A stretch of 64,000 bases of DNA from NCBI GenBank assembly GCA_944325895.1, contig CALVCA010000001.1:91165-155164 (forward strand), in the 5' to 3' direction. Positions 1-64,000 of this stretch are shown here, one piece after another (positions within the stretch are counted from its first letter, which is position 1; the number at the start of each line of letters is the position of its first letter). The stretch comes from Candidatus Gastranaerophilales bacterium. Lineage in GTDB: Bacteria > Cyanobacteriota > Vampirovibrionia > Gastranaerophilales > Gastranaerophilaceae. The translations under genes and the position numbers were made by a program. Below the pieces are notes generated by a model. The model saw only the letters and a program-made list of their open reading frames with translations. It was not told the origin of the DNA and made no database searches.

Positions 1-160
1 TTATTATGTGTTTGTCAAAAATTTGCAGCAGATTATTTTTGGCACTTTCATCAGGATTGCTTTGTAATACGGCAATAGCTTGTTCTGCTTTTTTACGTTC
101 TTTTTGATTCAAACTTATTGCACTGAAATTTATTGAATTTTTAATTGGACTTATCAACAT
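1..160 (-). CDS. N-terminal 53 codons of a second mTERF-like paralog; the gene runs off the window start
   Basis: ATG at 158-160 (minus strand). The translation MLISPIKNSINFSAISLNQKERKKAEQAIAVLQSNPDESAKNNLLQIFDKHII parallels the N-terminus of the upstream 695-aa ORF. Nt 1-44 are identical to nt 2066-2109. It overlaps the stop of the upstream gene by 20 nt. Confidence 0.55.
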   Translation of the reverse strand, partial: MLISPIKNSINFSAISLNQKERKKAEQAIAVLQSNPDESAKNNLLQIFDKHII

Positions 161-2228
161 ATATTATTTGCTTTCCGAAATTTTCTTCACAAAAATCATG
201 TGTAAATTTTATCAATTCATCAGCTATATAGCCGTCATCAGGGATTTTAAAATTATAATTATAATCAGGATTGGAATTGATAAAACTTATTAAATTACTT
301 TTGCAATCATCGGGTTTTAATTTACTAAGTCTGATATTATTAGCTTTACTTATTAAAAGTCTGAGCATATCTAAATAAAAATATTCATCCTTGTTTTTAG
401 GGATATGCAAACTTTCAAAAGAAAATCCGCTTAACAATTTATAATATTTCTGCAAAGAATATTTATGATATACAGTTTCCGGTTTCATCTGCATAAAAAC
501 AGGTTCTCGCAATACTTTTTGTCTAATCTTGTCATCTTTAAACAGTTTTACAAGATTTTCAACATTATTAATTACTGTTTGAGGCTGCAGAGTTGCCACA
601 CTCGGCATTGCTAAAAGGATTTTAGCCATTTCTTCCTTTGTTTTCCCAAACCAATCTGCTAATTCCGTTACGTTATTTATAACCTTTTCAGGCTTTAAAA
701 CTAATATAGACGGGAACTTCACACCTGATTCAATATAATCTTCCTTTGATAAACTTAACGCATTTACAACAGTATCAATATTTGATTTAATACTTTCGAC
801 AGAACAAGAAACTAAATTAGGGCACTTTTTTAAAGCTTTTAAAATATTATTTCTCGGAGTGTTTAATTCTTTTGCCAATAAATCTATTTTAGCATCTATA
901 GTTTTTGAATTAAGAAGTAAAATATTAGTTGATTTTCTTAATAATTTAATTGTTTGCTCAGGGCTGATTTCAAGAATTTCTGAAATATGTTCTTTATTAT
1001 TTTTTATAGTTTCAATATCCCGAGCAAACAAAATAGGAGTAACCATAAAGACTTTGCCAATATTATTGGTTCCCAATATTTCGGAAAATGCTTTTGCTTT
1101 TTTCTCAACTAAATCGGGTGTAAAAGAAAATACTTCAGGAAACTTAACTCCCGCATTAATAAATTGTTCTCTTGTAATACCTAAAATTTCAGATGACGCA
1201 TCTGCATATTTAGAAAGATTTTCAGCGGATATCATAAACAACCTGGGAGCAACTAAAATACAACCTATATAATTTTTTAAAGGCAAATTCAATACTTTTG
1301 CACCGTTTTCAGCCCTATTGTATAAACAATCCGGAGTATATGTCAATATTGATGGATTTCTTTCAATCATAGAAATATATTTTTCTCTTGTAACGCCAAA
1401 CTTTTCAGCCCCTGTATCAATTTTATTTTCGATAACTTCAGGATTAATACAGATTAATCGGGGATTACTAAAAAAAAGTTTACTGTTATTTAATACTTTG
1501 GATGAGTTTTCAATATTATACTTAATTTTTTCAACCGGTAAAGATAAAAGCATTTGATTATGAATTAACAAATCAACTATAGCGTCAATATCCTTGTCAC
1601 GCCAAATTACATCCTGCAATTTTTTAGCCTTTACGTAATATTTTTCAGGCAAAACATTTTTTTCTTTTTGAATTTTTGCTATAGCGATTTTAGCTTGCTG
1701 CTGTTTTGTTTGATTATATTTATCATGAAAAGCCATATACCGCAATGCTTCATATTGACTTGAAGTTAAATTTACACTTACTTTATCAAGCTTATCTTTG
1801 TAATGCAAAACTTTTTCTTCATCAGGAGCAGATGCATACTGCGGCAGGTCATCTTCTGTTAATAATTTTAATTTATGCCCCGAAATTAAACATTCGTTTG
1901 AATATTTACTATGTACAATATTGGATTTAAAATCCGGCTTGTTTACAAATTCAATTATTCCGTCCAAAGTCATTTTTTGATCTATTGCGTCAAATAATGC
2001 AGTATAATACGCTTGAAGATAATCATCTTTTTGCGGAGAAAAAGAATATTTTAATTCAACTTCTTTTATTATGTGTTTGTCAAAAATTTGCAGCAGATTA
2101 TTTTTGGCAGCTTGAGAATCAGATGAATAAACCTTCTTTAAATTTTTATCGGCTTCAGTCTTTTCTTTATTATTCAAGCTTATTGAGGTAAAATTTACAG
2201 GAGTATAGTTTATATTTTTAAGAAACAT
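141..2228 (-). CDS. mTERF-like helical-repeat protein (695 aa), cytoplasmic, putative nucleic-acid binding
   Basis: Long ORF with at least eight consecutive 34-36-residue units, e.g. LGITREQFINAGVKFPEVFSFTPDLVEKKAKAFSEI and FGKTKEEMAKILLAMPSVATLQPQTVINNVENLVKL. These fit the mTERF motif pattern (LG-s-x-E-i-xx-ll-xxx-P-x-il-xx-s-x-e-x-l-xx-k-v-xx-l). No signal peptide. Confidence 0.7.
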   Translation of the reverse strand: MFLKNINYTPVNFTSISLNNKEKTEADKNLKKVYSSDSQAAKNNLLQIFDKHIIKEVELKYSFSPQKDDYLQAYYTALFDAIDQKMTLDGIIEFVNKPDFKSNIVHSKYSNECLISGHKLKLLTEDDLPQYASAPDEEKVLHYKDKLDKVSVNLTSSQYEALRYMAFHDKYNQTKQQQAKIAIAKIQKEKNVLPEKYYVKAKKLQDVIWRDKDIDAIVDLLIHNQMLLSLPVEKIKYNIENSSKVLNNSKLFFSNPRLICINPEVIENKIDTGAEKFGVTREKYISMIERNPSILTYTPDCLYNRAENGAKVLNLPLKNYIGCILVAPRLFMISAENLSKYADASSEILGITREQFINAGVKFPEVFSFTPDLVEKKAKAFSEILGTNNIGKVFMVTPILFARDIETIKNNKEHISEILEISPEQTIKLLRKSTNILLLNSKTIDAKIDLLAKELNTPRNNILKALKKCPNLVSCSVESIKSNIDTVVNALSLSKEDYIESGVKFPSILVLKPEKVINNVTELADWFGKTKEEMAKILLAMPSVATLQPQTVINNVENLVKLFKDDKIRQKVLREPVFMQMKPETVYHKYSLQKYYKLLSGFSFESLHIPKNKDEYFYLDMLRLLISKANNIRLSKLKPDDCKSNLISFINSNPDYNYNFKIPDDGYIADELIKFTHDFCEENFGKQIIYVDKSN

Positions 2229-2268
2229 ATTGATTTAAAATATAAACATAGAATATTTTGCTTTATTT

Positions 2269-4152
2269 TTAAACTTTTGTAACGAACTTTTCGTGTCTTT
2301 GCAAAAGCACCATCAAAACGGAAATATCAGCGGGTTTAACTCCGCCAATTCTTGACGCCTGTGCTAAATCCTTAGGTCTGATTTTAGACAATTTATCTTT
2401 AGTTTCTGTTGAAATATGTGTTATTTTTGAATAATCGATGTCTGACGGAAGTTTATATTTTTCAAGCTTTGCAGCCTGTTCGACCTGTAATTGCTGACGT
2501 TTTAAATAACCGTCGTATTTAATAAGAATTTCAGCCTGTTCATAAACATCACGAGGCAAAGAATCATCAGCTGCACCCAATTCTTTTAAAACTCCGTAAT
2601 TTATATTAGGACGTTTTAAAAGCTCGCTTAATCTTATTCCTCTGTCAATATGCTCGCCGTATTTTGAAAGTATTGAATTAACCCGCTCGTCAGAAGATAA
2701 TTTCGTTTGAGAAAGTCTTTCAAACTCTTTTTTAATAGCTTCTTGTTTATCAATAAATCTCTTATATTGAGCATCATCAATAAGTCCTAACTTATGTCCG
2801 AGTTCACAAAGCCTTGCATCGGCATTGTCTTGACGCAAAAGCAACCTGTATTCAGAACGTGACGTAAGCATTCTGTAAGGTTCATCAATATCTTTAGTAA
2901 CAAGATCGTCGATTAATGTTCCGATATAAGAATTACTACGTGATAATTCAAGCATATCTGAAGAATTCAGATAATTAACAGCATTAATACCTGCAACAAG
3001 CCCCTGGGCTGCAGCTTCTTCGTAACCGCTTGTTCCGTTTATCTGACCGCCTAAAAATAATCCTTTAATTTTTTTAGACATCAAAGAATGAGTTGTTTGA
3101 ACAGCCGGAACATAATCATATTCAACAGCATAAGCAGGTTTTATAACATGTGCATTTTCCAAACCCGGCAAAGTCCTCAGCATTTGAATTTGAACGTCAG
3201 CCGGAAGACTGCTTGAAAAGCCTTGAATATATACTTCATAAGTTCCAAGCCCTTCAGGTTCAATAAAAATATGATGCGACGGATTTTCAGAAAACCTCAC
3301 TATCTTGTCCTCTATTGACGGACAGTATCTCGGACCGGTACCATGAATTAAGCCTTGATACATAGGTGATTTATCAAGATTATTTTTTATTATTTCGTGA
3401 GTTTTTTCATTGGTACGTGTCAAATAACACGGATATTGTTTTCTAATCGGACGATCAGGTCTAAAAGAATAAAAATTTAAAACCTCATCTCCGGGTTGTA
3501 TTGTCATTTTGGAATAATCAATTGTACGTTTATCAACTCTCGGAGGAGTACCCGTTTTTAGTTTTTTTATTTCAATGCCGAGTTTCTGCAAACTGCCGCT
3601 TAAACCGATAGCGGCTTTTTCACCAAGTCTGCCGGCACTGTAGGATTTTAAGCCGACCCAAATTTTCCCTTCCAAAGATGTGCCGGTCGTCAATACAATT
3701 GCATTTGCCCTGTATTCAATTCCGAATTCATCGACCGCACCCGCAACTTTACCGTCTTTAGTCAAAACCTCTGTAATACAGCATTGTTTTAAATAAATAT
3801 TATCCGTATTTTCAATAATATTACGCATATATGCCATATACTCTTTTTTATCGGATTGAGCTCTCAGAGCTTGAACAGCAGGACCTTTGGAAGAATTAAG
3901 CATTTTCATTTGAATATAAGTTGCATCGGCAGCTTCTGCCATAACACCGCCCAAAGCGTCAATTTCTCTCACCAAAGTAGACTTTGCAGGACCTCCTATT
4001 GCAGGATTACAAGGCATTAATGCAATATTATCAACATTTAAAGTACATAATAAAACTTTACACCCCAATCTTGCCGCAGCTATTGCGGCTTCACATCCTG
4101 CATGTCCCGCTCCTACAACTATTATATCAAATTCATTCTTTAAATAACTCAT
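2269..4152 (-). CDS. mnmG: tRNA uridine 5-carboxymethylaminomethyl modification enzyme MnmG (GidA)
   Basis: FAD fold DIIVVGAGHAGCEAA, full-length GidA-like sequence, C-terminal GGVKPADISVL. The start was moved to MSYLKNEFD (ATG 4150-4152) inside the longer ORF. Confidence 0.94.
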   Translation of the reverse strand: MSYLKNEFDIIVVGAGHAGCEAAIAAARLGCKVLLCTLNVDNIALMPCNPAIGGPAKSTLVREIDALGGVMAEAADATYIQMKMLNSSKGPAVQALRAQSDKKEYMAYMRNIIENTDNIYLKQCCITEVLTKDGKVAGAVDEFGIEYRANAIVLTTGTSLEGKIWVGLKSYSAGRLGEKAAIGLSGSLQKLGIEIKKLKTGTPPRVDKRTIDYSKMTIQPGDEVLNFYSFRPDRPIRKQYPCYLTRTNEKTHEIIKNNLDKSPMYQGLIHGTGPRYCPSIEDKIVRFSENPSHHIFIEPEGLGTYEVYIQGFSSSLPADVQIQMLRTLPGLENAHVIKPAYAVEYDYVPAVQTTHSLMSKKIKGLFLGGQINGTSGYEEAAAQGLVAGINAVNYLNSSDMLELSRSNSYIGTLIDDLVTKDIDEPYRMLTSRSEYRLLLRQDNADARLCELGHKLGLIDDAQYKRFIDKQEAIKKEFERLSQTKLSSDERVNSILSKYGEHIDRGIRLSELLKRPNINYGVLKELGAADDSLPRDVYEQAEILIKYDGYLKRQQLQVEQAAKLEKYKLPSDIDYSKITHISTETKDKLSKIRPKDLAQASRIGGVKPADISVLMVLLQRHEKFVTKV

Positions 4153-4236
4153 AAACATATTATAATACAAAAAGCAAAACTTCATTAACTTGATTTATAA
4201 AAAAAATTATGAGATAATATGTTGGGAGGAGCAGAC

Positions 4237-4725
4237 ATGAGTATAGCCACAAAAATTAGTACCAAAAAGCTGGATGAGATATTACAAATTTATGATTACA
4301 AAAAATCCAATCTTATAGCAATATTGCAAAAGGTTCAGGAAGAATACAGATACCTTCCCGAAGAAGCAATGATTTACATCGGAACAAAAATAGAAGGGCT
4401 TTCGCCTGCAACAGTGTTAGGGGTTGCGACATTTTATGCACAATTTTCGCTGGAACCTAAAGGAAAATTTGAAATAAAAGTTTGTGATGGTACAGCATGC
4501 CATGTTAGAGGTTCTATGCCTGTATTGAACGCAATAAGACAAAAACTTAACATGAAAGAAGGACAATTAACAAGCGAAAACGGGTTATTTTCATTAGAAA
4601 CCGTAAGTTGCCTTGGAGCCTGCGGTTTAGCACCGGTTGTTGTTATTAATGAAAAAGTATATCCGCAAATGACATCAGATGCAATAAATATAGTGTTGGA
4701 TACCCTTTTAAAAGAGGAAGAATAA
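4237..4725 (+). CDS. hydC: [FeFe]-hydrogenase NuoE-like 2Fe-2S subunit (HydC/HndA type)
   Basis: Thioredoxin-like 2Fe-2S ferredoxin pattern CDGTACHVRG...VSCLGACGLAP. GGAGG Shine-Dalgarno (SD) before ATG 4237. First gene of a tightly packed three-gene operon. Confidence 0.9.
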   Translation: MSIATKISTKKLDEILQIYDYKKSNLIAILQKVQEEYRYLPEEAMIYIGTKIEGLSPATVLGVATFYAQFSLEPKGKFEIKVCDGTACHVRGSMPVLNAIRQKLNMKEGQLTSENGLFSLETVSCLGACGLAPVVVINEKVYPQMTSDAINIVLDTLLKEEE

Positions 4726-4726
4726 T

Positions 4727-6589
4727 ATGGAAAAAACAAGTTTGAATATAGATATAAAAGAAGAACAAAAACAAGCACGGGAAGAAATTAAAAAACAGGG
4801 GCTGAGAGTTTTGGTATGTGCCGGGACAGGCTGTGTTGCAAACGGTGCTTTAGGGGTTATTGAAAGATTTAAAGAGCTTGGTGCAGATGTATCTGTTTTA
4901 AGCGACTACGATAAAATGACAATAGTTCCGACCGGCTGCCACGGATTTTGCGAACAGGGTGTTTTGGTAAGCATTCCTGACAAACACGTCACATATGTAA
5001 AAGTACGTTACAAAGACGTTGAAGAAATATATGAAACCCATATAAGAGGCGGAAAGCCTGTAGAAAGATTACTATACACTGATCCTCAGACTAAAGAACA
5101 TATTTTTAAAGATGAAGATATAAATTTCTACGCAAAACAGAGTCGTACTGCACTTAAAAATTGCGGGAATATCAATGCGGAAGATATAGACGAAGCAATA
5201 GCCGTCAGAGGTTACGAAGCACTATACAATGTATTGGAAGAAAATAATCCCGATGCTGTCATAGAAACAATCGAAAAATCAGGGTTGCGGGGCAGAGGCG
5301 GCGGCGGATTTCCGACAGGAAGAAAATGGAGATTTACGGCTGCAAACAGAGGCGGAAAATCATACGTTGTATGTAACGGAGATGAAGGCGATCCTGGAGC
5401 TTTTATGGACAGAAGCATTATGGAAGGCGACCCGCATAAATTGCTTGAAGGAATGGCTATAGCAGCTTTTGCAATCGGTGCGGATGAAGGATATATATAT
5501 GTCAGGGCTGAATACCCGCTGGCAATTAAACGGCTTAAAAAAGCCATAAAAGATGCCGAAGCACGTAATTTTTTAGGCAAAAACATTATGGGATCCGATT
5601 TTTCTTTTACAATACACATAAAAGAAGGAGCCGGAGCATTTGTATGCGGTGAAGAAACAGCTTTAATCGCTTCCATAGAAGGTGAAAGAGGAATGCCAAG
5701 ACCTAAACCGCCGTTTCCAGCAAATAAAGGTTTGTTTGGCAGACCTACGCTCATTAATAACGTTGAAACACTTGCCAATGTACCGGTAATTATGCTTAAC
5801 GGTGCTGATTGGTTTGCTAAAATGGGTACCGAAACATCAAAAGGTACAAAAACATTTGCTCTAACAGGAGAAGTAAACAATACCGGTTTAATAGAAGTTC
5901 CCATGGGAACAACATTAAGACAGATAATTTTTGATATAGGCGGCGGAATACGAGGCGGTAAGAAGTTTAAGGCTGTACAAATCGGAGGACCTTCGGGCGG
6001 ATGTCTGACTGAAGAACATTTGGATTTACCGATGGATTATGACAGTCTTATAAAAGCAGGTGCTATGGTCGGTTCGGGCGGTTTGGTCGTAATGGCTGAA
6101 GATACCTGTATGGTTGAAGTTGCAAGATTTTTCATGAACTTTACCAAAAATGAAAGCTGCGGCAAATGCGTTCCTTGCCGTGAAGGCACAAAAAATATGC
6201 TTAAAATCCTTGAAAAAATTGTTCAAGGAAAAGGTGAACTTTCTGATTTGGATTTACTAGAAGAACTGGCAAGAACCGTTAAAGAAGGTTCTCTGTGCGG
6301 TTTGGGTAAAACAGCACCAAATCCGGTTCTTTCAACACTAAAATATTTCAAAGACGAATATATTGCCCACATTGTGGACAAAAAATGTCCTGCAGGTGTT
6401 TGTACGGCCTTAAAAACTGTTGTTATCAACGAAGAAAAATGCAAAGGCTGCACAAAATGTGCAAGGACATGTCCTGTAGGTGCAATTGAAGGTACTGTAA
6501 AACAGCCGCACCACATTAATCAAGACAAATGTATCAAATGCGAAGCATGTTTAAAAAGTTGTCCGTTTAAGGCAATAGAATTAAAATAG
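4727..6589 (+). CDS. hydB: [FeFe]-hydrogenase NuoF-like flavoprotein subunit (HydB/HndC type), NAD(H)/FMN binding
   Basis: N-terminal 2Fe-2S module (CAGTGC...TGCHGFCEQG). GRGGGGFPTGRKW FMN/NADH motif. ESCGKCVPCREG 4Fe-4S. C-terminal 2x4Fe-4S ferredoxin (CKGCTKCARTCP, CIKCEACLKSCP). Confidence 0.92.
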   Translation: MEKTSLNIDIKEEQKQAREEIKKQGLRVLVCAGTGCVANGALGVIERFKELGADVSVLSDYDKMTIVPTGCHGFCEQGVLVSIPDKHVTYVKVRYKDVEEIYETHIRGGKPVERLLYTDPQTKEHIFKDEDINFYAKQSRTALKNCGNINAEDIDEAIAVRGYEALYNVLEENNPDAVIETIEKSGLRGRGGGGFPTGRKWRFTAANRGGKSYVVCNGDEGDPGAFMDRSIMEGDPHKLLEGMAIAAFAIGADEGYIYVRAEYPLAIKRLKKAIKDAEARNFLGKNIMGSDFSFTIHIKEGAGAFVCGEETALIASIEGERGMPRPKPPFPANKGLFGRPTLINNVETLANVPVIMLNGADWFAKMGTETSKGTKTFALTGEVNNTGLIEVPMGTTLRQIIFDIGGGIRGGKKFKAVQIGGPSGGCLTEEHLDLPMDYDSLIKAGAMVGSGGLVVMAEDTCMVEVARFFMNFTKNESCGKCVPCREGTKNMLKILEKIVQGKGELSDLDLLEELARTVKEGSLCGLGKTAPNPVLSTLKYFKDEYIAHIVDKKCPAGVCTALKTVVINEEKCKGCTKCARTCPVGAIEGTVKQPHHINQDKCIKCEACLKSCPFKAIELK

Positions 6590-6602
6590 AAGGAATAAGA
6601 GA

Positions 6603-8345
6603 ATGACAAATACATTATTTATAGACGGTAAAGAAGTTGAATACACTGACGAACCCAATTTGTTGGAAGTAATCAGAAAAGCGGGGATGAACGTACCGAC
6701 ATTCTGTTACAGACCTGACTTAACATCATTTGGAGCATGCAGAATGTGCGTTGTTGAAGTGGAAGGCAGAGGAATACAATCTTCTTGTACTATGCCGCCG
6801 GAACCGGGATTAAAAATTCACCTCAACACTGAAAAGACAAGACGTATCAGAAAAACCGTTTTGGAATTGCTTTTAGCAAACCATGACAGAAGCTGCTTAA
6901 CCTGCGAAAAATCAGGTGATTGCGAACTTCAAAAATATTCTGAAGAATACGGTATTAAAAAAATACGCTATGCAGATAAAGATGAATATTTACCTATAGA
7001 TGATACATCACCGTCAATAGTAAGAGATCCGAACAAATGCATTCTCTGCGGAGCATGTGTTAGAGCTTGCACGGAATTTCAAGGACATTCGGTTTTGGGT
7101 TTTGTAAACAGAGGTTCAAAAACCGTTGTTGAGCCGATAAGACCGCTTGGACAATCAGATTGCGTAAACTGCGGACAGTGTGTTGCTGTATGCCCGACAG
7201 GTGCTTTAACGATAAAATCAAATATTGATGACGTATGGTCAAGAATTACGGATCCGACAAAACGGGTAATTGCTCACATAGCACCGTCTGTACGTGTAGC
7301 TTTGGGTGAAATGTTCGGTTTGGAACCCGGGGAAAATACTATAGGCAAAATTGATGCAGCTCTTAGAAAAATAGGGTTTGACATGGTATTTGACACAAAT
7401 TTCGGTGCTGATTTAACAATAATGGAAGAAGCAACCGAATTTTTAGACAGATTAAAAACAGGTAAAAATTTGCCGTTATTTACATCGTGCTGTCCTGCCT
7501 GGATAAAATATATTGAAACTATGCATCCTGATATGCTTAATCACTTATCAAGCTGCAAATCACCAATGTCTATGCAGTCGCCTGTTTTAGTTGATTTAGT
7601 ACCTAAAATGCTCGGTATTGACAGAAAAGATTTAACGGTTGTAGCTATAATGCCTTGTACAGCCAAAAAATTTGAGGCACTTCGTCCTGAAATGTCACAA
7701 AACGGCGTTCAAGATACAGATTTTGTCCTGACAACAAAAGAATTAGGAAAAATGATTAAAACAGCCGGAATAGATTTTAATGCACTTGAACCTGAAAAAC
7801 CCGATTCACCGTTCGGAGAATATTCAGGAGCAGGAACAATTTTCGGTGCTTCCGGCGGTGTTGCCGAAGCTGCTGTCAGAACTGCATATGAATTTGCAAC
7901 GGGTGAAATTTTAAAAGATGTTGATATAAAAGAACTTAGAGGAACAACCAACAGGTGCCGTGACGTTGAAATTGATATCAAAGGCACAAAAGTTGTTGTC
8001 CGGGTTGTATCAACACTAAAAGAAGCTGAAAAATCTTTAAAAGAGATAAAATCAGGCAAGGCACAGTTCCAAATGCTGGAAGTTATGGCATGCCCCGGCG
8101 GGTGTATCAATGGCGGCGGGCAGCCGACAAGCTGCAACAATTCAAAAATCAAAGCCGAACGTGCTGCAGGACTCTACAAAGAAGACAGAGAGCTGTCTGA
8201 GAGAAAATCTCATATGAATTCATCAGTACAAAAACTTTATCAGGAATTTTTAGAACACCCGAATTCACATAAAGCACATGAATTACTGCATACTGTTTAT
8301 ACAGACAGATTAAAAAATTCTTACAGAAATATAGAGAGTGTCTAG
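6603..8345 (+). CDS. hydA: [FeFe]-hydrogenase catalytic subunit HydA (NuoG-like N-terminus plus H-cluster domain)
   Basis: H-cluster signatures TSCCPAW, MPCTAKKFE and EVMACPGGCINGGGQP. N-terminal 2Fe-2S, a His-ligated 4Fe-4S and two ferredoxin-type CxxCxxCxxxCP motifs. Confidence 0.94.
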   Translation: MTNTLFIDGKEVEYTDEPNLLEVIRKAGMNVPTFCYRPDLTSFGACRMCVVEVEGRGIQSSCTMPPEPGLKIHLNTEKTRRIRKTVLELLLANHDRSCLTCEKSGDCELQKYSEEYGIKKIRYADKDEYLPIDDTSPSIVRDPNKCILCGACVRACTEFQGHSVLGFVNRGSKTVVEPIRPLGQSDCVNCGQCVAVCPTGALTIKSNIDDVWSRITDPTKRVIAHIAPSVRVALGEMFGLEPGENTIGKIDAALRKIGFDMVFDTNFGADLTIMEEATEFLDRLKTGKNLPLFTSCCPAWIKYIETMHPDMLNHLSSCKSPMSMQSPVLVDLVPKMLGIDRKDLTVVAIMPCTAKKFEALRPEMSQNGVQDTDFVLTTKELGKMIKTAGIDFNALEPEKPDSPFGEYSGAGTIFGASGGVAEAAVRTAYEFATGEILKDVDIKELRGTTNRCRDVEIDIKGTKVVVRVVSTLKEAEKSLKEIKSGKAQFQMLEVMACPGGCINGGGQPTSCNNSKIKAERAAGLYKEDRELSERKSHMNSSVQKLYQEFLEHPNSHKAHELLHTVYTDRLKNSYRNIESV

Positions 8346-8358
8346 CTCTCTATATTTC
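8331..8358 (+). terminator. Possible weak intrinsic terminator overlapping the hydA stop
   Basis: Hairpin ATAGAGAG-tgtctag-CTCTCTAT followed by ATTTCAT. The U-tail is poor. Confidence 0.3.
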
Positions 8359-8435
8359 ATCCAAATAAATGAACAATTAATTCTGAAAATCGTTTTATAA
8401 TATATAAGGTTAGTTTATTAAAAAAAGGAGACATT

Positions 8436-8696
8436 ATGACAGAAGAACAACACAATTGCGAATGCGTTTGCATGTCAAAAGGGTTTAGAAAATTTTTAAT
8501 TGTAACTTGCGGATCATTTATCGGGGTATTTTTTGCATTATGCTTATTTGGTTCCATTTACAAACCGCCAATGCCGCCTATGCCGATATATCCCGGATAT
8601 CATCATGAATGCCACTGCATGGATCATCACGGTGATTTCCATCACAAAAAACATTTCAAAGGTCATAAACCAAGTCCGAAATTCGACAAAGATTAA
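8436..8696 (+). CDS. Small single-pass membrane protein with Cys-rich N-terminus and His/Cys-rich C-terminal tail
   Basis: Strong SD (AAAGGAGA) 6 nt before the ATG. One hydrophobic helix (FLIVTCGSFIGVFFALCLFGSI). Tail is HHECHCMDHHGDFHHKKHFKGH. Followed by a terminator. Confidence 0.6.
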   Translation: MTEEQHNCECVCMSKGFRKFLIVTCGSFIGVFFALCLFGSIYKPPMPPMPIYPGYHHECHCMDHHGDFHHKKHFKGHKPSPKFDKD

Positions 8697-8703
8697 TGAA
8701 AAT

Positions 8704-8738
8704 AAAAGAACTTGCAAAAGCAAGTTCTTTTATTTTTT
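8704..8738. terminator. Bidirectional intrinsic terminator between convergent genes
   Basis: 12-bp stem AAAAGAACTTGC / GCAAGTTCTTTT with an AAAA loop, and T-runs on both strands. Confidence 0.65.
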
Positions 8739-10286
8739 ACGATTTAAAGCAGCAAGTTCTTTATAGCGGATTTTGTACTCTTCCGAATTATCAATACTTT
8801 CCGCTTCCGAAATATAATCAAAGGCTGTTTTTATATCGCCTTTTAATTTATAAATATTACTCATTTCTGCATAATATTTCGGATTGGAAATATCATATGT
8901 AATTGCACGTTTCATACATTCAATAGCTTCTTCATAATCGTTTTCGTTTAATCTGACAAGAGCTAAATAATAATATCCTTCGGAACAATTAATATCAAGT
9001 GAAAGTGCATTTTGAGCATATTCTTTTGATTTGTCAAAATCACCTTTTAAATAAGAAATTTTTGCTCCTAAAACATAGCCGTACACATAATTAGGATTAA
9101 TACCAATAATTTTATCTGCAAGTTCTAATGCTTCATCAAATTTTTTTTCTTTAATATATATATCAGCCAAATCCGAAATTCTATTGAGATTTTCGGATGA
9201 TTTCACAAGCAAAATCGTCTTTTCTGCTTTTTCAAACATATCAAGACAAACATAGGTTTTAGATAAAGACAACAAGGTAAATTCATCGTCAGGATAATTT
9301 TTTAAATTATTTTCAAGAATATTTTTAGCCTGCATAAATTCATTTTGATTATTGAGTAATAATGCTTTTAAAACATTAGCATGACAATAATTTGGATTTA
9401 AAGCGAGAATAGCATCCGTTTCTTTTTTACACTTATCAAATGCATTAATTTCATAATAAAGATATGCAAGTGAATATCTGTAATCAATATTATCCGGAGC
9501 CAAATAAATAGCTTTGGAATAAGCTTTTTGAGCTTCATCCATCCAGCCGTTAAAAAAATATGCGTTAGCTAAATTATAAAAATACACCGCACAATTTTTG
9601 TTAATTGCAGAGGCTTTTGAAAAATACTTAACAGCCTCGGTAAAATTCATATCATCAAGAGCAAAAAGTCCTAAGTAATTTAAGATTTCGGGATTATCCG
9701 ACATAGAATTGTATTTTTTTAAAATACTTTTTGCCCCGTCAATATTTCCCTCATCAAAATAAATTTTACCAAGCAGAATATTTATATTATCGTTGTTCTC
9801 CTGACAGTTTTGCAGCAATTTTTTTGCATCGGAAGATTTATTATTTTCATACAAAGCTTTTGCAATTTCATAAATGACATCCAAATCACAGTAAGGAGAA
9901 TCAATATATTCAGAAAACTTATCCGTAAGATGGAGTTTTCCTGACAATTTAACAATTTCCTGTAAATTTTTGGAATTTTTATCAAAATCAAAAATCTTTT
10001 GAGCAAATTCCAGTGCTTTTTCGTAATTATTTTGTTTTTCAAAAATTTTTTGAATTAAATTAAGACTTTCTCTATGTTCGGGATTCTTTGCAAGAACCTG
10101 CTCCAAATAGCCTGCGGCTCTTTGATAATTATGCATAAGGGCATAAATTTCACCAAGCTGAAAAAGCACTTCCGCATTATCGTTATCAAGGGAAAGAGCT
10201 TTATAGAGCATTTCAACAGCAGGCTTGTATAAACCTTGTGTTTTTAAAGAAAAAGCTTCTTTTATATAATCGACAATTTCTTGCAT
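8730..10286 (-). CDS. Tetratricopeptide (TPR) repeat protein, 518 aa
   Basis: Repeated 34-residue A..Y..AL..-P.N type units throughout, e.g. AYSKAIYLAPDNIDYRYSLAYLYY. Confidence 0.85.
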   Translation of the reverse strand: MQEIVDYIKEAFSLKTQGLYKPAVEMLYKALSLDNDNAEVLFQLGEIYALMHNYQRAAGYLEQVLAKNPEHRESLNLIQKIFEKQNNYEKALEFAQKIFDFDKNSKNLQEIVKLSGKLHLTDKFSEYIDSPYCDLDVIYEIAKALYENNKSSDAKKLLQNCQENNDNINILLGKIYFDEGNIDGAKSILKKYNSMSDNPEILNYLGLFALDDMNFTEAVKYFSKASAINKNCAVYFYNLANAYFFNGWMDEAQKAYSKAIYLAPDNIDYRYSLAYLYYEINAFDKCKKETDAILALNPNYCHANVLKALLLNNQNEFMQAKNILENNLKNYPDDEFTLLSLSKTYVCLDMFEKAEKTILLVKSSENLNRISDLADIYIKEKKFDEALELADKIIGINPNYVYGYVLGAKISYLKGDFDKSKEYAQNALSLDINCSEGYYYLALVRLNENDYEEAIECMKRAITYDISNPKYYAEMSNIYKLKGDIKTAFDYISEAESIDNSEEYKIRYKELAALNRKK

Positions 10287-10288
10287 AA

Positions 10289-10645
10289 TTACCTCTGATT
10301 TTTTTCCGCATTATTAATAATAATAAGCACTTCGTCTTCGCCGGCCATTTTAAGAGTATTACGTGCAATACCTTCAAGATTTTCAGTGGAAGAATAAGCT
10401 TTAATCTGCTCTTTTAAATCTTTATTCTTGTTTTCAGCATCATTTAATGTTCTTTTAAGAGTAATAATCTTTGCTTTATAAGCAATAATTTTTGAAACAT
10501 TCAAAATCGCACTGAAACCGATTTGAATAAGACAAAACAAAAGAACAATAGTTAAAAAAGAATAATAAAACCCTGTTTTACGCAATTCTTTTCGAGATTT
10601 ATGAGATTGTTTTGATTTATTTTTACTATCATTCATTAAATACAT
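10289..10645 (-). CDS. Septum formation initiator family protein (FtsB/DivIC-like)
   Basis: Basic N-terminus, single TM helix, coiled coil, and C-terminal ENLEGIARNTLKMAGEDEVLII typical of the DivIC/FtsB family. Confidence 0.7.
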   Translation of the reverse strand: MYLMNDSKNKSKQSHKSRKELRKTGFYYSFLTIVLLFCLIQIGFSAILNVSKIIAYKAKIITLKRTLNDAENKNKDLKEQIKAYSSTENLEGIARNTLKMAGEDEVLIIINNAEKNQR

Positions 10646-10678
10646 TATAACTTAAATTTTTTCGTGTTACAACAAATG

Positions 10679-11425
10679 TTACAATTTAAAACGAGTATTA
10701 AATTTAAGTTGTTTACGTATTAAAGCATTGGAATCATCATAAGTTTGGCTGGCACCAAATTCAAAATTCAATCTGTTTTCTTTAGTATGAGCAAGCGGTT
10801 TTACGGACAAAACAAACTCAGCTTTACGCCGGTTGCGAGTCATATCTGCAGTCAGAACTTCTTTTAGAGAAAGGAATTTATTAATTTTCAATTCAGGAGC
10901 GACATAGAGATTATCAAAATAATTGTTATAAGTACTGCCTATAGTTCTTTCATAAGCAGTTTCAAATCCAAATCTGCCTTTATCAAAGCGGGTAAAAAAG
11001 TTAGCGGTATGTTCAAGTTCGCCAAAATCGACCTCCTGCTCCATATTAGTACCAAAAGTAAATTTACCGGAGGAGGTAATATCGCTTGCATCTTTAGGGT
11101 GAATTTGATATTCCTCAGCACCGTATTTTGAATACAAAACAGGTAATTTAGTAAAAACATCTTCACCTGCAAGACTTTGCGGTTCAATTTTTTGCGGAAC
11201 TTTCAAATTTAAAACAAACTGGTTATCCTCATCTTTAAGCCTGATAACTTCAGAATCCTCAATGAATTCGGCATAACCTTTTAACGGAATATTTTCAGGC
11301 TCTATGTAATCCTGAGCATCAGCAGTATCAGTTAAAAAAATATTTCTGAGCTTAACTTCTTCTTCACAATAGCAAGGATAAGCCGCAAGAACAGATAAAA
11401 GTAACGATAAAAAAAACTTTTTCAT
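10679..11425 (-). CDS. Secreted protein, possibly outer-membrane beta-barrel; function unknown
   Basis: Signal peptide MKKFFLSLLLSVLAAYP. Alternating hydrophobic pattern and aromatic-rich C-terminal strands. No family recognised. Confidence 0.55.
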   Translation of the reverse strand: MKKFFLSLLLSVLAAYPCYCEEEVKLRNIFLTDTADAQDYIEPENIPLKGYAEFIEDSEVIRLKDEDNQFVLNLKVPQKIEPQSLAGEDVFTKLPVLYSKYGAEEYQIHPKDASDITSSGKFTFGTNMEQEVDFGELEHTANFFTRFDKGRFGFETAYERTIGSTYNNYFDNLYVAPELKINKFLSLKEVLTADMTRNRRKAEFVLSVKPLAHTKENRLNFEFGASQTYDDSNALIRKQLKFNTRFKL

Positions 11426-11490
11426 AATAATATTTTAAACCTTTAGAAATTACGGTCAAATTATTAAGCTAATATTAAATTATTGAGCAA

Positions 11491-11520
11491 TTGAGATGAA
11501 CAAAATTTTTATGATACAAT
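11491..11520 (+). promoter_or_regulatory. Candidate sigma70-type promoter for rimO
   Basis: TTGAGA (11491-11496), 18-nt spacer containing TG, then TACAAT (11515-11520). Confidence 0.4.
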
Positions 11521-11535
11521 TTTTTAAAGAGGTAA

Positions 11536-12852
11536 ATGATGAAAATAGCACTCATAAATCACGGTTGTGCAAAAAATTTAGTAGACAGTGAATTAATGCT
11601 GGGACTTTTGGCACAAAAAGGGCATCAGGTAACATTAAACGAAGATGAAGCACAGATTGTAATAGTAAATACGTGTTCATTTATACACGATGCGGAAAAA
11701 GAATCAGTACAATCCATTTTAAAACTGATACAAAAAGGTAAGAAAATTATAGTAACGGGCTGTCTGCCTCAAAAACACAACAAAGATTTAAAAGAAGCAA
11801 TTCCTGAAATATCCGCAATGGTCGGCACATCAAACATCCGTGAAATTGTAAACGTAGTTGATAAGGTAGCTGACGAGAAAAATGAAGAATACATATCCTG
11901 CATTTCGGAAAAACCCGAATATGTTTATCCTGAAAACGTAGAAAGACAACAGATAACAATGGGGGCAAGTTCATACGTAAAAATAGCTGACGGATGCAAT
12001 TACCACTGCGGCTATTGCATTATTCCGAATTTACGAGGTATATATCATTCCAGACCCATAGAAAATATTATAGAGGAAGTCAAAAACCTGGCACAAAAAG
12101 GTGTAAGTGAAGTAGTTTTAATAGCACAGGATACAACAAGCTACGGAATAGATTTATATAAAAAACAAATGCTTCCGACATTATTAAAAGAATTAAATAA
12201 AATAGAAAACTTATCCTGGATAAGAATAATGTATGCATACCCTTCCCAAATGACCGATGAATTAATTGACACAATTGCGGAATGCGAAAAGGTTGTAAAA
12301 TACATTGATTTACCGCTGCAGCACTCTGATAAAACAATATTGGAAAACATGAGGCGGCCGGTGCTTGATTATGAAAAATTAATAGAAAAAATACGGACAA
12401 AAATTCCTGATGTAGCTATAAGAACAGCATTTATTGTGGGATATCCCGGCGAAAGTGATGAACAATTCGAAAATCTTTACAATTTTGTAAAAAAAATGCG
12501 TTTTGATAAAATGGGTGTATTTGAATATTCCAGGGAGAAAAATACAGCATCATATTCAATGAAAGATCAAGTTTCAGCATCAGTAAAACATGCCCGCTAC
12601 AAAAAATTAATGGCTTTACAGCAAGAGATTTCATATGAGATAAACCAATCACGTATAGGTAAAACTTTACCTTGCATAGTTGAAAGCTACACAGATGACG
12701 GAATTGTAATTTTACGTTCACAATATGATGCTCCGGAAATTGACGGATTGGTTTACGTAAAATCAAACAAACCTGTCGTGCCAGGAGATATTGAGCGGGT
12801 TAAAATAGAAAAATCAGATGAATATGATTTATTCGGAAAATTTGTAGTATAA
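11536..12852 (+). CDS. rimO: Ribosomal protein S12 methylthiotransferase RimO (radical SAM, MiaB family with TRAM domain)
   Basis: N-terminal UPF0004 cysteines (HGCAKN...NTCSF...TGCL), radical-SAM CNYHCGYC, C-terminal TRAM-like domain. Confidence 0.88.
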   Translation: MMKIALINHGCAKNLVDSELMLGLLAQKGHQVTLNEDEAQIVIVNTCSFIHDAEKESVQSILKLIQKGKKIIVTGCLPQKHNKDLKEAIPEISAMVGTSNIREIVNVVDKVADEKNEEYISCISEKPEYVYPENVERQQITMGASSYVKIADGCNYHCGYCIIPNLRGIYHSRPIENIIEEVKNLAQKGVSEVVLIAQDTTSYGIDLYKKQMLPTLLKELNKIENLSWIRIMYAYPSQMTDELIDTIAECEKVVKYIDLPLQHSDKTILENMRRPVLDYEKLIEKIRTKIPDVAIRTAFIVGYPGESDEQFENLYNFVKKMRFDKMGVFEYSREKNTASYSMKDQVSASVKHARYKKLMALQQEISYEINQSRIGKTLPCIVESYTDDGIVILRSQYDAPEIDGLVYVKSNKPVVPGDIERVKIEKSDEYDLFGKFVV

Positions 12853-12871
12853 TTAATATGGAATTTTGATT

Positions 12872-14326
12872 ATGGAATATGCAAAGGAAGTAGAAGAACA
12901 ACAAACACGAGGAATATTTGAGGATATGGCAAAATATGCCCCCTCAAAAATTGTCGGTATGATAGGAAACGCTTTAATAGTACCGGTCTATACGAGCCTT
13001 TTGTCAACGGAACAATATGGACTTTATTCTATATCAATAGCTTTACTGTCATTTCTGTGTATAATCTTTTCCGATTGGGTAGGACTTTCGGGACTGAGAT
13101 TTTTCAGACACCACCAAATTATGGATGACATGCCAAAATACACGACAACGCTTGTGTTTATACTGATTTCAAACATGACTTTAATGTTTTTACTTTCATA
13201 CATTTTCAGAGAAAAATTTTATTCGTTTTTCCATATTCCAACAGCATATTTTATAGCAATTTTGCTGCTGATAATCCCTGTTGCTATAAGGGCATTGCTC
13301 TTTCAATTAATAAGAGCACAGCTAAAGTCTATGTCATTTACTTTATCAACTATAGTAAACCAATTTTTAACAATAGGACTTTCGGTATTTTTTGTAAAAT
13401 TTTTCAATATGGGAGCAATGGGCATGCTTTTAGGCATGGCTGTTTCAATATCATTAATTGATTTGCTGCTTATATATCAAAGCAATATTACAAAATGGTT
13501 TAAGCTGCAAAAAGTAGAGTGGACATTTTTAATTCCAATATTCAAATACGGTGTACCGATTGCTGCGACATCATTAAGTGCCTGGATTATAAACCAAAGT
13601 AATAAATTTATTATGAACAGCATAAAAGGCTTTTCGCAAGCCGGTTTAGTCGGCGTAGGATACGGTTTAACACTGCCGCTTTTATTAACGATTTTTGCAA
13701 TAATAACGGTTGCGGCAGTTCCGAGAATAATAAATATGTATGAAGAAAAAATTGATGTACGTCCGATTATATCAAGATTTGTAGGGTATTATCTTTTGAT
13801 TTCACTTCCTGTTATTTCAATTATGTCCTTGTATTGTACAGATTATGTAAGCATATTTGCTAATGAAAAATTTTATGATGCTTATAAACTTATACCTTAT
13901 TTTGCGTTTGGAACATTTTTCCTTGCAATAACCGACTATACAACACTGCAGTACCATTTGGCAAACAAAACTTATATTGAATTTATTCTGAAATTAATTT
14001 CGGGAGTTGTGGGTGTTGTATTAAATATTATTCTAATTCCCACACACGGACTTGTAGGTGTCGGGATAGGTACACTCGCTGCGAATTTATTATACTTTAT
14101 TTTAACTATAATAATAGTTTTACCTAATTTAAGGTTAAAATTCCCGCACCAAACGGTTTTAAAAATGATTTTGGCTGCAATACCGTGTGCTGCATTATAT
14201 TTTTGTTTCACAAAAATAAATTACGCAATAATTGAAATGGTTTTGCTGCTTATTGCATTTTACGTTTTTTATTTTGCGGTGTCAAAATTATTCAAAAATC
14301 TTTATCTTAATAAAAATAATTCTTAA
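12872..14326 (+). CDS. Polysaccharide/oligosaccharide flippase family membrane protein (Wzx/MOP superfamily)
   Basis: About 14 predicted TM helices and MOP-flippase-like layout. ATG 12872 is preferred over the upstream TTG. Confidence 0.75.
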   Translation: MEYAKEVEEQQTRGIFEDMAKYAPSKIVGMIGNALIVPVYTSLLSTEQYGLYSISIALLSFLCIIFSDWVGLSGLRFFRHHQIMDDMPKYTTTLVFILISNMTLMFLLSYIFREKFYSFFHIPTAYFIAILLLIIPVAIRALLFQLIRAQLKSMSFTLSTIVNQFLTIGLSVFFVKFFNMGAMGMLLGMAVSISLIDLLLIYQSNITKWFKLQKVEWTFLIPIFKYGVPIAATSLSAWIINQSNKFIMNSIKGFSQAGLVGVGYGLTLPLLLTIFAIITVAAVPRIINMYEEKIDVRPIISRFVGYYLLISLPVISIMSLYCTDYVSIFANEKFYDAYKLIPYFAFGTFFLAITDYTTLQYHLANKTYIEFILKLISGVVGVVLNIILIPTHGLVGVGIGTLAANLLYFILTIIIVLPNLRLKFPHQTVLKMILAAIPCAALYFCFTKINYAIIEMVLLLIAFYVFYFAVSKLFKNLYLNKNNS

Positions 14327-14506
14327 TATTTCTTCACAAAGACGCAATATTTTTCAGAATATGACGTTAATGTATATATGAAGTATATTGACATGATGTG
14401 CTGATTAATCTTAAAGAAACGTAATAATGCGGGATTTTAAGACATGCTCTTGGTATAATAAGAAGTGTATGAACAGCAAACATTTACAAGAACTGAAAGG
14501 ACGAAT

Positions 14507-17500
14507 ATGAAACTTGATGTTAAACGGCAAAAAAGAGTAATTGCGTCATTGTTGACAACATTTTTCTTAATGCAGCAGTCAATGGTCGTACCGGCTATGG
14601 CAACAGAAATAGGCGGCGGAAACGGCGGCTGGGTTCAAGGCAACAACGGTGTATTTGACATTCACCCGACAGCAGTAAATGGAGATGTTGGTTTCAGACA
14701 ATATGAGAAGTTTAATTTAAGTAAAGGTGACATAGCAAACCTTCTATTCAATTATGGAAACAATATTGAAACATTCATAAACATGGTAGACAGCCAAATC
14801 AACATTAACGGTATATTAAATACCATAAAAGACGGCGGTATTGGCGGAAAAGCTGTTTTCATATCGCCTGAAGGTATGGTTGTCGGAGCAAGCGGTGTAT
14901 TAAACGTAGGTTCATTATCGGTAATGACACCGACACAAAAAGATTACGAAGCATTCAAAGCAGAACCGTATCCGGGGGCATTGTCAAGTATTGAGAACAG
15001 TCAGGGTACGGGAGTTGTCAGAATAGACGGCAAGGTATTTACGGAAGGCGGAGTTGATATATCAGCAGCAGCGATTTCCGTAGGAAATACCGGATCTATA
15101 ATGTCAGGGCTTAAAGATCTTACAAAAATCACATCAGAAGCACAAGCAAACAGATTATTCAATCAATTAGTAAATACAGATAACATAACATCAGGTTCTT
15201 CATTAACGAACGAGGATGGCAGAATAGTAATAAGAGCATACGGAGACACACCGGGACTATTACAGCCGACCCAACCGACAAATCCGGGCGGTTCGGTAGT
15301 GGTCAAACCGCGTCCAAGCAATTCACAAAGTACAGGAAGTCAATCATCGACAAATGTATTTGTAAGCAAGATTACAGGCGGCAGTGACAATACTGAAGGT
15401 GTAAACATTGCAGGTAACATCAAAAACTTCGGTACCGGCGACATTTCAATAGAAAATGAAGATGTTTCAGGTATCAAGCTGGCAAGTACCGGAAATATTT
15501 CCAATCAGGGAAGTATAACATTAACAAACTCCGGTGAAGACGGCATAGTAACCGAAGGGACAATTACAGGCGGCAAAGGCACACTTACGATAAACAACAC
15601 CGGTGAAGGCGGCATTGATATTGCAAGTTCAAGCAAACTTACAAATACCGGTGCAATTAATATTACAAACACCGGCAGCGACGGCATAAATATAAGCGGT
15701 GCCGTAAACGGCAAAGGCGGTGCTGTTTCTGTAAATAACAAAGGTACAAAAGGCATAACTATCGGTAACACCGGTAAAATATCAAACAGCGGAAATATAA
15801 CCGTTACAAATTCAGGTAAAAACGGAATTAATTTAGCCGGCAGAATAACAGGTTCAAACGGAACAGTAACATTAAACAACAGCGGAGCCGGCGGGTTAAA
15901 TGTAAGCGGCACTGTTTCAAACAGCGGTAATACAAAATTAACCAATACAGCAGGCGGATTATTTGTTTCAGGTACCGTATCAGGCAGCAACGGCAATATG
16001 CAATTGACTAACAGAGGCGGAAACGGAACAAATATCAGCGGCACAGTAACTAACAGCGGTGCAATTAATGTTAACAATACATCTGGCGGTATATACGTAT
16101 CAGGAAACGTTACTGGCAAAGGCGGTGACGTAACATTAACAAATTCCGGAACTTCCGGTATTGATATAGCAAAAGGCGGAATTGTTTCAAATACCGGCAA
16201 TATAAATATTTTAAACAGCGGTGCTAACGGCATAAATATAGACGGTACCGTAACTGGTAACTCAATCGGTAACTTAATAATTAGCGATTTGGAAGCCGGC
16301 GGTATACGTATCGGAAATCTTGGCAGAGTTTCTAATAAAGGACTTGTATCGCTTATCAACCAAGGTAACGGCGGAATAGACGTTGCAGGAAACGTTTCCA
16401 GCACTCAAGGTGTTGTCGGAGTAAATAATACCGGCAGTAACGGGATAAATATTTCCGGCAATATAAACGCTTCAGGTGTTGAAATGCAAAATACAGGTGC
16501 CGGCGGAATAAATATCCAGGGTCAAGTTTCAGGCAAAAACGTATCTGTTAACAACTCAAATTCAAATATAACATTAGGAAGTGCCGATACTGAAAACAAC
16601 ATTGTTTCAAACGGCGGTGACATTAATATTCAAATTACAAACGGCAGTCTGTTAAATGCAGGTTTTGACACAACACAACTTGCTGCAACAAACGGCGGTA
16701 ACCTTATTATTAACGTTAAAGACGGCACCATCGGTGAAGAAGTCGGCGGAGGATGCGTTGGCGGTGTATGTACCGGTGTTGATCCTAACTCAAGAGATTT
16801 AACAAAATCTATTAACGTAAATGTTTCAGGCAGCGTTACTGCTAATACAGAACAAGTTAATAATTCTAACGATTTAGTTATTAACATGGCTAGTATCGAT
16901 AATGATTTAAGAGTAAATCGTATCAGTGCTGACGGCAGAGTTATTCTTCTTGCCGATTCAAAAGACAGCGGTGCTAAACCTTTCTCTATTTTGAATGCTA
17001 ACAGCAACAATGATCAAGCTAATATTGAAGGCAAAGGTATTTCTTTAATAGCTAGCGGCAGTATCGGTGAAGAAAATAACCGTTTAACATTTGACCAAAC
17101 TGCAAACAGCAATGAATACGGTGTTGATCTCTTAGCTGATCAAGGAAGTATTTATTTGAAAGGATTCAGCGATAACCACGCTCAAACTAATGTTTGCACA
17201 ATTATATCTAGACACGGAAGCGTTGATTTGGAATTCTCCGGTAATGTCAACATCGAAGAAGTTACTGCTGCTAAAACAATCAAAATTGTTACTAGAGGCA
17301 AAGTATTAGAAATCCAAAATTTAGGTACAGCTCCTAATACTCCTGTTGACTACTTCGGTGAAAACAACAGTATAGCCCCTGAAAACGTTGAGTTGACTGC
17401 TTTGGACATCAATGATAACACAAGATTAGATCCTAACAGAGCTCAAAGTGAAGTAAGGGTTGTTAATGCTAGAGTTCAGGCGGACAATGATCCTAATACT

Positions 17501-19126
17501 CAGGAAATAACAATCATAGCTGATGATGTCTATATCGACGGTAAACATTTTATAAATGATGATGAAAATAAAGTTGTTATTAACGGCAAAGAATACATCC
17601 AATTCACAGTAGAAGATGATGACAGTACAAACCCTGTCAACAGCACGGATGATAACGAAGTTACGGTCGGTACAAGACCGGTAAGACCGGAAGATGTATT
17701 AGAAATCGATCGTGATGAAGACGAAAGAAATTACTATTACGAAGACGAATTACCATTAGACAACGACAGCGATGCTGACGCCGATGCAGATGCAGACGCT
17801 GACGCAGACGCCGATGCCGACGCTGATGCCGACGCAGACGCTGATGCTGATGCTGACGCAGACGCCGATGCAGATGCAGATGCTGACGCTGATGCAGACG
17901 CAGATGCCGATGCAGATGCCGATGCAGATGCCGACGCTGATGCCGATGCAGATGCTGACGCCGATGCTGATGCTGATGCAGATGCTGACGCTGACGCCGA
18001 TGCTGACGCTGACGCTGACGCAGACGCTGATGCTGATGCCGACGCAGATGCTGATGCAGACGCAGACGCCGATGCTGACGCTGATGCTGATGCAGATGCT
18101 GACGCCGATGCAGATGCTGATGCTGATGCTGACGCTGACGCAGATGCTGATGCTGATGCAGACGCAGACGCAGATGCTGACGCTGACGCCGATGCAGACG
18201 CCGACGCAGACGCAGACGCCGACGCTGATGCAGATGCTGATGCAGATGCCGACGCTGATGCAGATGCCGACGCTGACGCAGACGCTGACGCAGATGCTGA
18301 TGCAGATGCTGACGCTGATGCTGACGCAGATGCAGACGCAGATGCCGACGCTGACGCAGACGCAGACGCCGATGCTGACGCCGACGCAGATGCTGACGCT
18401 GATGCTGACGCTGACGCAGACGCTGACGCAGATGCTGATGCAGATGCCGACGCAGACGCCGATGCTGACGCCGACGCCGATGCTGACGCTGATGCTGACG
18501 CTGACGCAGACGCTGACGCAGATGCTGATGCAGATGCTGATGCCGATGCAGACGCAGACGCCGACGCAGATGCCGACGCTGACGCTGACGCAGACGCTGA
18601 CGCTGACGCAGATGCTGATGCTGACGCTGATGCAGATGCTGACGCAGATGCTGATGCTGATGCTGACGCTGATGCTGATGCAGACGCTGACGCTGATGCA
18701 GATGCCGACGCTGACTCTGATGATGATGCGGAATATGAAGATGATTTAGGCAAACAAACTTATATACAACGTAAGCTTCTTGACGAAAACATTCCGTCAA
18801 TAGATAAACGTCAGTATATGAGGTTCGAGGTTGCCGGCAACAGAAACCCTGTTGAATTACAGCAGAATACTCAAATGGATTCATTATTAGACATCTCAAG
18901 AGGCGGTATAGCTGTTAAACACCATAATCAATTGAAAGTCGGCGATGTTGTTCCGGTACAAATTACATACGGTGATTTAAATATTAATGCAGATGTAAAA
19001 GTTGTAACCGCAACAGATGTCCGGGCAGGTGCAGAATTTGTTAACCTCGACAGGGCAACCGCAAACAAACTTCTCTATATGAACATACTGTTAGAAGAAG
19101 CGAACGGTACAATATCAATGAGATAA
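14507..19126 (+). CDS. Two-partner-secretion (TpsA/filamentous-haemagglutinin-like) exoprotein with beta-helix repeats, a (Asp-Ala)157 tract and a C-terminal PilZ domain
   Basis: SD AAAGGA before ATG 14507. Extended signal peptide ending VPAMA. TPS domain ([19 protein letters not shown]...INGILNT...[27 protein letters not shown]). G/N/T/S-rich repeats. DA tract 17771-18712. PilZ motifs RQYMR and DISRGG. Confidence 0.85.
15430..16560 (+). repeat. In-frame degenerate ~19-21-codon repeats encoding parallel beta-helix-type units
   Basis: Reiterated TNSG-x-x-GINI-x-G-x-VTG-x-x-G-x-VTLNN units, e.g. [27 protein letters not shown] and [17 protein letters not shown]. Confidence 0.7.
17771..18712 (+). 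repeat. 942-nt period-6 tract (GAY GCN)157 encoding uninterrupted Asp-Ala dipeptides
   Basis: Read directly and in frame with the TpsA ORF. Third codon positions vary between units. One 90-nt tandem duplication: 18361-18450 vs 18451-18540, 88/90 identical. Confidence 0.95.
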
Positions 19127-19135
19127 TAATAAGTT

Positions 19136-19163
19136 AAAAGCCCGGCCAGGCCGGGCTTTTTTT
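19136..19163. terminator. Bidirectional intrinsic terminator
   Basis: AAAAGCCCGGC-cag-GCCGGGCTTTTTTT lies between the convergent TpsA gene and the 590-aa gene. Confidence 0.85.
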
Positions 19164-19181
19164 ATGCAATTATTAACTATA

Positions 19182-20954
19182 TTAACTATATATTCGGTTA
19201 TGCAATTGCCTGTAGTTTGCTAATATTTCTTCTGTACGCTGAGAAATCACTGTTGACTGTTCAACAGCTTGTTCAGGATTAAATTGGGCATACATAGCTC
19301 CTGCCGTATTTAATGCTCCTGCTATTTTACCGGCAAAAGCCATAAAATCACCATTTGCTTTCTCTTTTTTAGCTTTTTTAGCAGCATCCGCAGCTTCTGT
19401 GCCTGCAGCACCGCCTTGTGCAGCTTCGGCACCGTTAGCCGGAACAGGTTTTTCCGTACCTTTAACAGCACTTTCTCTTGCCGATGTTAAACCTTTTTCA
19501 AGTTCGTCGCCCGTGACACCTTTTGCCGCAAGATCTGATTGTGCCGCATTAAATGCTGTTTCCGCTTTATTAATATTACTTTGTCCCTGCGTCAGGGCAT
19601 CGTTCATTAACGGATTATTTCCGCCTGTCTTACGTGCCGTTTTTACCCCTTGACGCATTTCTTTCATAGTTGCACCATCAAGTGTACCTCTTGTTTGATT
19701 CATAGACATCTGATTAATTTGGTCTTTACTGAATCCTGCCTCCTGCAGATTTTCCATATTAGATTTCGCAAGTTGTTTTGCGGCACCTTTTTCCAGTCCT
19801 TGCTGCATAGCTTGCGTTGCCTGTTCTTTTATTCCTTCAAAACCTTTTGCCATCTGCTGCGTTCCTTTTGCCGCAGACATACCCGTCATCACAGCGGCTC
19901 CCGCATTTGTTAATGCACCTGCTATATCTCCGTTTGCTATTGAACAAGCGGATTTTGTAACTGATGCGGCGGTTGAACCGTAATTACCTATTGTTTCAAC
20001 AGTTGAACCCGTTGCCTCTACAGGTACACTGGCTGATATTAATGCCGTTCCGACTGCAACCGTTGCAGGATATACACTGGCCGCCATTGCTTGACCTAAC
20101 GCTCGCATTCCTTTACCGACCAATTGGACACCTTGACCTGTCGTTGATGTATATTGCGATATCTCTCCGACTTTATTCGCTACATTCATAACTTTATCCG
20201 CAGTCGATTGATTTGCATCAAGTGTCTTCTGCGTCTTATTTACCGTTGAGATATAAACTTTACATGTATGCGACATTGTCCGAATTGATCTGTTGTTCGA
20301 TACCTGTATTTTATTAACTTTACCTGTATATTTGGCAATTTTTGCCGATGAATCATTCATCTGTGCTCCTAATGAAGAAATAGTCCTTCCTGCACTTGAA
20401 CCGCCGGTTATCATTGAACCGCCGGGATCACCGTCGCCGAAAAATGAACTCTGAGCTTGTTGCTCTGCCATTATTGATTCTATCTGCGATGCAAATGTTG
20501 CCATTCTTGTATTTTCTTGTTCTATTTCACGGGCCATTTTCGCCATTTCTTTGTTATTCAGCTCAACTTCACGCTGTGAACGCAGCATTGTTTTCTTCAG
20601 TGCTGACTCACTTTTTTTCGTTGTCCGTGCCAGGCTGCTGCTTTCATCTTGGATTGAATTTACCTGCTTTGTACCTTTTTGTGCCTGCGTTGTTCCCGCT
20701 CTTGCACTCGCCGCCTGACTTTGAGCACCTGAAATAGCCCGTTTCCCGTCATCTACCGTGTATTTTTCCTTTTGACTTCCCCTTACACTGTTTGAGTTAT
20801 TGGCTTTATTGGAGTTTGGGCGTATGTTAAATATTGACCCGTCTTTGGTCATATTTATATTTTGTGCGGAAACGTGACGAACCTGCGTGCCTCGTTGCTG
20901 CATGATCTTTTGCAAAGTGACTCTATTTAATTGTCCTAAGCCGTTTATGCCCAT
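19182..20954 (-). CDS. Orphan Ala/Gly/Gln/Thr/Ser-rich low-complexity protein (590 aa) with a coiled-coil segment and central hydrophobic stretches
   Basis: Long ORF, visibly more GC-rich than its neighbours. Coiled-coil-like LRSQREVELNNKEMAKMAREIEQENTRMATFASQIESIMAEQQAQ. Hydrophobic AASVYPATVAVGTALISASVPV and GALTNAGAAVMTGMSAA. No signal peptide and no family recognised. Confidence 0.65.
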   Translation of the reverse strand: MGINGLGQLNRVTLQKIMQQRGTQVRHVSAQNINMTKDGSIFNIRPNSNKANNSNSVRGSQKEKYTVDDGKRAISGAQSQAASARAGTTQAQKGTKQVNSIQDESSSLARTTKKSESALKKTMLRSQREVELNNKEMAKMAREIEQENTRMATFASQIESIMAEQQAQSSFFGDGDPGGSMITGGSSAGRTISSLGAQMNDSSAKIAKYTGKVNKIQVSNNRSIRTMSHTCKVYISTVNKTQKTLDANQSTADKVMNVANKVGEISQYTSTTGQGVQLVGKGMRALGQAMAASVYPATVAVGTALISASVPVEATGSTVETIGNYGSTAASVTKSACSIANGDIAGALTNAGAAVMTGMSAAKGTQQMAKGFEGIKEQATQAMQQGLEKGAAKQLAKSNMENLQEAGFSKDQINQMSMNQTRGTLDGATMKEMRQGVKTARKTGGNNPLMNDALTQGQSNINKAETAFNAAQSDLAAKGVTGDELEKGLTSARESAVKGTEKPVPANGAEAAQGGAAGTEAADAAKKAKKEKANGDFMAFAGKIAGALNTAGAMYAQFNPEQAVEQSTVISQRTEEILANYRQLHNRIYS

Positions 20955-21114
20955 AACTCTCTCTTAAGATAATTTATCTCTTAAATATATAAAAACACCG
21001 CAGCAACAACAATTTCAGCGATTTTAAATGTTGTTACATTACTTTACATTGTTATAAATTTGCCTTTAATTTTTATTTTTGATAAAATTTATTTGTAAAA
21101 AGGAGAAAGAATTT

Positions 21115-21933
21115 ATGAAACTAATGGAAGGTAAAAAGGGGCTTATTTTCGGTGTATCAAACACTCACGGTATTGCATACGGAATTGCCCGACAATTATT
21201 TGAAGCAGGAGCTGACATCGCATTCACATATGCAGGTGAAGCTATGGAAAAACGTGTCAGACCTTTAGCTGAAGATATGAATGCTAAAGTTATTATGAGC
21301 TGCGATGTCACAAAAGAAGAAGAAATTAAAGCCGTTGTTCAAGAATGTGAACGTGTTTACGGCAAGCTTGATTTTGTCATCCACGCAGTTGCTTTTGCTG
21401 CTAAAGAAGATCTGCAAGGCAGATTTATTGATACATCTCTTGAGGGCTGGAATTTAGCAATGGGTGTTAGTGCATACTCTTTAATCTCAATTTGCCGTAA
21501 TGTTGAACACATTATGAACGAAGGCGGATCTATTTTTGCATTAACTTATTTGGGTTCTGAATATGTTGTTGCAAATTACAATATTATGGGTGTTGCAAAG
21601 GCTGCTTTGGAATCTTCCATGAGATATTTGGCAGCAGATTTAGGCAAAAAAGGAATCAGAGTAAACTGCATTTCTGCAGGAGCTGTAAAAACCCTTGCCG
21701 CTAAAGGTATTTCAGGATTTGACAAAATGCTTAAAGCCGCTGTTGCAAAATCTCCGCTTAATAGAAATGTTTCTTTGGAAGATGTTGGCAAAGCCGGTCT
21801 GTATTTAGCATCAGACCTTTCTACCGGCACTACCGGACATATTCTCTACGTAGATTGCGGATGCCATTCGGTTTATGCTTCTCTTGATGAGATGGAAATT
21901 ATTGCCAATTCTTTGGCTACTTCTAACCTATAG
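21115..21933 (+). CDS. fabI: Enoyl-[acyl-carrier-protein] reductase (NADH) FabI
   Basis: GKKGLIFGVSNTHGIAYGIA nucleotide-binding motif, catalytic Y...Y...MGVAKAALE region, SDR fold. SD GGAGAAAG before ATG 21115. Confidence 0.9.
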   Translation: MKLMEGKKGLIFGVSNTHGIAYGIARQLFEAGADIAFTYAGEAMEKRVRPLAEDMNAKVIMSCDVTKEEEIKAVVQECERVYGKLDFVIHAVAFAAKEDLQGRFIDTSLEGWNLAMGVSAYSLISICRNVEHIMNEGGSIFALTYLGSEYVVANYNIMGVAKAALESSMRYLAADLGKKGIRVNCISAGAVKTLAAKGISGFDKMLKAAVAKSPLNRNVSLEDVGKAGLYLASDLSTGTTGHILYVDCGCHSVYASLDEMEIIANSLATSNL

Positions 21934-21959
21934 GACTTTGTCCTATAGGTTTCTTAACA

Positions 21960-22128
21960 TTTATTTGACTTTTTGTTTTGTTTAGTTTAATATTATATTT
22001 GCAGCCGCAGACAATTAGCGGAAGTCAATCTTCCTTAATAAGCCAGCTAATCGAGGTTACATGTAGTCGAAGTGTAAGATTTTGCGGTTGTGTTGCAAAA
22101 TCTTTTTTTATTAGTAAAGGAGCGAAAA
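21960..22128 (+). promoter_or_regulatory. Probable ribosomal protein L10 leader with attenuator terminator (22076-22109)
   Basis: A relatively GC-rich untranslated leader lies directly upstream of rplJ. Hairpin AAGATTTTGC / GCAAAATCTT plus a T-run sits immediately before the rplJ SD. This matches the known L10(L12)4 autoregulatory leader arrangement. Confidence 0.45.
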
Positions 22129-22650
22129 ATGGCAACAAAAGCATTTAAATCAGAAAAAATTGATGCGTTAAAAGCAAAAATTGAAAAAGCCCAGGTCGCT
22201 ATTGTTACTGAGTATAAAGGTTATACCGTTGAAGAAATTACTAATCTCAGACGTGCTATCCAAAAAGACGGCGGAGATTATATGGTTGTTAAAAATACCC
22301 TCGCTAAAATTGCGGTAAAAGATACTCCATATGAAATTTTGACGGAAAAATTGACAGGTCCCGTTGCTTTGGCTTTCGGTTTTAATGACCCTGTCAGCCC
22401 TGCAAAAGCTGTTTCTAAATTTATTAAAGACTCTAAAAAAGGTGTTATTATCGGAGCAGCTTTAGACGGTAAACTTTTATCTGAATCTGAAACAAAAGCT
22501 CTGGCTAATCTTCCTTCAAAAGAAGAACTTTACGCCAAAATGCTTGGTTGTATCAACTCACCTGCTACAGGTATTGTCGGTTCAATCAATGCTGTTATGG
22601 CACAGCTTACAAGAGCTATGGCTGCTGTTAGAGATCAAAAAGCAGCATAA
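22129..22650 (+). CDS. rplJ: 50S ribosomal protein L10
   Basis: SD AAAGGAG before ATG 22129. Typical L10 sequence (VVKNTLAKIA...GPVALAF) and position upstream of rplL. Confidence 0.93.
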   Translation: MATKAFKSEKIDALKAKIEKAQVAIVTEYKGYTVEEITNLRRAIQKDGGDYMVVKNTLAKIAVKDTPYEILTEKLTGPVALAFGFNDPVSPAKAVSKFIKDSKKGVIIGAALDGKLLSESETKALANLPSKEELYAKMLGCINSPATGIVGSINAVMAQLTRAMAAVRDQKAA

Positions 22651-22679
22651 TGTACTAAATTTTTAAAAGGAGAAAAACA

Positions 22680-23057
22680 ATGAGTGTAGAAGCTATTTTA
22701 GAATCAATCGAAAAATTAACATTATTAGAAGCAGCTGAATTAGTTAAAGCTATGGAAGAAAAATTCGGCGTATCTGCAGCAGCTCCAGTTGCTGTTGCTG
22801 CAGCAGCTCCCGCAGCAGCAGGTGATGCAGCCGGTGCTGAAGAAGCTTCTGAAGTTTCTGTTATTTTGGCATCAGCTGGTGCTAATAAAATTGCCGTGTT
22901 GAAAGAAGTTCGTGCTATCACTGGTCTTGGCTTGAAAGAAGCTAAAGATTTGGTTGACGCTGCTCCGAAACCGGTTAAAGAAAACATCAAAAAAGAAGAC
23001 GCCGAAGCTATCAAAAAACAATTGGAAGCTGCCGGTGCATCTGTTGAAATCAAATAG
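22680..23057 (+). CDS. rplL: 50S ribosomal protein L7/L12
   Basis: Ala-rich hinge and the highly conserved C-terminus [56 protein letters not shown]. Confidence 0.96.
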
Positions 23058-23064
23058 TTCTTCA

Positions 23065-23089
23065 AGGGAGGCTAAAACCTCCCTTTTTT
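23065..23089 (+). terminator. Intrinsic terminator after rplL
   Basis: AGGGAGG-ctaaaa-CCTCCCT followed by TTTTTT. Confidence 0.8.
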
Positions 23090-23100
23090 AAGGAGTTTAT

Positions 23101-23472
23101 ATGAAAAAAATTTTTTTATTATTCGTTATTTTAATCGGTTCTTTAGCTTTTGCCGATGATATTGAAAAATATTCTAAAGGTTTTTCCGTAAGATTTTTGC
23201 ATTGTCTGCCAACAAATCAAGAGTTAACCTACTCAACTTCTGCCGGTGATGTAACTTTACAAAGATCTTTGCACGGATGGAAAGATCATAAATGTGCTTA
23301 TAATGAAATAATTACAACCGGTGAAACAACTGTTTCAAGAAGCTGTAATTTTTCTAAAGATCAAGTGAATGAAATTGTCCAGGCTATGAAAGCTGATCCT
23401 AAAGGAGAGTCTGTTGCAGAACAAGTTTGGGAAAGATACAGAAATCTCTCTGATGTCTGCCTGACAAATTAA
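23101..23472 (+). CDS. Small secreted Cys-containing protein, unknown function
   Basis: SD AAGGAG. Signal peptide MKKIFLLFVILIGSLAFA. Four cysteines. Confidence 0.6.
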   Translation: MKKIFLLFVILIGSLAFADDIEKYSKGFSVRFLHCLPTNQELTYSTSAGDVTLQRSLHGWKDHKCAYNEIITTGETTVSRSCNFSKDQVNEIVQAMKADPKGESVAEQVWERYRNLSDVCLTN

Positions 23473-24098
23473 TAACCGCAAAGCTTTTTGTATTCACAAA
23501 ATCTGCAGGCTTCACAATTTTGAATAAATCTTTTGGCATTTACGATTTCGGTAATTATCCTGATTAATTCTGTTTTGTAGATGGCTTCTAGATTTTTATC
23601 AAAACCGATTTTATATTGACTTTGATTTTTTAAGTCAATATAAACAAAAGATAAATCATTTGTTTTCAAAAAATCTGATAAACATAAAAGATATACCATT
23701 GTTTGAAAATCTTTTTCGGGATTTTTTGGAACTGAACCTGTTTTGTAATCTAAAATATAATAAGAAACAGCATCTTTTACAACTGCATCCAAACGACCGC
23801 CGATCCAAAAATCAGATATCTTGCAAGAAAGGTTGTATTCTGAGTTTACAAAAGTTTTATTGAAATATTCATTTGATTTTAATACATTCCAAACAGATAA
23901 TTCTTCAGGTTTTAAAACTTTTTCCATCTTCTCTACATCAAAACCTTTAAGATAATAGTTTGCAAGTGCATGGATTTTTTTCCCTTTTTCGAACAGTGTT
24001 AATTTTTGCGGCACGGAAACTTTTTGAATATATTTATATTCAAATTTTTTAGGGCATTCAACATATACTTTTAACATATTTGGTGAATATATTGTCAT
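23469..24098 (-). CDS. Cas4/AddB-type PD-(D/E)XK nuclease with a 4Fe-4S cluster motif (209 aa)
   Basis: N-terminal SPNMLKVYVECPKKFEYKY. Catalytic GGRLDAVV and ILDYKTG (D...DxK). C-terminal CRFCEYKKLC (CX2CX5C), which together with the N-terminal Cys gives the Fe-S staple. 4-nt ATGA overlap with the upstream helicase gene. Confidence 0.85.
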   Translation of the reverse strand: MTIYSPNMLKVYVECPKKFEYKYIQKVSVPQKLTLFEKGKKIHALANYYLKGFDVEKMEKVLKPEELSVWNVLKSNEYFNKTFVNSEYNLSCKISDFWIGGRLDAVVKDAVSYYILDYKTGSVPKNPEKDFQTMVYLLCLSDFLKTNDLSFVYIDLKNQSQYKIGFDKNLEAIYKTELIRIITEIVNAKRFIQNCEACRFCEYKKLCGY

Positions 24099-27000
24099 AA
24101 AGCCTCCGTAAAAATAATACTTGGTTCTTGCTCAACGATTTTGCCAAACGAGGTGATTTTTCTGCTTGCGGTTATATATAAATTCCTTTTAGCCCTTGTG
24201 ATGGCTACGTATAACAATCTGAAATTTTCTGCTAAGATGTCTTGTTTCAACAAATTTTCCGTTTTAGGTTTATAATTAGGATTTGAACGTCTTACATTTT
24301 CCGTAAAATCAGATGATTTCAATTTCACTTCGTTAAAATCAAGCGTTAGATTTTTTTCGGACATCTCCGGTAAAAATACTGCATCAAACTCATCACCTTT
24401 TGATTTATGTAAAGTCATTATTTGAACTTTGCCCTGCAAAAATTCACGGCTGCTCTCCTCTTCTTCAGAGAAAAATTTAAATCCGCTCAAAGACGGTTTT
24501 TTAGCCAATTCGCCCAACCTTGTAACCACATATGATAAATCTTTATTTACAGTACTCAAACGTTTTACAAGGGTTGATATAAGATATACATTTGATTTTT
24601 CAATTTCACTGTTAAAATACGTAAGCCCGATTTTTATAACCAATTCTTCCGGCTGCAAATACGGCATCGAAAGCCAATAATTTACATCCCAATAAAATTG
24701 CACCAGGCTTTGTTCTGAAAATTCATCAATATCTGACGTTATAAACGGTATCTTAAAATTTCTTATCTCTGTACCCAAACGCTGTTTATAAATACCGAAT
24801 TCCGCCAATATTTCATAATTATCCGCCAAAACATTATTATCAAACGGGTTTAAAATAATATTTAGTACTGCAAAAATTACCTTAAAAATCGTTTTCTGCT
24901 CAAGACTCTCGCTCCTGGTGATACTTTTTAAACCGCTGTCATTTATAAAGCTCAGCCAACGTGAAACCTGATAATTATTTCTCAAAAGAATGCCTACTGT
25001 AGATTTGGGATTTTTTTTAAATATGTTTTGTATTGTTTTTAGAACATAATTTTTTTCTTCCAATGCATTATTAAATATCTCAAATTTAACCGCATTATCC
25101 TGAACAGGATTTTTACCTTCTACGGGCTGCATATAAATTTTATAAAATGCGTTTTGTGTTTCAGGTTTTGTATCTGCAAAATTAATCAAATGATTTGCAA
25201 GTGTCCAAACATCTTTTGTACATCTCTGCGAACAATTCATGGTTATGTCATTGTTAGAAGTTATAAATTTTCTAAATCCTTCTACATCAGCATTCGAAAA
25301 AGTCGTTGTTATTGCTTGATTTATATCTCCGCAGCGTATTAAATTTTTATGTTTGCCGCTCAACAGTTTTATCAATTCCTGCTGGATTGAAGAAGAATCT
25401 TGTGCTTCGTCCTCAATTATATATTCGCAAATATTTTGATAATGTTCCAAAATATCAAAATTGTTCCGCAATAATTTTACGGAAGAAATCAGCATATCAT
25501 CATAATCTATCAAATTTTGCAGAGCTAAAGATTTTTGATATTCATTAAAAAATTCTGCAAATTTCATGATTTTTTTATCGGTTATATTATCTTCAAAAAG
25601 TCCCTCACCAAGCTTGAATATTGAAACAGCTTTGTCAAATTCCTCAGTTTCAGTTTTTTTCAGCTTCAATTGTTCTGATATAGTTTGAATAATACGCATT
25701 CGCTGAGTATCATCACAAATTTCAAAATCAGGATTTAAATTTAAACGTTCAAAATTCCCGTTTTCTTTCAAAATTCTTAAAGCCAAACCATGAATTGTAC
25801 TAATATTCGGCAATTGAGAAGAATTCTGTCTGATATTTTTTATTCGTTCACGGAAATTTCTTGCAGCTGATTCCATATATGTCAAAACAAAAATATTTTC
25901 CGCCTTGACTCCGTTATCAAGCAGCTTCAAAATTAAAGCCAGTAATATTGTAGTTTTACCGGCACCCGGTACTGCTGAAATCGCCATTGTGCCGTTTGTA
26001 TATTCTAATACAGGTTTTTGATCTGACCTCGGAATAATAGGTGAAGCCTGAGTTGAAACCGCTTCCGCCTCAAAATTCAAATATTTTTCTATCCCGCCGA
26101 AATTTTCTGCTCCGTTACCGTCAAATAAACTTGAAAACGCAAAAACATGCTTATTTACGCACAATAAAAGCTTTCTGAGTATTCTCGCCGTTTTATCCCT
26201 GCTTAATGCTATATTATCTTCTATAGTATAAGAATCCTTTTCCCAGTCTTTTTGAAATACCCACGCATTATACAATGGTCCCGTATCACTTTTTATCCAC
26301 TCATCACTCGATATATCAAGCCATATCTGATATTGACTTTTTATTTGATTATCTATTATTTTTTGAGGTGTTGCTATTATAATTTCACGTTCACCTGTCT
26401 CCAAAGTTGAATACGGATTATCCGAAATTATTGAATTTTCTATCTGAACTATAATGTCATTCTTCCTGTCATTAAAATCCGAAATATTCTCAAATTCTCT
26501 AAGCTGCTTTACGAAAAAATTAAATCTGCTGAGTTCTTTTATATCTTTTACCTTTATAATTGAATTATATATTTCACAAACCTGCTCGGACATCTTAATA
26601 TCAGAATTTGCAAGATTATCAATTAAATCAAGCAGGATATTATATCTTTCATTAAAATTTTCATCCCCGAAATCAAACACAGGTAATTTCCCTGTTTCCG
26701 AAAATGTTTGCAAAATATTTTGACAATATTTTACAGGGATTTCTAAAAATTCACTCAAAAGTACTCTTATTTCAAATTCAGTAACCGGCAATTCAGTATT
26801 AAGCTTCAAAACAGTCAATGCCGCTTGAACAAACTTATTTTGTATTAACTTTTCGCTGCCTGAAATAAATGTCAAATCAACATTCAAATTTTCTTTTAAA
26901 GAAAATTTCAACATATCATCTATTATCGGAGTTATAATTGCTATATCATGCGGTAATACATTATTTTTCAAAAGCTCATTTATTTTCTGCACTGCCAAAT

Positions 27001-27919
27001 CAATCATCTGTGCCCGTTTTGAAGGTGATTTAACCGTGAAATTTTTCAATTTATCAGTTTTATCGTTAATAATATTACCGAATAAAATTTCCGCATCCTC
27101 CGCTAATCCGCCAATCATATCAATCGGAACAGCAGTTTCTTTAAATAAATTCTGTAATTCGGCAAAAGAATTTTTATCGGCACTCAAATACCCTGCCCTG
27201 CTTCCGCCTTTGCTATCTGCTGCAATATAGCATGACTTTATCTGAGGTGCTAAATACTTTATAAAATCCAAACAAACAGGAGTAATTTCATCAGCATCAT
27301 CTAATATTAAATATTTTATGTCCGAAAAATATTCAGTATTTTTATATATAAAATTAAACAAAAGCGTTTGTCGTAAATAATCAAAATCTCTATATTCAAG
27401 CGTTTTGGCAAGCAGTTTTTTCAAAGCGGAACGTGCATCGTCCGCAAATGTTTCTCCTAAAATTTGCGAACGCTCTTCTATCTCTTTATCTGATAAATTA
27501 TTTTGCACAATGAGAGAATAACGACGAAATAATTGGTTTAACAAAGATTTCTTTGAATTATATCCCTTAAATTTAACATCCTTTAATATGTCTTTCAAAA
27601 TAAATTGTGAAATTTCAAGTCCCGCCAAATTAGGTACAATGACAGTGTTTTCATATGGATTTCTGCTTTCTAAAAAAGCCCAGTTGTCAATAACTGTGTT
27701 ATATACCAATGATGAAAACGAATACACACAAAGCTTTTCAATTGAGGTTATAGTTAATTTTTTTAAAACGTTTTCAATAAACTGATTACGCAAATTGGAA
27801 TTCTGCACCAAAACCAGTATTTCAGAAGCTTTTATACCTGAATTTACCAGCTCAGCGTATTTATTTATTAAAATATTAGTCTTGTCGGAATTAATTGCAC
27901 CGTCAATTATCAAAAGCAA
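24095..27919 (-). CDS. Fused double UvrD/AddA-like superfamily-1 helicase (degenerate N-terminal module plus intact C-terminal module), 1274 aa
   Basis: The N-terminal half has a degenerate Walker A (GAINSDKT) and motif II (LILDDADE). The C-terminal half has intact PGAGKTT, IIEDEAQD, CGDINQAI, TLHKSKGDEFDAVFL and LLYVAITRAKRNLYI. No nuclease domain in this polypeptide. Confidence 0.85.
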   Translation of the reverse strand: MLLIIDGAINSDKTNILINKYAELVNSGIKASEILVLVQNSNLRNQFIENVLKKLTITSIEKLCVYSFSSLVYNTVIDNWAFLESRNPYENTVIVPNLAGLEISQFILKDILKDVKFKGYNSKKSLLNQLFRRYSLIVQNNLSDKEIEERSQILGETFADDARSALKKLLAKTLEYRDFDYLRQTLLFNFIYKNTEYFSDIKYLILDDADEITPVCLDFIKYLAPQIKSCYIAADSKGGSRAGYLSADKNSFAELQNLFKETAVPIDMIGGLAEDAEILFGNIINDKTDKLKNFTVKSPSKRAQMIDLAVQKINELLKNNVLPHDIAIITPIIDDMLKFSLKENLNVDLTFISGSEKLIQNKFVQAALTVLKLNTELPVTEFEIRVLLSEFLEIPVKYCQNILQTFSETGKLPVFDFGDENFNERYNILLDLIDNLANSDIKMSEQVCEIYNSIIKVKDIKELSRFNFFVKQLREFENISDFNDRKNDIIVQIENSIISDNPYSTLETGEREIIIATPQKIIDNQIKSQYQIWLDISSDEWIKSDTGPLYNAWVFQKDWEKDSYTIEDNIALSRDKTARILRKLLLCVNKHVFAFSSLFDGNGAENFGGIEKYLNFEAEAVSTQASPIIPRSDQKPVLEYTNGTMAISAVPGAGKTTILLALILKLLDNGVKAENIFVLTYMESAARNFRERIKNIRQNSSQLPNISTIHGLALRILKENGNFERLNLNPDFEICDDTQRMRIIQTISEQLKLKKTETEEFDKAVSIFKLGEGLFEDNITDKKIMKFAEFFNEYQKSLALQNLIDYDDMLISSVKLLRNNFDILEHYQNICEYIIEDEAQDSSSIQQELIKLLSGKHKNLIRCGDINQAITTTFSNADVEGFRKFITSNNDITMNCSQRCTKDVWTLANHLINFADTKPETQNAFYKIYMQPVEGKNPVQDNAVKFEIFNNALEEKNYVLKTIQNIFKKNPKSTVGILLRNNYQVSRWLSFINDSGLKSITRSESLEQKTIFKVIFAVLNIILNPFDNNVLADNYEILAEFGIYKQRLGTEIRNFKIPFITSDIDEFSEQSLVQFYWDVNYWLSMPYLQPEELVIKIGLTYFNSEIEKSNVYLISTLVKRLSTVNKDLSYVVTRLGELAKKPSLSGFKFFSEEEESSREFLQGKVQIMTLHKSKGDEFDAVFLPEMSEKNLTLDFNEVKLKSSDFTENVRRSNPNYKPKTENLLKQDILAENFRLLYVAITRAKRNLYITASRKITSFGKIVEQEPSIIFTEAL

Positions 27920-28054
27920 TACCCCCTATAATGTATTTTACCATAAAATTACTTTCAAAATCTAATTCCGATATACTATTGCTTTTTATTGAAAATTATT
28001 CTATTATTATACATATAAGTTGAAATGCATGAACAAAATAATTGGAGGTAAAAA

Positions 28055-28261
28055 ATGCAAGAATTACAAGAACAAATCGGCTATTCAGCAGGTCAAATTT
28101 ATGATTACTTAAACAACAACGGCGAATCTACATTTTCTAAAATGAAAAAAGAATTAGATTTGAAAGGCAATTTTGCTGATTTAGGCCTTGGATGGTTAGC
28201 AAGAGAAGACAAAGTTGAAATTTCTAAAAAAGGAACTTCTGTAAGCGTAAGACTTAAATAA
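28055..28261 (+). CDS. Small winged-helix protein (DUF2582-like)
   Basis: SD GGAGG. 68 aa with the LGLGWLAREDKVEI hallmark that I associate with the DUF2582 wHTH family. Confidence 0.6.
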   Translation: MQELQEQIGYSAGQIYDYLNNNGESTFSKMKKELDLKGNFADLGLGWLAREDKVEISKKGTSVSVRLK

Positions 28262-28283
28262 CTTTTATTAAGTATCACAAAAA

Positions 28284-28310
28284 AGGCACCTTAAAAAGGT
28301 GTCTTTTTTT
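28284..28310 (+). terminator. Intrinsic terminator
   Basis: AGGCACCTT-aaa-AAGGTGTCT followed by TTTTTT. Confidence 0.75.
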
Positions 28311-28380
28311 GTAAATTATTTTTAATAAACTAGCAAAAAAAATATTGCTGTTTTTTTATACATAGTGTATTATTAAGTGT

Positions 28381-29493
28381 ATGCAAAAATTATTACAAAA
28401 AAATGATTTAAAAACAATTAAAATGTCGGATATCAGCATAGCATATCCTGATTTAAAAAATTCAGGAGCAACAAAATCCGACATAATAGGCAACTGGCTG
28501 ATAGATTGGATAAAACAAGGTCTTAATTCCAAAAAGCTGGTGCCGAATACCCTGCTGCCATCAAAAGCCGAATTTGCATATGCATTCGGAGTAAGTGTCG
28601 GAACAATACAGAATGCTTTAAGGTACATTGAAGATAGGGGTTATGTTGAATCAAAGCAACGTATCGGAACAATCATTAAAGATAAAAACTCTCAAGTATT
28701 CAAAAAATTAACTTCAAAACGAGAAATAGCCATTGAAAAAATAAAAAAATATATCATATCAAACAACCTTAAACCAAATGATTCATTACCGTCATCACGG
28801 GTATTAGCTGAAATAACGAATTGTTCGGCTAATACGACAAGACTTGCTTTAGAATATCTTTGTAAAGAAAAATATCTTAAACACAAAAAAACAAATGAAA
28901 CAGGCTGGTTTATACAAAGCACTGATTTTAGCATAGATGAAGAAAGCAAAAACGAAACACTTGTAAAAAAGACAGAAAATGATTTAAAAGAATATATAAC
29001 GCAAAATTTAAAAATAGGCGACAGAATGCCGTCACACGAAGAATTGACCAAGAAAATGCAAGTAAGTATAAAAACAGTACACGATGCGTTGCAGAATTTG
29101 GTCAACGAAGGTATACTTCTAACACGCAGAGGGCGATACGGAACATCCGTCATCAAAATGCCGGATCAATCAGCCGATGAAACATCAATTTTTGCACCTG
29201 CACAAGACGCTGCATTCTATTACTATGAAAAAACACAAAACACCATTAGAAAAATGATTTCTGAAAACTATGAAATAGGATCTAAACTTCCGTCAATCAG
29301 TGAACTTTCAACAAAGCTGGATTTAAGCCACAACACAATAAGAAAAGCACTGCAAAATTTGGCCAAAGAAGGTTATTTAGCATTTTCAAGAGGTCGTTAC
29401 GGCGGAACATTTGTAATAGATATTCCGGAAGAACAAAGCTTCAAATGGATAGCAGTCAATCCGAAATATGCCCAGTTATACAAAACCCCTTAA
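28381..29493 (+). CDS. Protein composed of four tandem GntR-type winged helix-turn-helix domains (370 aa)
   Basis: Four copies of the GntR HTH pattern: LPSKAEFAYAFGVSVGTIQNALRYIEDRGYVESKQRIGTII; LPSSRVLAEITNCSANTTRLALEYLCKEKYLKHKK; MPSHEELTKKMQVSIKTVHDALQNLVNEGILLTRRGRYGTSV; LPSISELSTKLDLSHNTIRKALQNLAKEGYLAFSRGRYGGTFV. The start codon is uncertain because no clear SD is present. Confidence 0.75.
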   Translation: MQKLLQKNDLKTIKMSDISIAYPDLKNSGATKSDIIGNWLIDWIKQGLNSKKLVPNTLLPSKAEFAYAFGVSVGTIQNALRYIEDRGYVESKQRIGTIIKDKNSQVFKKLTSKREIAIEKIKKYIISNNLKPNDSLPSSRVLAEITNCSANTTRLALEYLCKEKYLKHKKTNETGWFIQSTDFSIDEESKNETLVKKTENDLKEYITQNLKIGDRMPSHEELTKKMQVSIKTVHDALQNLVNEGILLTRRGRYGTSVIKMPDQSADETSIFAPAQDAAFYYYEKTQNTIRKMISENYEIGSKLPSISELSTKLDLSHNTIRKALQNLAKEGYLAFSRGRYGGTFVIDIPEEQSFKWIAVNPKYAQLYKTP

Positions 29494-30086
29494 ATTTCAT
29501 GCCTGCCTTCAATAGCACGTGCAAGAGTAATTTCATCGGCATATTCCAAATCAGCACCGACCGGTAATCCGAAGGCAATTCTTGAAACCTTTATTCCAAA
29601 AGGTTTTATAAGCTTTGTCAAATAAAGACTTGTAGCTTCACCTTCTACAGAAGGCGGCAGAGCTAAAATAATTTCTTGAACATCATTATTAGTCAACCGA
29701 TTAAGGAGTTCTCTAATCCTGATATCATCAGCACCAATACCATCCATAGGAGAAATAAGCCCCTGCAAAACATGATATAACCCCTTATACTCATTAGTTT
29801 TTTCAATAGCAATTAAATCTTTAGTTTCTGCCGTAACACAAATTACAGACCTGTCACGAGAAGAAGACTTACATATATCGCAAGGACTGTCCGATGAAAT
29901 ATTGAAACAAATTTCGCAAGTTTTGGTATTTTCTTTAGCGTCAATCATAACCTGAGCAAATTTTTTCACTTCACTGACTGGCATTCTCAAAAGATATAAA
30001 GCCATGCGTTGTGCAGATTTCGGACCGATAGACGGAAATTTTTGAAAATACTCAATTAAAGCGGCAACGGATTTTGGATAAATCAT
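29490..30086 (-). CDS. recR: Recombination protein RecR
   Basis: HhH N-terminus (FPSIGPKSAQRMA), C4 zinc finger CEICFNIS...CDIC, and a Toprim domain. Confidence 0.93.
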   Translation of the reverse strand: MIYPKSVAALIEYFQKFPSIGPKSAQRMALYLLRMPVSEVKKFAQVMIDAKENTKTCEICFNISSDSPCDICKSSSRDRSVICVTAETKDLIAIEKTNEYKGLYHVLQGLISPMDGIGADDIRIRELLNRLTNNDVQEIILALPPSVEGEATSLYLTKLIKPFGIKVSRIAFGLPVGADLEYADEITLARAIEGRHEI

Positions 30087-30421
30087 TATTGAAAAAGTCC
30101 CGGTATACTTATTCCGCCTGTAACACTTTTCATTTTAGCTTCCATCACATCGGTAGCTTTCATGCTTGCATCCAATATAGCAGTTGTTACGATATCTTCA
30201 ACCATTTCAACAACTTCAGGATCAACAGTTTCCGGAGCTTCAGGATTTAAAGCTTCTGCCGTAAGCTTAATTGATTTAAATTTTCCCTGACCGTCACAGG
30301 TAACTTTTACTGCACCGCCGGCAGCTTCTCCTACAACATTAGTTTTAGCAAGTTCATCTTGAGCTTCTTTTAATTTTTTTTGCAGATTTTGTGCTTGTTT
30401 CATCATTTGCATAATATTCAT
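30086..30421 (-). CDS. ybaB: Nucleoid-associated protein YbaB/EbfC family
   Basis: MMKQAQNLQKKLKEAQDEL start, ~110 aa, immediately upstream of recR as is usual. Confidence 0.9.
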   Translation of the reverse strand: MNIMQMMKQAQNLQKKLKEAQDELAKTNVVGEAAGGAVKVTCDGQGKFKSIKLTAEALNPEAPETVDPEVVEMVEDIVTTAILDASMKATDVMEAKMKSVTGGISIPGLFQ

Positions 30422-30465
30422 AAATATAATCTCCCTTTATACAATTTTTATTATACAATAAAAAT

Positions 30466-31239
30466 ATGCAGAAGAAAACTTATGTGCAAGAGTCATTAAG
30501 AAACGGCAAAATAATGCGTTGGACGTGCAAAATGCCTTTAAAAGTGTATATAGCACCTATGAACTTTTATTCAAAACAGGGACAGGATGCAAGATACCGA
30601 GCCATGGTAAAAAAAGCACTGGAGGCATGGCAAAGTGCAACAAAAGGAAAAGTATCATTCACTGTTGTAAACACTCTTTTGGAATCTCAAATCAATGTAG
30701 ATTGGAAACGTGTGGAAAGAAAAGCTTTAGGGCACTGTTATTTTGATTATGACGCATCAAATCGATTATACAGTGCTGAAGTAAGCATAGGGTTAACAGA
30801 CGGATTAATCCACCGTGACTATATGGATGACGGAGAAGTATATCATACAATATTGCATGAAATAGGGCATTCGGTAGGTTTGGGGCACAGCCCTTTTATG
30901 CAGGATATAATGTACACCCCGCATCAAAAAGGTATTTTAAGTGTTTCGCAATGTGATGTTTTAACTTTGTCCTGGCTTTATACATTCCCCCAAGGGGCGA
31001 CTGTTGCGGATATTGCTGCAAAATATTCGGTTTCAGGATGTGATATTGATGAACTTATAGTAAAAATAATGGACAAAAAATCCGGCAAAACAGTTCCGCA
31101 AATTTCGCAGCCCAAAAAGCGTCGGGATTTATTGGATGAACAGGAATCTATTGCAAATTTAAGAAAATACCATCTGGCAATACAAAATGTCAAAATTTCG
31201 GAAGAAATGAAGAGATTTTTTATGAAGCCGGATAAATAA
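30466..31239 (+). CDS. Matrixin-family (M10) zinc metalloprotease-like protein
   Basis: HTILHEIGHSVGLGH (HExxHxxGxxH) followed by a Met-turn candidate DIMY. No obvious signal peptide. The start codon is uncertain. Confidence 0.75.
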   Translation: MQKKTYVQESLRNGKIMRWTCKMPLKVYIAPMNFYSKQGQDARYRAMVKKALEAWQSATKGKVSFTVVNTLLESQINVDWKRVERKALGHCYFDYDASNRLYSAEVSIGLTDGLIHRDYMDDGEVYHTILHEIGHSVGLGHSPFMQDIMYTPHQKGILSVSQCDVLTLSWLYTFPQGATVADIAAKYSVSGCDIDELIVKIMDKKSGKTVPQISQPKKRRDLLDEQESIANLRKYHLAIQNVKISEEMKRFFMKPDK

Positions 31240-31244
31240 ATTTC

Positions 31245-33851
31245 TTATTTAACAAATTTTATTTCATCATTATCAACGTCAATAATTATCTTATCACCAC
31301 GTTTGAACTTTTGCTCAAGAATTAATTTAGACAAAGGATTTTCAACCAGCTGTCTTATAACTCTTTTCAACGGTCTTGCACCGTAAACCGGATTAAAACC
31401 GCGGGTTGCCAAAAACTCTTTGGCTTCTTCCGTGATATCAAGTTCAATTTCCTGATCGGCAAGAAGTTTTCTTAAATAATCAGTTTGAATATCAACAATT
31501 GAACTTAATTGCTGCAGAGTCAGAGCTTTAAAGAAAATTATTTCGTCAATTCTGTTCAAAAATTCAGGTTTAAATTTTGTTCTCAAAAGAGCCAAAACTT
31601 CTTCTTTGGTTTTATCAAAATCACTTTGATTAACCATTGAATCAAGCGTTTTTTCAAGAATAATATCACTTCCCAAATTGCTTGTCATAATAATTAAAGT
31701 GTTTTTAAAATCGACGACTCTGCCTTTGGAATCAGTCAAACGACCGTCATCAAAAATTTGGAGCATAATATTAAAGACATCCGGATGAGCCTTTTCAATT
31801 TCATCAAATAATACGACGGAATAAGGTTTTCTTCTGACAGCTTCAGTTAACTGACCGCCTTCTTCATATCCGACGTATCCCGGAGGAGCACCGACAAGTC
31901 TTGCCACATTATGTTTTTCCATATATTCAGACATATCAATTCTGATAAGAGCATCTTCATCATTAAACATGAATTCAGCCAAAGCTTTAGCAAGCTCAGT
32001 TTTACCAACGCCGGTAGGTCCTAAGAATAAAAAGGTACCGATAGGACGTTTTGGATCTTTTAAGCCTGATCTTGCACGACGGATTGCATCGGAAACTGTC
32101 ATTACAGCCTCATCCTGTCCTATTAAACGTTTATGCAAAATATCTTCCATATTAATTAACTTTTGCATTTCACTTTCAACAAGTTTTGTAACGGGAATAC
32201 CTGTCCATTTGCTGACAACTTCTGCAATATCGCCTTCATCAATTTGCTCTTTTAACAACTGATTATCTTTTTTATCACGATTTTCACAGGCTTTTAACTG
32301 TTTTTCCAAGTCCAGCAATCTGCCGTATTTAAGTTCTGCTGCAAGCTGCAAATCCGTATTACGTTCAGCTTCTTCTATTTGTTTTTTAACTTTATCTATT
32401 TCATCTTTAATTGCGGCTTCGCCGATTATTGAAGATTTTTCCTGTTCCCACTGAACTTTCATTTTATTAATTTTTTCTTCAAGTTCGGTAATTTGTTTTG
32501 TCAAATCATCAACTTTAGCTTTTGCCTCATCACTGTCTTCTTTTTTTAAGGCTTCACGTTCAATCTCAAATTGAATTTTCTGCCGCATCATGGTATCTAT
32601 TTCTTCCGGCATGGAATCAATTTCAATACGCAAAGAAGACGCTGCCTCATCAATCAAATCAATAGCTTTATCCGGTAAAAATCTGTCTGTAATGTATCTG
32701 TCAGAAAGTTTTGCAGCTGCTATCAGTGCACTGTCTAAAATTCTGACACCGTGGTGAACCTCATATTTTTCTTTTAAACCTCTTAAAATACTTATAGTAT
32801 CTTCAACACTCGGTTCATCAACCATAACAGGCTGGAAACGACGTTCCAAAGCCGGATCTTTTTCAATATATTTTCTGTATTCATTAATAGTTGTAGCACC
32901 AATAGTTCTCAAGACACCTCTTGCAAGCATTGGCTTTAAAAGGTTACCCGCATCCATAGAACCTTCTGTTGCACCTGCACCGACAACAGTATGAAGTTCA
33001 TCAATAAACATTACTATTTCACCGTTTGATTCTTCAACTTCTTTCAAAACAGCTTTCAAACGTTCTTCAAATTCGCCTCTGTATTTTGCACCGGCAACAA
33101 GAGCACCCATATCCAGCGATATTAATTTTACATCTTTCAAACTTTCAGGAACATCGCCACGGACAATACGCTGAGCCAAACCTTCAACAATCGCCGTTTT
33201 ACCGACACCAGGTTCCCCTATCAATACAGGATTATTTTTTGTACGTCTGTTCAATACCTGTATAATTCGTCTGACTTCTTCGTCACGACCGATTACGGGG
33301 TCTAGCTTTCCTTTCCTGGCAAGGGCCGTTAAATCTGTTGAATATTTTTCCAAAGCTTTCATATTTTCTTCTGCATTCTTATTATCCACTTTTTTATTAC
33401 CTCTTATTTTTTTCATTGCATTCAATACAGTATTCGGAGTTACTCTAAAATCATTCAATATCTTTTGAATATTAGAATTATCAAGCCTTGTCATGGCAAG
33501 AAGAATATCTTCAACACTTATAAATTCATCCTTCAATTCATCAGCAATATCGCCTGATAAATCAAGCAGTCTGTTTGTTTCCTGCGACAAAAATAACTGC
33601 TGCGAATTTTGCAGTCCTGAAATTGTCGGAAAAGATTTTATTGTTGAAACAATTCTGTCAATAAAAGATTGAGTCAAAAGTCTTAATTCACCGAGATAAT
33701 CCTTGATTATTCCGTTATCTTTTATCATTGCCAGCATAATATGTTCAGGCTGCATTTCCGTATTTTTATTGGAATTTACAAGAGCATTAGCACTAGACAA
33801 AAGCTCCTGCGAATAATTTGTAAAACGATTGATGTCTACCATTAAAATCAA
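31245..33851 (-). CDS. clpB: ATP-dependent chaperone ClpB
   Basis: Two AAA+ modules ([15 protein letters not shown]; [15 protein letters not shown]), a long coiled-coil middle domain and a Clp N domain. Confidence 0.95.
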
Positions 33852-33953
33852 CTCCTTTTAATTTTATTTTAACAATATTTTTTTAAAAAGAAAATATTTT
33901 TAATGATTAATTAACAATTACGCTAATAATAATCGCAAATCATACAACGGTTT

Positions 33954-36900
33954 TTAATCCACCGAGAAAATTTCTTTCAAATCGTCCATGGTAAGCGATT
34001 TTGTAATATTTCTGTCGACTGATATGACACTGTCTACAAGGTTGCGTTTAACGGTTTTGAGCTTTTGAATTTTTTCTTCAACAGTATTTTTTGTAATAAG
34101 TCTGTATACAAAAACTTTTTTAGTCTGCCCGATACGATAAGCACGGTCTGTTGCCTGATCTTCAACAGCCGGATTCCACCACGGGTCATAATGAATAACA
34201 TAATCAGCACCGGTTAAATTCAAGCCCGTACCGCCTGCTTTTAAACTTATTAAGAAAATCGGAATTGAAGGTGTAGAATTAAACCTTTCAACAGCAGCCT
34301 GACGGTCTTTTGTCTTACCTGTTAAATATTCATAATTAATTCCTTCACGTTCAAGCCATGCTTTTACTATATCGAGCATGTCGACAAACTGGCTGAATAA
34401 AAGCACCCTGTGACCTTCGGAAATAATTTCTTCAAGCATGGATTTAAGTTTTTCAAATTTACCGGAAGACAATATGTTTTTAACGTTTTCCTTGTCATAA
34501 AGCCGTGGATGGCAGCAGATTTGACGCAATCTGAGAAGTGCCGAGAAAATAGACAATCTGCTTTTTTCCAAACCGTTTTGCTCAATACTTTTGAACAATT
34601 CTTCTTTTGTGCTGTCCAATACCTGAAGATAAAAATCACGCTGCTCATCGGTAAGTTCGCAATATGCGATATTTTCAACCTTATCCGGTAAATCTTTTGC
34701 CACATCACGCTTCATACGTCGTAATATAAACGGATATATCTGTAATTTCAAACGTTTTTCAACGGTTTTATCCTGACGTTCCATAATAGGATTAACGTAT
34801 CTATAGTTAAAATCCGCAACACTAAACAAAAATCCCGGCATCAAAAAGTCGAAAACAGACCACAATTCTTCAAGCTTGTTTTCAATCGGGGTACCGGAAA
34901 GTGCAAGTTTGTGCTGTGCCTGCAGCTTTTTGACAGCTTGAGCGGTCTGCGACATTGCATTTTTAATATTTTGAGATTCATCCAAAATAATATATCTGAA
35001 ATTAATATTTTTTAATTTTTCAATATCACGTCTGATAAGAGCATAACTTGTAATTACAACATCGTAATCCGGAATTTTTTTAAACATCTGTTTACGCTCA
35101 ACGCCTGCAAGTTTTAAGCAGCTCAATGACGGGGCAAATTTTTGGATTTCGGATTCCCAGTTAAATACAACAGTCGTCGGGCATATAACCAAAACAGGCA
35201 TAGGTCCGTCTTCTTCTTTGGCTTTTTGAACGGCAGTCAAAGCCTGAAGCGTTTTACCAAGCCCCATATCATCCGCCAAAATCCCGTTAAGACCATATTT
35301 ATACATAAACCAAAGCCAGCCAAAACCCTTAGTTTGATATTCACGAAAATCTGCATTAATACCTTTTGGAAGCGTTAAATCTTCAGAAGTTGAAAACGTT
35401 GACATTTGCTGCCAAAATTTTTCAAAATCTTCACTCAAAATCAACTCAACACCCAAATTTTTCAGCTCATTTATCAAGCCTGCACGGTAAGTTTTTACCG
35501 TAAATCTGTTATCGGGAGTCCTGTAAACGTCAAATGAATTAAATGCACGCATCATAGCATAAATGTTTTGTGCCGGATATTCAACAAAACCCAAACTTCT
35601 TATTCTTGCATACTTTTCACCGCTTTGGATTGTTTCATATATATCGTCAAAGTTAATAATTTCATCACCGACTTTACCGAAAATATGCACTTCAAAGCTG
35701 TCTTGAACTTCCTCACTGAATTTAATTTCAGCACAAAGCCTGAACGGATCGTCCAAAATTTTAAAGAAATTCATATCATCTTTTTCAACAAATTTCCAGC
35801 CGTCGCCTGCCTGCTTGATGTAATAATTATAAAAATCAATAGCGTTTTCTTTTTCTAAAGCCAAATTATTTGTCTGCATAGGAACAAATTTACATGCCAA
35901 TAGCATATTATATGCTTCCACTTCATGTTTATAATTGCGTTTAACCCAGTAAATCAAATCCTCATCAGGCTTTTTGACTGTAATATACGGAGATTTTTCA
36001 TTAGCGGATTTTGAAAACGGAACTCTTACTCCGTCATATTCAAATTCCAATGATGCTTTAAGTGATTGGTCATAATCAATACCGAGAGTCACAATATTCA
36101 AAGGCGGACGTTCTTCCAGCATTAATTTTGAAATATTATCCGCAATCTTAACCTCCATAACTTCTCTGAGCTTAGGCAATTCTTCATAAATAAACTTTCC
36201 GCCGTCAGAATCTTTTAAATCTGTAAACGAAGATTTCAAAAGATTTTGCGGTATAGATTGCATAGCAATATTCGTCGGGAAAATAATATTTTTATACCTG
36301 CCCCACTTCAAATGACGAGAAAAGTATCTGACTTCTTCAAATGGATACACATCATCCTTATCAGGTCTTTGCCATTCCAAAGAAAGCATTATTGTACCTG
36401 CTTGAGAACTGTTTACGTACAAAACCAGCTGCCATTCTTTATCCGTAAATTTCAAGCGTTGTTTTGTTTTTTCGTCCAAAACTTCATCAGCCATAGCTAA
36501 AAGCGTAAACATCGGTCCGAATTTTGTAATAGGAATATCATACCAACCGGCTTTTTTGTCCTGACGAGAGATTTTCAAAAGTTCTTTCAAGATATTAATT
36601 TCTACCTTTTGAGTATTATTAAGCTCAAAATTTTTATCCTGCTTTTGAGCTTCAATAAGATTACGCAATATAGGCTCTATTTGTCTGACGACCTTGCCGG
36701 TTTCCCTGGACATTACGAGTATAGAAAAAAAGTTTGCTTTTCTTTTGGGATTAAAGTGAAAAATATAGTTCCCTTTCGGCTCATCAGTTAAAGCAGTATT
36801 TTCATCAGGGAATTCAGTTTCAATACCGAATTTTGTTTCAAGCCAATCTTCATAAGCGTGTTCATCAATCGCTTTTAAGCCGACAGCAACAGCGTGTTTG

Positions 36901-37124
36901 CACCATTCTTCTTTTAAAGGGCAGCTGCAACGGGCAGTTACACCGTTTTTTTTAAAAATCAAATCGGTGTTGTAATGATCCTGAAAGTTACCCTTAACTT
37001 TTCCCATGTAAAAGTTCTTTTCAGGGTATGTATCAAACACCATATCTTTCAGGTGATATTCATAGCCTCTACGCCAGCTTCCGGCACCGGCATGCTCTTT
37101 TATATACTTATAATTGAATTCCAT
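33954..37124 (-). CDS. SNF2-family helicase/translocase with an N-terminal SWIM zinc finger
   Basis: SWIM CSCPLKEEWCKHAVAV. SNF2_N motifs DDMGLGKT and ILDESQNIKN. Helicase-C motifs GGTGLNLTGADYVIHYDPWWNPAVEDQATDRAYRIGQ. Confidence 0.9.
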   Translation of the reverse strand: MEFNYKYIKEHAGAGSWRRGYEYHLKDMVFDTYPEKNFYMGKVKGNFQDHYNTDLIFKKNGVTARCSCPLKEEWCKHAVAVGLKAIDEHAYEDWLETKFGIETEFPDENTALTDEPKGNYIFHFNPKRKANFFSILVMSRETGKVVRQIEPILRNLIEAQKQDKNFELNNTQKVEINILKELLKISRQDKKAGWYDIPITKFGPMFTLLAMADEVLDEKTKQRLKFTDKEWQLVLYVNSSQAGTIMLSLEWQRPDKDDVYPFEEVRYFSRHLKWGRYKNIIFPTNIAMQSIPQNLLKSSFTDLKDSDGGKFIYEELPKLREVMEVKIADNISKLMLEERPPLNIVTLGIDYDQSLKASLEFEYDGVRVPFSKSANEKSPYITVKKPDEDLIYWVKRNYKHEVEAYNMLLACKFVPMQTNNLALEKENAIDFYNYYIKQAGDGWKFVEKDDMNFFKILDDPFRLCAEIKFSEEVQDSFEVHIFGKVGDEIINFDDIYETIQSGEKYARIRSLGFVEYPAQNIYAMMRAFNSFDVYRTPDNRFTVKTYRAGLINELKNLGVELILSEDFEKFWQQMSTFSTSEDLTLPKGINADFREYQTKGFGWLWFMYKYGLNGILADDMGLGKTLQALTAVQKAKEEDGPMPVLVICPTTVVFNWESEIQKFAPSLSCLKLAGVERKQMFKKIPDYDVVITSYALIRRDIEKLKNINFRYIILDESQNIKNAMSQTAQAVKKLQAQHKLALSGTPIENKLEELWSVFDFLMPGFLFSVADFNYRYVNPIMERQDKTVEKRLKLQIYPFILRRMKRDVAKDLPDKVENIAYCELTDEQRDFYLQVLDSTKEELFKSIEQNGLEKSRLSIFSALLRLRQICCHPRLYDKENVKNILSSGKFEKLKSMLEEIISEGHRVLLFSQFVDMLDIVKAWLEREGINYEYLTGKTKDRQAAVERFNSTPSIPIFLISLKAGGTGLNLTGADYVIHYDPWWNPAVEDQATDRAYRIGQTKKVFVYRLITKNTVEEKIQKLKTVKRNLVDSVISVDRNITKSLTMDDLKEIFSVD

Positions 37125-37197
37125 ATCGGGAGATTAATCCTTTAGCGGATATAGTTAATAAACCCTTAATAATATTAATTATACACAAAGATATATA

Positions 37198-37665
37198 TTA
37201 TGCAAGTATATGATTTAAAAGAAACGAATGAAACCAAAAAGCATAAAAAATACCAAAAGCAGCACCGGCAACCACCTCTAAAGGAGTGTGCCCCAAAAGC
37301 TCTTTTAATTTACCACCGACAGCTTGAAGGTCATGCTTATAAAAATCGTCCATCATACGGTTTAAGCAAGCAGCAGTTTTTCCTGCAGCACGACGCAGAC
37401 CTGCTGCATCATACATTACTATCAATGCATACCCGAATGCCACCGCAAAAATCAACGAACTAAACCCCGCAATAATTCCGACCGTTGTACTTAAACCCAT
37501 AACTCCGGCTGAATGAGAGCTTGGCATTCCGCCTGTTGTTGTAAAAATTTTAAAATTAATCTTTCTGTTTCTTAATGTAAATAAACAAAATTTTATAACC
37601 TGAGCAAAAAAAGCAGCCATTATGCCGCTCATCAATGCTTCATAGCCGGTGTTTAATATATTCAT
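37198..37665 (-). CDS. Divergent PAP2 family membrane protein (DUF212; acid phosphatase/vanadium-haloperoxidase-related)
   Basis: Multi-TM protein with a GGMPSSHSA motif. 4-nt overlap with the upstream prenyl synthase gene. Confidence 0.78.
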   Translation of the reverse strand: MNILNTGYEALMSGIMAAFFAQVIKFCLFTLRNRKINFKIFTTTGGMPSSHSAGVMGLSTTVGIIAGFSSLIFAVAFGYALIVMYDAAGLRRAAGKTAACLNRMMDDFYKHDLQAVGGKLKELLGHTPLEVVAGAAFGIFYAFWFHSFLLNHILA

Positions 37666-38543
37666 AACAGTCCTGTCCTCTTTTTTATACCGTTTATAAT
37701 CTCCGCAAAAACTTGCGACTCTTGAATTTTATCATAACATTCATCCAAAAGGCAAGCAAGTTTACATTTTGCACTGTCCATACCGTATAAACTCACATAT
37801 GTAAGCTTTTCAGAAGTTTTATCTTTACCTGTTGTTTTCCCGAGTTCTTCAAATGTCGAAATTTCATCCAATATATCATCGGCAATCTGAAATGCAAGAC
37901 CGAACTGCTGTGCAAATTGTGTCATCTTGTCCAAATCGTTATCGTCAGCTCCTGCTATAATTGCCCCGGTACGCACCGACAATTTAAACAAATCAGAAGT
38001 TTTATGAGTATGTATAAAATCCAAAACCGAATTATCCCGGATATTTTTATGTTCACTTTCAATATCCACAACCTGACCTGCTATAACACCATAAGCACCT
38101 GCAAAATTAAAATACTCGCTCAAAACTCTTAAAATTGTTGACGAATCAAGATTTGTCGAATATTTTACTATAATCTGCGGAGCAAAAGTCAAAAGTGCAT
38201 CACCCGCCAAAACCGCAACAGCTTCGCCAAATACTTTGTGATTTGAAGGTTTTCCCCGTCTGAAATCGTCATTATCCATGCACGGCAAATCGTCATGGAT
38301 TAAAGTTTGTGCGTGAAGCATTTCTATTGCACAGGCTGTCGGCATAGCATCTTCAATATCACCTTTAAGCATACGGCACGTTTCCAAGCACATAACAGGT
38401 CTTAGCCGTTTTCCGGGCAGCAATACCGTGTATCTCATAGACTTGAATAAATCCTCAGGATACACAATCTCCATGTACTTTTCCAAATTTTTGTTTACTA
38501 AATCAATATAGTTATTCATCATTTTCAATTTCCTTATATACAA
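37662..38543 (-). CDS. Polyprenyl (farnesyl/geranylgeranyl) diphosphate synthase
   Basis: First Asp-rich motif LIHDDLPCMDNDDFRRGKP and second Asp-rich motif FQIADDILD. The real start is probably MMNNY/MNNY at 38522/38519. Confidence 0.88.
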   Translation of the reverse strand: MYIRKLKMMNNYIDLVNKNLEKYMEIVYPEDLFKSMRYTVLLPGKRLRPVMCLETCRMLKGDIEDAMPTACAIEMLHAQTLIHDDLPCMDNDDFRRGKPSNHKVFGEAVAVLAGDALLTFAPQIIVKYSTNLDSSTILRVLSEYFNFAGAYGVIAGQVVDIESEHKNIRDNSVLDFIHTHKTSDLFKLSVRTGAIIAGADDNDLDKMTQFAQQFGLAFQIADDILDEISTFEELGKTTGKDKTSEKLTYVSLYGMDSAKCKLACLLDECYDKIQESQVFAEIINGIKKRTGLL

Positions 38544-39507
38544 GCTGTTTTAAATTATTACGGGCTGATTGACGCTTTTTACCGCTGATTTTTACAATAT
38601 TACGGTTATGTAAAACCTTTTGAGAGGTTTCTCGTTTTAAGCCTTCATTTTTTACTTTTTCCTTAAATTCCTTTGCCTCGTTAACAAAATCCAAATAACT
38701 CTCGTAACGTGTCTTTTCTATCTTATCTATATTTGACAAAACATTACATCCGTCCTCATAAATATGCAAACAGTCCGCATATTTACAACCCTCAGCCAAG
38801 TCTTTAATCTCAACAAAAAGCAATCCGACATCTTTTGGCATTAAAAAATCAAACTTTACATTACTGAACCCGGGAGTATCAACTATCTTAGCAGAATCAT
38901 TTATTTTTATAATCTGACAATGACGGGTTGTATGTGTTCCTCTGCCGCTTTTTTCACTGATACTCTTTGTTTTTAATTTCAAATCAGGGGCTATTGCATT
39001 TATAAGACTGGATTTTCCAACGCCTGACGTACCGCATAAAACACTTGTTTTATCTTTCAAAATATCAAAAAATTTATCCAATCCAAAATGTCTTGTTGCC
39101 GATGTAAATACTATTTTAAATCCTAAAGGTTCATAAATATCTGAAATCCTGTCAAGCAATACGCTGTCAGAACACAAATCGTCTTTATTAAAACACAATA
39201 TTGTTTCTAAATTATAAAATCTTGCCAGTGCAATGAAACGATTGAGCTGCTTGAAACTTAAATCAGGTTCTTTTAATGCGGAAACAACTATAACTTGATC
39301 CAAATTAGCCACACCGGGACGTAAAATGAAATTTTTTCTCGGATAGCAGCCTGTTATATATCCTGCGTCAAATTCAACAAAATCACCTGTTATAATACTT
39401 TGCTTTTGCTTTTTTAAAACTTCTCTCACTTTGCATTCATAAGAATTTACGCCGTCATCAACGTAGTAAAAATCCGAATGAATTTTATAGACCTGTCCCT
39501 TTGCCAT
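38512..39507 (-). CDS. rsgA: Ribosome small-subunit-dependent GTPase A (RsgA/YjeQ)
   Basis: OB-fold N-terminus, circularly permuted GTPase (NKDD...GTSGVGKSSLINA), C-terminal zinc knuckle CKYADCLHIYEDGC. Confidence 0.9.
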   Translation of the reverse strand: MAKGQVYKIHSDFYYVDDGVNSYECKVREVLKKQKQSIITGDFVEFDAGYITGCYPRKNFILRPGVANLDQVIVVSALKEPDLSFKQLNRFIALARFYNLETILCFNKDDLCSDSVLLDRISDIYEPLGFKIVFTSATRHFGLDKFFDILKDKTSVLCGTSGVGKSSLINAIAPDLKLKTKSISEKSGRGTHTTRHCQIIKINDSAKIVDTPGFSNVKFDFLMPKDVGLLFVEIKDLAEGCKYADCLHIYEDGCNVLSNIDKIEKTRYESYLDFVNEAKEFKEKVKNEGLKRETSQKVLHNRNIVKISGKKRQSARNNLKQLVYKEIENDE

Positions 39508-39547
39508 TACAAAGTTTATAATAACATAAAATCACACTCTTAACAAA

Positions 39548-39988
39548 TTATTTTAACGCTTTGATAACATCATCCGTTATATCATCCGTGCCATATAAAA
39601 CAAAGCCTTTTGATATTACCAAATCATAGCCTTTTTCTTTTGCTAGTGATTCAATTACTTTTGAAATAGTTTTTTCTATTTCTTCAAATTTTTTATTGTA
39701 ATCTTTATCCAAATTTTCTTTTTTAGCTAAAAATTCATTATGATATTTCTCGTCCAATTTCTTTTTCTTTTCTATATCAGTTGTTTTAGCGACATCTTTT
39801 CTCGCCTTGTCAATAAAAGCCAATATTTCTTTAGCTTTTGCATTTTGTTCTTCTTTAAGCATTTTTACCTGTTTTGACGTATTAACAACCTTTACCAAAT
39901 CCACAAAAGCAACTTCAGTAGCATTAACACTATTTATCGCAAGTAACAAAGCCAAAAAAATCCCCGAAATTCTTAAAATCTTTTTCAT
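39548..39988 (-). CDS. OmpH/Skp-family periplasmic chaperone
   Basis: Signal peptide, ~145 aa, Lys/Glu-rich coiled arms, VAFVDLVKV start and C-terminal DITDDVIKALK typical of OmpH. Confidence 0.8.
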   Translation of the reverse strand: MKKILRISGIFLALLLAINSVNATEVAFVDLVKVVNTSKQVKMLKEEQNAKAKEILAFIDKARKDVAKTTDIEKKKKLDEKYHNEFLAKKENLDKDYNKKFEEIEKTISKVIESLAKEKGYDLVISKGFVLYGTDDITDDVIKALK

Positions 39989-40189
39989 GTTTTCTCCTCT
40001 TTCTGAATGAGTTTATATTACAAAATATCTGTTAAAATTACGTTATATTATTTACAAGAAAGAAATAATATTCTATAATAATATCAGGTAAAAAATTTTT
40101 GTGCCTGAAAGTGAATTTTTGTAAATAAATTTTGAAAAAGTAGCAAAAAAAATTTGTTCGCACGTTATAGCATGCGAGAAGGAAATTAA

Positions 40190-42139
40190 ATGAAAAAGGT
40201 GATCACTAAAAAAATATTAATGAGTACAATTGCAGCAATGACTTTATGCTGTACAAGTGCATATGCAGCCGGGCTTGATTATCAGCAAGTAATAGAATCA
40301 GTACCCGGAGCGACAAGGGATGCCGGACAGAATATTAAACACGAATTAGATACGCGTGAATTTGAGCAAAAGCGTCAAGATGCACGAACAGAATATGAGA
40401 AGTATCAAGAGCATCGTGAGGATCAAGGTACAGGCGGGAAAAGCACCGTTATTCAGGGAGCACCCGAAGGCAGCGGCGAGGTTATAAGAGCTAAAGTTGA
40501 AGAGCTTGAATCTAAAGGTGTTTTTGTTAACACAATTGAAGTTGCCGCATCAGAAATTTTAACAAGAGAAGAAATTGAACCGATTATATCAAAATATGCA
40601 GGCAAAAACCTTTTTATAACAGATATTCAACAAATGATTGATGAAATCAATGCTCTGTACGCTAAAAAAGGTTTTGTAACGGCAAGAGCATATCTTCCCG
40701 AACAAGAAGTAGCAAACGGGGCAATATATGTCGGCTTAATCGAAAGCCGTATCGGAAAAGTTACAATAGACGGCAACAGATGGACAAAATCCGACTATAT
40801 TTTAGACAGAATTCCCGATAAAGAACATCAATTATTTGATATTGTAAAACTGGAAAAAGATGTACTTGATTTTAACCGTTACAATGAAGGTGTAAAATTA
40901 TCAGCAAACCTAAAAGCAGGTGAAAAAGAAGGTACAACAGACATTGAATTGTCAGCGGAAGAAAAATTCCCGTTCCACATAATCGGTATGATGGACAATG
41001 CCGGCCGTTATTCAACAGGTAAATTGAGAGGCGGTCCGATGCTTGTTGCAGACAGCTTGTTCGGCTATCGTGACAGAATGCAGTTAGGGTCGTATTTCAG
41101 CGGCGGCTCTGTCAGCCCGTTCTTTGATTATAATATTCCCGTTAACAAATATGACGGACGTGTAGGTTTCAGCTACGGGTCAACATTTGCTAATGTTAAA
41201 TGGGGTCCGTATTCAAATTTAGGACTTAACACCCGCTCTTATATCTATTCATTGTACTATTCACAACCGATTAAAAGAACTCAAGGATTTGAGCTGAAAG
41301 GGTACGGGTCATTAAACTACAAACGTGTATTCACAGGCATGGATGCCTTAAGACCGTTTACAGGAAGTTCAGAGCTTGATTTGGATCAGGTAACAAGTGC
41401 AGATGTAGGGTTTAACATCAGAAAAGACACTAAACGTGGTATTTGGTACTTGAACCAAAACGCATCAATGGCATTTCCGATATTTGACAGTCAATCAAGC
41501 TATTTCAAATATTCAGGCGGATTGTTAAGATTACACGACTTTTCGCACGGTATATACGGACAAATACGTGCTAACTATCAAGTAATACCTAACAGCAAAG
41601 ATATACCGTACATCGATCAATTCCAAACAGGCGGTTTGGTAACTGTCAGAGGTTACTCAGAAGGTTTGTTAATCGGTAAAAACGGTTACTTTGTAAGTGC
41701 TGATTTAATATTCCCGCTTTTACCAAGACAAATTACAAGCCCGAGATCAGGCGAAAAAATTCCGTTTTTGGGTAAATACGTCCAAGGTGTAGTATTTGCG
41801 GATCAAGCCGGTGTATTCCCGTCAACAAACCGTGATGTATATGACGGAAGCTACTTTTTGGCATCACTCGGTATGGGGTTAAGAGTACAACTGCCCGGTG
41901 ATTTGAGTGCAAGACTCTACTGGGGCTATCCGCTAATTAATAACGCATATGAATATGACCGTCAAATGGGGCGTTTCCACTTCGAACTTGTGTTTGAACC
42001 CAGTATAGATAAATTGTTAAAAAGAAATTCCGTAGCTGCAAAAGTAGTTCCGCAGGTACAAAAAGAAATTCAGGAAGAATATATTAACAATTACGACGAT
42101 GTAAGACACTACGACTACTTCTATGACGGTGCATTGTAA
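40190..42139 (+). CDS. ShlB/FhaC/HecB-family TpsB outer-membrane transporter (POTRA plus beta-barrel)
   Basis: Signal peptide. POTRA region (ILTREEIEPIISKYAGKNLFITDIQQMIDEINALYAKKGFVTARAYLPEQEVANGAIYVGLIESRIGKVTIDGN). C-terminal barrel ending ...GRFHFELVF... region. Confidence 0.85.
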   Translation: MKKVITKKILMSTIAAMTLCCTSAYAAGLDYQQVIESVPGATRDAGQNIKHELDTREFEQKRQDARTEYEKYQEHREDQGTGGKSTVIQGAPEGSGEVIRAKVEELESKGVFVNTIEVAASEILTREEIEPIISKYAGKNLFITDIQQMIDEINALYAKKGFVTARAYLPEQEVANGAIYVGLIESRIGKVTIDGNRWTKSDYILDRIPDKEHQLFDIVKLEKDVLDFNRYNEGVKLSANLKAGEKEGTTDIELSAEEKFPFHIIGMMDNAGRYSTGKLRGGPMLVADSLFGYRDRMQLGSYFSGGSVSPFFDYNIPVNKYDGRVGFSYGSTFANVKWGPYSNLGLNTRSYIYSLYYSQPIKRTQGFELKGYGSLNYKRVFTGMDALRPFTGSSELDLDQVTSADVGFNIRKDTKRGIWYLNQNASMAFPIFDSQSSYFKYSGGLLRLHDFSHGIYGQIRANYQVIPNSKDIPYIDQFQTGGLVTVRGYSEGLLIGKNGYFVSADLIFPLLPRQITSPRSGEKIPFLGKYVQGVVFADQAGVFPSTNRDVYDGSYFLASLGMGLRVQLPGDLSARLYWGYPLINNAYEYDRQMGRFHFELVFEPSIDKLLKRNSVAAKVVPQVQKEIQEEYINNYDDVRHYDYFYDGAL

Positions 42140-42780
42140 TGAGTATATTCATTACGGCAACGGGTACTGATGTCGGAAAAACCTATGTAAGCGGGCTTTT
42201 GGTAAAAAGTTTGCGTGATAACGGCATAAATTGCGGGTATTACAAACCTGTTTTGAGCGGAGCGGAAAACGGAGTTTTGGGCGATTGTAAATATGTCACG
42301 GACATATCCGGGCTTGACGGTAACCCGGCAGATTATGTATCATATGTATTTGAACCTGCCGTATCGCCTCATTTCGCCGCTAAAATGAATAATGTCGGGA
42401 TATCTTTGGATAAAATAAAAGAAGATTTTAACAAAATTCAATCAAAATTTGATTATGTTGTGGTTGAAGGAGCAGGCGGAATAACTTGTCCCCTAAATTT
42501 AAACGGACTTCTAATATCCGATGTTATAAAAGCTTTGAATTTAGAGATAATAATCGTTGCAGAATCAGGATTAGGGACAATAAATTCAACCTTATTAACT
42601 GTTGAATACGCAAAACACCGTAATATCGGCATAAAAGGGATAATATTAAACCGTTTTGACAAAACAAATCCAATGCATATTGATAACAAAAAATCAATTG
42701 AATATCTGACAGGAATAAAAGTTTTGGCGGAAATAGAGGAGAATCAGACTAAATGGGAAATTGGGCAGAAAAAGATTTAA
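42139..42780 (+). CDS. bioD: Dethiobiotin synthetase BioD
   Basis: P-loop-like ATGTDVGKTYVSG and the VVVEGAGG motif. Its ATG overlaps the TpsB stop by 1 nt (TAATG). Confidence 0.88.
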   Translation: MSIFITATGTDVGKTYVSGLLVKSLRDNGINCGYYKPVLSGAENGVLGDCKYVTDISGLDGNPADYVSYVFEPAVSPHFAAKMNNVGISLDKIKEDFNKIQSKFDYVVVEGAGGITCPLNLNGLLISDVIKALNLEIIIVAESGLGTINSTLLTVEYAKHRNIGIKGIILNRFDKTNPMHIDNKKSIEYLTGIKVLAEIEENQTKWEIGQKKI

Positions 42781-44090
42781 AATATATTTGGCATCCGTGC
42801 TCGCAAATGAAAGATTACGAGGAATTACCGCCAATTGTAATTGACCATGCCAAAGGACTTTATCTATACGATATTGAAGGGAACCGCTATGCAGATGTTG
42901 TAAGCTCGTGGTGGTGCAACCTTTTAGGACATTGTAATCCGAGGATAAATAAGGCTGTCAAAACTCAAATAGATAAACTTGAGCATGTAATTTTTGCAAA
43001 TTTTACACATAAACCGGTTATAACTCTGTGTGAAAAACTCGCAAAAATATTACCGGAAGGTTTATGTAAATTCAATTTTACAGACAACGGATCATCGGCA
43101 ATTGAAGCAGCAATGAAAGCCAGTTTTCAATACCACTATCAAACCGGTAATCCGCAAAAGAAACGATTTATGGCACTTACAGATGCTTATCACGGCGAAA
43201 CAATCGGAGCACTTTCCGTTGGCGGAGTTGATTTGTATTCCGAAATATATAAACCCATTTTACTTGATATAATCAGAATACAAGGTCCTGATTGTTTCAG
43301 ATGTCCATACGGTAAATGCCGTGATAACTGTGAATGCGAATGTTTTGAGCATGCCGAAAAAATGTTTGAACAATTCGGAGATGAAACATCAGCAATACTT
43401 GTTGAGCCGCTTTTACAGGGATCTGCGGGGATGAAAATATATCCGCCTTTATATTTAAAAAAACTGCGTAAGTTGTGTGATGAATATAAAGTTCATTTAA
43501 TAGCAGATGAAATAGCAACCGGCTACGGCAGAACAGGTAAAATGTTTGCCTGTAATCATGCAGAAATTACACCTGATTTTATGTGTCTTTCAAAAGGTTT
43601 GACCGGCGGATACATGCCTATGGCAGTATTTGTAACCACACAAAAAATTTACGATGCGTTTTATGCAGATTACAATGAAAACAAAGCCTTCATGCACTCA
43701 CATACATATAGCGGGAACCCGCTTGCCGCAGCTGCCGCCGTTGAAGTTTTGAATATTTTTGAAGACGAAAATATCTTAAAAAAAGCAAATGAAAAAGCCG
43801 TATATTTTAACAAAATAATTAAAGATAAATTTTTGACATTAAAAAACGTAGGCGAAGTACGCTCTATCGGGCTGATTAACGCAATAGAACTGGTAAAACA
43901 TGATAAAGTCCCGTTTGACAGCAAACTCAGAATAGGTTATCAAATTTACAAAAAAGCACTTAAAAATGGAGTGCTGCTGCGGCCTTTAGGCAACGTAATC
44001 TACTTTAATCCGCCCTTGATTATAGATGATATGGATTTTGTGACGGATGTAGCTTTTAAGTGCACTAAAGAAATTTTGCACAACAATTAA
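42753..44090 (+). CDS. bioA: Adenosylmethionine-8-amino-7-oxononanoate aminotransferase BioA
   Basis: Class-III aminotransferase with LIADEIATGYGRTGKMFA, a PLP lysine context (CLSKGLTGGY) and WHP N-terminus. Confidence 0.9.
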   Translation: MGNWAEKDLKYIWHPCSQMKDYEELPPIVIDHAKGLYLYDIEGNRYADVVSSWWCNLLGHCNPRINKAVKTQIDKLEHVIFANFTHKPVITLCEKLAKILPEGLCKFNFTDNGSSAIEAAMKASFQYHYQTGNPQKKRFMALTDAYHGETIGALSVGGVDLYSEIYKPILLDIIRIQGPDCFRCPYGKCRDNCECECFEHAEKMFEQFGDETSAILVEPLLQGSAGMKIYPPLYLKKLRKLCDEYKVHLIADEIATGYGRTGKMFACNHAEITPDFMCLSKGLTGGYMPMAVFVTTQKIYDAFYADYNENKAFMHSHTYSGNPLAAAAAVEVLNIFEDENILKKANEKAVYFNKIIKDKFLTLKNVGEVRSIGLINAIELVKHDKVPFDSKLRIGYQIYKKALKNGVLLRPLGNVIYFNPPLIIDDMDFVTDVAFKCTKEILHNN

Positions 44091-44214
44091 TACATTTAAT
44101 AAATGTAACCTTAACACTTTTACCAACCTGAACTGAAGTATACGTCGATTAAATATAGCCCAATCGGGTAAGAAACAAAACCGAATTACAAACGTCTATA
44201 TAACTATAGAAGTT

Positions 44215-44310
44215 TTATCCTTCTGTTGTTAATTCTTCCCAAATGCTTGGTACAACAATTAATGCAGTATAAACGATAAAACCAAAGAGGATCAAGTTAA
44301 TAGCTTCCAT
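44215..44310 (-). CDS. Candidate 31-aa hydrophobic peptide (below the ORF-track length cutoff)
   Basis: SD GGAGAG 5 nt upstream of the ATG (44308-44310, minus strand). Translation MEAINLILFGFIVYTALIVVPSIWEELTTEG is one TM helix with an acidic tail. Isolated between bioA and a plus-strand gene. Confidence 0.4.
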   Translation of the reverse strand: MEAINLILFGFIVYTALIVVPSIWEELTTEG

Positions 44311-44398
44311 GACAACTCTCCTTTCAATAGATATTATACCCATGTTGAAAGAAAAAATAACATAGTAAAAGATTTTTAGTTATAATGAGGAAACAGAT

Positions 44399-44704
44399 AT
44401 GGAAAAGAAATTAAAAGTATTATTTGAGAATTTATGCTGTTCGCACTGTAAAAACAGTTTTGATGAGGAGTCATTCAAAGTGCAGCGTACGGACATGGGA
44501 CTGGTTGTGGTAAAGATAGAATGCAGACACTGCGGAAAGAGTTTTGGGATAGCATTATTAGGTGTAATGGGACTGACAATAAAGGAACCGTTGGAAATTC
44601 AGCAGGGTCCTGAACCAATAACATACGATGATGTAATAGATGCACACAAATTTATCCAAAATTTGGACGAACACTGGCAGAATTACATACAGAAAGATGA
44701 GTAA
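44399..44704 (+). CDS. Small zinc-ribbon protein, unknown function
   Basis: SD GAGGAAA. CSHCKN...CRHCGK (CxxC...CxxC). 101 aa. Confidence 0.6.
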   Translation: MEKKLKVLFENLCCSHCKNSFDEESFKVQRTDMGLVVVKIECRHCGKSFGIALLGVMGLTIKEPLEIQQGPEPITYDDVIDAHKFIQNLDEHWQNYIQKDE

Positions 44705-44711
44705 AAAAAAG

Positions 44712-44740
44712 TTGACAATAAATTTTTTTCCTGCTAAACT
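44712..44740 (+). promoter_or_regulatory. Sigma70-type promoter for tRNA-Lys
   Basis: TTGACA (44712-44717), exact 17-nt spacer, TAAACT (44735-44740), about 14 nt upstream of the mature tRNA 5' end. Confidence 0.55.
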
Positions 44741-44754
44741 TAGAACATACACTA

Positions 44755-44827
44755 GCGCTTGTAGCTCAGCAGGTAGAGCACTCCCCTTTTAAGGGATAGG
44801 TCGCGCGTTCGAATCGCGCCAAGCGCA
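44755..44827 (+). tRNA. tRNA-Lys (anticodon UUU)
   Basis: Manual cloverleaf: acceptor GCGCTTG/CAAGCGC; D arm GCTC-AGCAGGTA-GAGC; anticodon arm CTCCC-CTTTTAA-GGGAT with one C:U mismatch at 27:43; T arm GCGCG-TTCGAAT-CGCGC; discriminator A. No encoded CCA. Confidence 0.92.
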
Positions 44828-44842
44828 AAATAAAAGAGGTCT
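44826..44842 (+). repeat. Left copy of a perfect 17-bp direct repeat CAAAATAAAAGAGGTCT
   Basis: Exact match to 45344-45360. It starts in the last 2 nt of tRNA-Lys and covers the 5' arm of its terminator. Confidence 0.9.
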
Positions 44843-44865
44843 ATTTAGACCTCTTTTATTTTGCT
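44832..44865 (+). terminator. Intrinsic terminator after tRNA-Lys
   Basis: AAAAGAGGTCT-attt-AGACCTCTTTT followed by ATTTTG. Confidence 0.8.
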
Positions 44866-44869
44866 ATTT

Positions 44870-45050
44870 AGCCAAGATGAAAATGCTTGATGCGAAAGCA
44901 TCATCTGACGTTCGAGCACGGCAGAGGGCAAATGCCTTATCAAAGCGTTCGGCGAAAGTGACACAAATCCAGATAGCGAACGTAACGAGCCGGCTTAGCC
45001 CGCAAGGCATTGAGGCAAGCAACAGTGCGGAGAGTCTGTAAAGAACAAAT
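44870..45050 (+). other. Compositionally anomalous GC-rich segment: either an unclassified structured RNA or a foreign 54-codon ORF (44877..45041)
   Basis: Nested hairpin AGATGA(44875-80)/TCATCT(44901-06) with TGCTT/AAGCA inside. Long-range ACGTTCG(44908-14)/CGAACGT(44977-83), with a competing GCGTTCG(44945-51). AATGCC(44931-36)/GGCATT(45006-11). GCATTG/CAGTGC hairpin (45007-28). GAAA and GCAA loops. The ORF MKMLDAKASSDVRARQRANALSKRSAKVTQIQIANVTSRLSPQGIEASNSAESL uses codons that look rare in the rest of the window (CGA, CGG, AGG, GCG, TCG, CCG) and lacks an SD. Confidence 0.3.
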
Positions 45051-45102
45051 CCTTTGTTTGAAATATTACATATTCAATAAAGATTACTTAGATGTATTAT
45101 TA

Positions 45103-45306
45103 ATGTTTGAAATTCACATGGGCAGAAATATAAAAGGAATTTTAGAATTTCCGCATTTTACTGAAAAAACGTCAGTTAGAACGATTCTACTGGCAATAAA
45201 GGATTTACGACCGGATTTGTTAGATATTGACCCGAATAAAGACGATGAGATGGAATATTTTTATATAGCAACAGTGAATAATATACTTAATAAAACTTTA
45301 CGATAA
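45103..45306 (+). CDS. Doubtful small ORF (67 aa from ATG 45103; the track ORF begins at 45010)
   Basis: Open frame only. No SD before either ATG (45103 or 45118) and no family recognised. Confidence 0.25.
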   Translation: MFEIHMGRNIKGILEFPHFTEKTSVRTILLAIKDLRPDLLDIDPNKDDEMEYFYIATVNNILNKTLR

Positions 45307-45343
45307 AGCAATTTTTAAGGTTTATAATACTTAAGTATAAGAA

Positions 45344-45360
45344 CAAAATAAAAGAGGTCT
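45344..45360 (+). repeat. Right copy of the perfect 17-bp direct repeat CAAAATAAAAGAGGTCT
   Basis: Exact match to 44826-44842. It lacks the complementary terminator arm and abuts the stop of the 242-aa minus-strand gene. Confidence 0.9.
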
Positions 45361-45367
45361 GATAGTT

Positions 45368-46096
45368 CTATGAACCGTAAACTACCTGAAATCTGCTTTT
45401 GACAAACCACTTGTCTAACTTTATATTTTTTGCATTTAAAGACAAAATATTGCCGTCGACTTTTTCAAGATTTTTCAAATCAATATCTTTTGAATTGCGA
45501 AGATCCACATTCAAAGCTGTTTCAAGGTTACTCAAATTAATATTCTTTGCTTCAAAAAGATTAACATTCCAGGCTGATTTAAGGCTGCTTAAATTTACAT
45601 CCTGAGCATCTCTGAGATTAATATCGCCAACTGATTTAAGTTTACACAAATTTATACCTTTTGATTTTCTGAGAGCAATTTCACAATCAGAATCAAGACT
45701 GCTTAAATCTACATTTTCAGCTCTTCTAAGATCTACACTGTCAGCAGTTTTAAGTTTTTTTAAATTAATATTTTTTGCACCGTGAAAGTCAAGATGACCT
45801 GCTGTTTCAAGGTTACAAAATTCTAAATTTTGGGCATTGCCGAAATCTCCGTATTCTTCAATACATTTAATTTTTTCTACTAATTTATTTTCATCAATTC
45901 CAAAACTCGAAAATTTATATTGTTTATCACCTATTTCAGGCTGCATATAATAAGACAACGTAAAAAATCCGTCTGCATCTTTTCTGTTTTCAATGCCGAA
46001 ATAATTAAATATTTTTTCAACGTCATTATTTTTCACGGCTTCTTTTAAATCTGATTTAACTTTTTTAATTGTTTTATCAACAGAGCCAAAAGACAC
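45368..46096 (-). CDS. Repeat protein with ~20-residue Leu/Asn-rich units (LRR- or pentapeptide-like, unclassified)
   Basis: C-terminal half reads NINLKKLKTADSVDLRRAE / NVDLSSLDSDCEIALRKSKG / INLCKLKSVGDINLRDAQD / VNLSSLKSAWNVNLFEAKN / INLSNLETALNVDLRNSKD / IDLKNLEKVDGNILSLNAKN. GTG start with no clear SD, so the start is uncertain. Confidence 0.6.
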   Translation of the reverse strand: MSFGSVDKTIKKVKSDLKEAVKNNDVEKIFNYFGIENRKDADGFFTLSYYMQPEIGDKQYKFSSFGIDENKLVEKIKCIEEYGDFGNAQNLEFCNLETAGHLDFHGAKNINLKKLKTADSVDLRRAENVDLSSLDSDCEIALRKSKGINLCKLKSVGDINLRDAQDVNLSSLKSAWNVNLFEAKNINLSNLETALNVDLRNSKDIDLKNLEKVDGNILSLNAKNIKLDKWFVKSRFQVVYGS

Positions 46097-46254
46097 TGTA
46101 TCGCATTTTAACGGGGCTAAATTTTGAGATTTACGGGGATAAATAAACAGAAACCGGGGTAATAGAATTAACCTGCATTTTTTCTACTTTTACCTCACTT
46201 AAAACACATAAACATTATTTTTTGCGTTTAAACTAATTTTAGCTTTACAAAAAT

Positions 46255-46281
46255 TTAAAAAAGCCTCTAAAAAAGAGGCTT
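46255..46281 (-). terminator. Intrinsic terminator after hydG
   Basis: AAGCCTCT-ttttt-AGAGGCTT on the minus strand, followed by TTTTA. Confidence 0.7.
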
Positions 46282-46293
46282 AATAACATTTTC

Positions 46294-47712
46294 CTAAAAT
46301 CTCAAATCTCTTGTGCCGTTTTCAATTTTTGTCAAATCTTCTTTTACGACAGATTTAATTTTTTCGTCTTCAAGCGTTTCAACTTCTTTTGCAATAAGGT
46401 CATATCCGACTTTTTTGGTTTCCTCGGACGCATAATCTTCCAAATATTCTTTCAAAGTCAAAATAGCGTTCGGGTGGCAGAAGTTATGAATTTGCTGCTG
46501 TTTGCAGATTTCCATAAATCTTTCGCCGGTTCTGCCGCTTCTGTAGCAGGCAGTGCAGAAACTCGGCACATAACCCATCTCCATAAGCCATTTGATAACA
46601 TCATCCAAAGGACGTCTGTCCGACACATCGAATTGTGCTGAATTTTCGTCTTCGGGCATCGGATTAAAATAACCGCCAACGCTTGTTTTTGAGCCGCCGC
46701 TGATTTGAGAAACACCTAAATGCAGCAAACGTTTTCTGCATTCTTCTGATTCTCTTGTTGAAATTATCATGCCGGTGTAAGGAACTGCAATTCTGATACA
46801 GGCGACGATTTTTGCAAAAATATCATCATCAATACCATTATCAAAATCTTCGGGGTTAATATCATCGGCTTTTTTTATTCTCGGAACACTTATGGCATGA
46901 GGTCCGACACCGTGAACAGCTTCAAGGTGCTCAGCATGCATCAAAAGTCCGGCAAATTCATATTTATAAGATTCCAAACCAAAAAGAACACCCAAACTTA
47001 CATCGTCAATACCTGCTTCCATGGCTCTGTCCATTGCTTCTGTATGCCACTTATAATTATGTTTAGGTCCTGTAGGATGCAAGGTTTCATAAGATTCTTT
47101 ATTATAAGTTTCCTGAAACAAAATGTATGTTCCTATTCCTACTTCGTGCAATTTTTTATAATTTTCAACCGTTGTTGCCGCAATATTAACGTTTACACGG
47201 CGGATTTCACCATTTTTATGTTTTATACTATAAATTGTTTTTATTGAGTCCAAAATATATTCAATAGGGTTGTTAACCGGATCTTCGCCCGATTCTATGG
47301 CTATTCGCTTATGTCCCATATCCTGCAATGCAATAACTTCATTTTTAATTTCTTCCTGCGTAAGTTTTTTTCTCGGAATGTGTTTATTTTTGTAATGATA
47401 CGGACAGTAAACACAGCCGTTAACACAATAATTAGAAAGATACAAAGGAGCAAACAAAACTATTCTGTTTCCGTAAAAATCTTTTTTTATTTGCTCGGCA
47501 AGTTTATAAATTTCATCATTTTTTTCTTTTAATTCACATGCTAAAAGCACTGATGCTTCTCTGTGTGTAAGTCCTTTTTTTTGTCTTGCTTTTTCCAGTA
47601 TTGAATCAATTAATTGAACATTATTTTTGTTTTTTTCGGCATAATCAAGAGTATCCAAAATTTCTTCATGAGAAATAAACTCTTCAGCGTCCATAGATTT
47701 CGGATTATACAT
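46294..47712 (-). CDS. hydG: [FeFe]-hydrogenase H-cluster maturase HydG (radical SAM tyrosine lyase)
   Basis: Radical-SAM CVNGCVYC (CX3CX2C). ThiH/HydG-like TIM barrel. C-terminal CTACYRSGRTGERFMEICKQQQIHNFC (CX2CX22C) distinguishes HydG from ThiH. Confidence 0.88.
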   Translation of the reverse strand: MYNPKSMDAEEFISHEEILDTLDYAEKNKNNVQLIDSILEKARQKKGLTHREASVLLACELKEKNDEIYKLAEQIKKDFYGNRIVLFAPLYLSNYCVNGCVYCPYHYKNKHIPRKKLTQEEIKNEVIALQDMGHKRIAIESGEDPVNNPIEYILDSIKTIYSIKHKNGEIRRVNVNIAATTVENYKKLHEVGIGTYILFQETYNKESYETLHPTGPKHNYKWHTEAMDRAMEAGIDDVSLGVLFGLESYKYEFAGLLMHAEHLEAVHGVGPHAISVPRIKKADDINPEDFDNGIDDDIFAKIVACIRIAVPYTGMIISTRESEECRKRLLHLGVSQISGGSKTSVGGYFNPMPEDENSAQFDVSDRRPLDDVIKWLMEMGYVPSFCTACYRSGRTGERFMEICKQQQIHNFCHPNAILTLKEYLEDYASEETKKVGYDLIAKEVETLEDEKIKSVVKEDLTKIENGTRDLRF

Positions 47713-47749
47713 TTTTCACACTCCTCAATAAAATAATACATCCAATATT

Positions 47750-48778
47750 TTACAAGTCAATAATTCCGCCGCCGATTAAATGTTTATCAGATAAATCATA
47801 AATAACACCCGATTGTCCCGGGGTAACCGAATTCACGGGTTCTGAAAACTCAATTTCAATAAAATTATCAAAAACCTTTACGTTTGCTTTTTTAAAATCC
47901 ATATTATATCTAACCTTGACCCAGGCTTCGAATTCTTTTTTTTGAACCGGATATGTTAAATTCAAATTATACAGCACAAGTTTTTTTCTAAAATTATCTT
48001 TTTCTTCGCCTAAATAAACAATATTCGATGCCGCATCAATTTTTACGACATACAAAGGATTCGGAGCGGAAATACCTATACCTTTACGCTGCCCTATGGT
48101 ATATTGATAAAACCCTGAATGTTTTCCTAATATTTTTCCGGTATTTATATCAACAAAACAGCCCTGTTTTTCCCCGAAATTATCAATTAAATACTTTTTA
48201 GTTGTAAGCGGTTTTTCAATAAAACAAATGTCCTGACTTTCCTTTGAATCTTTTGCGGGAAGGTCGTATTTCAAAGCAATATTTTTAATCTGTTCTTTTT
48301 CATAGTCTGACAGCGGGAAAACAGTTTTAGAAAGCTGTTTTTGACTTAATCTGTATAAAAAATACAACTGATCTTTAAAAGAATCTTTAGCCGGATAGAT
48401 TTTATAAGCCCCGTCAGTAAACCTTATATCAGCGTAATGACCTGTCGCAAAAATATCCGCATTCAGCTTATCAATTGCATAATCAAACAAAACACCCCAT
48501 TTAATAAACTGATTGCACATAATACACGGGTTTGGAGTCTTGCCTGATATATAAGAATTTTTAAAATAACTAATAACATTTTCTTTAAATAAATCCCGGA
48601 CATCTAACACACAAAGTTGAATACCGAGTTTATCAGCAGCCATGGCAGCTTTTTCGGGAGTATCTGAATCAATCATTTTGCCGGTAACTCCGACAACTTC
48701 AAACCCTTGTTTTTTTAATAATAATGCGGCAACCGAACTGTCAACACCGCCGCTTAGTGCTACAACCGCCTTTTTCAT
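47750..48778 (-). CDS. mnmA: tRNA-specific 2-thiouridylase MnmA
   Basis: PP-loop VALSGGVDSSVAA, conserved NPCIMCN, and a C-terminal barrel domain. The start is MKKAVV at 48776-48778, overlapping the upstream stop by 4 nt (ATGA). Confidence 0.92.
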   Translation of the reverse strand: MKKAVVALSGGVDSSVAALLLKKQGFEVVGVTGKMIDSDTPEKAAMAADKLGIQLCVLDVRDLFKENVISYFKNSYISGKTPNPCIMCNQFIKWGVLFDYAIDKLNADIFATGHYADIRFTDGAYKIYPAKDSFKDQLYFLYRLSQKQLSKTVFPLSDYEKEQIKNIALKYDLPAKDSKESQDICFIEKPLTTKKYLIDNFGEKQGCFVDINTGKILGKHSGFYQYTIGQRKGIGISAPNPLYVVKIDAASNIVYLGEEKDNFRKKLVLYNLNLTYPVQKKEFEAWVKVRYNMDFKKANVKVFDNFIEIEFSEPVNSVTPGQSGVIYDLSDKHLIGGGIIDL

Positions 48779-49851
48779 TTTTTCCTCTTTATAAAATATG
48801 CACTTATAATGGCAGTAATAGGAACGCAAACCAAAATAACAATACTGCCGACAAGTGCCGATGTGATTTCCGTTGCAACCTGATTAAGGTTAAAAAACTT
48901 TGTTAAATCGATATTATTTGAGAGCAATACCAAAGGCAAAGAGCTGCCTAAATATACAAGGATAAGAGTATTTGACATTGTACCGATTATATCTTTACCT
49001 ACATTCATGCCTGAAGTAAATAAATCTTTAACAGAAAGTGCATTATCCGTCTGATAGATTTCATTAACAGTACTTGCAATAGAAACCGAAGTATCCATAA
49101 CAGCACCCAAAGCAGCGAGTATAACGGAAGCTGAAAGTATTCCTTCAAAATCTAAATCAGATCGTGCCGTATACAAAAACATTGATTCTTCTCCCGCAAA
49201 ACCGGTCAATGAAGCAATCTTCACAGCCAAAAGCGATAATAGAGCCGCCATAGCCACACTTAATATCGTTCCCAAAACTGCAGACGTACTTTTACGGTTA
49301 AATCCGCCTACCAAATATACTGTTACAATTGTAGCTAAAACACAAATGATTAATGAAGCCAAGATAGGCGACACACCGTTTAAAATCATCGGAGTCAAAG
49401 CAAAAAATATCAGCCCTACGGTTGCGAGTATTGATAAAAAACTCAAAAGACCTTTTTTTCTGCCGATTGCCAAAAGCAAAGCGAAAAATATAAAGGAAAA
49501 AACATAAATTCCTCTTTCACGTTCAATATCAGATATAAAAAATTCAACATCATCAACATCCTGAACAAATTCCGAAACCGGTTCAACATGCAAAACAACT
49601 CTGTCACCTTTTGACAATAAAATATCATATGCCGGATTTCCTGTGAGCATATTTTCCAAAAAAACAGTTTGACCTCTAAATTCGCCTGTCAAAACTTTGA
49701 CTGATACATCCTGCTTAACCTGATTATTTTCACCGTCGACATAATTAATCTCCTGAACAACTCCCTTTTGAGCAGGCAATACAACATTTTCCGCACAATA
49801 CACACACGTTCCTAAAAACAAAATCATTAATACTATAAAAAATTTTTTCAT
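48775..49851 (-). CDS. YibE/F-family integral membrane protein
   Basis: Signal/anchor, a ~110-aa extracytoplasmic domain, then 7-8 TM helices in the arrangement I associate with YibE/F. Confidence 0.7.
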   Translation of the reverse strand: MKKFFIVLMILFLGTCVYCAENVVLPAQKGVVQEINYVDGENNQVKQDVSVKVLTGEFRGQTVFLENMLTGNPAYDILLSKGDRVVLHVEPVSEFVQDVDDVEFFISDIERERGIYVFSFIFFALLLAIGRKKGLLSFLSILATVGLIFFALTPMILNGVSPILASLIICVLATIVTVYLVGGFNRKSTSAVLGTILSVAMAALLSLLAVKIASLTGFAGEESMFLYTARSDLDFEGILSASVILAALGAVMDTSVSIASTVNEIYQTDNALSVKDLFTSGMNVGKDIIGTMSNTLILVYLGSSLPLVLLSNNIDLTKFFNLNQVATEITSALVGSIVILVCVPITAIISAYFIKRKK

Positions 49852-49860
49852 TATTACTCC

Positions 49861-50919
49861 TTAAAACAAACTCTGCTGTGAATTAATTGTCTTATATCCC
49901 AAATGTCTGTAGGCTTCAGGCGAAACTTTTCTTCCTCTCGGTGTTCTTTGTAAAAGTCCTTTTTGAAGTAAAAACGGTTCGCAAACATCTTCTATTGTTC
50001 TGACATCTTCACCTATAGCCGCAGCAATTGTTTCAATGCCGACCGGTCCGCCGTCGTATTTTTCTATAATCAATTTTAAAAGCAATCTGTCTGTTGTATC
50101 AAGCCCGAATTCGTCTATTTTCAACATATCCAAAGCCTCATCGGCAACATTTTCGGTAATTTTACCGTCATGTTTTACCAGTGCAAAATCACTTACACGC
50201 TTTACAAGCCTGTTTGCAATCCTTGGAGTGCCTCTAGAGCGTTTGGCTATTACCAAAGCCCCTTTTTCATCTATATCTATGTTTAAAATTCCGGCTGTTC
50301 TTTCTATAACTTTAGCAAGTTCTTCATTATTGTAAAATTCAAGCCTGTGAACAATACCAAATCTGTCACGCAAAGGTCCCGACAGTTCTCCCGCCTTTGT
50401 TGTTGCACCTATCAATGTAAATTTCGGAAGCGGTATTCGCATTGTTTTTACCGTCTGACTTTTACCGGTTGTCATATCCAAAACAAAATCTTCCATTGCA
50501 GGATACAAAATTTCTTCAGCAACCTTATTCAACCTGTGGATTTCATCAATAAACAAAATTTCTCCGCCTTTTAATGACATTAATATACCGATTATATCTC
50601 TCGGTCTTTCTAAAGCAGGGGCGGAGGTTATTTTAATATCAACTCCCATCTGCTCTGCTATTACACCTGCTAACGTTGTTTTGCCTAACCCGGGAGGTCC
50701 GTAAAACAATAAATGATCAAGCGGAAGTTCACGTTTTTTTGCTGCTTCAATTGTTATTTTTAAAGTTTCCTTCAAAGCCGTTTGACCTATGTATGCTTCA
50801 AACGTTTTCGGACGTATTGAATTTTCAAAATTTTTATCAAATTCAATAGTTTCAGATTTTATATTAGGATTTCGCTTTATTTGTTTGCAGAAATCATTAT
50901 CATCAGAAATTATACTCAT
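49861..50919 (-). CDS. ruvB: Holliday junction branch migration helicase RuvB
   Basis: [13 protein letters not shown] Walker A, FIDEIHRL Walker B, sensor motifs and a winged-helix C-terminus. SD AAGGAG before ATG 50917-50919. Confidence 0.95.
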
Positions 50920-51010
50920 ACTCCTTAATATTATCACAAATTTCAGCACATGAACAGTTAATAAAAATATTAATATTGTTAAATAAAATTATGCGTGCTA
51001 TAATCCGATT

Positions 51011-54000
51011 ATGGAATGTCCAAAGTGCGGTTTAGAAATTGATAATAACGCAATTGTTTGTCCGAATTGCAAAAAGGTATTAAAAGTCGTTTGCCCTGTT
51101 TGCAAAACAGTTAATGAATCAAACACGTGCAAAAAATGCGGTTACGTTATTGTAACCAAATGCCACAATTGCGGCAAAATAAACCCCACGGCAAATAAAA
51201 AATGCGTCAAATGTAAATTTCCACTTGAAAAAAGTGTTATTTTAAATGAAGCAAATACCGATGATTTTGCAATGCTGACAATAGATTTTCCAAACCTGTC
51301 GGAAATGAAAGAAGTCCTTGGTTCAGCCAAATTATTCAATAAATTCAAAATAAATTTGGATAAAATTATAGTTGATTATGCAAAATCCATCGGTATCAGA
51401 CGTCAAATTATAGATAAAACTTATGTTTTAAGATTTCTAAAAGATTACACTTTTAACGGTTCCGTTAATACCGCAATAAACGCAGCTATTGAAATTCTAA
51501 ACCTGATAACCACACTGAACTGCAAATTAACAAAAAAACAAAATACCTCCGTCAGATGCAACATGGTTTTAATGAAAAAAACTGTTGAATCTGACCCGAA
51601 TGATTACAAATCCGGCTTTAATATAAGCATGGTTCACCAAAAAACAAAAGAAGAAGAACAACGTGTTTTAAACTCTTTCCAAATAATAACCGATACGGAT
51701 TTGTTTGATATTTTGGAAAAAAATTATAAACTTTCACCGTTAAATTCCGTATTGATTGACGGTGAAATGAAAATGTTTTACGAGCTTGACGTAAAAGACT
51801 TAATAGAAATAGATAAATCTATTTTTGAAGAAGAGGAAGAAGATGATATAAAAATTCCCAATTTTGTTCAAAATATGCTTATTGAACAAGACAAAGTCGA
51901 CGGCGAAGTTCTCAGCAAACTCGAAACACCGCAAGATCCCGATGCTATATATGATATAGAAACAATAAATTTCAATGAAATAAATTGTGATTTTATCAGA
52001 TCCGAAAATATTGATGTGTTTTACCATATAGTAAACAAACTTCAATCCGTACCGATGGGAATTTTGGCAATAAAAACCGCTCAAATGTATGTTCCGTATT
52101 CGCTTAAAATAATTAATGAAATTGAGCAGCTTGGCATATACAACAACATCATTTCCATAACTTGCTACGATGAAATGAAATACTCTCCGTATGCATTTTT
52201 TAGAAATTTAGTATCTGCAATTTTTGAATATACCGTTTCTCAAAAATTATTTGATCAAAATGATTTTTCCGCATTTTCATCCATTGATCCCGAGCATATG
52301 ATACGTGATTTGGTAACATTGACAGAACACGAAATTAATGAAGCTATTGATACTAGAAACGAATACTTTGAAATATTTTTAACACTTTTAAAAGTTATTC
52401 CTAACACCCTTATTTTTATTGAAAATTTTGAAAAAATTGACCAAAGCTCATACGACATTCTTAAATTTTTATTTGAAGCCTTTGAAGAACTCCAAATAAG
52501 CTATTTGATATCTTATGACAAAGAATTTTCTTTACACAAACAATCGCACTTTTTGTTAACAAGACCGTACTATACAGAAATAACACTGAAACCAACACCG
52601 TTTGAAAAGATTATTGAAGAAAACAAAAACTTCTACCGCAACATAATGAATGATTTTTACTTTCACAGAATTGCAAAATATGCCTGCGGCAGCATACTGT
52701 TTTTAGACATAGCACTTCAATATTTGGTTGAATCGGGAGTATATCAATACACCGAAGACAGTGTTGAAATGATTAACCCCAAAACAATAATAATTCCGTC
52801 AAACTTAGACAGGTTAATGCGTCGAAGATTAAATCTTTTAAAAGACGATGCTCCTGCAATGAGGTTTTTAACAACCGTAATTCTTTTAGGTACAAGAATT
52901 GATGTTGCTACAATTGAAAGTTTGGGCTATGAAAACACTGAAGAAATAATAAATAAATTATCTGATATGGGATATGTCTACTTCTACAACAACTGCATGT
53001 ACTTCCCTAACTATAATCTTTTACGTGACAACCTTTTGGAGGTTATTAACAAAGTTGATTTACAAAAAATTGCAAATGAATTATTTGCAAAAGTTTTTGT
53101 CGAAGATATGCCCACTCCGGTAAAATCCTACCTGTACAATCTGTTATCCGATGACAGTAAAGCATTTTTAGAATGGGAAAAACTTGCAAAAGTTAACCTG
53201 TCATTAGGCGATTTCAGTGCATATTTGAACTGTTCAACGGAAATTTTAAAACTGTTGGAAAACAAAAAAGTTCCCGAAGATGCAATCGAAGATGTTGAAG
53301 CTTATAAGCTCAATCTGTACGAAAATATTTCGGAAAATTTATACGATTACGTACCCGAAAAAACACAGGACATAGCCGAATTAACGCTTAAAAATCTTGA
53401 GAAAACAACCGATATTGATAAAATTATACTTCTCTGCAATAAAATGATAAGAGGGTCGCTAATTTCTGCAAAATACACACACGCATTATGCCTTACGCAC
53501 AAAATTTTGTCGCTGATTCCTAATGCTTCGCTGGATCCTGAAGCCCCTAACTTTAATTTATACTTCTTCCTTATGTCCGTAATCCACGTTGAAATTCTGT
53601 TTAACACCGGAGCTATGGAAGATTGTCTTGACGTCGGATACAAGATTTTAAACGTTATAAATAATGACAATTTGAACAAATTCATACCACAGGATATGAC
53701 GGAAGACGGATTTAAAGATTTAATGACAAGCTGTATCGGCTATATAGCACTTGCAAACGTTATTCAGCTGAAAGATAACGTAAATGAATTTTTAAATTTG
53801 GCATATAACACCTTAGACTTTTTACCGAGAACTTATGACATATTTATTCAGCTGCAAGAGTTAATTCACGGCAGAGAAGTTCAAGTAACGGAAGAAATGG
53901 TCGGAGAAGACAGATTTTCAAATGTAGTATACAACATAATTTTTGCGTTCATAACCTGCAAAGGATCCCCCGAACAATTTGCCGAAGCTATATATCAGGC

Positions 54001-54529
54001 AAAACTTTCCGCAAAAATTAACGAATTGCCGCAGATTGAAATATTCTGCGATTTATTAATAGGCTATACATATATAAAATTAAATTCATATCAAAAAGCC
54101 GCCTCCATAATCTACAAAATAATCCGTTCCGTAAGAAATCAAGGCATGCACCTTCTGCAACATTTGGGCTGGTATTTTTTGAGCGAAATGAATATGAAAC
54201 AGCGTAAATTTGATGTTGCATACGGTATGCTCAATAACTCAATAATCCAGCTTGAAAGATACGGCAAAGCAAGCGAATTTTTGCTTTTGCTGTTCAAATA
54301 TAACATGTTTAAAATAATGATATACAAAGGTGACGCTGAAAAAGCTGAAATATGTTTAAATCAAGCTTATTACATAACTCAAAAGAATAAAATAAACTTT
54401 AATTTTGATGTTAATCCGCAAAGTTATATTTTAGACGGAAATACCGACATTGAACAAGACGACAATGACAATTTAAACGAAGAAAATAACGAAGAAAATA
54501 TCGAGCAAAATAAAGGAGAGTCAGAATGA
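51011..54529 (+). CDS. Multidomain signalling-type protein: N-terminal multiple zinc ribbons, class-III cyclase-homology-like domain, Walker-less STAND/AAA_16-like region, TPR-like C-terminus (1172 aa)
   Basis: CPKCG..CPNCK..CPVCK..CKKCG..CHNCG..CVKCK. Residues ~85-260 align by eye to the CHD fold (FAMLTIDFPNLSEM / IIDKTYVLRF / SVNTAINAAIEILNLI / VRCNMVLMKK / GEMKMFYEL). No GxxxxGK[ST]. LIFIENFEKIDQSS sits in the Walker-B position. The C-terminal half is helical-repeat. Confidence 0.75.
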   Translation: MECPKCGLEIDNNAIVCPNCKKVLKVVCPVCKTVNESNTCKKCGYVIVTKCHNCGKINPTANKKCVKCKFPLEKSVILNEANTDDFAMLTIDFPNLSEMKEVLGSAKLFNKFKINLDKIIVDYAKSIGIRRQIIDKTYVLRFLKDYTFNGSVNTAINAAIEILNLITTLNCKLTKKQNTSVRCNMVLMKKTVESDPNDYKSGFNISMVHQKTKEEEQRVLNSFQIITDTDLFDILEKNYKLSPLNSVLIDGEMKMFYELDVKDLIEIDKSIFEEEEEDDIKIPNFVQNMLIEQDKVDGEVLSKLETPQDPDAIYDIETINFNEINCDFIRSENIDVFYHIVNKLQSVPMGILAIKTAQMYVPYSLKIINEIEQLGIYNNIISITCYDEMKYSPYAFFRNLVSAIFEYTVSQKLFDQNDFSAFSSIDPEHMIRDLVTLTEHEINEAIDTRNEYFEIFLTLLKVIPNTLIFIENFEKIDQSSYDILKFLFEAFEELQISYLISYDKEFSLHKQSHFLLTRPYYTEITLKPTPFEKIIEENKNFYRNIMNDFYFHRIAKYACGSILFLDIALQYLVESGVYQYTEDSVEMINPKTIIIPSNLDRLMRRRLNLLKDDAPAMRFLTTVILLGTRIDVATIESLGYENTEEIINKLSDMGYVYFYNNCMYFPNYNLLRDNLLEVINKVDLQKIANELFAKVFVEDMPTPVKSYLYNLLSDDSKAFLEWEKLAKVNLSLGDFSAYLNCSTEILKLLENKKVPEDAIEDVEAYKLNLYENISENLYDYVPEKTQDIAELTLKNLEKTTDIDKIILLCNKMIRGSLISAKYTHALCLTHKILSLIPNASLDPEAPNFNLYFFLMSVIHVEILFNTGAMEDCLDVGYKILNVINNDNLNKFIPQDMTEDGFKDLMTSCIGYIALANVIQLKDNVNEFLNLAYNTLDFLPRTYDIFIQLQELIHGREVQVTEEMVGEDRFSNVVYNIIFAFITCKGSPEQFAEAIYQAKLSAKINELPQIEIFCDLLIGYTYIKLNSYQKAASIIYKIIRSVRNQGMHLLQHLGWYFLSEMNMKQRKFDVAYGMLNNSIIQLERYGKASEFLLLLFKYNMFKIMIYKGDAEKAEICLNQAYYITQKNKINFNFDVNPQSYILDGNTDIEQDDNDNLNEENNEENIEQNKGESE

Positions 54530-55962
54530 AAATATTATTTGCGGCAGCGGAAGTTGCACCGTTTTCAAAAGCAGGCGGGCTTGCAGATGTAGTCGGGAGT
54601 TTGCCTAAATATTTGGAAGATGATGCGGAAATTGCAATTTTTACACCGTTTCACGGCTTAATTGATGCTGACAAATACGGTATAAAAGAACTTGAAAATT
54701 CCGAAATGTGGCTGACTTTTTCTAATCAGGGGCATAAGTTCAGGTTATTTATGTGCAAATTGCCAGGAACTAATATAAACGTATTTTTTGTTCACAATGA
54801 CTGGTATTTTACCTGTTTTAAAGAAGTATACCCTAAATGGCTGGACACACGATACGAACACGAAAGATACATTGCCTTTTCACTTGCGGTTATGGAATAT
54901 GCCAAGGCTCTAAATTTTAAAGCTGACATAATACATGCAAATGACTGGCATACAGCCATGATACCTGTATATCTTCACAGTAATTACCGATATGATGATT
55001 TTTGGAAAAACACCAAATGTGTTTTTGAAATACACAACCTTGCTTATCAAGGAGTATGGTTCGAAGACGTGCTGGATTTTGCCAATATGAGGAAAGACAT
55101 TGTATACAACGAATGGGGAGTTGAACATTACGGCAAAGTCAACTGGATGAAAGGTGCCATAAACTACAGCGATAAAGTTGTTGCTGTATCGCCGAATTAC
55201 GCAAAAGAAATTTTAACAGGTGAATACGGCGAAGGCATGGACTATACATTAAGAATGAACCAAAATAAACTAATCGGAATAGTTAACGGGATTGACTACG
55301 ATGTATTCAACCCGAAAACAGACAAAAATTTGATAAAAAATTATACATACAGGAATTTATCCGCAAAAGAAGACAATAAAAAAGCTGTTTGTGAATATTT
55401 CGGACTGAAATATAACCCCGAAAGACCTTTGATAGCACTGATTTCAAGACTGGTAGGTCAAAAGGGCATAGATTTAATCAGAGGTGCTGAAAATGACCTG
55501 CAAAATACAGAAGCGGATTACGTATTTTTAGGCAGCGGAAACAGCGATTATGAAAATTTACTGATATGGCTGTCTAATAATACACCTAATATCAGAGCAT
55601 ATATAGGCTACAAGGCTGATTTGGCAAATCTTATATATGCAGGCAGCGACTTTTTCCTTATGCCGTCAAAATTTGAGCCGTGCGGTTTAAGCCAATTAAT
55701 TGCAATGCATTACGGCTCATTACCGATTGTAAGAGCAACCGGAGGATTGGAAGATACCGTTACAGGCTATCCGCTAAACAATTCAACCGGTTTTAAATTT
55801 TGGCGTTATGACAGCTGGGATATGATGGAAGCTATACGCTGTGCTCTTAGAGTTTATAAAGAAAAACCGACACTGGATGCTATGCGTAAAAGTGCAATGA
55901 AAGCCGATTTTTCATGGGATGTAAGCTCTAAAAAATATCTTGAATTATATAAGGCTCTATAA
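54526..55962 (+). CDS. glgA: Glycogen synthase GlgA (ADP-glucose type)
   Basis: N-terminal AAEVAPFSKAGGLADVVGSLP (KxGGL), GT5 fold, C-terminal PSKFEPCGLSQL. ATGA overlap with the upstream gene. Confidence 0.92.
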   Translation: MKILFAAAEVAPFSKAGGLADVVGSLPKYLEDDAEIAIFTPFHGLIDADKYGIKELENSEMWLTFSNQGHKFRLFMCKLPGTNINVFFVHNDWYFTCFKEVYPKWLDTRYEHERYIAFSLAVMEYAKALNFKADIIHANDWHTAMIPVYLHSNYRYDDFWKNTKCVFEIHNLAYQGVWFEDVLDFANMRKDIVYNEWGVEHYGKVNWMKGAINYSDKVVAVSPNYAKEILTGEYGEGMDYTLRMNQNKLIGIVNGIDYDVFNPKTDKNLIKNYTYRNLSAKEDNKKAVCEYFGLKYNPERPLIALISRLVGQKGIDLIRGAENDLQNTEADYVFLGSGNSDYENLLIWLSNNTPNIRAYIGYKADLANLIYAGSDFFLMPSKFEPCGLSQLIAMHYGSLPIVRATGGLEDTVTGYPLNNSTGFKFWRYDSWDMMEAIRCALRVYKEKPTLDAMRKSAMKADFSWDVSSKKYLELYKAL

Positions 55963-56036
55963 TAAATATCTTAATATTTATACCCAAATCTGAACTTTTG
56001 TTATATAATAAATAAAAAGATTAGGGGGATATTTTT

Positions 56037-56924
56037 ATGCCAATTAAATATGATGCAGGAGAAGTAATAACCGCAATGGTTACTCCGATGAATGCCAAAA
56101 GAGAAATCGATTATGATAAAACGGAATCTCTTGTAAAGCATTTGATAAACAACGGAAGTGATTCCATATTAATAGCCGGTACAACCGGAGAATCACCAAC
56201 GCTGACCCACGAAGAAGAAACCGAATTAATAAGCACGGTAAAACGTGCAGCAGCTAATAAAGTTAAAATAATAGCTAATGCAGGTTCCAATTCAACTGAA
56301 ACAGCAATAATGTCAGCCCAAAAAGCCGAAAAAGAAGAAGTTGACGCAATATTATCGGTTGTACCATACTATAATAAACCATCGCAAAAAGGCATTATTG
56401 AACACTTTTCAGCAGTAGCAAAAGCGGTAAATTTACCGGTAATTTTATACAACATACCGTCAAGAACAGGTGTTACAATGCAGCCAAAAACAATTGCATA
56501 TTTAGCATCACAATATGAAAATATCATCGGAGTAAAACAAAGCTGTCCTGATTTGGATATGGTAAGTGAATTAAGGATGTATTGTCCTGAAGACTTTGTC
56601 ATATACTCGGGCGATGACAGTTTGACGCTTCCTATGCTTGCATTGGGAGCACACGGAGTAATATCCGTCGCATCGCATCTGTTCGGATCAGAAATCAAAT
56701 CAATGATAAGAAATTTCAAAACCGGCAATCCGACAGCCGCAAGAAATATGCATCAAAAATTGTTTAATATATTCAAAAAACTTTTTATGGCACCGAATCC
56801 GGTACCTGTAAAGGCGGCTTTGGCACACAAAAATTTGATTGAAGAATTTGTAAGACTGCCGCTGACAGAATTGAGCGAAGACGAAAAGATTGTTCTGTTT
56901 TCAGCAATAGACAGTTTTAATTAG
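56037..56924 (+). CDS. dapA: 4-hydroxy-tetrahydrodipicolinate synthase DapA
   Basis: TAMVTPM, GTTGESPTL, YNIPSRTG and the GVKQS (catalytic Lys) motifs. Confidence 0.92.
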   Translation: MPIKYDAGEVITAMVTPMNAKREIDYDKTESLVKHLINNGSDSILIAGTTGESPTLTHEEETELISTVKRAAANKVKIIANAGSNSTETAIMSAQKAEKEEVDAILSVVPYYNKPSQKGIIEHFSAVAKAVNLPVILYNIPSRTGVTMQPKTIAYLASQYENIIGVKQSCPDLDMVSELRMYCPEDFVIYSGDDSLTLPMLALGAHGVISVASHLFGSEIKSMIRNFKTGNPTAARNMHQKLFNIFKKLFMAPNPVPVKAALAHKNLIEEFVRLPLTELSEDEKIVLFSAIDSFN

Positions 56925-56987
56925 CCCGAATCGGCTATAAAAATTTATTTTTGACAATAATAATATTACAGATAAGAGGTAAAAAAA

Positions 56988-58289
56988 GTGAAAAACAAAA
57001 TTATTATGTTTTGGGCAATTGTGGTAATTACAATCGTTGCGGCGGCTGTAATCTTAACCCATCAGCCAAAACTCGGACTTGATTTGGTAGGAGGTTCAAG
57101 GCTTGTATTACAGGCACAAACAGAAGGAACATCCATTGCAAAAGTTACACCTGAAATTATGGAAAGGCTCAAATTCGCAATAGAAAACCGTGTAAATAAA
57201 TTAGGTGTATCGGAAACTGTTGTCCAACTGGTAGGTGATGACAAACTGCTTGTTGAAATTCCGGGTCAACAGGATTTAAAACAGGCAAAAGCATTTATTG
57301 GCGAAACAGCTAAACTTGAATTTAAAAAAGAAGAAAAAGGACCAAATGGTGAAATTATTTGGGTTCCGACAGGGCTTACAGGAAAAGATCTTTCAAAAGC
57401 ATCCGTAGGCACTGATAACGTCGGCAAATGGACCATATCATTGGAATTTAACAGTGAAGGTGCACAAAAATTCTATGAATTAACAGAACAGCTTGTCGGA
57501 AAACGTATGGCAATATTTTTTGATGAAGACATGCTTTCAGATCCGAGAGTAAACGAACCTATTTACGGGGGAAATGCTCAGATAACCGGTGATTTCACAT
57601 ACGAATATACCGAACGTGTAGTAAACCTTCTTAACGCAGGTGCACTTCCGGTTCCGGCAAAAATTGTTGAAGAAAACACTGTAGGACCAACTCTCGGTGC
57701 TGACAGTATTGAAAAATCCAAACTTGCAGGGATTATAGGTTTAGGTGCTGTAATGCTATTTATGCTTTTATATTACAGACTTCCCGGTTTAATTGCCGAT
57801 GTTGCACTTGTAATATACAGTTTAATTTTATTTGCACTGTTTGAAGCAATACCGGTAACATTAACTCTTGCGGGTATAGCAGGTTATATATTGTCAATTG
57901 GTATGGCGGTTGATGCAAATATTCTGATTTTTGAAAGAACAAAAGAAGAACTCCGTGCCGGCAGAAACCTGTTTACGGCTATTAATTCAGGATTTGACAG
58001 AGCATTTACAAGTATTTTTGACTCAAACATGACAACAATAATTACATGTACCATCCTGTACTTATTGGGTACAAGTGTTGTAAAAGGATTTGCATTAACA
58101 TTAGCATTAGGTGTTATAGTATCAATGTTCAGTGCAATAACAATTACAAAAAACTTTATGCACCTGATATTCGGTACGGGTGAATTAAAATACCCGGCAC
58201 TGTTCGGATTATCAAAAGACGAAATAGGCAAAAGTTACGAAGCAGTTGAAACCACACGTGAAAAAGCACGTTTCGGTATCTTGGATTAG
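56988..58289 (+). CDS. secD: Protein translocase subunit SecD
   Basis: LGLDLVGGSRLVLQA start of the periplasmic domain. C-terminal 5 TM with ILSIGMAVDANILIFER. GTG start after an AAGAGG SD. Confidence 0.9.
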   Translation: MKNKIIMFWAIVVITIVAAAVILTHQPKLGLDLVGGSRLVLQAQTEGTSIAKVTPEIMERLKFAIENRVNKLGVSETVVQLVGDDKLLVEIPGQQDLKQAKAFIGETAKLEFKKEEKGPNGEIIWVPTGLTGKDLSKASVGTDNVGKWTISLEFNSEGAQKFYELTEQLVGKRMAIFFDEDMLSDPRVNEPIYGGNAQITGDFTYEYTERVVNLLNAGALPVPAKIVEENTVGPTLGADSIEKSKLAGIIGLGAVMLFMLLYYRLPGLIADVALVIYSLILFALFEAIPVTLTLAGIAGYILSIGMAVDANILIFERTKEELRAGRNLFTAINSGFDRAFTSIFDSNMTTIITCTILYLLGTSVVKGFALTLALGVIVSMFSAITITKNFMHLIFGTGELKYPALFGLSKDEIGKSYEAVETTREKARFGILD

Positions 58290-58305
58290 GAAAGGATGAA
58301 ATAAA

Positions 58306-59298
58306 ATGTTTGCATTAAAAAGGCATTTAGTACATATAGTTAAATACAGAATATTATGGATGGTATTATCGGCAGTGCTTTTAATTCCGGGGATTGTTGC
58401 AATGGTTTATTCAACCGTAACATATCATGCCCCGATGAAAGTCGGCATTGATTATACCGGCGGAACGATTTTACAATACGGACTGACTCATAAAATCACA
58501 AACGATGATTTAGCAGTAACCCGTAAAAACTTGGAAGAAATCGGGATTGAAAACCCGTATCTGCAAATTTTAAACGTAAATAACGACCAGCAGGAGCATA
58601 CCAAGCAGGTCATAACTTCAATAATTTCTATCAGAACGAAATTTATTGATGAACATTCAAATGATGCTGAAAAAATAACTTCGGCATTACAAGAACAATT
58701 TGAAAATCCTGAGTTAATACAGGTAAGTTCAGTAGGTCCGACAATGGGTAAAGAGTTATTTAAAAACTCATTTATTGCTGTCGGATTAGCATTTTTAGGA
58801 ATATGTATTTATCTTTCAATCCGTTTTCGGTTCGACTATGCGGTTGCTGCAATTTTGGGGATATTCCATGACGTAATTTTCGTATGCGGAGTATTTTCAA
58901 TATTAGGAATTGTATATAACGTACAGATTGACGGATTATTTATAACCGCAATTTTGACGGTAATAGGATTTTCCGTACACGATACAATCGTTGTATTTGA
59001 CAGAATAAGAGAAAATTTAAGATATTATTCAAAGAAAATGTCTTTTGGAGAAATTGTAGATGCCTCGGTTAACCAAACCCTTGCAAGAAGTATAAACACG
59101 TCACTAACGACCTTAATCACACTTGGTGCTTTGTATTTCTTCGGAGGCGTAACAACCAAAGACTTTGTTCTTGCAATGATTTTAGGTATTGCAATCGGAA
59201 CATATTCAAGTATATTCTTCTGCAGTATGTTGATTGACTTTTGGAATGACAAAAAGAATTCACCCAAAACTCCTGCAAAAGAAACTTTAGCAGTATAA
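58306..59298 (+). CDS. secF: Protein translocase subunit SecF
   Basis: GIDYTGGT motif, GFSVHDTIVVFDRIRE and six TM helices, immediately after secD. Confidence 0.9.
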   Translation: MFALKRHLVHIVKYRILWMVLSAVLLIPGIVAMVYSTVTYHAPMKVGIDYTGGTILQYGLTHKITNDDLAVTRKNLEEIGIENPYLQILNVNNDQQEHTKQVITSIISIRTKFIDEHSNDAEKITSALQEQFENPELIQVSSVGPTMGKELFKNSFIAVGLAFLGICIYLSIRFRFDYAVAAILGIFHDVIFVCGVFSILGIVYNVQIDGLFITAILTVIGFSVHDTIVVFDRIRENLRYYSKKMSFGEIVDASVNQTLARSINTSLTTLITLGALYFFGGVTTKDFVLAMILGIAIGTYSSIFFCSMLIDFWNDKKNSPKTPAKETLAV

Positions 59299-59325
59299 GA
59301 GGCTCAATTGAGCCTCTTTATTTTA
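59297..59325. terminator. Bidirectional intrinsic terminator
   Basis: AAGAGGCTC-aatt-GAGCCTCTT with flanking T/A runs, between convergent genes. Confidence 0.7.
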
Positions 59326-59632
59326 AGAGTTTTAGCGATGCATCAAAATAAGCTTTTTGAGCAGCTCCGGCTTTTCTCAACGTGTCAGAAAAATCAGCTA
59401 TTTTTTGATATTCTGATTTCCACACCTTAAAATGCTCGCTTTGCGGCAAATTATTAACCGAATCCTCAAGTTGAATATATCTTTGAGGATCAGCTGCTTT
59501 TATTTCTGTTTGGTATTTTTTTTGAAGTTTAGCTTGCTGGAAACCTGAATAACCAAGCATTCCGAGTGTTAACAAAGCAAAACCATACATTGCATTTTTA
59601 GCGTCCATAAACATATTATATATTTGAAACAA
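59318..59632 (-). CDS. Small membrane-anchored hypothetical protein
   Basis: ORF with one N-terminal TM helix (YGFALLTLGMLGYSGF). No family recognised. Confidence 0.5.
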   Translation of the reverse strand: MFQIYNMFMDAKNAMYGFALLTLGMLGYSGFQQAKLQKKYQTEIKAADPQRYIQLEDSVNNLPQSEHFKVWKSEYQKIADFSDTLRKAGAAQKAYFDASLKLLK

Positions 59633-59716
59633 CTAAAATAAAGCTAATATAAAAAATAATTTACAAAATAAACTTAAAAATTTTCTAAAAAAAGTATTTA
59701 TGTTAATATAAAAACC

Positions 59717-60304
59717 ATGAAACGAATAATTTTTTTAATATGTTGTATTATTTTGAACATACAAGCAGCCATGGGTATCACCCTGAACGGTGAAGCGAGC
59801 TTTGACTGGGTTGATATGACACAAATTCAAAGGGATTCCACTATTGAATACTATCACGACATCTTATTCAACGAACAAGATAAGATGTCTAAAAATGAAC
59901 TCAAATTTGAAGAATATAAAAAAGATAAAAATTACAAAGAGCACTATATGCTTGCAAAAGATGACGTAAAAGAAACGGAAGATGCGAATATATGTGCATT
60001 TTTTTTCAAAGGTAACATATTAATTATTTATGCTTTGCAATACAAGTCAAACCCGCATAATGTATTTTATTATGACCCGTACGGCAGGCTAAGGTATGTT
60101 GATGTAATTTCAGAAAACTACCCTAATTTTCCGTACACATCAAAACAATACAAATCAAACGGTAAACCCGTAAGTGCAATATATTTCAAGTCAAAAGACT
60201 GGCAGTACATGTTTAATCCTGACGGCAGTTTTAAAGGTGTGTGGTACAAAGAAAAAATGTACGACAGAAAAGGCAAACAAACCGTCATCAGGACTAATTG
60301 GTAA
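59717..60304 (+). CDS. Secreted hypothetical protein with Tyr/Gly-rich MORN/YwqK-like C-terminal repeats
   Basis: Signal peptide MKRIIFLICCIILNIQA. The C-terminus reads YYDPYGRLRYVDV...YKSNGKPVSAIYF...FNPDGSFKGVWY. Confidence 0.55.
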   Translation: MKRIIFLICCIILNIQAAMGITLNGEASFDWVDMTQIQRDSTIEYYHDILFNEQDKMSKNELKFEEYKKDKNYKEHYMLAKDDVKETEDANICAFFFKGNILIIYALQYKSNPHNVFYYDPYGRLRYVDVISENYPNFPYTSKQYKSNGKPVSAIYFKSKDWQYMFNPDGSFKGVWYKEKMYDRKGKQTVIRTNW

Positions 60305-61694
60305 TTAAATAGCTTAACAAAGTACGTACTCCGAACCCTGTTGCACCTTTTATAGATTCTTTTTCGGGTTTATCTAAAAACGCAGTGCCGGCGATATCAA
60401 TATGTGCCCATTTAACGTCTTTGACAAATTCACGTAAAAATACACCGGCAGTCTGAGCACCGCCGTATCTTGAACCTGTATTTTTCATATCAGCGATTTC
60501 AGATTTTAAGCTATTGAAATATTCTTTATACATAGGCAGCTGCCAGTATTTTTCGCCCATATTTTTGCCGGCATCGATTATACGGTTAATCATTTCATCG
60601 TCATTACCCATAATTCCTGCAGCTGCAGTACCTAAGGCTACCATGCAGGCACCTGTCAAAGTTGCTATATCGATAACTTCATCAACACCTAATTCGCAGG
60701 CATAAACAAGAGCGTCAGCCAGTGTCAATCTGCCTTCGGCATCAGTGTTATCAACCTCAATTGTCTTGCCGTTTTTAGCTTTTAATATATCCCCCGGTTT
60801 ATAAGAATTTCCGCCGGGCATATTTTCACAGGCTGCAATCAAACCGTGAACTTCAATATCAGGCTTTAACTCTTTTAAAGCACTCATAACACCTAAAACA
60901 CATGCAGCACCTGACATGTCATCTCTCATAGTAAGCATGGATGCAGGCGGTTTAATATCCAATCCGCCGGAATCAAAACATATACCTTTACCGATTAAAG
61001 CAACTTTTTTCTTAACATTTTTGCCTGAGTATTTCATATGTATAAATCTCGGAGGCTGTTTACTGCCCTGTGCGACAGCCAAATATGCTCCCATACCCAT
61101 TCTTTCTATCTCGTCTTTGTCAAAAACTTCCGTTGTAATACCTTCAAGACTTTGTGCAACTTCTGCAAGTTTTTTCGGTGTAGCATAAGCAGCCGGTTCA
61201 TTTGACAAATCACGTGCTAACTTTATCGAATTACCAAAAATCACACCGGAATTAACACTTTCTTGTGAAACATTTGCAAATGTAATCTCATCAACTCTTT
61301 TTGCTTTTTCTGATTTATATTTATCAAATGCATAATCAGCAAGCATAGCTCCAATGACGCCTGATTTTCCGTAATCAAAACCTGCATCAAAATCAAAGGC
61401 AGCTGTTTTAGCCTGCATTTGCTGTAATTTTTTAACTGATTTATATACAGCACTGCGAACTTCGTTTTCGCCAAATTCTTCACGTTTTCCGCATCCTGTT
61501 ACAAGTATTTTTTGTGCCGGAATTTTACCGTAGGTTTGTAATAAATATGTTTGACCGGGCTTGCCTTCAAATTTATCACGTTCTATTGCATATGTATTTG
61601 CCAACTCTTGTGATGTCTTTTCACCTTCAAACATATTGATTACAAGCACATCAACCGGCAGATTTTTTACATCATTTGATACTTTTATTTCCAT
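60294..61694 (-). CDS. pepA: Leucyl aminopeptidase (M17) PepA
   Basis: M17 signature NTDAEGRLTLADAL, metal ligands in the GKGICFDSGGLDIKP context, and an N-terminal regulatory domain. Confidence 0.92.
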   Translation of the reverse strand: MEIKVSNDVKNLPVDVLVINMFEGEKTSQELANTYAIERDKFEGKPGQTYLLQTYGKIPAQKILVTGCGKREEFGENEVRSAVYKSVKKLQQMQAKTAAFDFDAGFDYGKSGVIGAMLADYAFDKYKSEKAKRVDEITFANVSQESVNSGVIFGNSIKLARDLSNEPAAYATPKKLAEVAQSLEGITTEVFDKDEIERMGMGAYLAVAQGSKQPPRFIHMKYSGKNVKKKVALIGKGICFDSGGLDIKPPASMLTMRDDMSGAACVLGVMSALKELKPDIEVHGLIAACENMPGGNSYKPGDILKAKNGKTIEVDNTDAEGRLTLADALVYACELGVDEVIDIATLTGACMVALGTAAAGIMGNDDEMINRIIDAGKNMGEKYWQLPMYKEYFNSLKSEIADMKNTGSRYGGAQTAGVFLREFVKDVKWAHIDIAGTAFLDKPEKESIKGATGFGVRTLLSYLITN

Positions 61695-61767
61695 TTCTCT
61701 CTCCTTTTTTCCTTATTATAACACTTTTTTTCTTTTTCGTAAATTAGTTTTATGGTAGTATATAGTT

Positions 61768-63111
61768 ATGCGTTTATCCGAATTTAAATATTATGCAAAA
61801 GAACTTTTAAACATAGCCATGCCGATCATTATGGGGAACTTAGGTTTTATAATGATTGGAGCAGGTGATGTATTAATAGCCGGCAGACATTCAACGGACA
61901 CTTTAGCGGCAATTTCGATAGCAACGGCTATTTCAAACTGCATAATGACTTTCGGAATAGGATTAATAGCAAGCGTATCACCTCTATTATCCAATTACCG
62001 AGGGGAAAAACACTCTGCTAAAAAATATTTTTATCCTACAATACGTTTTGCCATGATTTTGGCATTCATTATGATGATAGGTGTGCTATTATGTGTGCCT
62101 TTTATTGATTACATGAAATTCGAACCGCAGCTTGTAAAACCGATAAAAGAATACATGATTATAACAGCATTTTCGACATTCGGAGCATATTTGCATTCAG
62201 CACTAAAAGAATTTTTACAGGCATTTGAAATAGTATTTCTGCCGAATATAGTAACAGTTTTGTCAGTATTTTTAAATTTAGGGCTGAACGCTCTTTTGGT
62301 ATTCGGCTGGGGACCTATTCCGTCTTTGGGAGCTATAGGATTGGCGATTGCAAGTTTTACCGTAAGATATTTTATGGGATTTGTGCTCTTATGGTATTGT
62401 TTTAAGCTTATGAAATTTCGTAATTATAATAATGACAGAGAATATTTTAAAGGACTTTTAAAAATCGGAATGCCGATATCTGTCGCAATATTGATAGAAT
62501 TTGTTGCATTTAATTGCGTTGCCGTGATAATGGGCAGAGTATCAGGGGTATATGCAGCAGCACAGAATTTAGTATGCACATTAACGACCGTTTCTTTTAT
62601 GGTGCCGCTTGCGATATCCAATGCAATAGCGGTAAAAGTAGGATTTGCAAACGGGGCACAGAATTTAACAGAGTTAAGGAGATATGCATACATAGGATTA
62701 GGCATGGGAGTCGGATTTATGATATGCAGTTCGGTAATTTTCGCCAGCTTCCCGCACTTTTTGGTAAGTTTATTTACAAAAGACAATATTCTTATAAACA
62801 TTAGCGTTCCGGTTTTGTATGTATTATCCATGTTCCAAATTTTTGACGGACTGCAGGTTTCGCTTGCCGGAATATTTAAGGGTATGAAAAAAACTAAAAT
62901 CGTTATGATTGCAAACTTTATCGGATACTGGCTGATATCAATACCGTTAGGATACACATTAGCATTTAAATACAATATGAATATAATGGGTTTTTGGTAC
63001 GGACTGGTGAGTGCAGCGATTATACTTTGCATAATAATGCTTGTCATTTTACGGAAATATATTAATGATATGAAAAAAAACCTTGATTTTACGAGAGTAT
63101 TAGATTTTTAA
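61768..63111 (+). CDS. MATE-family multidrug/toxin efflux transporter
   Basis: 12 TM helices and N-terminal LLNIAMPIIMGNLGFIMIGAGDVLIAGR typical of MATE. Confidence 0.87.
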   Translation: MRLSEFKYYAKELLNIAMPIIMGNLGFIMIGAGDVLIAGRHSTDTLAAISIATAISNCIMTFGIGLIASVSPLLSNYRGEKHSAKKYFYPTIRFAMILAFIMMIGVLLCVPFIDYMKFEPQLVKPIKEYMIITAFSTFGAYLHSALKEFLQAFEIVFLPNIVTVLSVFLNLGLNALLVFGWGPIPSLGAIGLAIASFTVRYFMGFVLLWYCFKLMKFRNYNNDREYFKGLLKIGMPISVAILIEFVAFNCVAVIMGRVSGVYAAAQNLVCTLTTVSFMVPLAISNAIAVKVGFANGAQNLTELRRYAYIGLGMGVGFMICSSVIFASFPHFLVSLFTKDNILINISVPVLYVLSMFQIFDGLQVSLAGIFKGMKKTKIVMIANFIGYWLISIPLGYTLAFKYNMNIMGFWYGLVSAAIILCIIMLVILRKYINDMKKNLDFTRVLDF

Positions 63112-63147
63112 AATTGTTTATGCTAAAATAAAATAAATGGAGGAAAT

Positions 63148-64000
<853 letters not shown>

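Follow-up and report, generated by a model that had tools for sequence, protein, structure and literature searches.

Organization of the locus

The window analysed here comprises 64,000 nucleotides of a contig assigned to Candidatus Gastranaerophilales bacterium (CALVCA010000001.1, assembly GCA_944325895.1). At its start an ORF with an ATG start codon (141..2228, minus strand), here named gene 1, encodes the 695-aa protein A1, which we describe below as a sigma-like/mTERF fusion protein. The same ORF is a called gene in the ENA contig ERZ28613403 scaffold_517. The 5' end of gene 2 (protein A2) was recognized by translation at 1..160 on the same strand and continues beyond the window edge; the gene was called in the source contig (L001, 12069-14159), where it encodes 696 aa. 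As already described in the initial annotation of the window for a second paralog starting at nt 160 on the minus strand, both genes overlap by 20 nt (141..160, minus strand), the ATG of gene 2 being located 20 nt before the stop codon of gene 1. Upstream of gene 1, on the same strand and separated by a gap of 40 nt, mnmG (gidA) is located (2269..4185), identified by Pfam GIDA domains on the called gene.

In the source contig three tandem paralogs (A1, A2 and A3) were found, each overlapping the next by 20 nt. The tandem paralogy proposed initially therefore stands, whereas the number of two paralogs has to be raised to three. The 20-nt overlap recurred at both gene junctions of L001 as well as of L002 and of the Gastranaerophilales metagenome-assembled genome (MAG) L003; these overlaps probably reflect translational coupling of the array genes in an operon-like arrangement.

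On its bacterial contig the array is flanked by mnmG and rpsU. Among genomes, the Candidatus Gastranaerophilales MAG L003 was closest to this locus; it carried the same three-gene array with the same overlaps and with proteins of 43-55% identity. There, mnmG was located next to the array as well, and the ORF upstream of the array was 86% identical to mnmG. In a search for related loci with narrower alignments L003 was the single genome locus returned, and the metagenome scan re-found L005 alone. The host of the array is a Candidatus Gastranaerophilales-like bacterium, a gut inhabitant with a relationship to the cyanobacteria.

Based on a dN/dS of about 0.36 for A1 and A2, both genes of the window locus are considered to be functional. 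The codon usage of the window gene is AT-rich and matches that of the host contig. A promoter scan was uninformative (46 sites found, 45.6 expected), and the window contained no canonical sigma factor that could serve as an internal comparator. The assumption of one long frameshifted gene was rejected since head, array and tail were each complete in every ORF. Likewise, an origin from mobile elements or defence systems was rejected, as no PADLOC defence-system model, no plasmid match and no meaningful viral structure match was obtained.

Evidence for gene conversion between gene 1 and gene 2

A repeat search confirmed the exact repeat of 44 nt that had been noticed initially (1-44 and 2066-2109, 100% identical), and its length is far beyond chance. 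In the source contig this patch turned out to be the visible end of a longer tract, over which A1 and A2 are identical for 261 nt (gene nt 120-380). The A1 copy is located at 1849..2109 on the minus strand (aa 41-127); the first 44 nt of the A2 copy lie inside the window (1..44, minus strand). Window and source contig differed at two positions within the tract, nt 2043 and 2053. The divergence of the flanking sequence that was described together with the repeat applies to the 5' side of the genes alone, whereas in the source contig the identity extends beyond the window edge to 261 nt.

Between A1 and A2, dS was 0.03 in aa 41-150; the repeats gave 0.62 and aa 1-40 gave 0.94. Since the synonymous sites are identical too (dS 0.03 versus 0.62), this indicates gene conversion. 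The initial annotation had left the choice between gene conversion and strong constraint; on the same grounds the latter was rejected as the cause of the identical patch. Segmental gene conversion is thus illustrated by the three-gene array in a clear natural case, in which the putative RNA polymerase (RNAP)-facing part of A1 and A2 is kept identical while the putative recognition parts diverge.

The mTERF repeat array

An array of 11 three-helix mTERF units of about 36 aa each, arranged as a solenoid, occupies aa 214-600 of A1 (429..1589, minus strand). It was defined by a unit HMM, an AlphaFold (AF2) model with helices at pLDDT 96-98, Foldseek and Pfam mTERF. With Pfam PF02536, A1 scored 68.3 bits at a gathering score of 23.1 (E=7e-19), in agreement with the mTERF identity that had been assigned by eye; the paralogs A2 and A3 reached 59.3 and 29.4 bits, respectively. 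The unit HMM, seeded from the three example units of the initial annotation (aa 349-384, 455-490 and 491-526) and iterated on A1, detected 10 units starting at aa 223, 251, 277, 313, 349, 388, 419, 455, 491 and 528, and in the AlphaFold model 11 three-helix units were visible over aa 214-600. The earlier count of at least eight units between aa ~255 and ~590 was correct and conservative.

The consensus of 471 units from 71 family members, [GN]-I-S-K-E-E-F-I-K-A-A-L-K-x-P-x-L-F-x-x-K-P-E-T-I-x-K-N-[IV], corresponds to the one previously deduced by eye. The proline was present in 88% of these units, with L/I and F/L at +2 and +3, and Lys/Arg was conserved at unit positions 9, 13, 21 and 27-28, an indirect hint of DNA or RNA binding. 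The net charge of the repeat region amounted to only +7 to +11, which counts against the functional proposal made below.

The AF2 model of A1 was confident (pLDDT 92.3); a single-sequence AlphaFold prediction (pLDDT 39) was unusable. When the PDB was searched with the model using Foldseek, all ten significant matches were MTERF1, MTERF3 or mS93 (probability 1.00, E down to 1.5e-5, TM normalized to the target 0.43-0.60), so that the structure comparison also points to mTERF proteins alone. The best matches were MTERF1-DNA complexes (3mvb, E=1.5e-5, probability 1.0), and MTERF4 was found just below the significant set. HEAT, PUF or TPR structures were absent from the Foldseek PDB matches, and these solenoid classes were rejected for A1. 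The repeats of A1 are therefore an mTERF-type helical-repeat solenoid encoded on a bacterial chromosome.

On the sequence level, the family profile matched the PDB entries of mS93 (4e-9), MTERF3 (8e-9) and MTERF1 (2e-5), and with the A1 sequence alone the eukaryotic PDB mTERFs reached 1e-6 or weaker. mS93 and MTERF3 are ribosome- or RNA-associated proteins and not DNA-binding; as the closest solved relatives by sequence they count against a DNA-binding reading.

The sigma factor-like N-terminal module

The region preceding the repeats is composed of four parts, all on the minus strand. A conserved N-terminal peptide with the motif M-x-I...F-x-[AS]-I-x-L (2172..2228, aa 1-19) is predicted to be disordered (pLDDT <50 for aa 1-13), and its residues F13, I16 and L18 were invariant or nearly so in 27 members. 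It is followed by a four-helix part resembling sigma region 2 (1920..2171, aa 20-103) with helices at aa 20-36, 39-60, 67-83 and 88-103 and pLDDT values of mostly 80-97, which holds a D-x-x-Q...Y-x-x-x-F motif aligned to sigma-E region 2.2. A flexible linker (1821..1919, aa 104-136, pLDDT 23-54) with the motif T-E-D-D-L-P-x-Y-x-S, which was conserved in the alignment, leads to a degenerate part resembling sigma region 4 (1608..1820, aa 137-207).

In this last part the first helix of the helix-turn-helix (HTH) is missing, corresponding to a 10-residue deletion relative to the family N-module HMM. According to the alignment with this HMM, the deletion was present in A1, A2, C1 and C2 and absent from A3 and C3. 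The pattern deleted, deleted, intact is thus common to the arrays of the window and of MAG L003. In most family members the HTH was intact.

TIGR02937 (sigma70-ECF) matched 18 of 24 N-modules (best E=1.9e-9), and the matches were collinear, ranging from model position 5, 17, 26 or 33 to 163-164. The consensus of 71 N-modules scored 45.8 bits (aligned over positions 4-164 of 165) at a curated cutoff of 42.9; this synthetic consensus alone exceeded the cutoff, whereas the individual members reached 22-35 bits. Taken on its own, A3 stayed below the cutoff as well (21.1 bits), and A1 and A2 on their own gave no match to sigma profiles. Additionally, the consensus matched TIGR02985 (5e-9, aligned 5-160 of 162) and, above the gathering scores, Pfam Sigma70_r4 (32.5 versus 24.1 bits), Sigma70_r4_2 and GerE, three models that are also matched by the members with an intact HTH. 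Pfam Sigma70_r2 was matched neither by any member nor by the consensus, although matches with E up to 10 were admitted, region 2 being covered within the TIGR02937 and TIGR02985 alignments only.

Gene 3 (A3) matched the PHROG 'RNA polymerase sigma factor' over aa 29-207, the only notable PHROG match. The N-module profile aligned to residues 305-410 of Thermus sigma-A (5e-4) and, using hhalign, to residues 46-184 of verified E. coli sigma-E at E=4e-4 and a probability of only 34%. In the Foldseek search with the A1 model, sigma factors appeared at E=3-7 only. Canonical sigmas recognize the -10 element by aromatic and basic residues of region 2.3/2.4, and such residues were not evident in the sigma-E hhalign alignment.

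Judged by these profile comparisons, the N-terminal ~210 aa of the family probably form a divergent sigma-70/ECF-like module, in which a four-helix bundle of the sigma-2 kind appears to be connected by a flexible linker to an HTH of the sigma-4/LuxR type. In the initial annotation the N-terminal element was seen as no more than a conserved patch; it is part of this module, which alters the functional reading.

The C-terminal module and the extent of the family

The C-terminal end of A1 (144..428, minus strand, aa 601-695) forms a conserved, family-specific alpha/beta module of about 95 aa with the motif F-x-I-P ... G-K-x-I, which was present in 78 of 151 representatives. Neither a PDB sequence relative nor a Pfam match was found for it.

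Relatives were gathered by an exhaustive HMMER search that yielded 464 matches; the best 150 of these 464 were examined and all were metagenomic proteins. A word-indexed protein search with the single sequence or the family profile returned just 2-3 near-identical proteins, its index being saturated by the AT-rich composition of low complexity, and the exhaustive search was therefore needed. The head was present in 73, the tail in 78 and both in 66 of the 151 representatives. At least 66 clusters (50% identity) combine the sigma-like head with 2-12 mTERF units and the conserved ~95-aa tail, and the length of the family proteins (397-884 aa) follows the number of units. Pfam mTERF was matched by 18 of 27 family members (best E=2.8e-23). 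Among the members of ten sampled clusters no name was found in any source; the homologs are thus not already annotated there, a possibility that had been raised initially.

One family member lies beside a gal operon in divergent orientation, as is typical of local regulators; other members had unrelated neighbour genes. No anti-sigma gene was found beside any family member examined. Some bacterial genes encoding mTERF repeats only adjoin ankyrin-repeat genes, and one such gene (L011) adjoins an RsmB/F-type methyltransferase gene.

mTERF proteins are textbook organelle factors, with a nucleic-acid-binding fold known mainly from mitochondria and chloroplasts. According to a preprint on plant mTERFs, prokaryotes lack them (10.1101/2022.01.18.476766), and the initial annotation regarded them as essentially uncharacterised in bacteria. 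The latter view is out of date: pTERF proteins, the first mTERF-like proteins reported for prokaryotes, were described in 2024 (PMC11417379), and a bacterial mTERF protein alone is therefore not new. Our literature search revealed no description of a fusion of a sigma-like head with mTERF repeats and no paper coupling ECF sigma factors with mTERF. The proteins described here form a populous, unnamed bacterial family in which a putatively sigma-derived module and canonical mTERF repeats are covalently linked in one protein.

Putative function of the array proteins

The array proteins consist of an N-terminal peptide, a sigma-70/ECF-type module, an mTERF array and a C-terminal cap; genes 1 and 2 lack the first HTH helix and gene 3 carries it. 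On inspection of the A1 sequence no N-terminal hydrophobic stretch was seen, consistent with the earlier statement that a signal peptide is absent. We tentatively propose, with a confidence slightly below even, that these proteins are cytoplasmic sequence-specific transcription factors in which the mTERF solenoid reads nucleic acid and the sigma-derived head provides the coupling to RNA polymerase. The solenoid would read an extended sequence, most likely of double-stranded DNA as in human MTERF1 and pTERF1/2, with unit number and sequence setting the specificity and length of the target. The head would link target recognition to RNA polymerase, either by docking to the core enzyme via the retained region-2.2-like helix or, added in gene 3, by a -35-type DNA contact. 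Because their repeats have diverged, the paralogs are proposed to bind different targets; since gene conversion kept genes 1 and 2 identical in the sigma-2-like part, the paralogs may share an RNAP-facing surface. The fusion thereby offers a testable hypothesis for bacterial mTERF arrays, namely that they act on transcription via RNA polymerase. It may also define a novel class of sigma-type regulators, the DNA specificity of which might be deduced from a repeat code or re-engineered through it, and it bears on the evolutionary origin of the mTERF fold with evidence from a lineage adjacent to the plastid ancestor.

A more far-reaching version of this proposal, which we regard as doubtful, would see the proteins as programmable sigma factors. 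The head would dock on bacterial RNAP, and the mTERF array, with units varying freely in number and sequence among the paralogs, would take over or extend the recognition of promoters or terminators. The family, presumably abundant in Vampirovibrionia, a non-photosynthetic lineage that is sister to the cyanobacteria, could then point to bacteria as the source of the mTERF fold and of its functional link to the polymerase. If true, the link of mTERFs to bacterial-type polymerases, still shown by plant mTERFs with the plastid-encoded polymerase, would be of bacterial origin.

It is unlikely that the proteins are genuine alternative ECF-type sigma factors in which the head performs all promoter recognition and array and cap form a regulatory extension without nucleic-acid binding. 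In favour of this, the family consensus matches the sigma70-ECF model end to end, and no adjacent anti-sigma gene was found in the members examined, as is usual for ECF groups that are controlled by a C-terminal extension. The extension could be autoinhibitory, partner-binding or sensing, as in ECF41 (SnoaL-like), ECF42 (TPR) and ECF56, and with ECF42 there is a precedent for a helical-repeat extension. However, genes 1 and 2 are under purifying selection without the HTH helix, the loss of which means that they could hardly read a -35 element. Furthermore, the variation from 2 to 12 units and their fast divergence between paralogs resemble a recognition code rather than a fixed regulatory domain, and the documented activity of the mTERF/pTERF fold is nucleic-acid binding. 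The proteins could also be roadblock or termination factors in the style of MTERF1, with a solenoid that clamps a specific DNA site and blocks or pauses RNAP and a head that serves only as an additional HTH or for oligomerisation, without docking on RNAP in the manner of a sigma. The intact HTH scores equally with LuxR/GerE-type and sigma-4 models, the best structural match was MTERF1 in complex with its termination sequence, and the plastid polymerase, which is of bacterial type, is terminated or paused by plant mTERFs (PMC6085346). Nevertheless, the sigma70-ECF matches run through region 2 and thus beyond the HTH, and the identity of the sigma-2-like segment by gene conversion would be left unexplained, which makes this explanation distinctly improbable.

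Quite unlikely, too, is a role as RNA-binding factors associated with ribosome, rRNA or tRNA, comparable to MTERF3, MTERF4-NSUN4 and mS93, the head being a relic or a protein-interaction module. The sequence relationship to mS93 and MTERF3 agrees with such a role, and so do the position of the array between mnmG, a tRNA modification gene, and rpsU, the mnmG adjacency kept in MAG L003 and the methyltransferase gene beside the mTERF-only gene in L011. On the other hand, the module fused to the repeats belongs to a type that targets DNA and RNAP, other family members have unrelated neighbours, and the best structural matches are complexes of MTERF1 with DNA. Finally, the predominantly eukaryotic occurrence of the mTERF fold (10.1101/2022.01.18.476766) and the ankyrin-repeat genes beside some bacterial mTERF-only genes might suggest a secreted effector acquired by horizontal transfer out of a eukaryotic host. 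This is hardly credible for a protein without a visible signal peptide that is fused to a bacterial sigma-type module: about half of the best 150 of 464 matches, all metagenomic, carried the sigma-like head, all contexts checked were bacterial, and the eukaryotic PDB mTERFs were only weakly similar to A1. Moreover, the AT-rich codon usage fits the host contig, and in the chromosome the array has been conserved under purifying selection.

Comparison with known systems

With the eukaryotic mTERF proteins (PF02536; human MTERF1-4, plant mTERFs and mS93) the array proteins share the three-helix unit of ~30-36 aa, the conserved proline, the hydrophobic positions and the solenoid. In contrast to these, they are encoded on a bacterial chromosome by overlapping tandem paralogs, have no organelle targeting, consist of strictly tandem and more regular units, and carry a sigma-like head as well as a novel C-terminal cap. 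A1 accordingly lies outside the classical definition of mTERFs as nuclear-encoded, organelle-targeted proteins.

The pTERFs are prokaryotic mTERF-like tandem-repeat proteins that bind DNA sequence-specifically (Kd ~2 nM) with motifs differing between arrays, and the variation of their units was proposed to set DNA specificity (PMC11417379, NAR 2024). They were reported mostly from Bacillota, and pTERF1 (MBQ3414883.1) is said to lack the canonical mTERF proline and hydrophobic signature (PMC11417379). Compared by description, both groups are prokaryotic, are known from MAGs only and have mTERF-like tandem units of ~35 aa in variable number (3-11 in pTERF, 2-12 in the sigma-like/mTERF family). 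The present family keeps the proline in most units and is thereby set apart from pTERF1 as described. Additionally, no sigma-like or HTH domain is mentioned for pTERF in PMC11417379.

ECF sigma factors with C-terminal extensions resemble the array proteins in the sigma-2/sigma-4 core without region 3, the large C-terminal domain and the lack of an adjacent anti-sigma gene. Here, however, the head is far more divergent, with single proteins below the cutoff and Pfam region 2 undetected, a conserved linker motif and an N-terminal peptide are present, and two of the three paralogs lack the HTH helix. The extension has a repeat fold of the nucleic-acid-binding kind. Among the LuxR/GerE-type regulators (RcsB, DesR and GerE) the similarity concerns the intact HTH of the family, which scores as high on GerE as on sigma-4; this likeness covers only about 50 residues, whereas the sigma models align over about 165 residues including the region-2-like bundle.

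Structural composition of the array

The ORF at 141–2228 on the minus strand encodes a protein of 695 aa (here named A1). As described in the initial annotation, a second ORF (A2) starts at nt 160 on the same strand, 20 nt within the end of the first, and continues beyond the window edge. The tandem arrangement was confirmed but not the number of two copies, since the 22 kb locus of the source contig carried three paralogs of 695 (A1), 696 (A2) and 716 aa (A3). Each downstream start codon was located 20 nt upstream of the preceding stop codon. These overlaps suggest translational coupling, so that the three paralogs would be co-produced. The array lies downstream of mnmG, with which it shares the strand, and on its other side rpsU faces it in convergent orientation. 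The A1 protein was recorded in a single ENA contig (ERZ28613403 scaffold_517, 77.5 kb), and a second sample contained this three-gene set too.

The sole relative among the GTDB species representatives was a Candidatus Gastranaerophilales bacterium MAG (43% identity). It contained three genes as well (here named C1, C2 and C3), with 20 nt overlaps and placed after an mnmG that was 86% identical to that of the window. This assigns the host to the Vampirovibrionia (Melainabacteria) as a Gastranaerophilales-like member. The overlapping three-gene array is conserved. Overlapping tandem family members were found again in a further locus (L007, 167–3408).

Identity of the repeats

Three repeat units pointed out initially (aa 349–384, 455–490 and 491–526 of A1) were used as seed of a unit HMM, which was iterated on the A1 protein. 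In total, ten units were detected, starting at aa 223, 251, 277, 313, 349, 388, 419, 455, 491 and 528 with a spacing of mostly ~36 residues, where at least eight had been claimed. A1 reached 68.3 bits against Pfam mTERF (PF02536; gathering score 23.1, E=7e-19), and A2 and A3 were likewise above the gathering score. The A1 protein matched mitoribosomal mS93 at 1.4e-6, and the family profile matched the PDB sequences of mS93 (4e-9), MTERF3 (8e-9) and MTERF1 (2e-5).

The AlphaFold model of A1, built from an 85-sequence alignment (mean pLDDT 92.3, pTM 0.74), contained eleven three-helix units across aa 214–600. All ten significant Foldseek matches in the PDB were mTERF proteins with a probability of 1.00, namely MTERF1-DNA complexes (best E=1.5e-5), MTERF3 and mS93; MTERF4 complexes ranked just beneath. 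HEAT, PUF or TPR structures were absent from the PDB matches to this model. The consensus over 471 units carried the hallmark proline in 88% and kept the hydrophobic positions. The mTERF assignment, originally made by eye, is supported.

Family and domain organization

An exhaustive HMMER search gave 464 representatives at E≤1e-3, 165 of them at E≤1e-10. Among the best 151 of the 464, an N-module of ~230 aa was present in 73, a conserved C-module of ~95 aa in 78 and both together in 66. Family length ranged from 397 to 884 aa and tracked the unit number (2 to 12). The family is thus modular with a variable number of repeats. Its C-terminal alpha/beta module had no relative in Pfam or PDB, and no name was found in any source for the ten family clusters looked up. 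All family members begin with a conserved peptide of ~19 residues (A1 aa 1–19, window 2172–2228), predicted to be disordered by AlphaFold, in which F13, I16 and L18 are invariant or nearly so. A T-E-x-x-L-P-x-Y-x-S motif is conserved in the disordered linker between the sigma-2- and sigma-4-like segments. Some long members (P0010, P0099, P0007 and P0092) look like fusions of adjacent paralogs: either a C-module lies in the middle of the chain and further repeats and another C-module come after it, or a second sigma-4-like segment is present inside the protein.

The N-module resembles sigma factors. Pfam Sigma70_r4_2 matched A3 at aa 161–203 (E=7e-5), and in PHROGs A3 aa 29–207 corresponded to 'RNA polymerase sigma factor'. 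Of 24 N-modules, 18 were matched by the NCBIfam superfamily model TIGR02937 (sigma70-ECF), the best at E=1.9e-9. Several of these alignments were collinear and spanned regions 2 through 4 (model positions 5–164, 5–163, 17–163, 26–164 and 33–164). Individual N-modules scored 22–35 bits, all below the curated cutoff of 42.9, and the consensus of 71 N-modules scored 45.8 bits (E=4.8e-12, aligned 4–164 of 165). This consensus could also be aligned from end to end of TIGR02985, an ECF subfamily model (E=5e-9), and matched Sigma70_r4, Sigma70_r4_2 and GerE above their Pfam gathering scores. The N-module profile matched Thermus sigma-A residues 305–410 as well as LuxR-type HTHs; hhalign against E. 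coli sigma-E (sequence checked against 1or7) covered residues 46–184 with E=4e-4 and a probability of only 34%. Pfam Sigma70_r2 matched neither family members nor the N-module consensus, and in Foldseek, sigma factors appeared only at E=3–7. A sigma-4/LuxR-type HTH is established in the family, and a two-domain sigma-70/ECF-type head is likely.

A1 and A2 on their own gave no sigma match, because a 10-residue deletion, shared with C1 and C2 in the module-HMM alignment, removes the first HTH helix. The HTH is intact in the third gene of both arrays (A3 and C3). A1 carries a degenerate form of the head, which the otherwise supported initial interpretation had missed.

Gene conversion between A1 and A2

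The exact 44 nt repeat (1–44 and 2066–2109) is real. In the source contig the shared run comprises 261 nt (gene nt 120–380), of which only 44 nt of the A2 copy fall within the window. Between A1 and A2, dS was 0.94 for aa 1–40, 0.03 for aa 41–150 and 0.62 for the repeats (aa 216–600). Gene conversion or constraint had been proposed; since the synonymous sites are identical too, we attribute the tract to recombination and not to constraint on the protein. The conversion covers the sigma-2-like segment. Outside the tract dN/dS was ~0.36, and both genes are under purifying selection. A1 and A2 were 70% identical. Their identity to C1 or C2 was only 39–45%, and C1 shared 35% with C2; A3 and C3 shared 55%. 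Judged from these identities, the orthology pattern also fits concerted evolution.

Over 12,228 nt compared, only two bases of the window, 2043 and 2053, deviated from the ENA source contig, both within the A1 copy of the tract; one changes Ser59 to Leu. Strain polymorphism could account for them, or else an effect of assembling a repeated segment.

Remaining window

The remainder is an ordinary diderm chromosome with genes for a HydABC-type hydrogenase, a MiaB-like enzyme, ClpB, UvrD and SNF2 helicases and a ShlB-type transporter. A 1553-aa ORF (14465–19126, plus strand), with a C-terminal PilZ (c-di-GMP-binding) domain as its only Pfam match, lies within the only GC-rich stretch (0.41–0.49 versus ~0.33). 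A UvrD-like helicase at 24095–27919 (minus strand) has an N-terminal extension of ~630 aa without Pfam match. Rfam identified a ribosomal protein L10 leader (21987–22117) and one tRNA (44755–44827), both on the plus strand, and no further known RNA family in the window.

Putative function

The mTERF solenoid would recognize an extended nucleic-acid sequence. Double-stranded DNA is the favoured target, because MTERF1-DNA complexes gave the best structural matches, the head fused to the repeats belongs to a type directed at DNA and RNAP, and prokaryotic mTERF-like arrays bind DNA at nanomolar affinity with array-dependent motifs (PMC11417379). An RNA- or ribosome-associated factor, like MTERF3, MTERF4 or mS93, is rather improbable beside this. 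So, to a slightly greater degree, is a roadblock of the MTERF1 type, which would share the DNA target.

The sigma-like head may couple sequence recognition to RNA polymerase. Region 2.2 is the principal core-binding determinant of sigma factors, and a retained helix containing D-x-x-Q aligns with it (hhalign to sigma-E, 34% probability). A true ECF sigma factor with the mTERF array as regulatory extension is unlikely, though the least so of the alternatives; the consensus aligns with ECF models. An effector of eukaryotic origin we regard as very improbable. Coupling of recognition to polymerase is the reading we prefer.

A 612-aa sigma-like/mTERF member (L012, 4960–11839), found on contigs up to 366 kb, is divergent from a galM-galK-galE-galT (Leloir) operon, a placement typical of a local regulator.

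Comparison with known mTERF proteins

According to a plant mTERF preprint, the family does not occur in prokaryotes (10.1101/2022.01.18.476766). The first prokaryotic mTERF-like proteins, 'pTERF', were reported in 2024. These derive from MAGs, mostly of Bacillota, and carry 3–11 units; pTERF1 binds ACTNNNAGTC with a Kd of 1.9 nM (PMC11417379). A bacterial mTERF-like protein is therefore no longer new in itself, and the initial interpretation is in this part overtaken.

mTERF-only genes were found as well. Two in tandem are flanked by ankyrin-repeat genes (L008, 2876–10200), and one, on a contig of 55% GC, has a MobA/MobL relaxase and an AbiE toxin-antitoxin pair as neighbours (L009, 3357–10216), so that mTERF-fold proteins occur in several unrelated bacterial settings. 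A 466-aa mTERF-only protein with faint HTH matches (L011, 932–3990) is divergent from an RsmB/F-type m5C RNA methyltransferase, a pairing which recalls the human MTERF4-NSUN4 complex.

Our literature search found no coupling of mTERF with ECF sigma factors or Melainabacteria. The novelty lies in a sizeable unannotated family whose members fuse a sigma-70/ECF-like head to a canonical array of mTERF repeats and a novel tail, and whose genes at the window locus form a conserved array of three with segmental gene conversion. A sigma-like or HTH domain, as present in this family, is not mentioned for pTERF (PMC11417379). Compared by description, pTERF1 is without the canonical proline and hydrophobic signature, whereas the sigma-like/mTERF family keeps it.

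Follow-up and report, generated by a model that had tools for sequence, protein, structure and literature searches.

Retention of two-partner secretion (TPS) adhesins on the cell surface, and its link to c-di-GMP, have been described for some TpsA proteins. [quoted passage not shown] The coupling of CdrA to c-di-GMP is indirect, as the cytoplasmic LapD senses the nucleotide and sequesters LapG. PilZ has until now been known only as an intracellular c-di-GMP sensor; the receptors described so far are all cytoplasmic, and a PilZ census preprint treats them as such. Here we describe a gene from a gut bacterium of the Gastranaerophilales, an order of non-photosynthetic relatives of the cyanobacteria, in which PilZ forms the tail of what appears to be a secreted adhesin. 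As the original prediction had supposed, our literature searches found no paper describing a TpsA protein with a PilZ domain.

The gene was examined within a window comprising the whole 64-kb stretch of DNA analysed. It starts with ATG at 14507 (an alternative start is GTG at 14465), stops at 19126 and encodes 1539 aa. The five-part anatomy originally proposed for this single ORF proved correct, and all of the strings quoted in support of it are present. The features of the locus are as follows:

14496..14501, +, Shine-Dalgarno-like AAAGGA, 5 nt 5' of ATG 14507 (read from the sequence)
14507..19126, +, TpsA-like protein with terminal PilZ, 1539 aa (ORF list; uninterrupted orthologous ORFs, n = 55)
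14507..14602, +, Sec-type signal peptide, aa 1-32 (sequence inspection; conserved in the N-terminal alignment)
14654..15088, +, TPS secretion domain of the LktA/FxxPxG subtype, aa 50-194 (NCBIfam NF012204, AF2, Foldseek)
15245..15355, +, P/S/T/Q-rich low-complexity segment, aa 247-283 (pLDDT <50 at model residues 219-248)
15494..16666, +, about 18 G/N/I/S/T-rich beta-helix-type coils, aa 330-720 (composition, autocorrelation)
16664..17731, +, conserved C-terminal passenger module, aa 720-1075, with CVGGVC at aa 750-755 (median 41% identity)
17675..17740, +, family-wide pre-linker motif [22 protein letters not shown], aa 1057-1078 (in the paralogues examined)
17771..18712, +, (Asp-Ala)157 spacer, aa 1089-1402 (TRF, codon analysis)
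18749..18775, +, conserved post-linker segment GKQTYIQRK, leading into PilZ (alignments)
18806..19072, +, PilZ domain, aa 1434-1522 (Pfam PF07238, AF2, Foldseek)
19136..19160, no strand assigned, G+C-rich hairpin of 11 pairs between two convergent genes, likely a bidirectional terminator (terminator scan)
40190..42139, +, TpsB-type transporter, POTRA_2 + ShlB + Omp85, flanked by rsgA and bioD/bioA (Pfam)

The signal peptide combines a basic n-region (KLDVKRQKR) with a weakly hydrophobic h-region (mean KD 1.48) and a cleavage site between AMA and TE. By hydropathy it is the sole strongly hydrophobic stretch outside the beta-strands of the TPS domain, and since no stop-transfer segment follows it, the protein is without a membrane anchor. 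Its three cysteines lie at aa 750, 755 and 897, none of them in PilZ.

The TPS assignment held up. Residues 50-194 match NF012204, "leukotoxin LktA family filamentous adhesin (adhes_FxxPxG)", with 154.6 bits versus a cut-off of 60, and an AlphaFold (AF2) model of aa 33-331 (mean pLDDT 85.7) retrieved with Foldseek 22 top PDB matches that are all TPS secretion domains (HpmA, EtpA, HxuA, Fha30 and HMW1). The Pfam profile Haemagg_act (PF05860), named beforehand as a check on this domain, gave no match to the protein at E ≤ 1; a precomputed PF05860 match exists for five N-terminal homologues. A motif scan of the protein found neither NPNL nor NPNGI, and SPEGM, previously regarded as an altered NPNGI box, is instead part of FISPEG (aa 118-123), the FxxPxG hallmark of the LktA-type subfamily. 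A beta-helical build and large to giant size are shared with the LktA family, which includes LktA of Fusobacterium necrophorum, but the C-terminal PilZ lies outside the family definition and the lineage is Melainabacteria, not Fusobacteria. Residues 330-720 (G 21%, N 17%, and I, S and T 11% each) repeat with a period of ~22 aa, with autocorrelation strongest at 44 and exceeding 200/200 shuffles, in agreement with the G/N/T/S-rich beta-helix-type repeats of ~20 residues first noted. Pfam found POTRA_2 and ShlB domains in the TpsB that the original prediction had placed at 40190..42139. This is the only TpsB-type gene in the window, 21 kb from the TpsA-PilZ gene, and it is the candidate partner; no other candidate substrate was found among the window ORFs scanned.

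The spacer, correctly counted from the start as 157 uninterrupted Asp-Ala dipeptides, has a period of 6 in Tandem Repeats Finder (157.8 copies, DNA matches only 80%). Since synonymous codons are mixed (GAT 79, GAC 78, GCT 73, GCA 54, GCC 30), the tract is perfect as protein and scrambled as DNA, the longest run of identical hexamers being three. Alternating acidic dipeptides in mixed synonymous codons, placed between binding region and anchor, also characterise the Ser-Asp stalks of the staphylococcal MSCRAMMs ClfA, ClfB, SdrC and SdrD. The NCBIfam MSCRAMM models match only the Asp-Ala tract, with a score of 176 versus a cut-off of 2500, and there is thus no homology to MSCRAMMs outside the repeat; this genome differs in its diderm host, in secretion and anchoring, and in using Asp-Ala as the dipeptide. 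Relatives swap the linker for DT, DS, DA, DN, EP, DP, GP or TP(E/D)P repeats, or have no linker.

PF07238 matches aa 1434-1522 with 33 bits versus a cut-off of 22.5 (E 8e-8), and both c-di-GMP motifs that had been described as intact were located: RxxxR as RQYMR (aa 1435-1439, nt 18809-18823) and DxSxxG as DISRGG (aa 1462-1467, nt 18890-18907). Foldseek searches with the AF2 model (pLDDT 79.8 overall, >90 across the core) gave c-di-GMP-bound PilZ domains as top matches (MapZ, Alg44, YcgR, PA4608 and BcsA). The domain thus resembles the single-domain receptors MapZ/PA4608, Alg44 and YcgR in its Pfam family, its two motifs and its six-strand barrel with a C-terminal helix. Across 61 aligned PilZ sequences eight residues never vary (D19, K20, R21, R25, S50, R51, G52 and G53), and the conserved site may bind c-di-GMP or a related nucleotide.

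In Gastranaerophilales genomes we counted 55 uninterrupted ORFs with the TPS...PilZ design (950-1800 aa), and its retention across the order implies that PilZ works outside the cytoplasm. Median identity to orthologues is 75% for PilZ, the most conserved part, 52% for the TPS domain, 41% for the C-terminal passenger, where the alignments have full coverage, and 29% for the beta-helix repeats, the least conserved part. The syntenic order is a MiaB-like gene, a flippase gene, n TpsA-PilZ genes, a convergent gene without an assigned role, and FabI; in our window the convergent 3' neighbour is a conserved ORF of 590 aa.

When 1.84 billion proteins were searched with a profile, this PilZ clade yielded only 230 clusters, and we inspected the best 150. 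Fifty-five of these 150 clusters are long proteins (800-6400 aa) with PilZ as their very C-terminal domain, and at least 41 of the 55 are TpsA-like. Another 32 are small proteins, 147-349 aa in length, for which a Sec-type signal peptide was called by eye and by hydropathy. In the small proteins a hydrophobic h-region follows a basic n-region, and many have an AxA-type site; a lipobox-like motif occurs in 2/32 and a twin arginine in 0/32. RxxxR and [DN]xSxxG are intact in them, their pre-PilZ spacers are as short as ~18-30 residues, and all nine that were tested passed the Pfam PilZ gathering threshold. Given both groups, in which PilZ always stands behind a signal peptide, the clade as a whole looks exported, unlike the described single-domain receptors. 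Since the small paralogues have no TPS domain, the periplasm would be their default stop, which suggests a shared periplasmic site of action.

The reading we tentatively prefer, and which we would put a little short of an even chance, is that the gene encodes a type Vb filamentous surface protein whose PilZ domain is a small globular periplasmic anchor that keeps the adhesin in its transporter, with a ligand site that may modulate retention. The Sec signal peptide would carry the unfolded chain over the inner membrane. The FxxPxG-type TPS domain, whose fold and family are established, would then dock on TpsB, the putative partner, and the passenger would thread out and fold as a beta-helix. 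Judging from the interchangeable acidic and proline-rich dipeptide linkers and from the Ser-Asp stalks, the non-folding 314-residue Asp-Ala tract may act as a highly acidic extended spacer in and beyond the pore, holding the passenger out from the cell. The exported PilZ barrel would most likely fold in the periplasm and anchor the adhesin to the transporter and, because the c-di-GMP-type site is strictly conserved, anchoring or release is probably modulated outside the cytoplasm by c-di-GMP or a related nucleotide, a speculative last step. Such a protein would be like HMW1 and HxuA in being TPS-exported, beta-helical and anchored at its C-terminus on the periplasmic side of TpsB. In place of their short disulfide-locked loop, however, it has a Cys-free PilZ of ~100 aa, predicted to be periplasmic, with a nucleotide-type site and a 314-residue spacer. 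With CdrA/CdrB and LapG/LapD it would share a type Vb adhesin, periplasmic retention of a C-terminal tail and a link to c-di-GMP, whereas the receptor-type domain here lies within the adhesin itself; a motif scan found no [TP]AAG LapG site in the protein.

Several observations weigh against such an anchor. Invariance of RxxxR and DxSxxG would be unnecessary in a purely structural plug, and PilZ is without the disulfide lock of known anchors. None of 85 related loci has a TpsB gene within 10 kb, and Haemagg_act misses the N-terminal domain. The compartment of PilZ is deduced from signal peptides called by eye and hydropathy only. The original prediction had also named GGDEF and EAL genes as a check: domain scans found no GGDEF, EAL or HD-GYP gene in the 64-kb window, and GG[DE]EF is absent from 1.34 Mb of related loci. 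A ligand for a periplasmic PilZ is conceivable: HD-GYP domains have been reported in MEL.A1, a Gastranaerophilales-type genome (10.1101/2021.11.05.467447), and one report claims a periplasmic c-di-GMP pool in Stenotrophomonas maltophilia (PMC11404848). Extracytoplasmic c-di-GMP rests on that single report, from another phylum.

We weighed five other explanations. Public short-read assemblies often have N-gaps or breaks exactly in the dipeptide repeat, as a result of which gene callers give PilZ proteins of 100-220 aa beginning MDSDTDTD..., and the ORF could be two genes artificially joined over a collapsed repeat, an assembly artefact that the original prediction had allowed for. This is barely credible and was rejected: one of the 55 unbroken ORFs lies on the HiFi chromosome OZ006972.1 (L027), D-x repeats flank every assembly gap on both sides, and because of the scrambled codons the DNA of the tract is not repetitive, with no more than three identical hexamers in a row. 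That the protein is no true TPS substrate had also been considered beforehand; it would be exported by Sec only and stay periplasmic, or take another outer-membrane route, its TPS-like part being the start of the beta-helix. The Haemagg_act failure, the missing NPNL and NPNGI and the lack of nearby TpsB genes at the 85 loci favour this reading, but the NF012204 score, the 22 structural matches, the PF05860 matches in five homologues and the ShlB-type TpsB with no other candidate substrate speak against it, and we consider it improbable. Less probable still is the CdiA-like cargo first suggested, in which PilZ would be moved into a neighbouring cell and there sequester c-di-GMP or bind a target. 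Like CdiA, whose C-terminal half waits in the periplasm, the protein joins a TpsA scaffold to a separate C-terminal domain. Unlike in CdiA, this C-terminus is the most conserved part and not the most variable, a motif scan of the protein confirmed that there is no VENN/pretoxin motif, and Pfam gives only PilZ, and hence no Fil_haemagg repeats. The 3' gene is the convergent 590-aa ORF and not an immunity gene, in keeping with the small immunity-like ORF already reported as absent, and a few delivered molecules could hardly sequester c-di-GMP stoichiometrically.

The two remaining explanations differ from the periplasmic anchor in where PilZ would fold. Under full secretion, which is unlikely but the least so of the five, PilZ would cross the TpsB pore unfolded and fold outside as a distal tip on a flexible acidic tether. 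Its ligand would be polyanionic or resemble a guanine nucleotide, for instance eDNA or released c-di-GMP. Complete release is common among TpsA proteins, and the mature C-terminus of FHA is distal; the absent disulfide lock, the strongly conserved ligand-site motifs and the very long flexible spacer ahead of PilZ also fit. However, the small paralogues should halt in the periplasm, and so readily folding a barrel would tend to fold before reaching the pore. Alternatively, c-di-GMP-bound PilZ could fold in the cytoplasm ahead of its entry into SecYEG and withstand unfolding, leaving the passenger displayed outside and the spacer crossing the outer membrane, the periplasm and the inner membrane; a drop in c-di-GMP would let PilZ unfold and free the adhesin. 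Ligand-stabilised C-terminal domains can arrest translocation, as with DHFR and methotrexate, and the intact, invariant motifs, the weakly hydrophobic h-region (which fits post-translational export), the spacer, which is without hydrophobic segments and at ~0.35 nm per residue would reach ~110 nm over its 314 residues when fully extended, and the position of PilZ as always the very last domain are consistent with such a stopper. Against it, spacers of ~18 residues in the 32 small clusters cannot tether across the envelope, the TpsA-like giants (5000-6400 aa) end in PilZ without a low-complexity linker and the shortest linkers are of 71-94 residues, lasting occupation of SecYEG is harmful, and there is no diguanylate cyclase in the sequence examined. 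We regard this reading as unlikely; of the original idea the stopper or anchor logic stands, and its cytoplasmic compartment probably does not, as the PilZ clade looks exported.

Linkers of 250-530 residues far exceed the length needed to span the pore, a point that also counts against the anchor. At three loci (L069, L079 and L086), genes for small signal-peptide PilZ proteins lie directly 3' of TpsA-PilZ genes.

The gene for the window protein is a single uninterrupted ORF with a repeat tract near its 3' end, and every sequence string quoted in the original prediction is present:

14507..19126, + strand: TpsA-PilZ ORF, from the ATG at 14507 to the stop, 1539 aa
5 nt 5' of the ATG at 14507, + strand: Shine-Dalgarno-like AAAGGA, from reading the sequence
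17771..18712, + strand: (Asp-Ala)157 tract, uninterrupted dipeptides, residues 1089-1402

Reading of the ORF also gave an alternative in-frame GTG start at 14465, which would add 14 residues. The count of 157 uninterrupted Asp-Ala dipeptides was exact on the translated ORF. By Tandem Repeats Finder the underlying DNA has a period of 6 and 157.8 copies with only 80% matches; its codons are mixed (GAT 79, GAC 78, GCT 73, GCA 54 and GCC 30), and the longest run of identical hexamers is three. Since the tract is perfect as protein and scrambled as DNA, it bears the signature of peptide-level selection and resistance to slippage. The staphylococcal Sdr/Clf NCBIfam models matched only this tract, with 126.9-176.3 bits versus cut-offs of 999-2500, and a motif scan of the window protein found no LPXTG sorting signal. 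Residues 330-720 are rich in Gly, Asn, Ile, Ser and Thr and have a period of ~22 residues that rises above shuffled controls. The protein contains three cysteines (750, 755 and 897) and, by hydropathy, no hydrophobic segment past the signal peptide other than the strands of the TPS domain. An exact look-up of the 1539-aa protein in databases returned no record. Promoter and terminator scans inside the gene were at or below shuffle expectation, and Rfam detected no c-di-GMP riboswitch or other cis-RNA 5' of it. Spurious antisense ORFs (SASASA..., RHLHQ...) run over the repeat in this family, in the window at 17661..18899 and 17737..18753 on the - strand.

PilZ, the archetype of c-di-GMP receptors, is regarded as strictly cytoplasmic. 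It was the sole Pfam match in the window protein (PF07238; residues 1434-1522, 33 bits, E 8e-8, cut-off 22.5), with RQYMR at 1435-1439 corresponding to RxxxR and DISRGG at 1462-1467 to DxSxxG. Modelled with AlphaFold, the last 125 residues (mean pLDDT 79.8, >90 over the barrel) form a six-stranded beta-barrel followed by a C-terminal helix. When this AF2 model was compared with the PDB using Foldseek, the best match was MapZ (5xly_B, E 2e-5), followed by Alg44, YcgR, PA4608 and BcsA; these best-matching structures are PilZ domains with c-di-GMP bound. Fold comparison settled the matter here, as the HMM search of the PDB gave weak matches to Alg44 only (E 0.2), with whose motifs the RxxxR and DxSxxG of the window protein align. 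Across 61 aligned PilZ sequences D19, K20, R21, R25, S50, R51, G52 and G53 are invariant. Pfam score, motif positions and fold thus agree with the earlier assignment of an intact C-terminal PilZ carrying both motifs, and the domain is, by its modelled fold and its motifs, a canonical PilZ with a predicted c-di-GMP site.

At the other end of the protein, inspection and hydropathy gave a Sec signal peptide with a basic n-region, a 22-residue h-region and an AMA|TE site, which is conserved across orthologues in the alignment of their N-terminal parts. Many orthologues (L001, L005, L019, L077, L079 and L081 among the related loci) carry a Tat-like twin arginine immediately ahead of the h-region (QRRVIAS, KRRIVAS), where the window protein has KRVIAS. 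The Pfam profile proposed for the TPS domain failed where that for PilZ succeeded: Pfam Haemagg_act (PF05860) had no match in the window protein at E<=1. Five N-terminal homologues have a precomputed match to this family, and in the window protein NCBIfam NF012204 (leukotoxin LktA family filamentous adhesin, adhes_FxxPxG) matched residues 50-194 with 154.6 bits versus a cut-off of 60. The motif scan found neither NPNL nor NPNGI (no NPN[LG]) in the window protein. The string SPEGM, read originally as a replacement of the NPNGI box, is present, but it belongs to FISPEG, the FxxPxG hallmark that takes the equivalent position in the LktA subfamily. By sequence, the TPS domain gave only chance matches in the PDB, so that fold comparison was needed. 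The AF2 model of residues 33-331 (pLDDT 85.7) shows a TPS-type fold, a right-handed beta-helix with capping elements, and its top 22 PDB matches in Foldseek were all TPS secretion domains (HpmA, EtpA, HxuA, Fha30 and HMW1), the best being HpmA (E 2e-3, probability 1.00).

A TpsA and its cognate TpsB usually share one operon. Pfam matches to POTRA_2 and ShlB confirmed the TpsB noted in the window, which lies 21 kb from the TpsA-PilZ gene:

upstream of the TpsA-PilZ gene: MiaB-like radical-SAM enzyme and Polysacc_synt flippase
19136..19160, between convergent genes: G+C-rich hairpin, from a terminator scan
19182..20954, - strand: convergent 590-aa ORF downstream of the TpsA-PilZ gene, followed by FabI and rplJ
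40190..42139, + strand: TpsB, orphan between rsgA and bioD/bioA
56988..59298: SecD and SecF

No TpsB was found within 10 kb of any of 85 related loci. That the protein is not a TPS substrate, as had been suggested, draws on this missing adjacency across the 85 loci and on the failed Haemagg_act match; with every one of the top fold matches a TPS secretion domain, we consider this reading very unlikely.

The closest PilZ homologues are all called as 100-220-aa proteins from Gastranaerophilales MAGs, many of which start MDSDTDTD.... At syntenic loci a TpsA-like ORF enters a D-T or D-S repeat that is interrupted by a scaffold gap; beyond the gap the repeat resumes and leads to the PilZ. A scan that took a single genome from each GTDB species yielded 292 relatives, from which 80 loci were kept together with the window. 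Among these, 55 uninterrupted ORFs of 950-1800 aa carry both FxxPxG and PilZ, and 35 more PilZ ends lie at contig edges where assemblies are broken in the repeat. On the HiFi chromosome OZ006972.1 (L027) an uninterrupted ORF of 1354 aa has a D-x tract of 532 residues with 257 Asp-Ala dipeptides. An assembly chimera across the repeat, raised as a possible undoing of the original prediction, is therefore ruled out for the family by the 55 uninterrupted ORFs, the HiFi one included. In three loci that are 92-94% identical outside the repeat, the number of repeat units is 244, 245 and 266.

Short-read assemblies show N-gaps or breaks inside the D-x repeat (L001-L005) or contig ends (L006, L008, L010-L013 and others), and gene callers at the broken repeat give a truncated 'MDSDTDTD...PilZ' or a PilZ starting at the Met in RQYMRF. 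Public annotations of these genes are so broken up at the repeat that protein databases largely hide the architecture. A word-indexed homologue search returned only proteins <1000 aa, and the full-length family came from genome DNA and an exhaustive profile search. Named records are nearly all Candidatus Gastranaerophilales, an order within Candidatus Melainabacteria, or Gastranaerophilaceae, or else generic uncultured gut MAGs, and public records of relatives read merely 'PilZ domain-containing protein'.

The linker is interchangeable in relatives, being DT, DS, DA or DN, proline-rich EP, DP, GP or TP(E/D)P, or lacking any repeat. Between the conserved ERNYYY motif and PilZ lie 71 residues or more (median 284); the highest value, 1085, is perhaps a mis-assignment of the motif. 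Several genomes (e.g. L069, L077, L081, L085 and L086) have two or three TpsA-PilZ genes in tandem at the same position. In the relatives P0238 and P0239, which belong to the same TpsA family, the long linker is acidic and D-rich, and a short C-terminus of basic and aromatic character (…RRDAAKKRKFDFRWWFR) replaces the PilZ; their sequences suggest that C-terminal modules may be exchangeable in this family.

The exhaustive profile search of 1.84 billion representative proteins (E<=1e-3) returned only 230 clusters at 50% identity. Among the best 150 of these, 55 clusters have lengths of 800 aa or more and end in PilZ; in this set 41/55 long proteins have FxxPxG near the N-terminus and 52/55 keep RxxxR...[DN]xSxxG. 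Giants of 5000-6400 aa from Gastranaerophilales (P0310, P0318, P0347 and others) join an FxxPxG TPS N-terminus to a C-terminal PilZ without a low-complexity or dipeptide linker. Instead, a conserved module, ...NENSFYRLTYKDDKIQ...TKRxxIRF, also read as '...NENSFYRLTYKDDKIQ..TTTPEF.DIDK', leads directly into the PilZ. One giant, MDD3236944.1, is annotated by NCBI as 'PilZ domain-containing protein [Candidatus Gastranaerophilales bacterium]'.

In a further 32 clusters among the best 150 of 230 the proteins are small (147-349 aa) and start with a basic n-region, followed by an h-region of strong hydrophobicity. Many have an AxA-type site and two a lipobox-like motif, and a spacer of 18-217 residues then leads to a PilZ with intact motifs. 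The Pfam PilZ threshold was passed by all nine small paralogues tested and by a 2152-aa relative. Small PilZ genes lie directly 3' of TpsA-PilZ genes, within one syntenic locus, at L069 (10531..11316), L079 (5978..6628) and L086 (8001..8483). They and a gene placed likewise at L075 (961..1614) encode a Sec-type signal peptide, a spacer and a PilZ in 160-261 aa; there is none between 19126 and 19182 in the window. Tat export of a folded, ligand-loaded PilZ was rejected for the small paralogues, as RR precedes the h-region in 0/32. Canonical PilZ domains are cytoplasmic, whereas among the best 150 of 230 clusters this clade sits behind signal peptides with no later membrane-spanning segment; to our knowledge a cytoplasmic location holds for all described PilZ receptors, although it is not formally part of the definition. 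Since a spacer of ~20-30 residues cannot keep PilZ cytoplasmic with the N-terminus exported, the simplest reading of these sequences is that the clade works outside the cytoplasm.

We propose that the chain would be exported by Sec and translocated by a TpsB, the beta-helix then folding outside the cell. The acidic, non-folding spacer would sit in the pore and project the passenger, and the PilZ barrel would fold in the periplasm and serve as an anchor. Since the nucleotide-site residues are invariant, a ligand might control retention, although this step is speculative. The proposal matches an option described in a TPS review (PMC5422565), by which some TpsA proteins (HMW1, HxuA) stay on their transporter via a small globular periplasmic domain; according to the same source, LapG cleaves the periplasmic C-tail of CdrA when c-di-GMP is low. 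This periplasmic-anchor mechanism as a whole is tentative and falls somewhat short of an even chance; we are much more confident that the window protein is truly an exported protein of the TPS type and that its tail is truly a PilZ. Among the ideas of the original prediction was a c-di-GMP-loaded PilZ acting as a stopper in the cytoplasm. It stays attractive for the intact motifs, the weakly hydrophobic signal peptide and a spacer that could span the envelope, but the cytoplasmic site does not fare well: the small signal-peptide paralogues and the giants without a linker are hard to reconcile with it, as are linkers of 71-94 residues in relatives, and blocking SecYEG has a known cost. We judge it distinctly unlikely. 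Full secretion, with the PilZ as a distal ligand-binding tip, is an unlikely outcome.

PilZ as delivered cargo, by analogy with CdiA, is scarcely credible, as the C-terminal domain is the most conserved region of the protein: median identity to the window protein is 75% for PilZ, 52% for the TPS domain, 41% for the C-terminal passenger module and 29% for the beta-helix coils. CdiA and polymorphic toxins have a VENN-type motif, a variable C-terminal toxin and an immunity gene, whereas the window protein has none of these and no Fil_haemagg-type Pfam matches. The earlier reading of no VENN-like motif and no adjacent immunity-like ORF held in both respects, the motif scan finding none in the window protein and the downstream gene being the convergent, conserved 590-aa ORF.

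As for the ligand, a periplasmic c-di-GMP pool has been reported in one paper, in Stenotrophomonas maltophilia (PMC11404848), and HD-GYP domains have been reported from Candidatus Melainabacteria MEL.A1 (10.1101/2021.11.05.467447). No GGDEF, EAL or HD-GYP genes were among the window ORFs scanned, and no GG[DE]EF motif occurs in 1.34 Mb of window and loci, mostly the same syntenic region and thus saying little of the whole genome. A fuller reading has Gastranaerophilales export PilZ to the periplasm, singly or as a TPS adhesin tail, to bind exported or taken-up c-di-GMP or a related nucleotide, with occupancy directly deciding whether the adhesin remains plugged in its TpsB pore or is released; taken whole, it is doubtful.

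Each part of the protein is known, namely an LktA-type TPS domain, a beta-helix passenger, a dipeptide stalk and a canonical PilZ; what is new is the combination and the predicted compartment, so that the window protein appears to be a TPS adhesin whose C-terminal module is of a new type. The FxxPxG-type TPS domain is shared with the LktA family, and the stalk resembles staphylococcal Ser-Asp regions, but MSCRAMM Sdr/Clf proteins combine an A-domain with LPXTG, whereas the window protein scores far under their cut-offs and lacks LPXTG. Lap- and CdrA-type LapG substrates carry a [TP]AAG cleavage site, of which the motif scan found none in the window protein; its PilZ may, by analogy, play a role equivalent to the small globular periplasmic retention domain of HMW1 and HxuA. 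In the literature searched we found no description of a TpsA-PilZ fusion, in line with the original prediction, or of an exported PilZ, and a PilZ census treats these receptors as cytoplasmic. The result is an order-wide clade of ~230 clusters in which an intact-site PilZ lies behind a signal peptide, its carriers being either TPS adhesins as long as 6400 aa or small exported proteins. If the periplasmic-PilZ reading is true, this would be the first PilZ clade acting outside the cytoplasm. It would do in one polypeptide, and with no protease, what the LapD/LapG/CdrA circuit does, and would directly show that cyclic dinucleotides signal beyond the cytoplasm. Either cyclic-dinucleotide sensing reaches the periplasm or cell surface, an idea that so far rests on one report and would be categorically new if confirmed, or the fold of a second-messenger receptor now serves as an envelope anchor with its binding site kept, which would also be new. 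The family offers a concrete handle on surface adhesion in Gastranaerophilales, little-studied gut bacteria for which no cultured strain is known to be in wide use.

The convergent 590-aa ORF has a counterpart of 572-681 aa at the same position in every syntenic relative examined. Its N-terminal half is coiled-coil-like, an Ala/Gly-rich, mildly hydrophobic stretch lies at ~aa 290-315, and searches gave no Pfam and no PDB sequence match, with an NCBIfam SMC coiled-coil model sub-threshold at 17 bits; a functional tie to the adhesin locus is possible. The mTERF family is mainly known from eukaryotic organelles, and a 695-aa ORF at 141..2228 (-) has an mTERF domain (PF02536, E 7e-19). At 28381..29493 (+) a 370-aa protein has four separate GntR-type winged-helix matches, an unusual tandem DNA-binding array. 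The sole recognisable feature of the 1172-aa ORF at 51011..54529 (+), directly upstream of and overlapping a glycogen-synthase-like gene, is an N-terminal double zinc ribbon (PF12773). The only two Rfam matches in the window were the ribosomal protein L10 leader (RF00557, 53.6 bits) at 21987..22117 (+), which precedes rplJ, and a tRNA at 44755..44827 (+). A cluster at 4219..8345 (+) of NuoE-like, NuoF-like and [FeFe]-hydrogenase large-subunit genes is consistent with a fermentative gut anaerobe.
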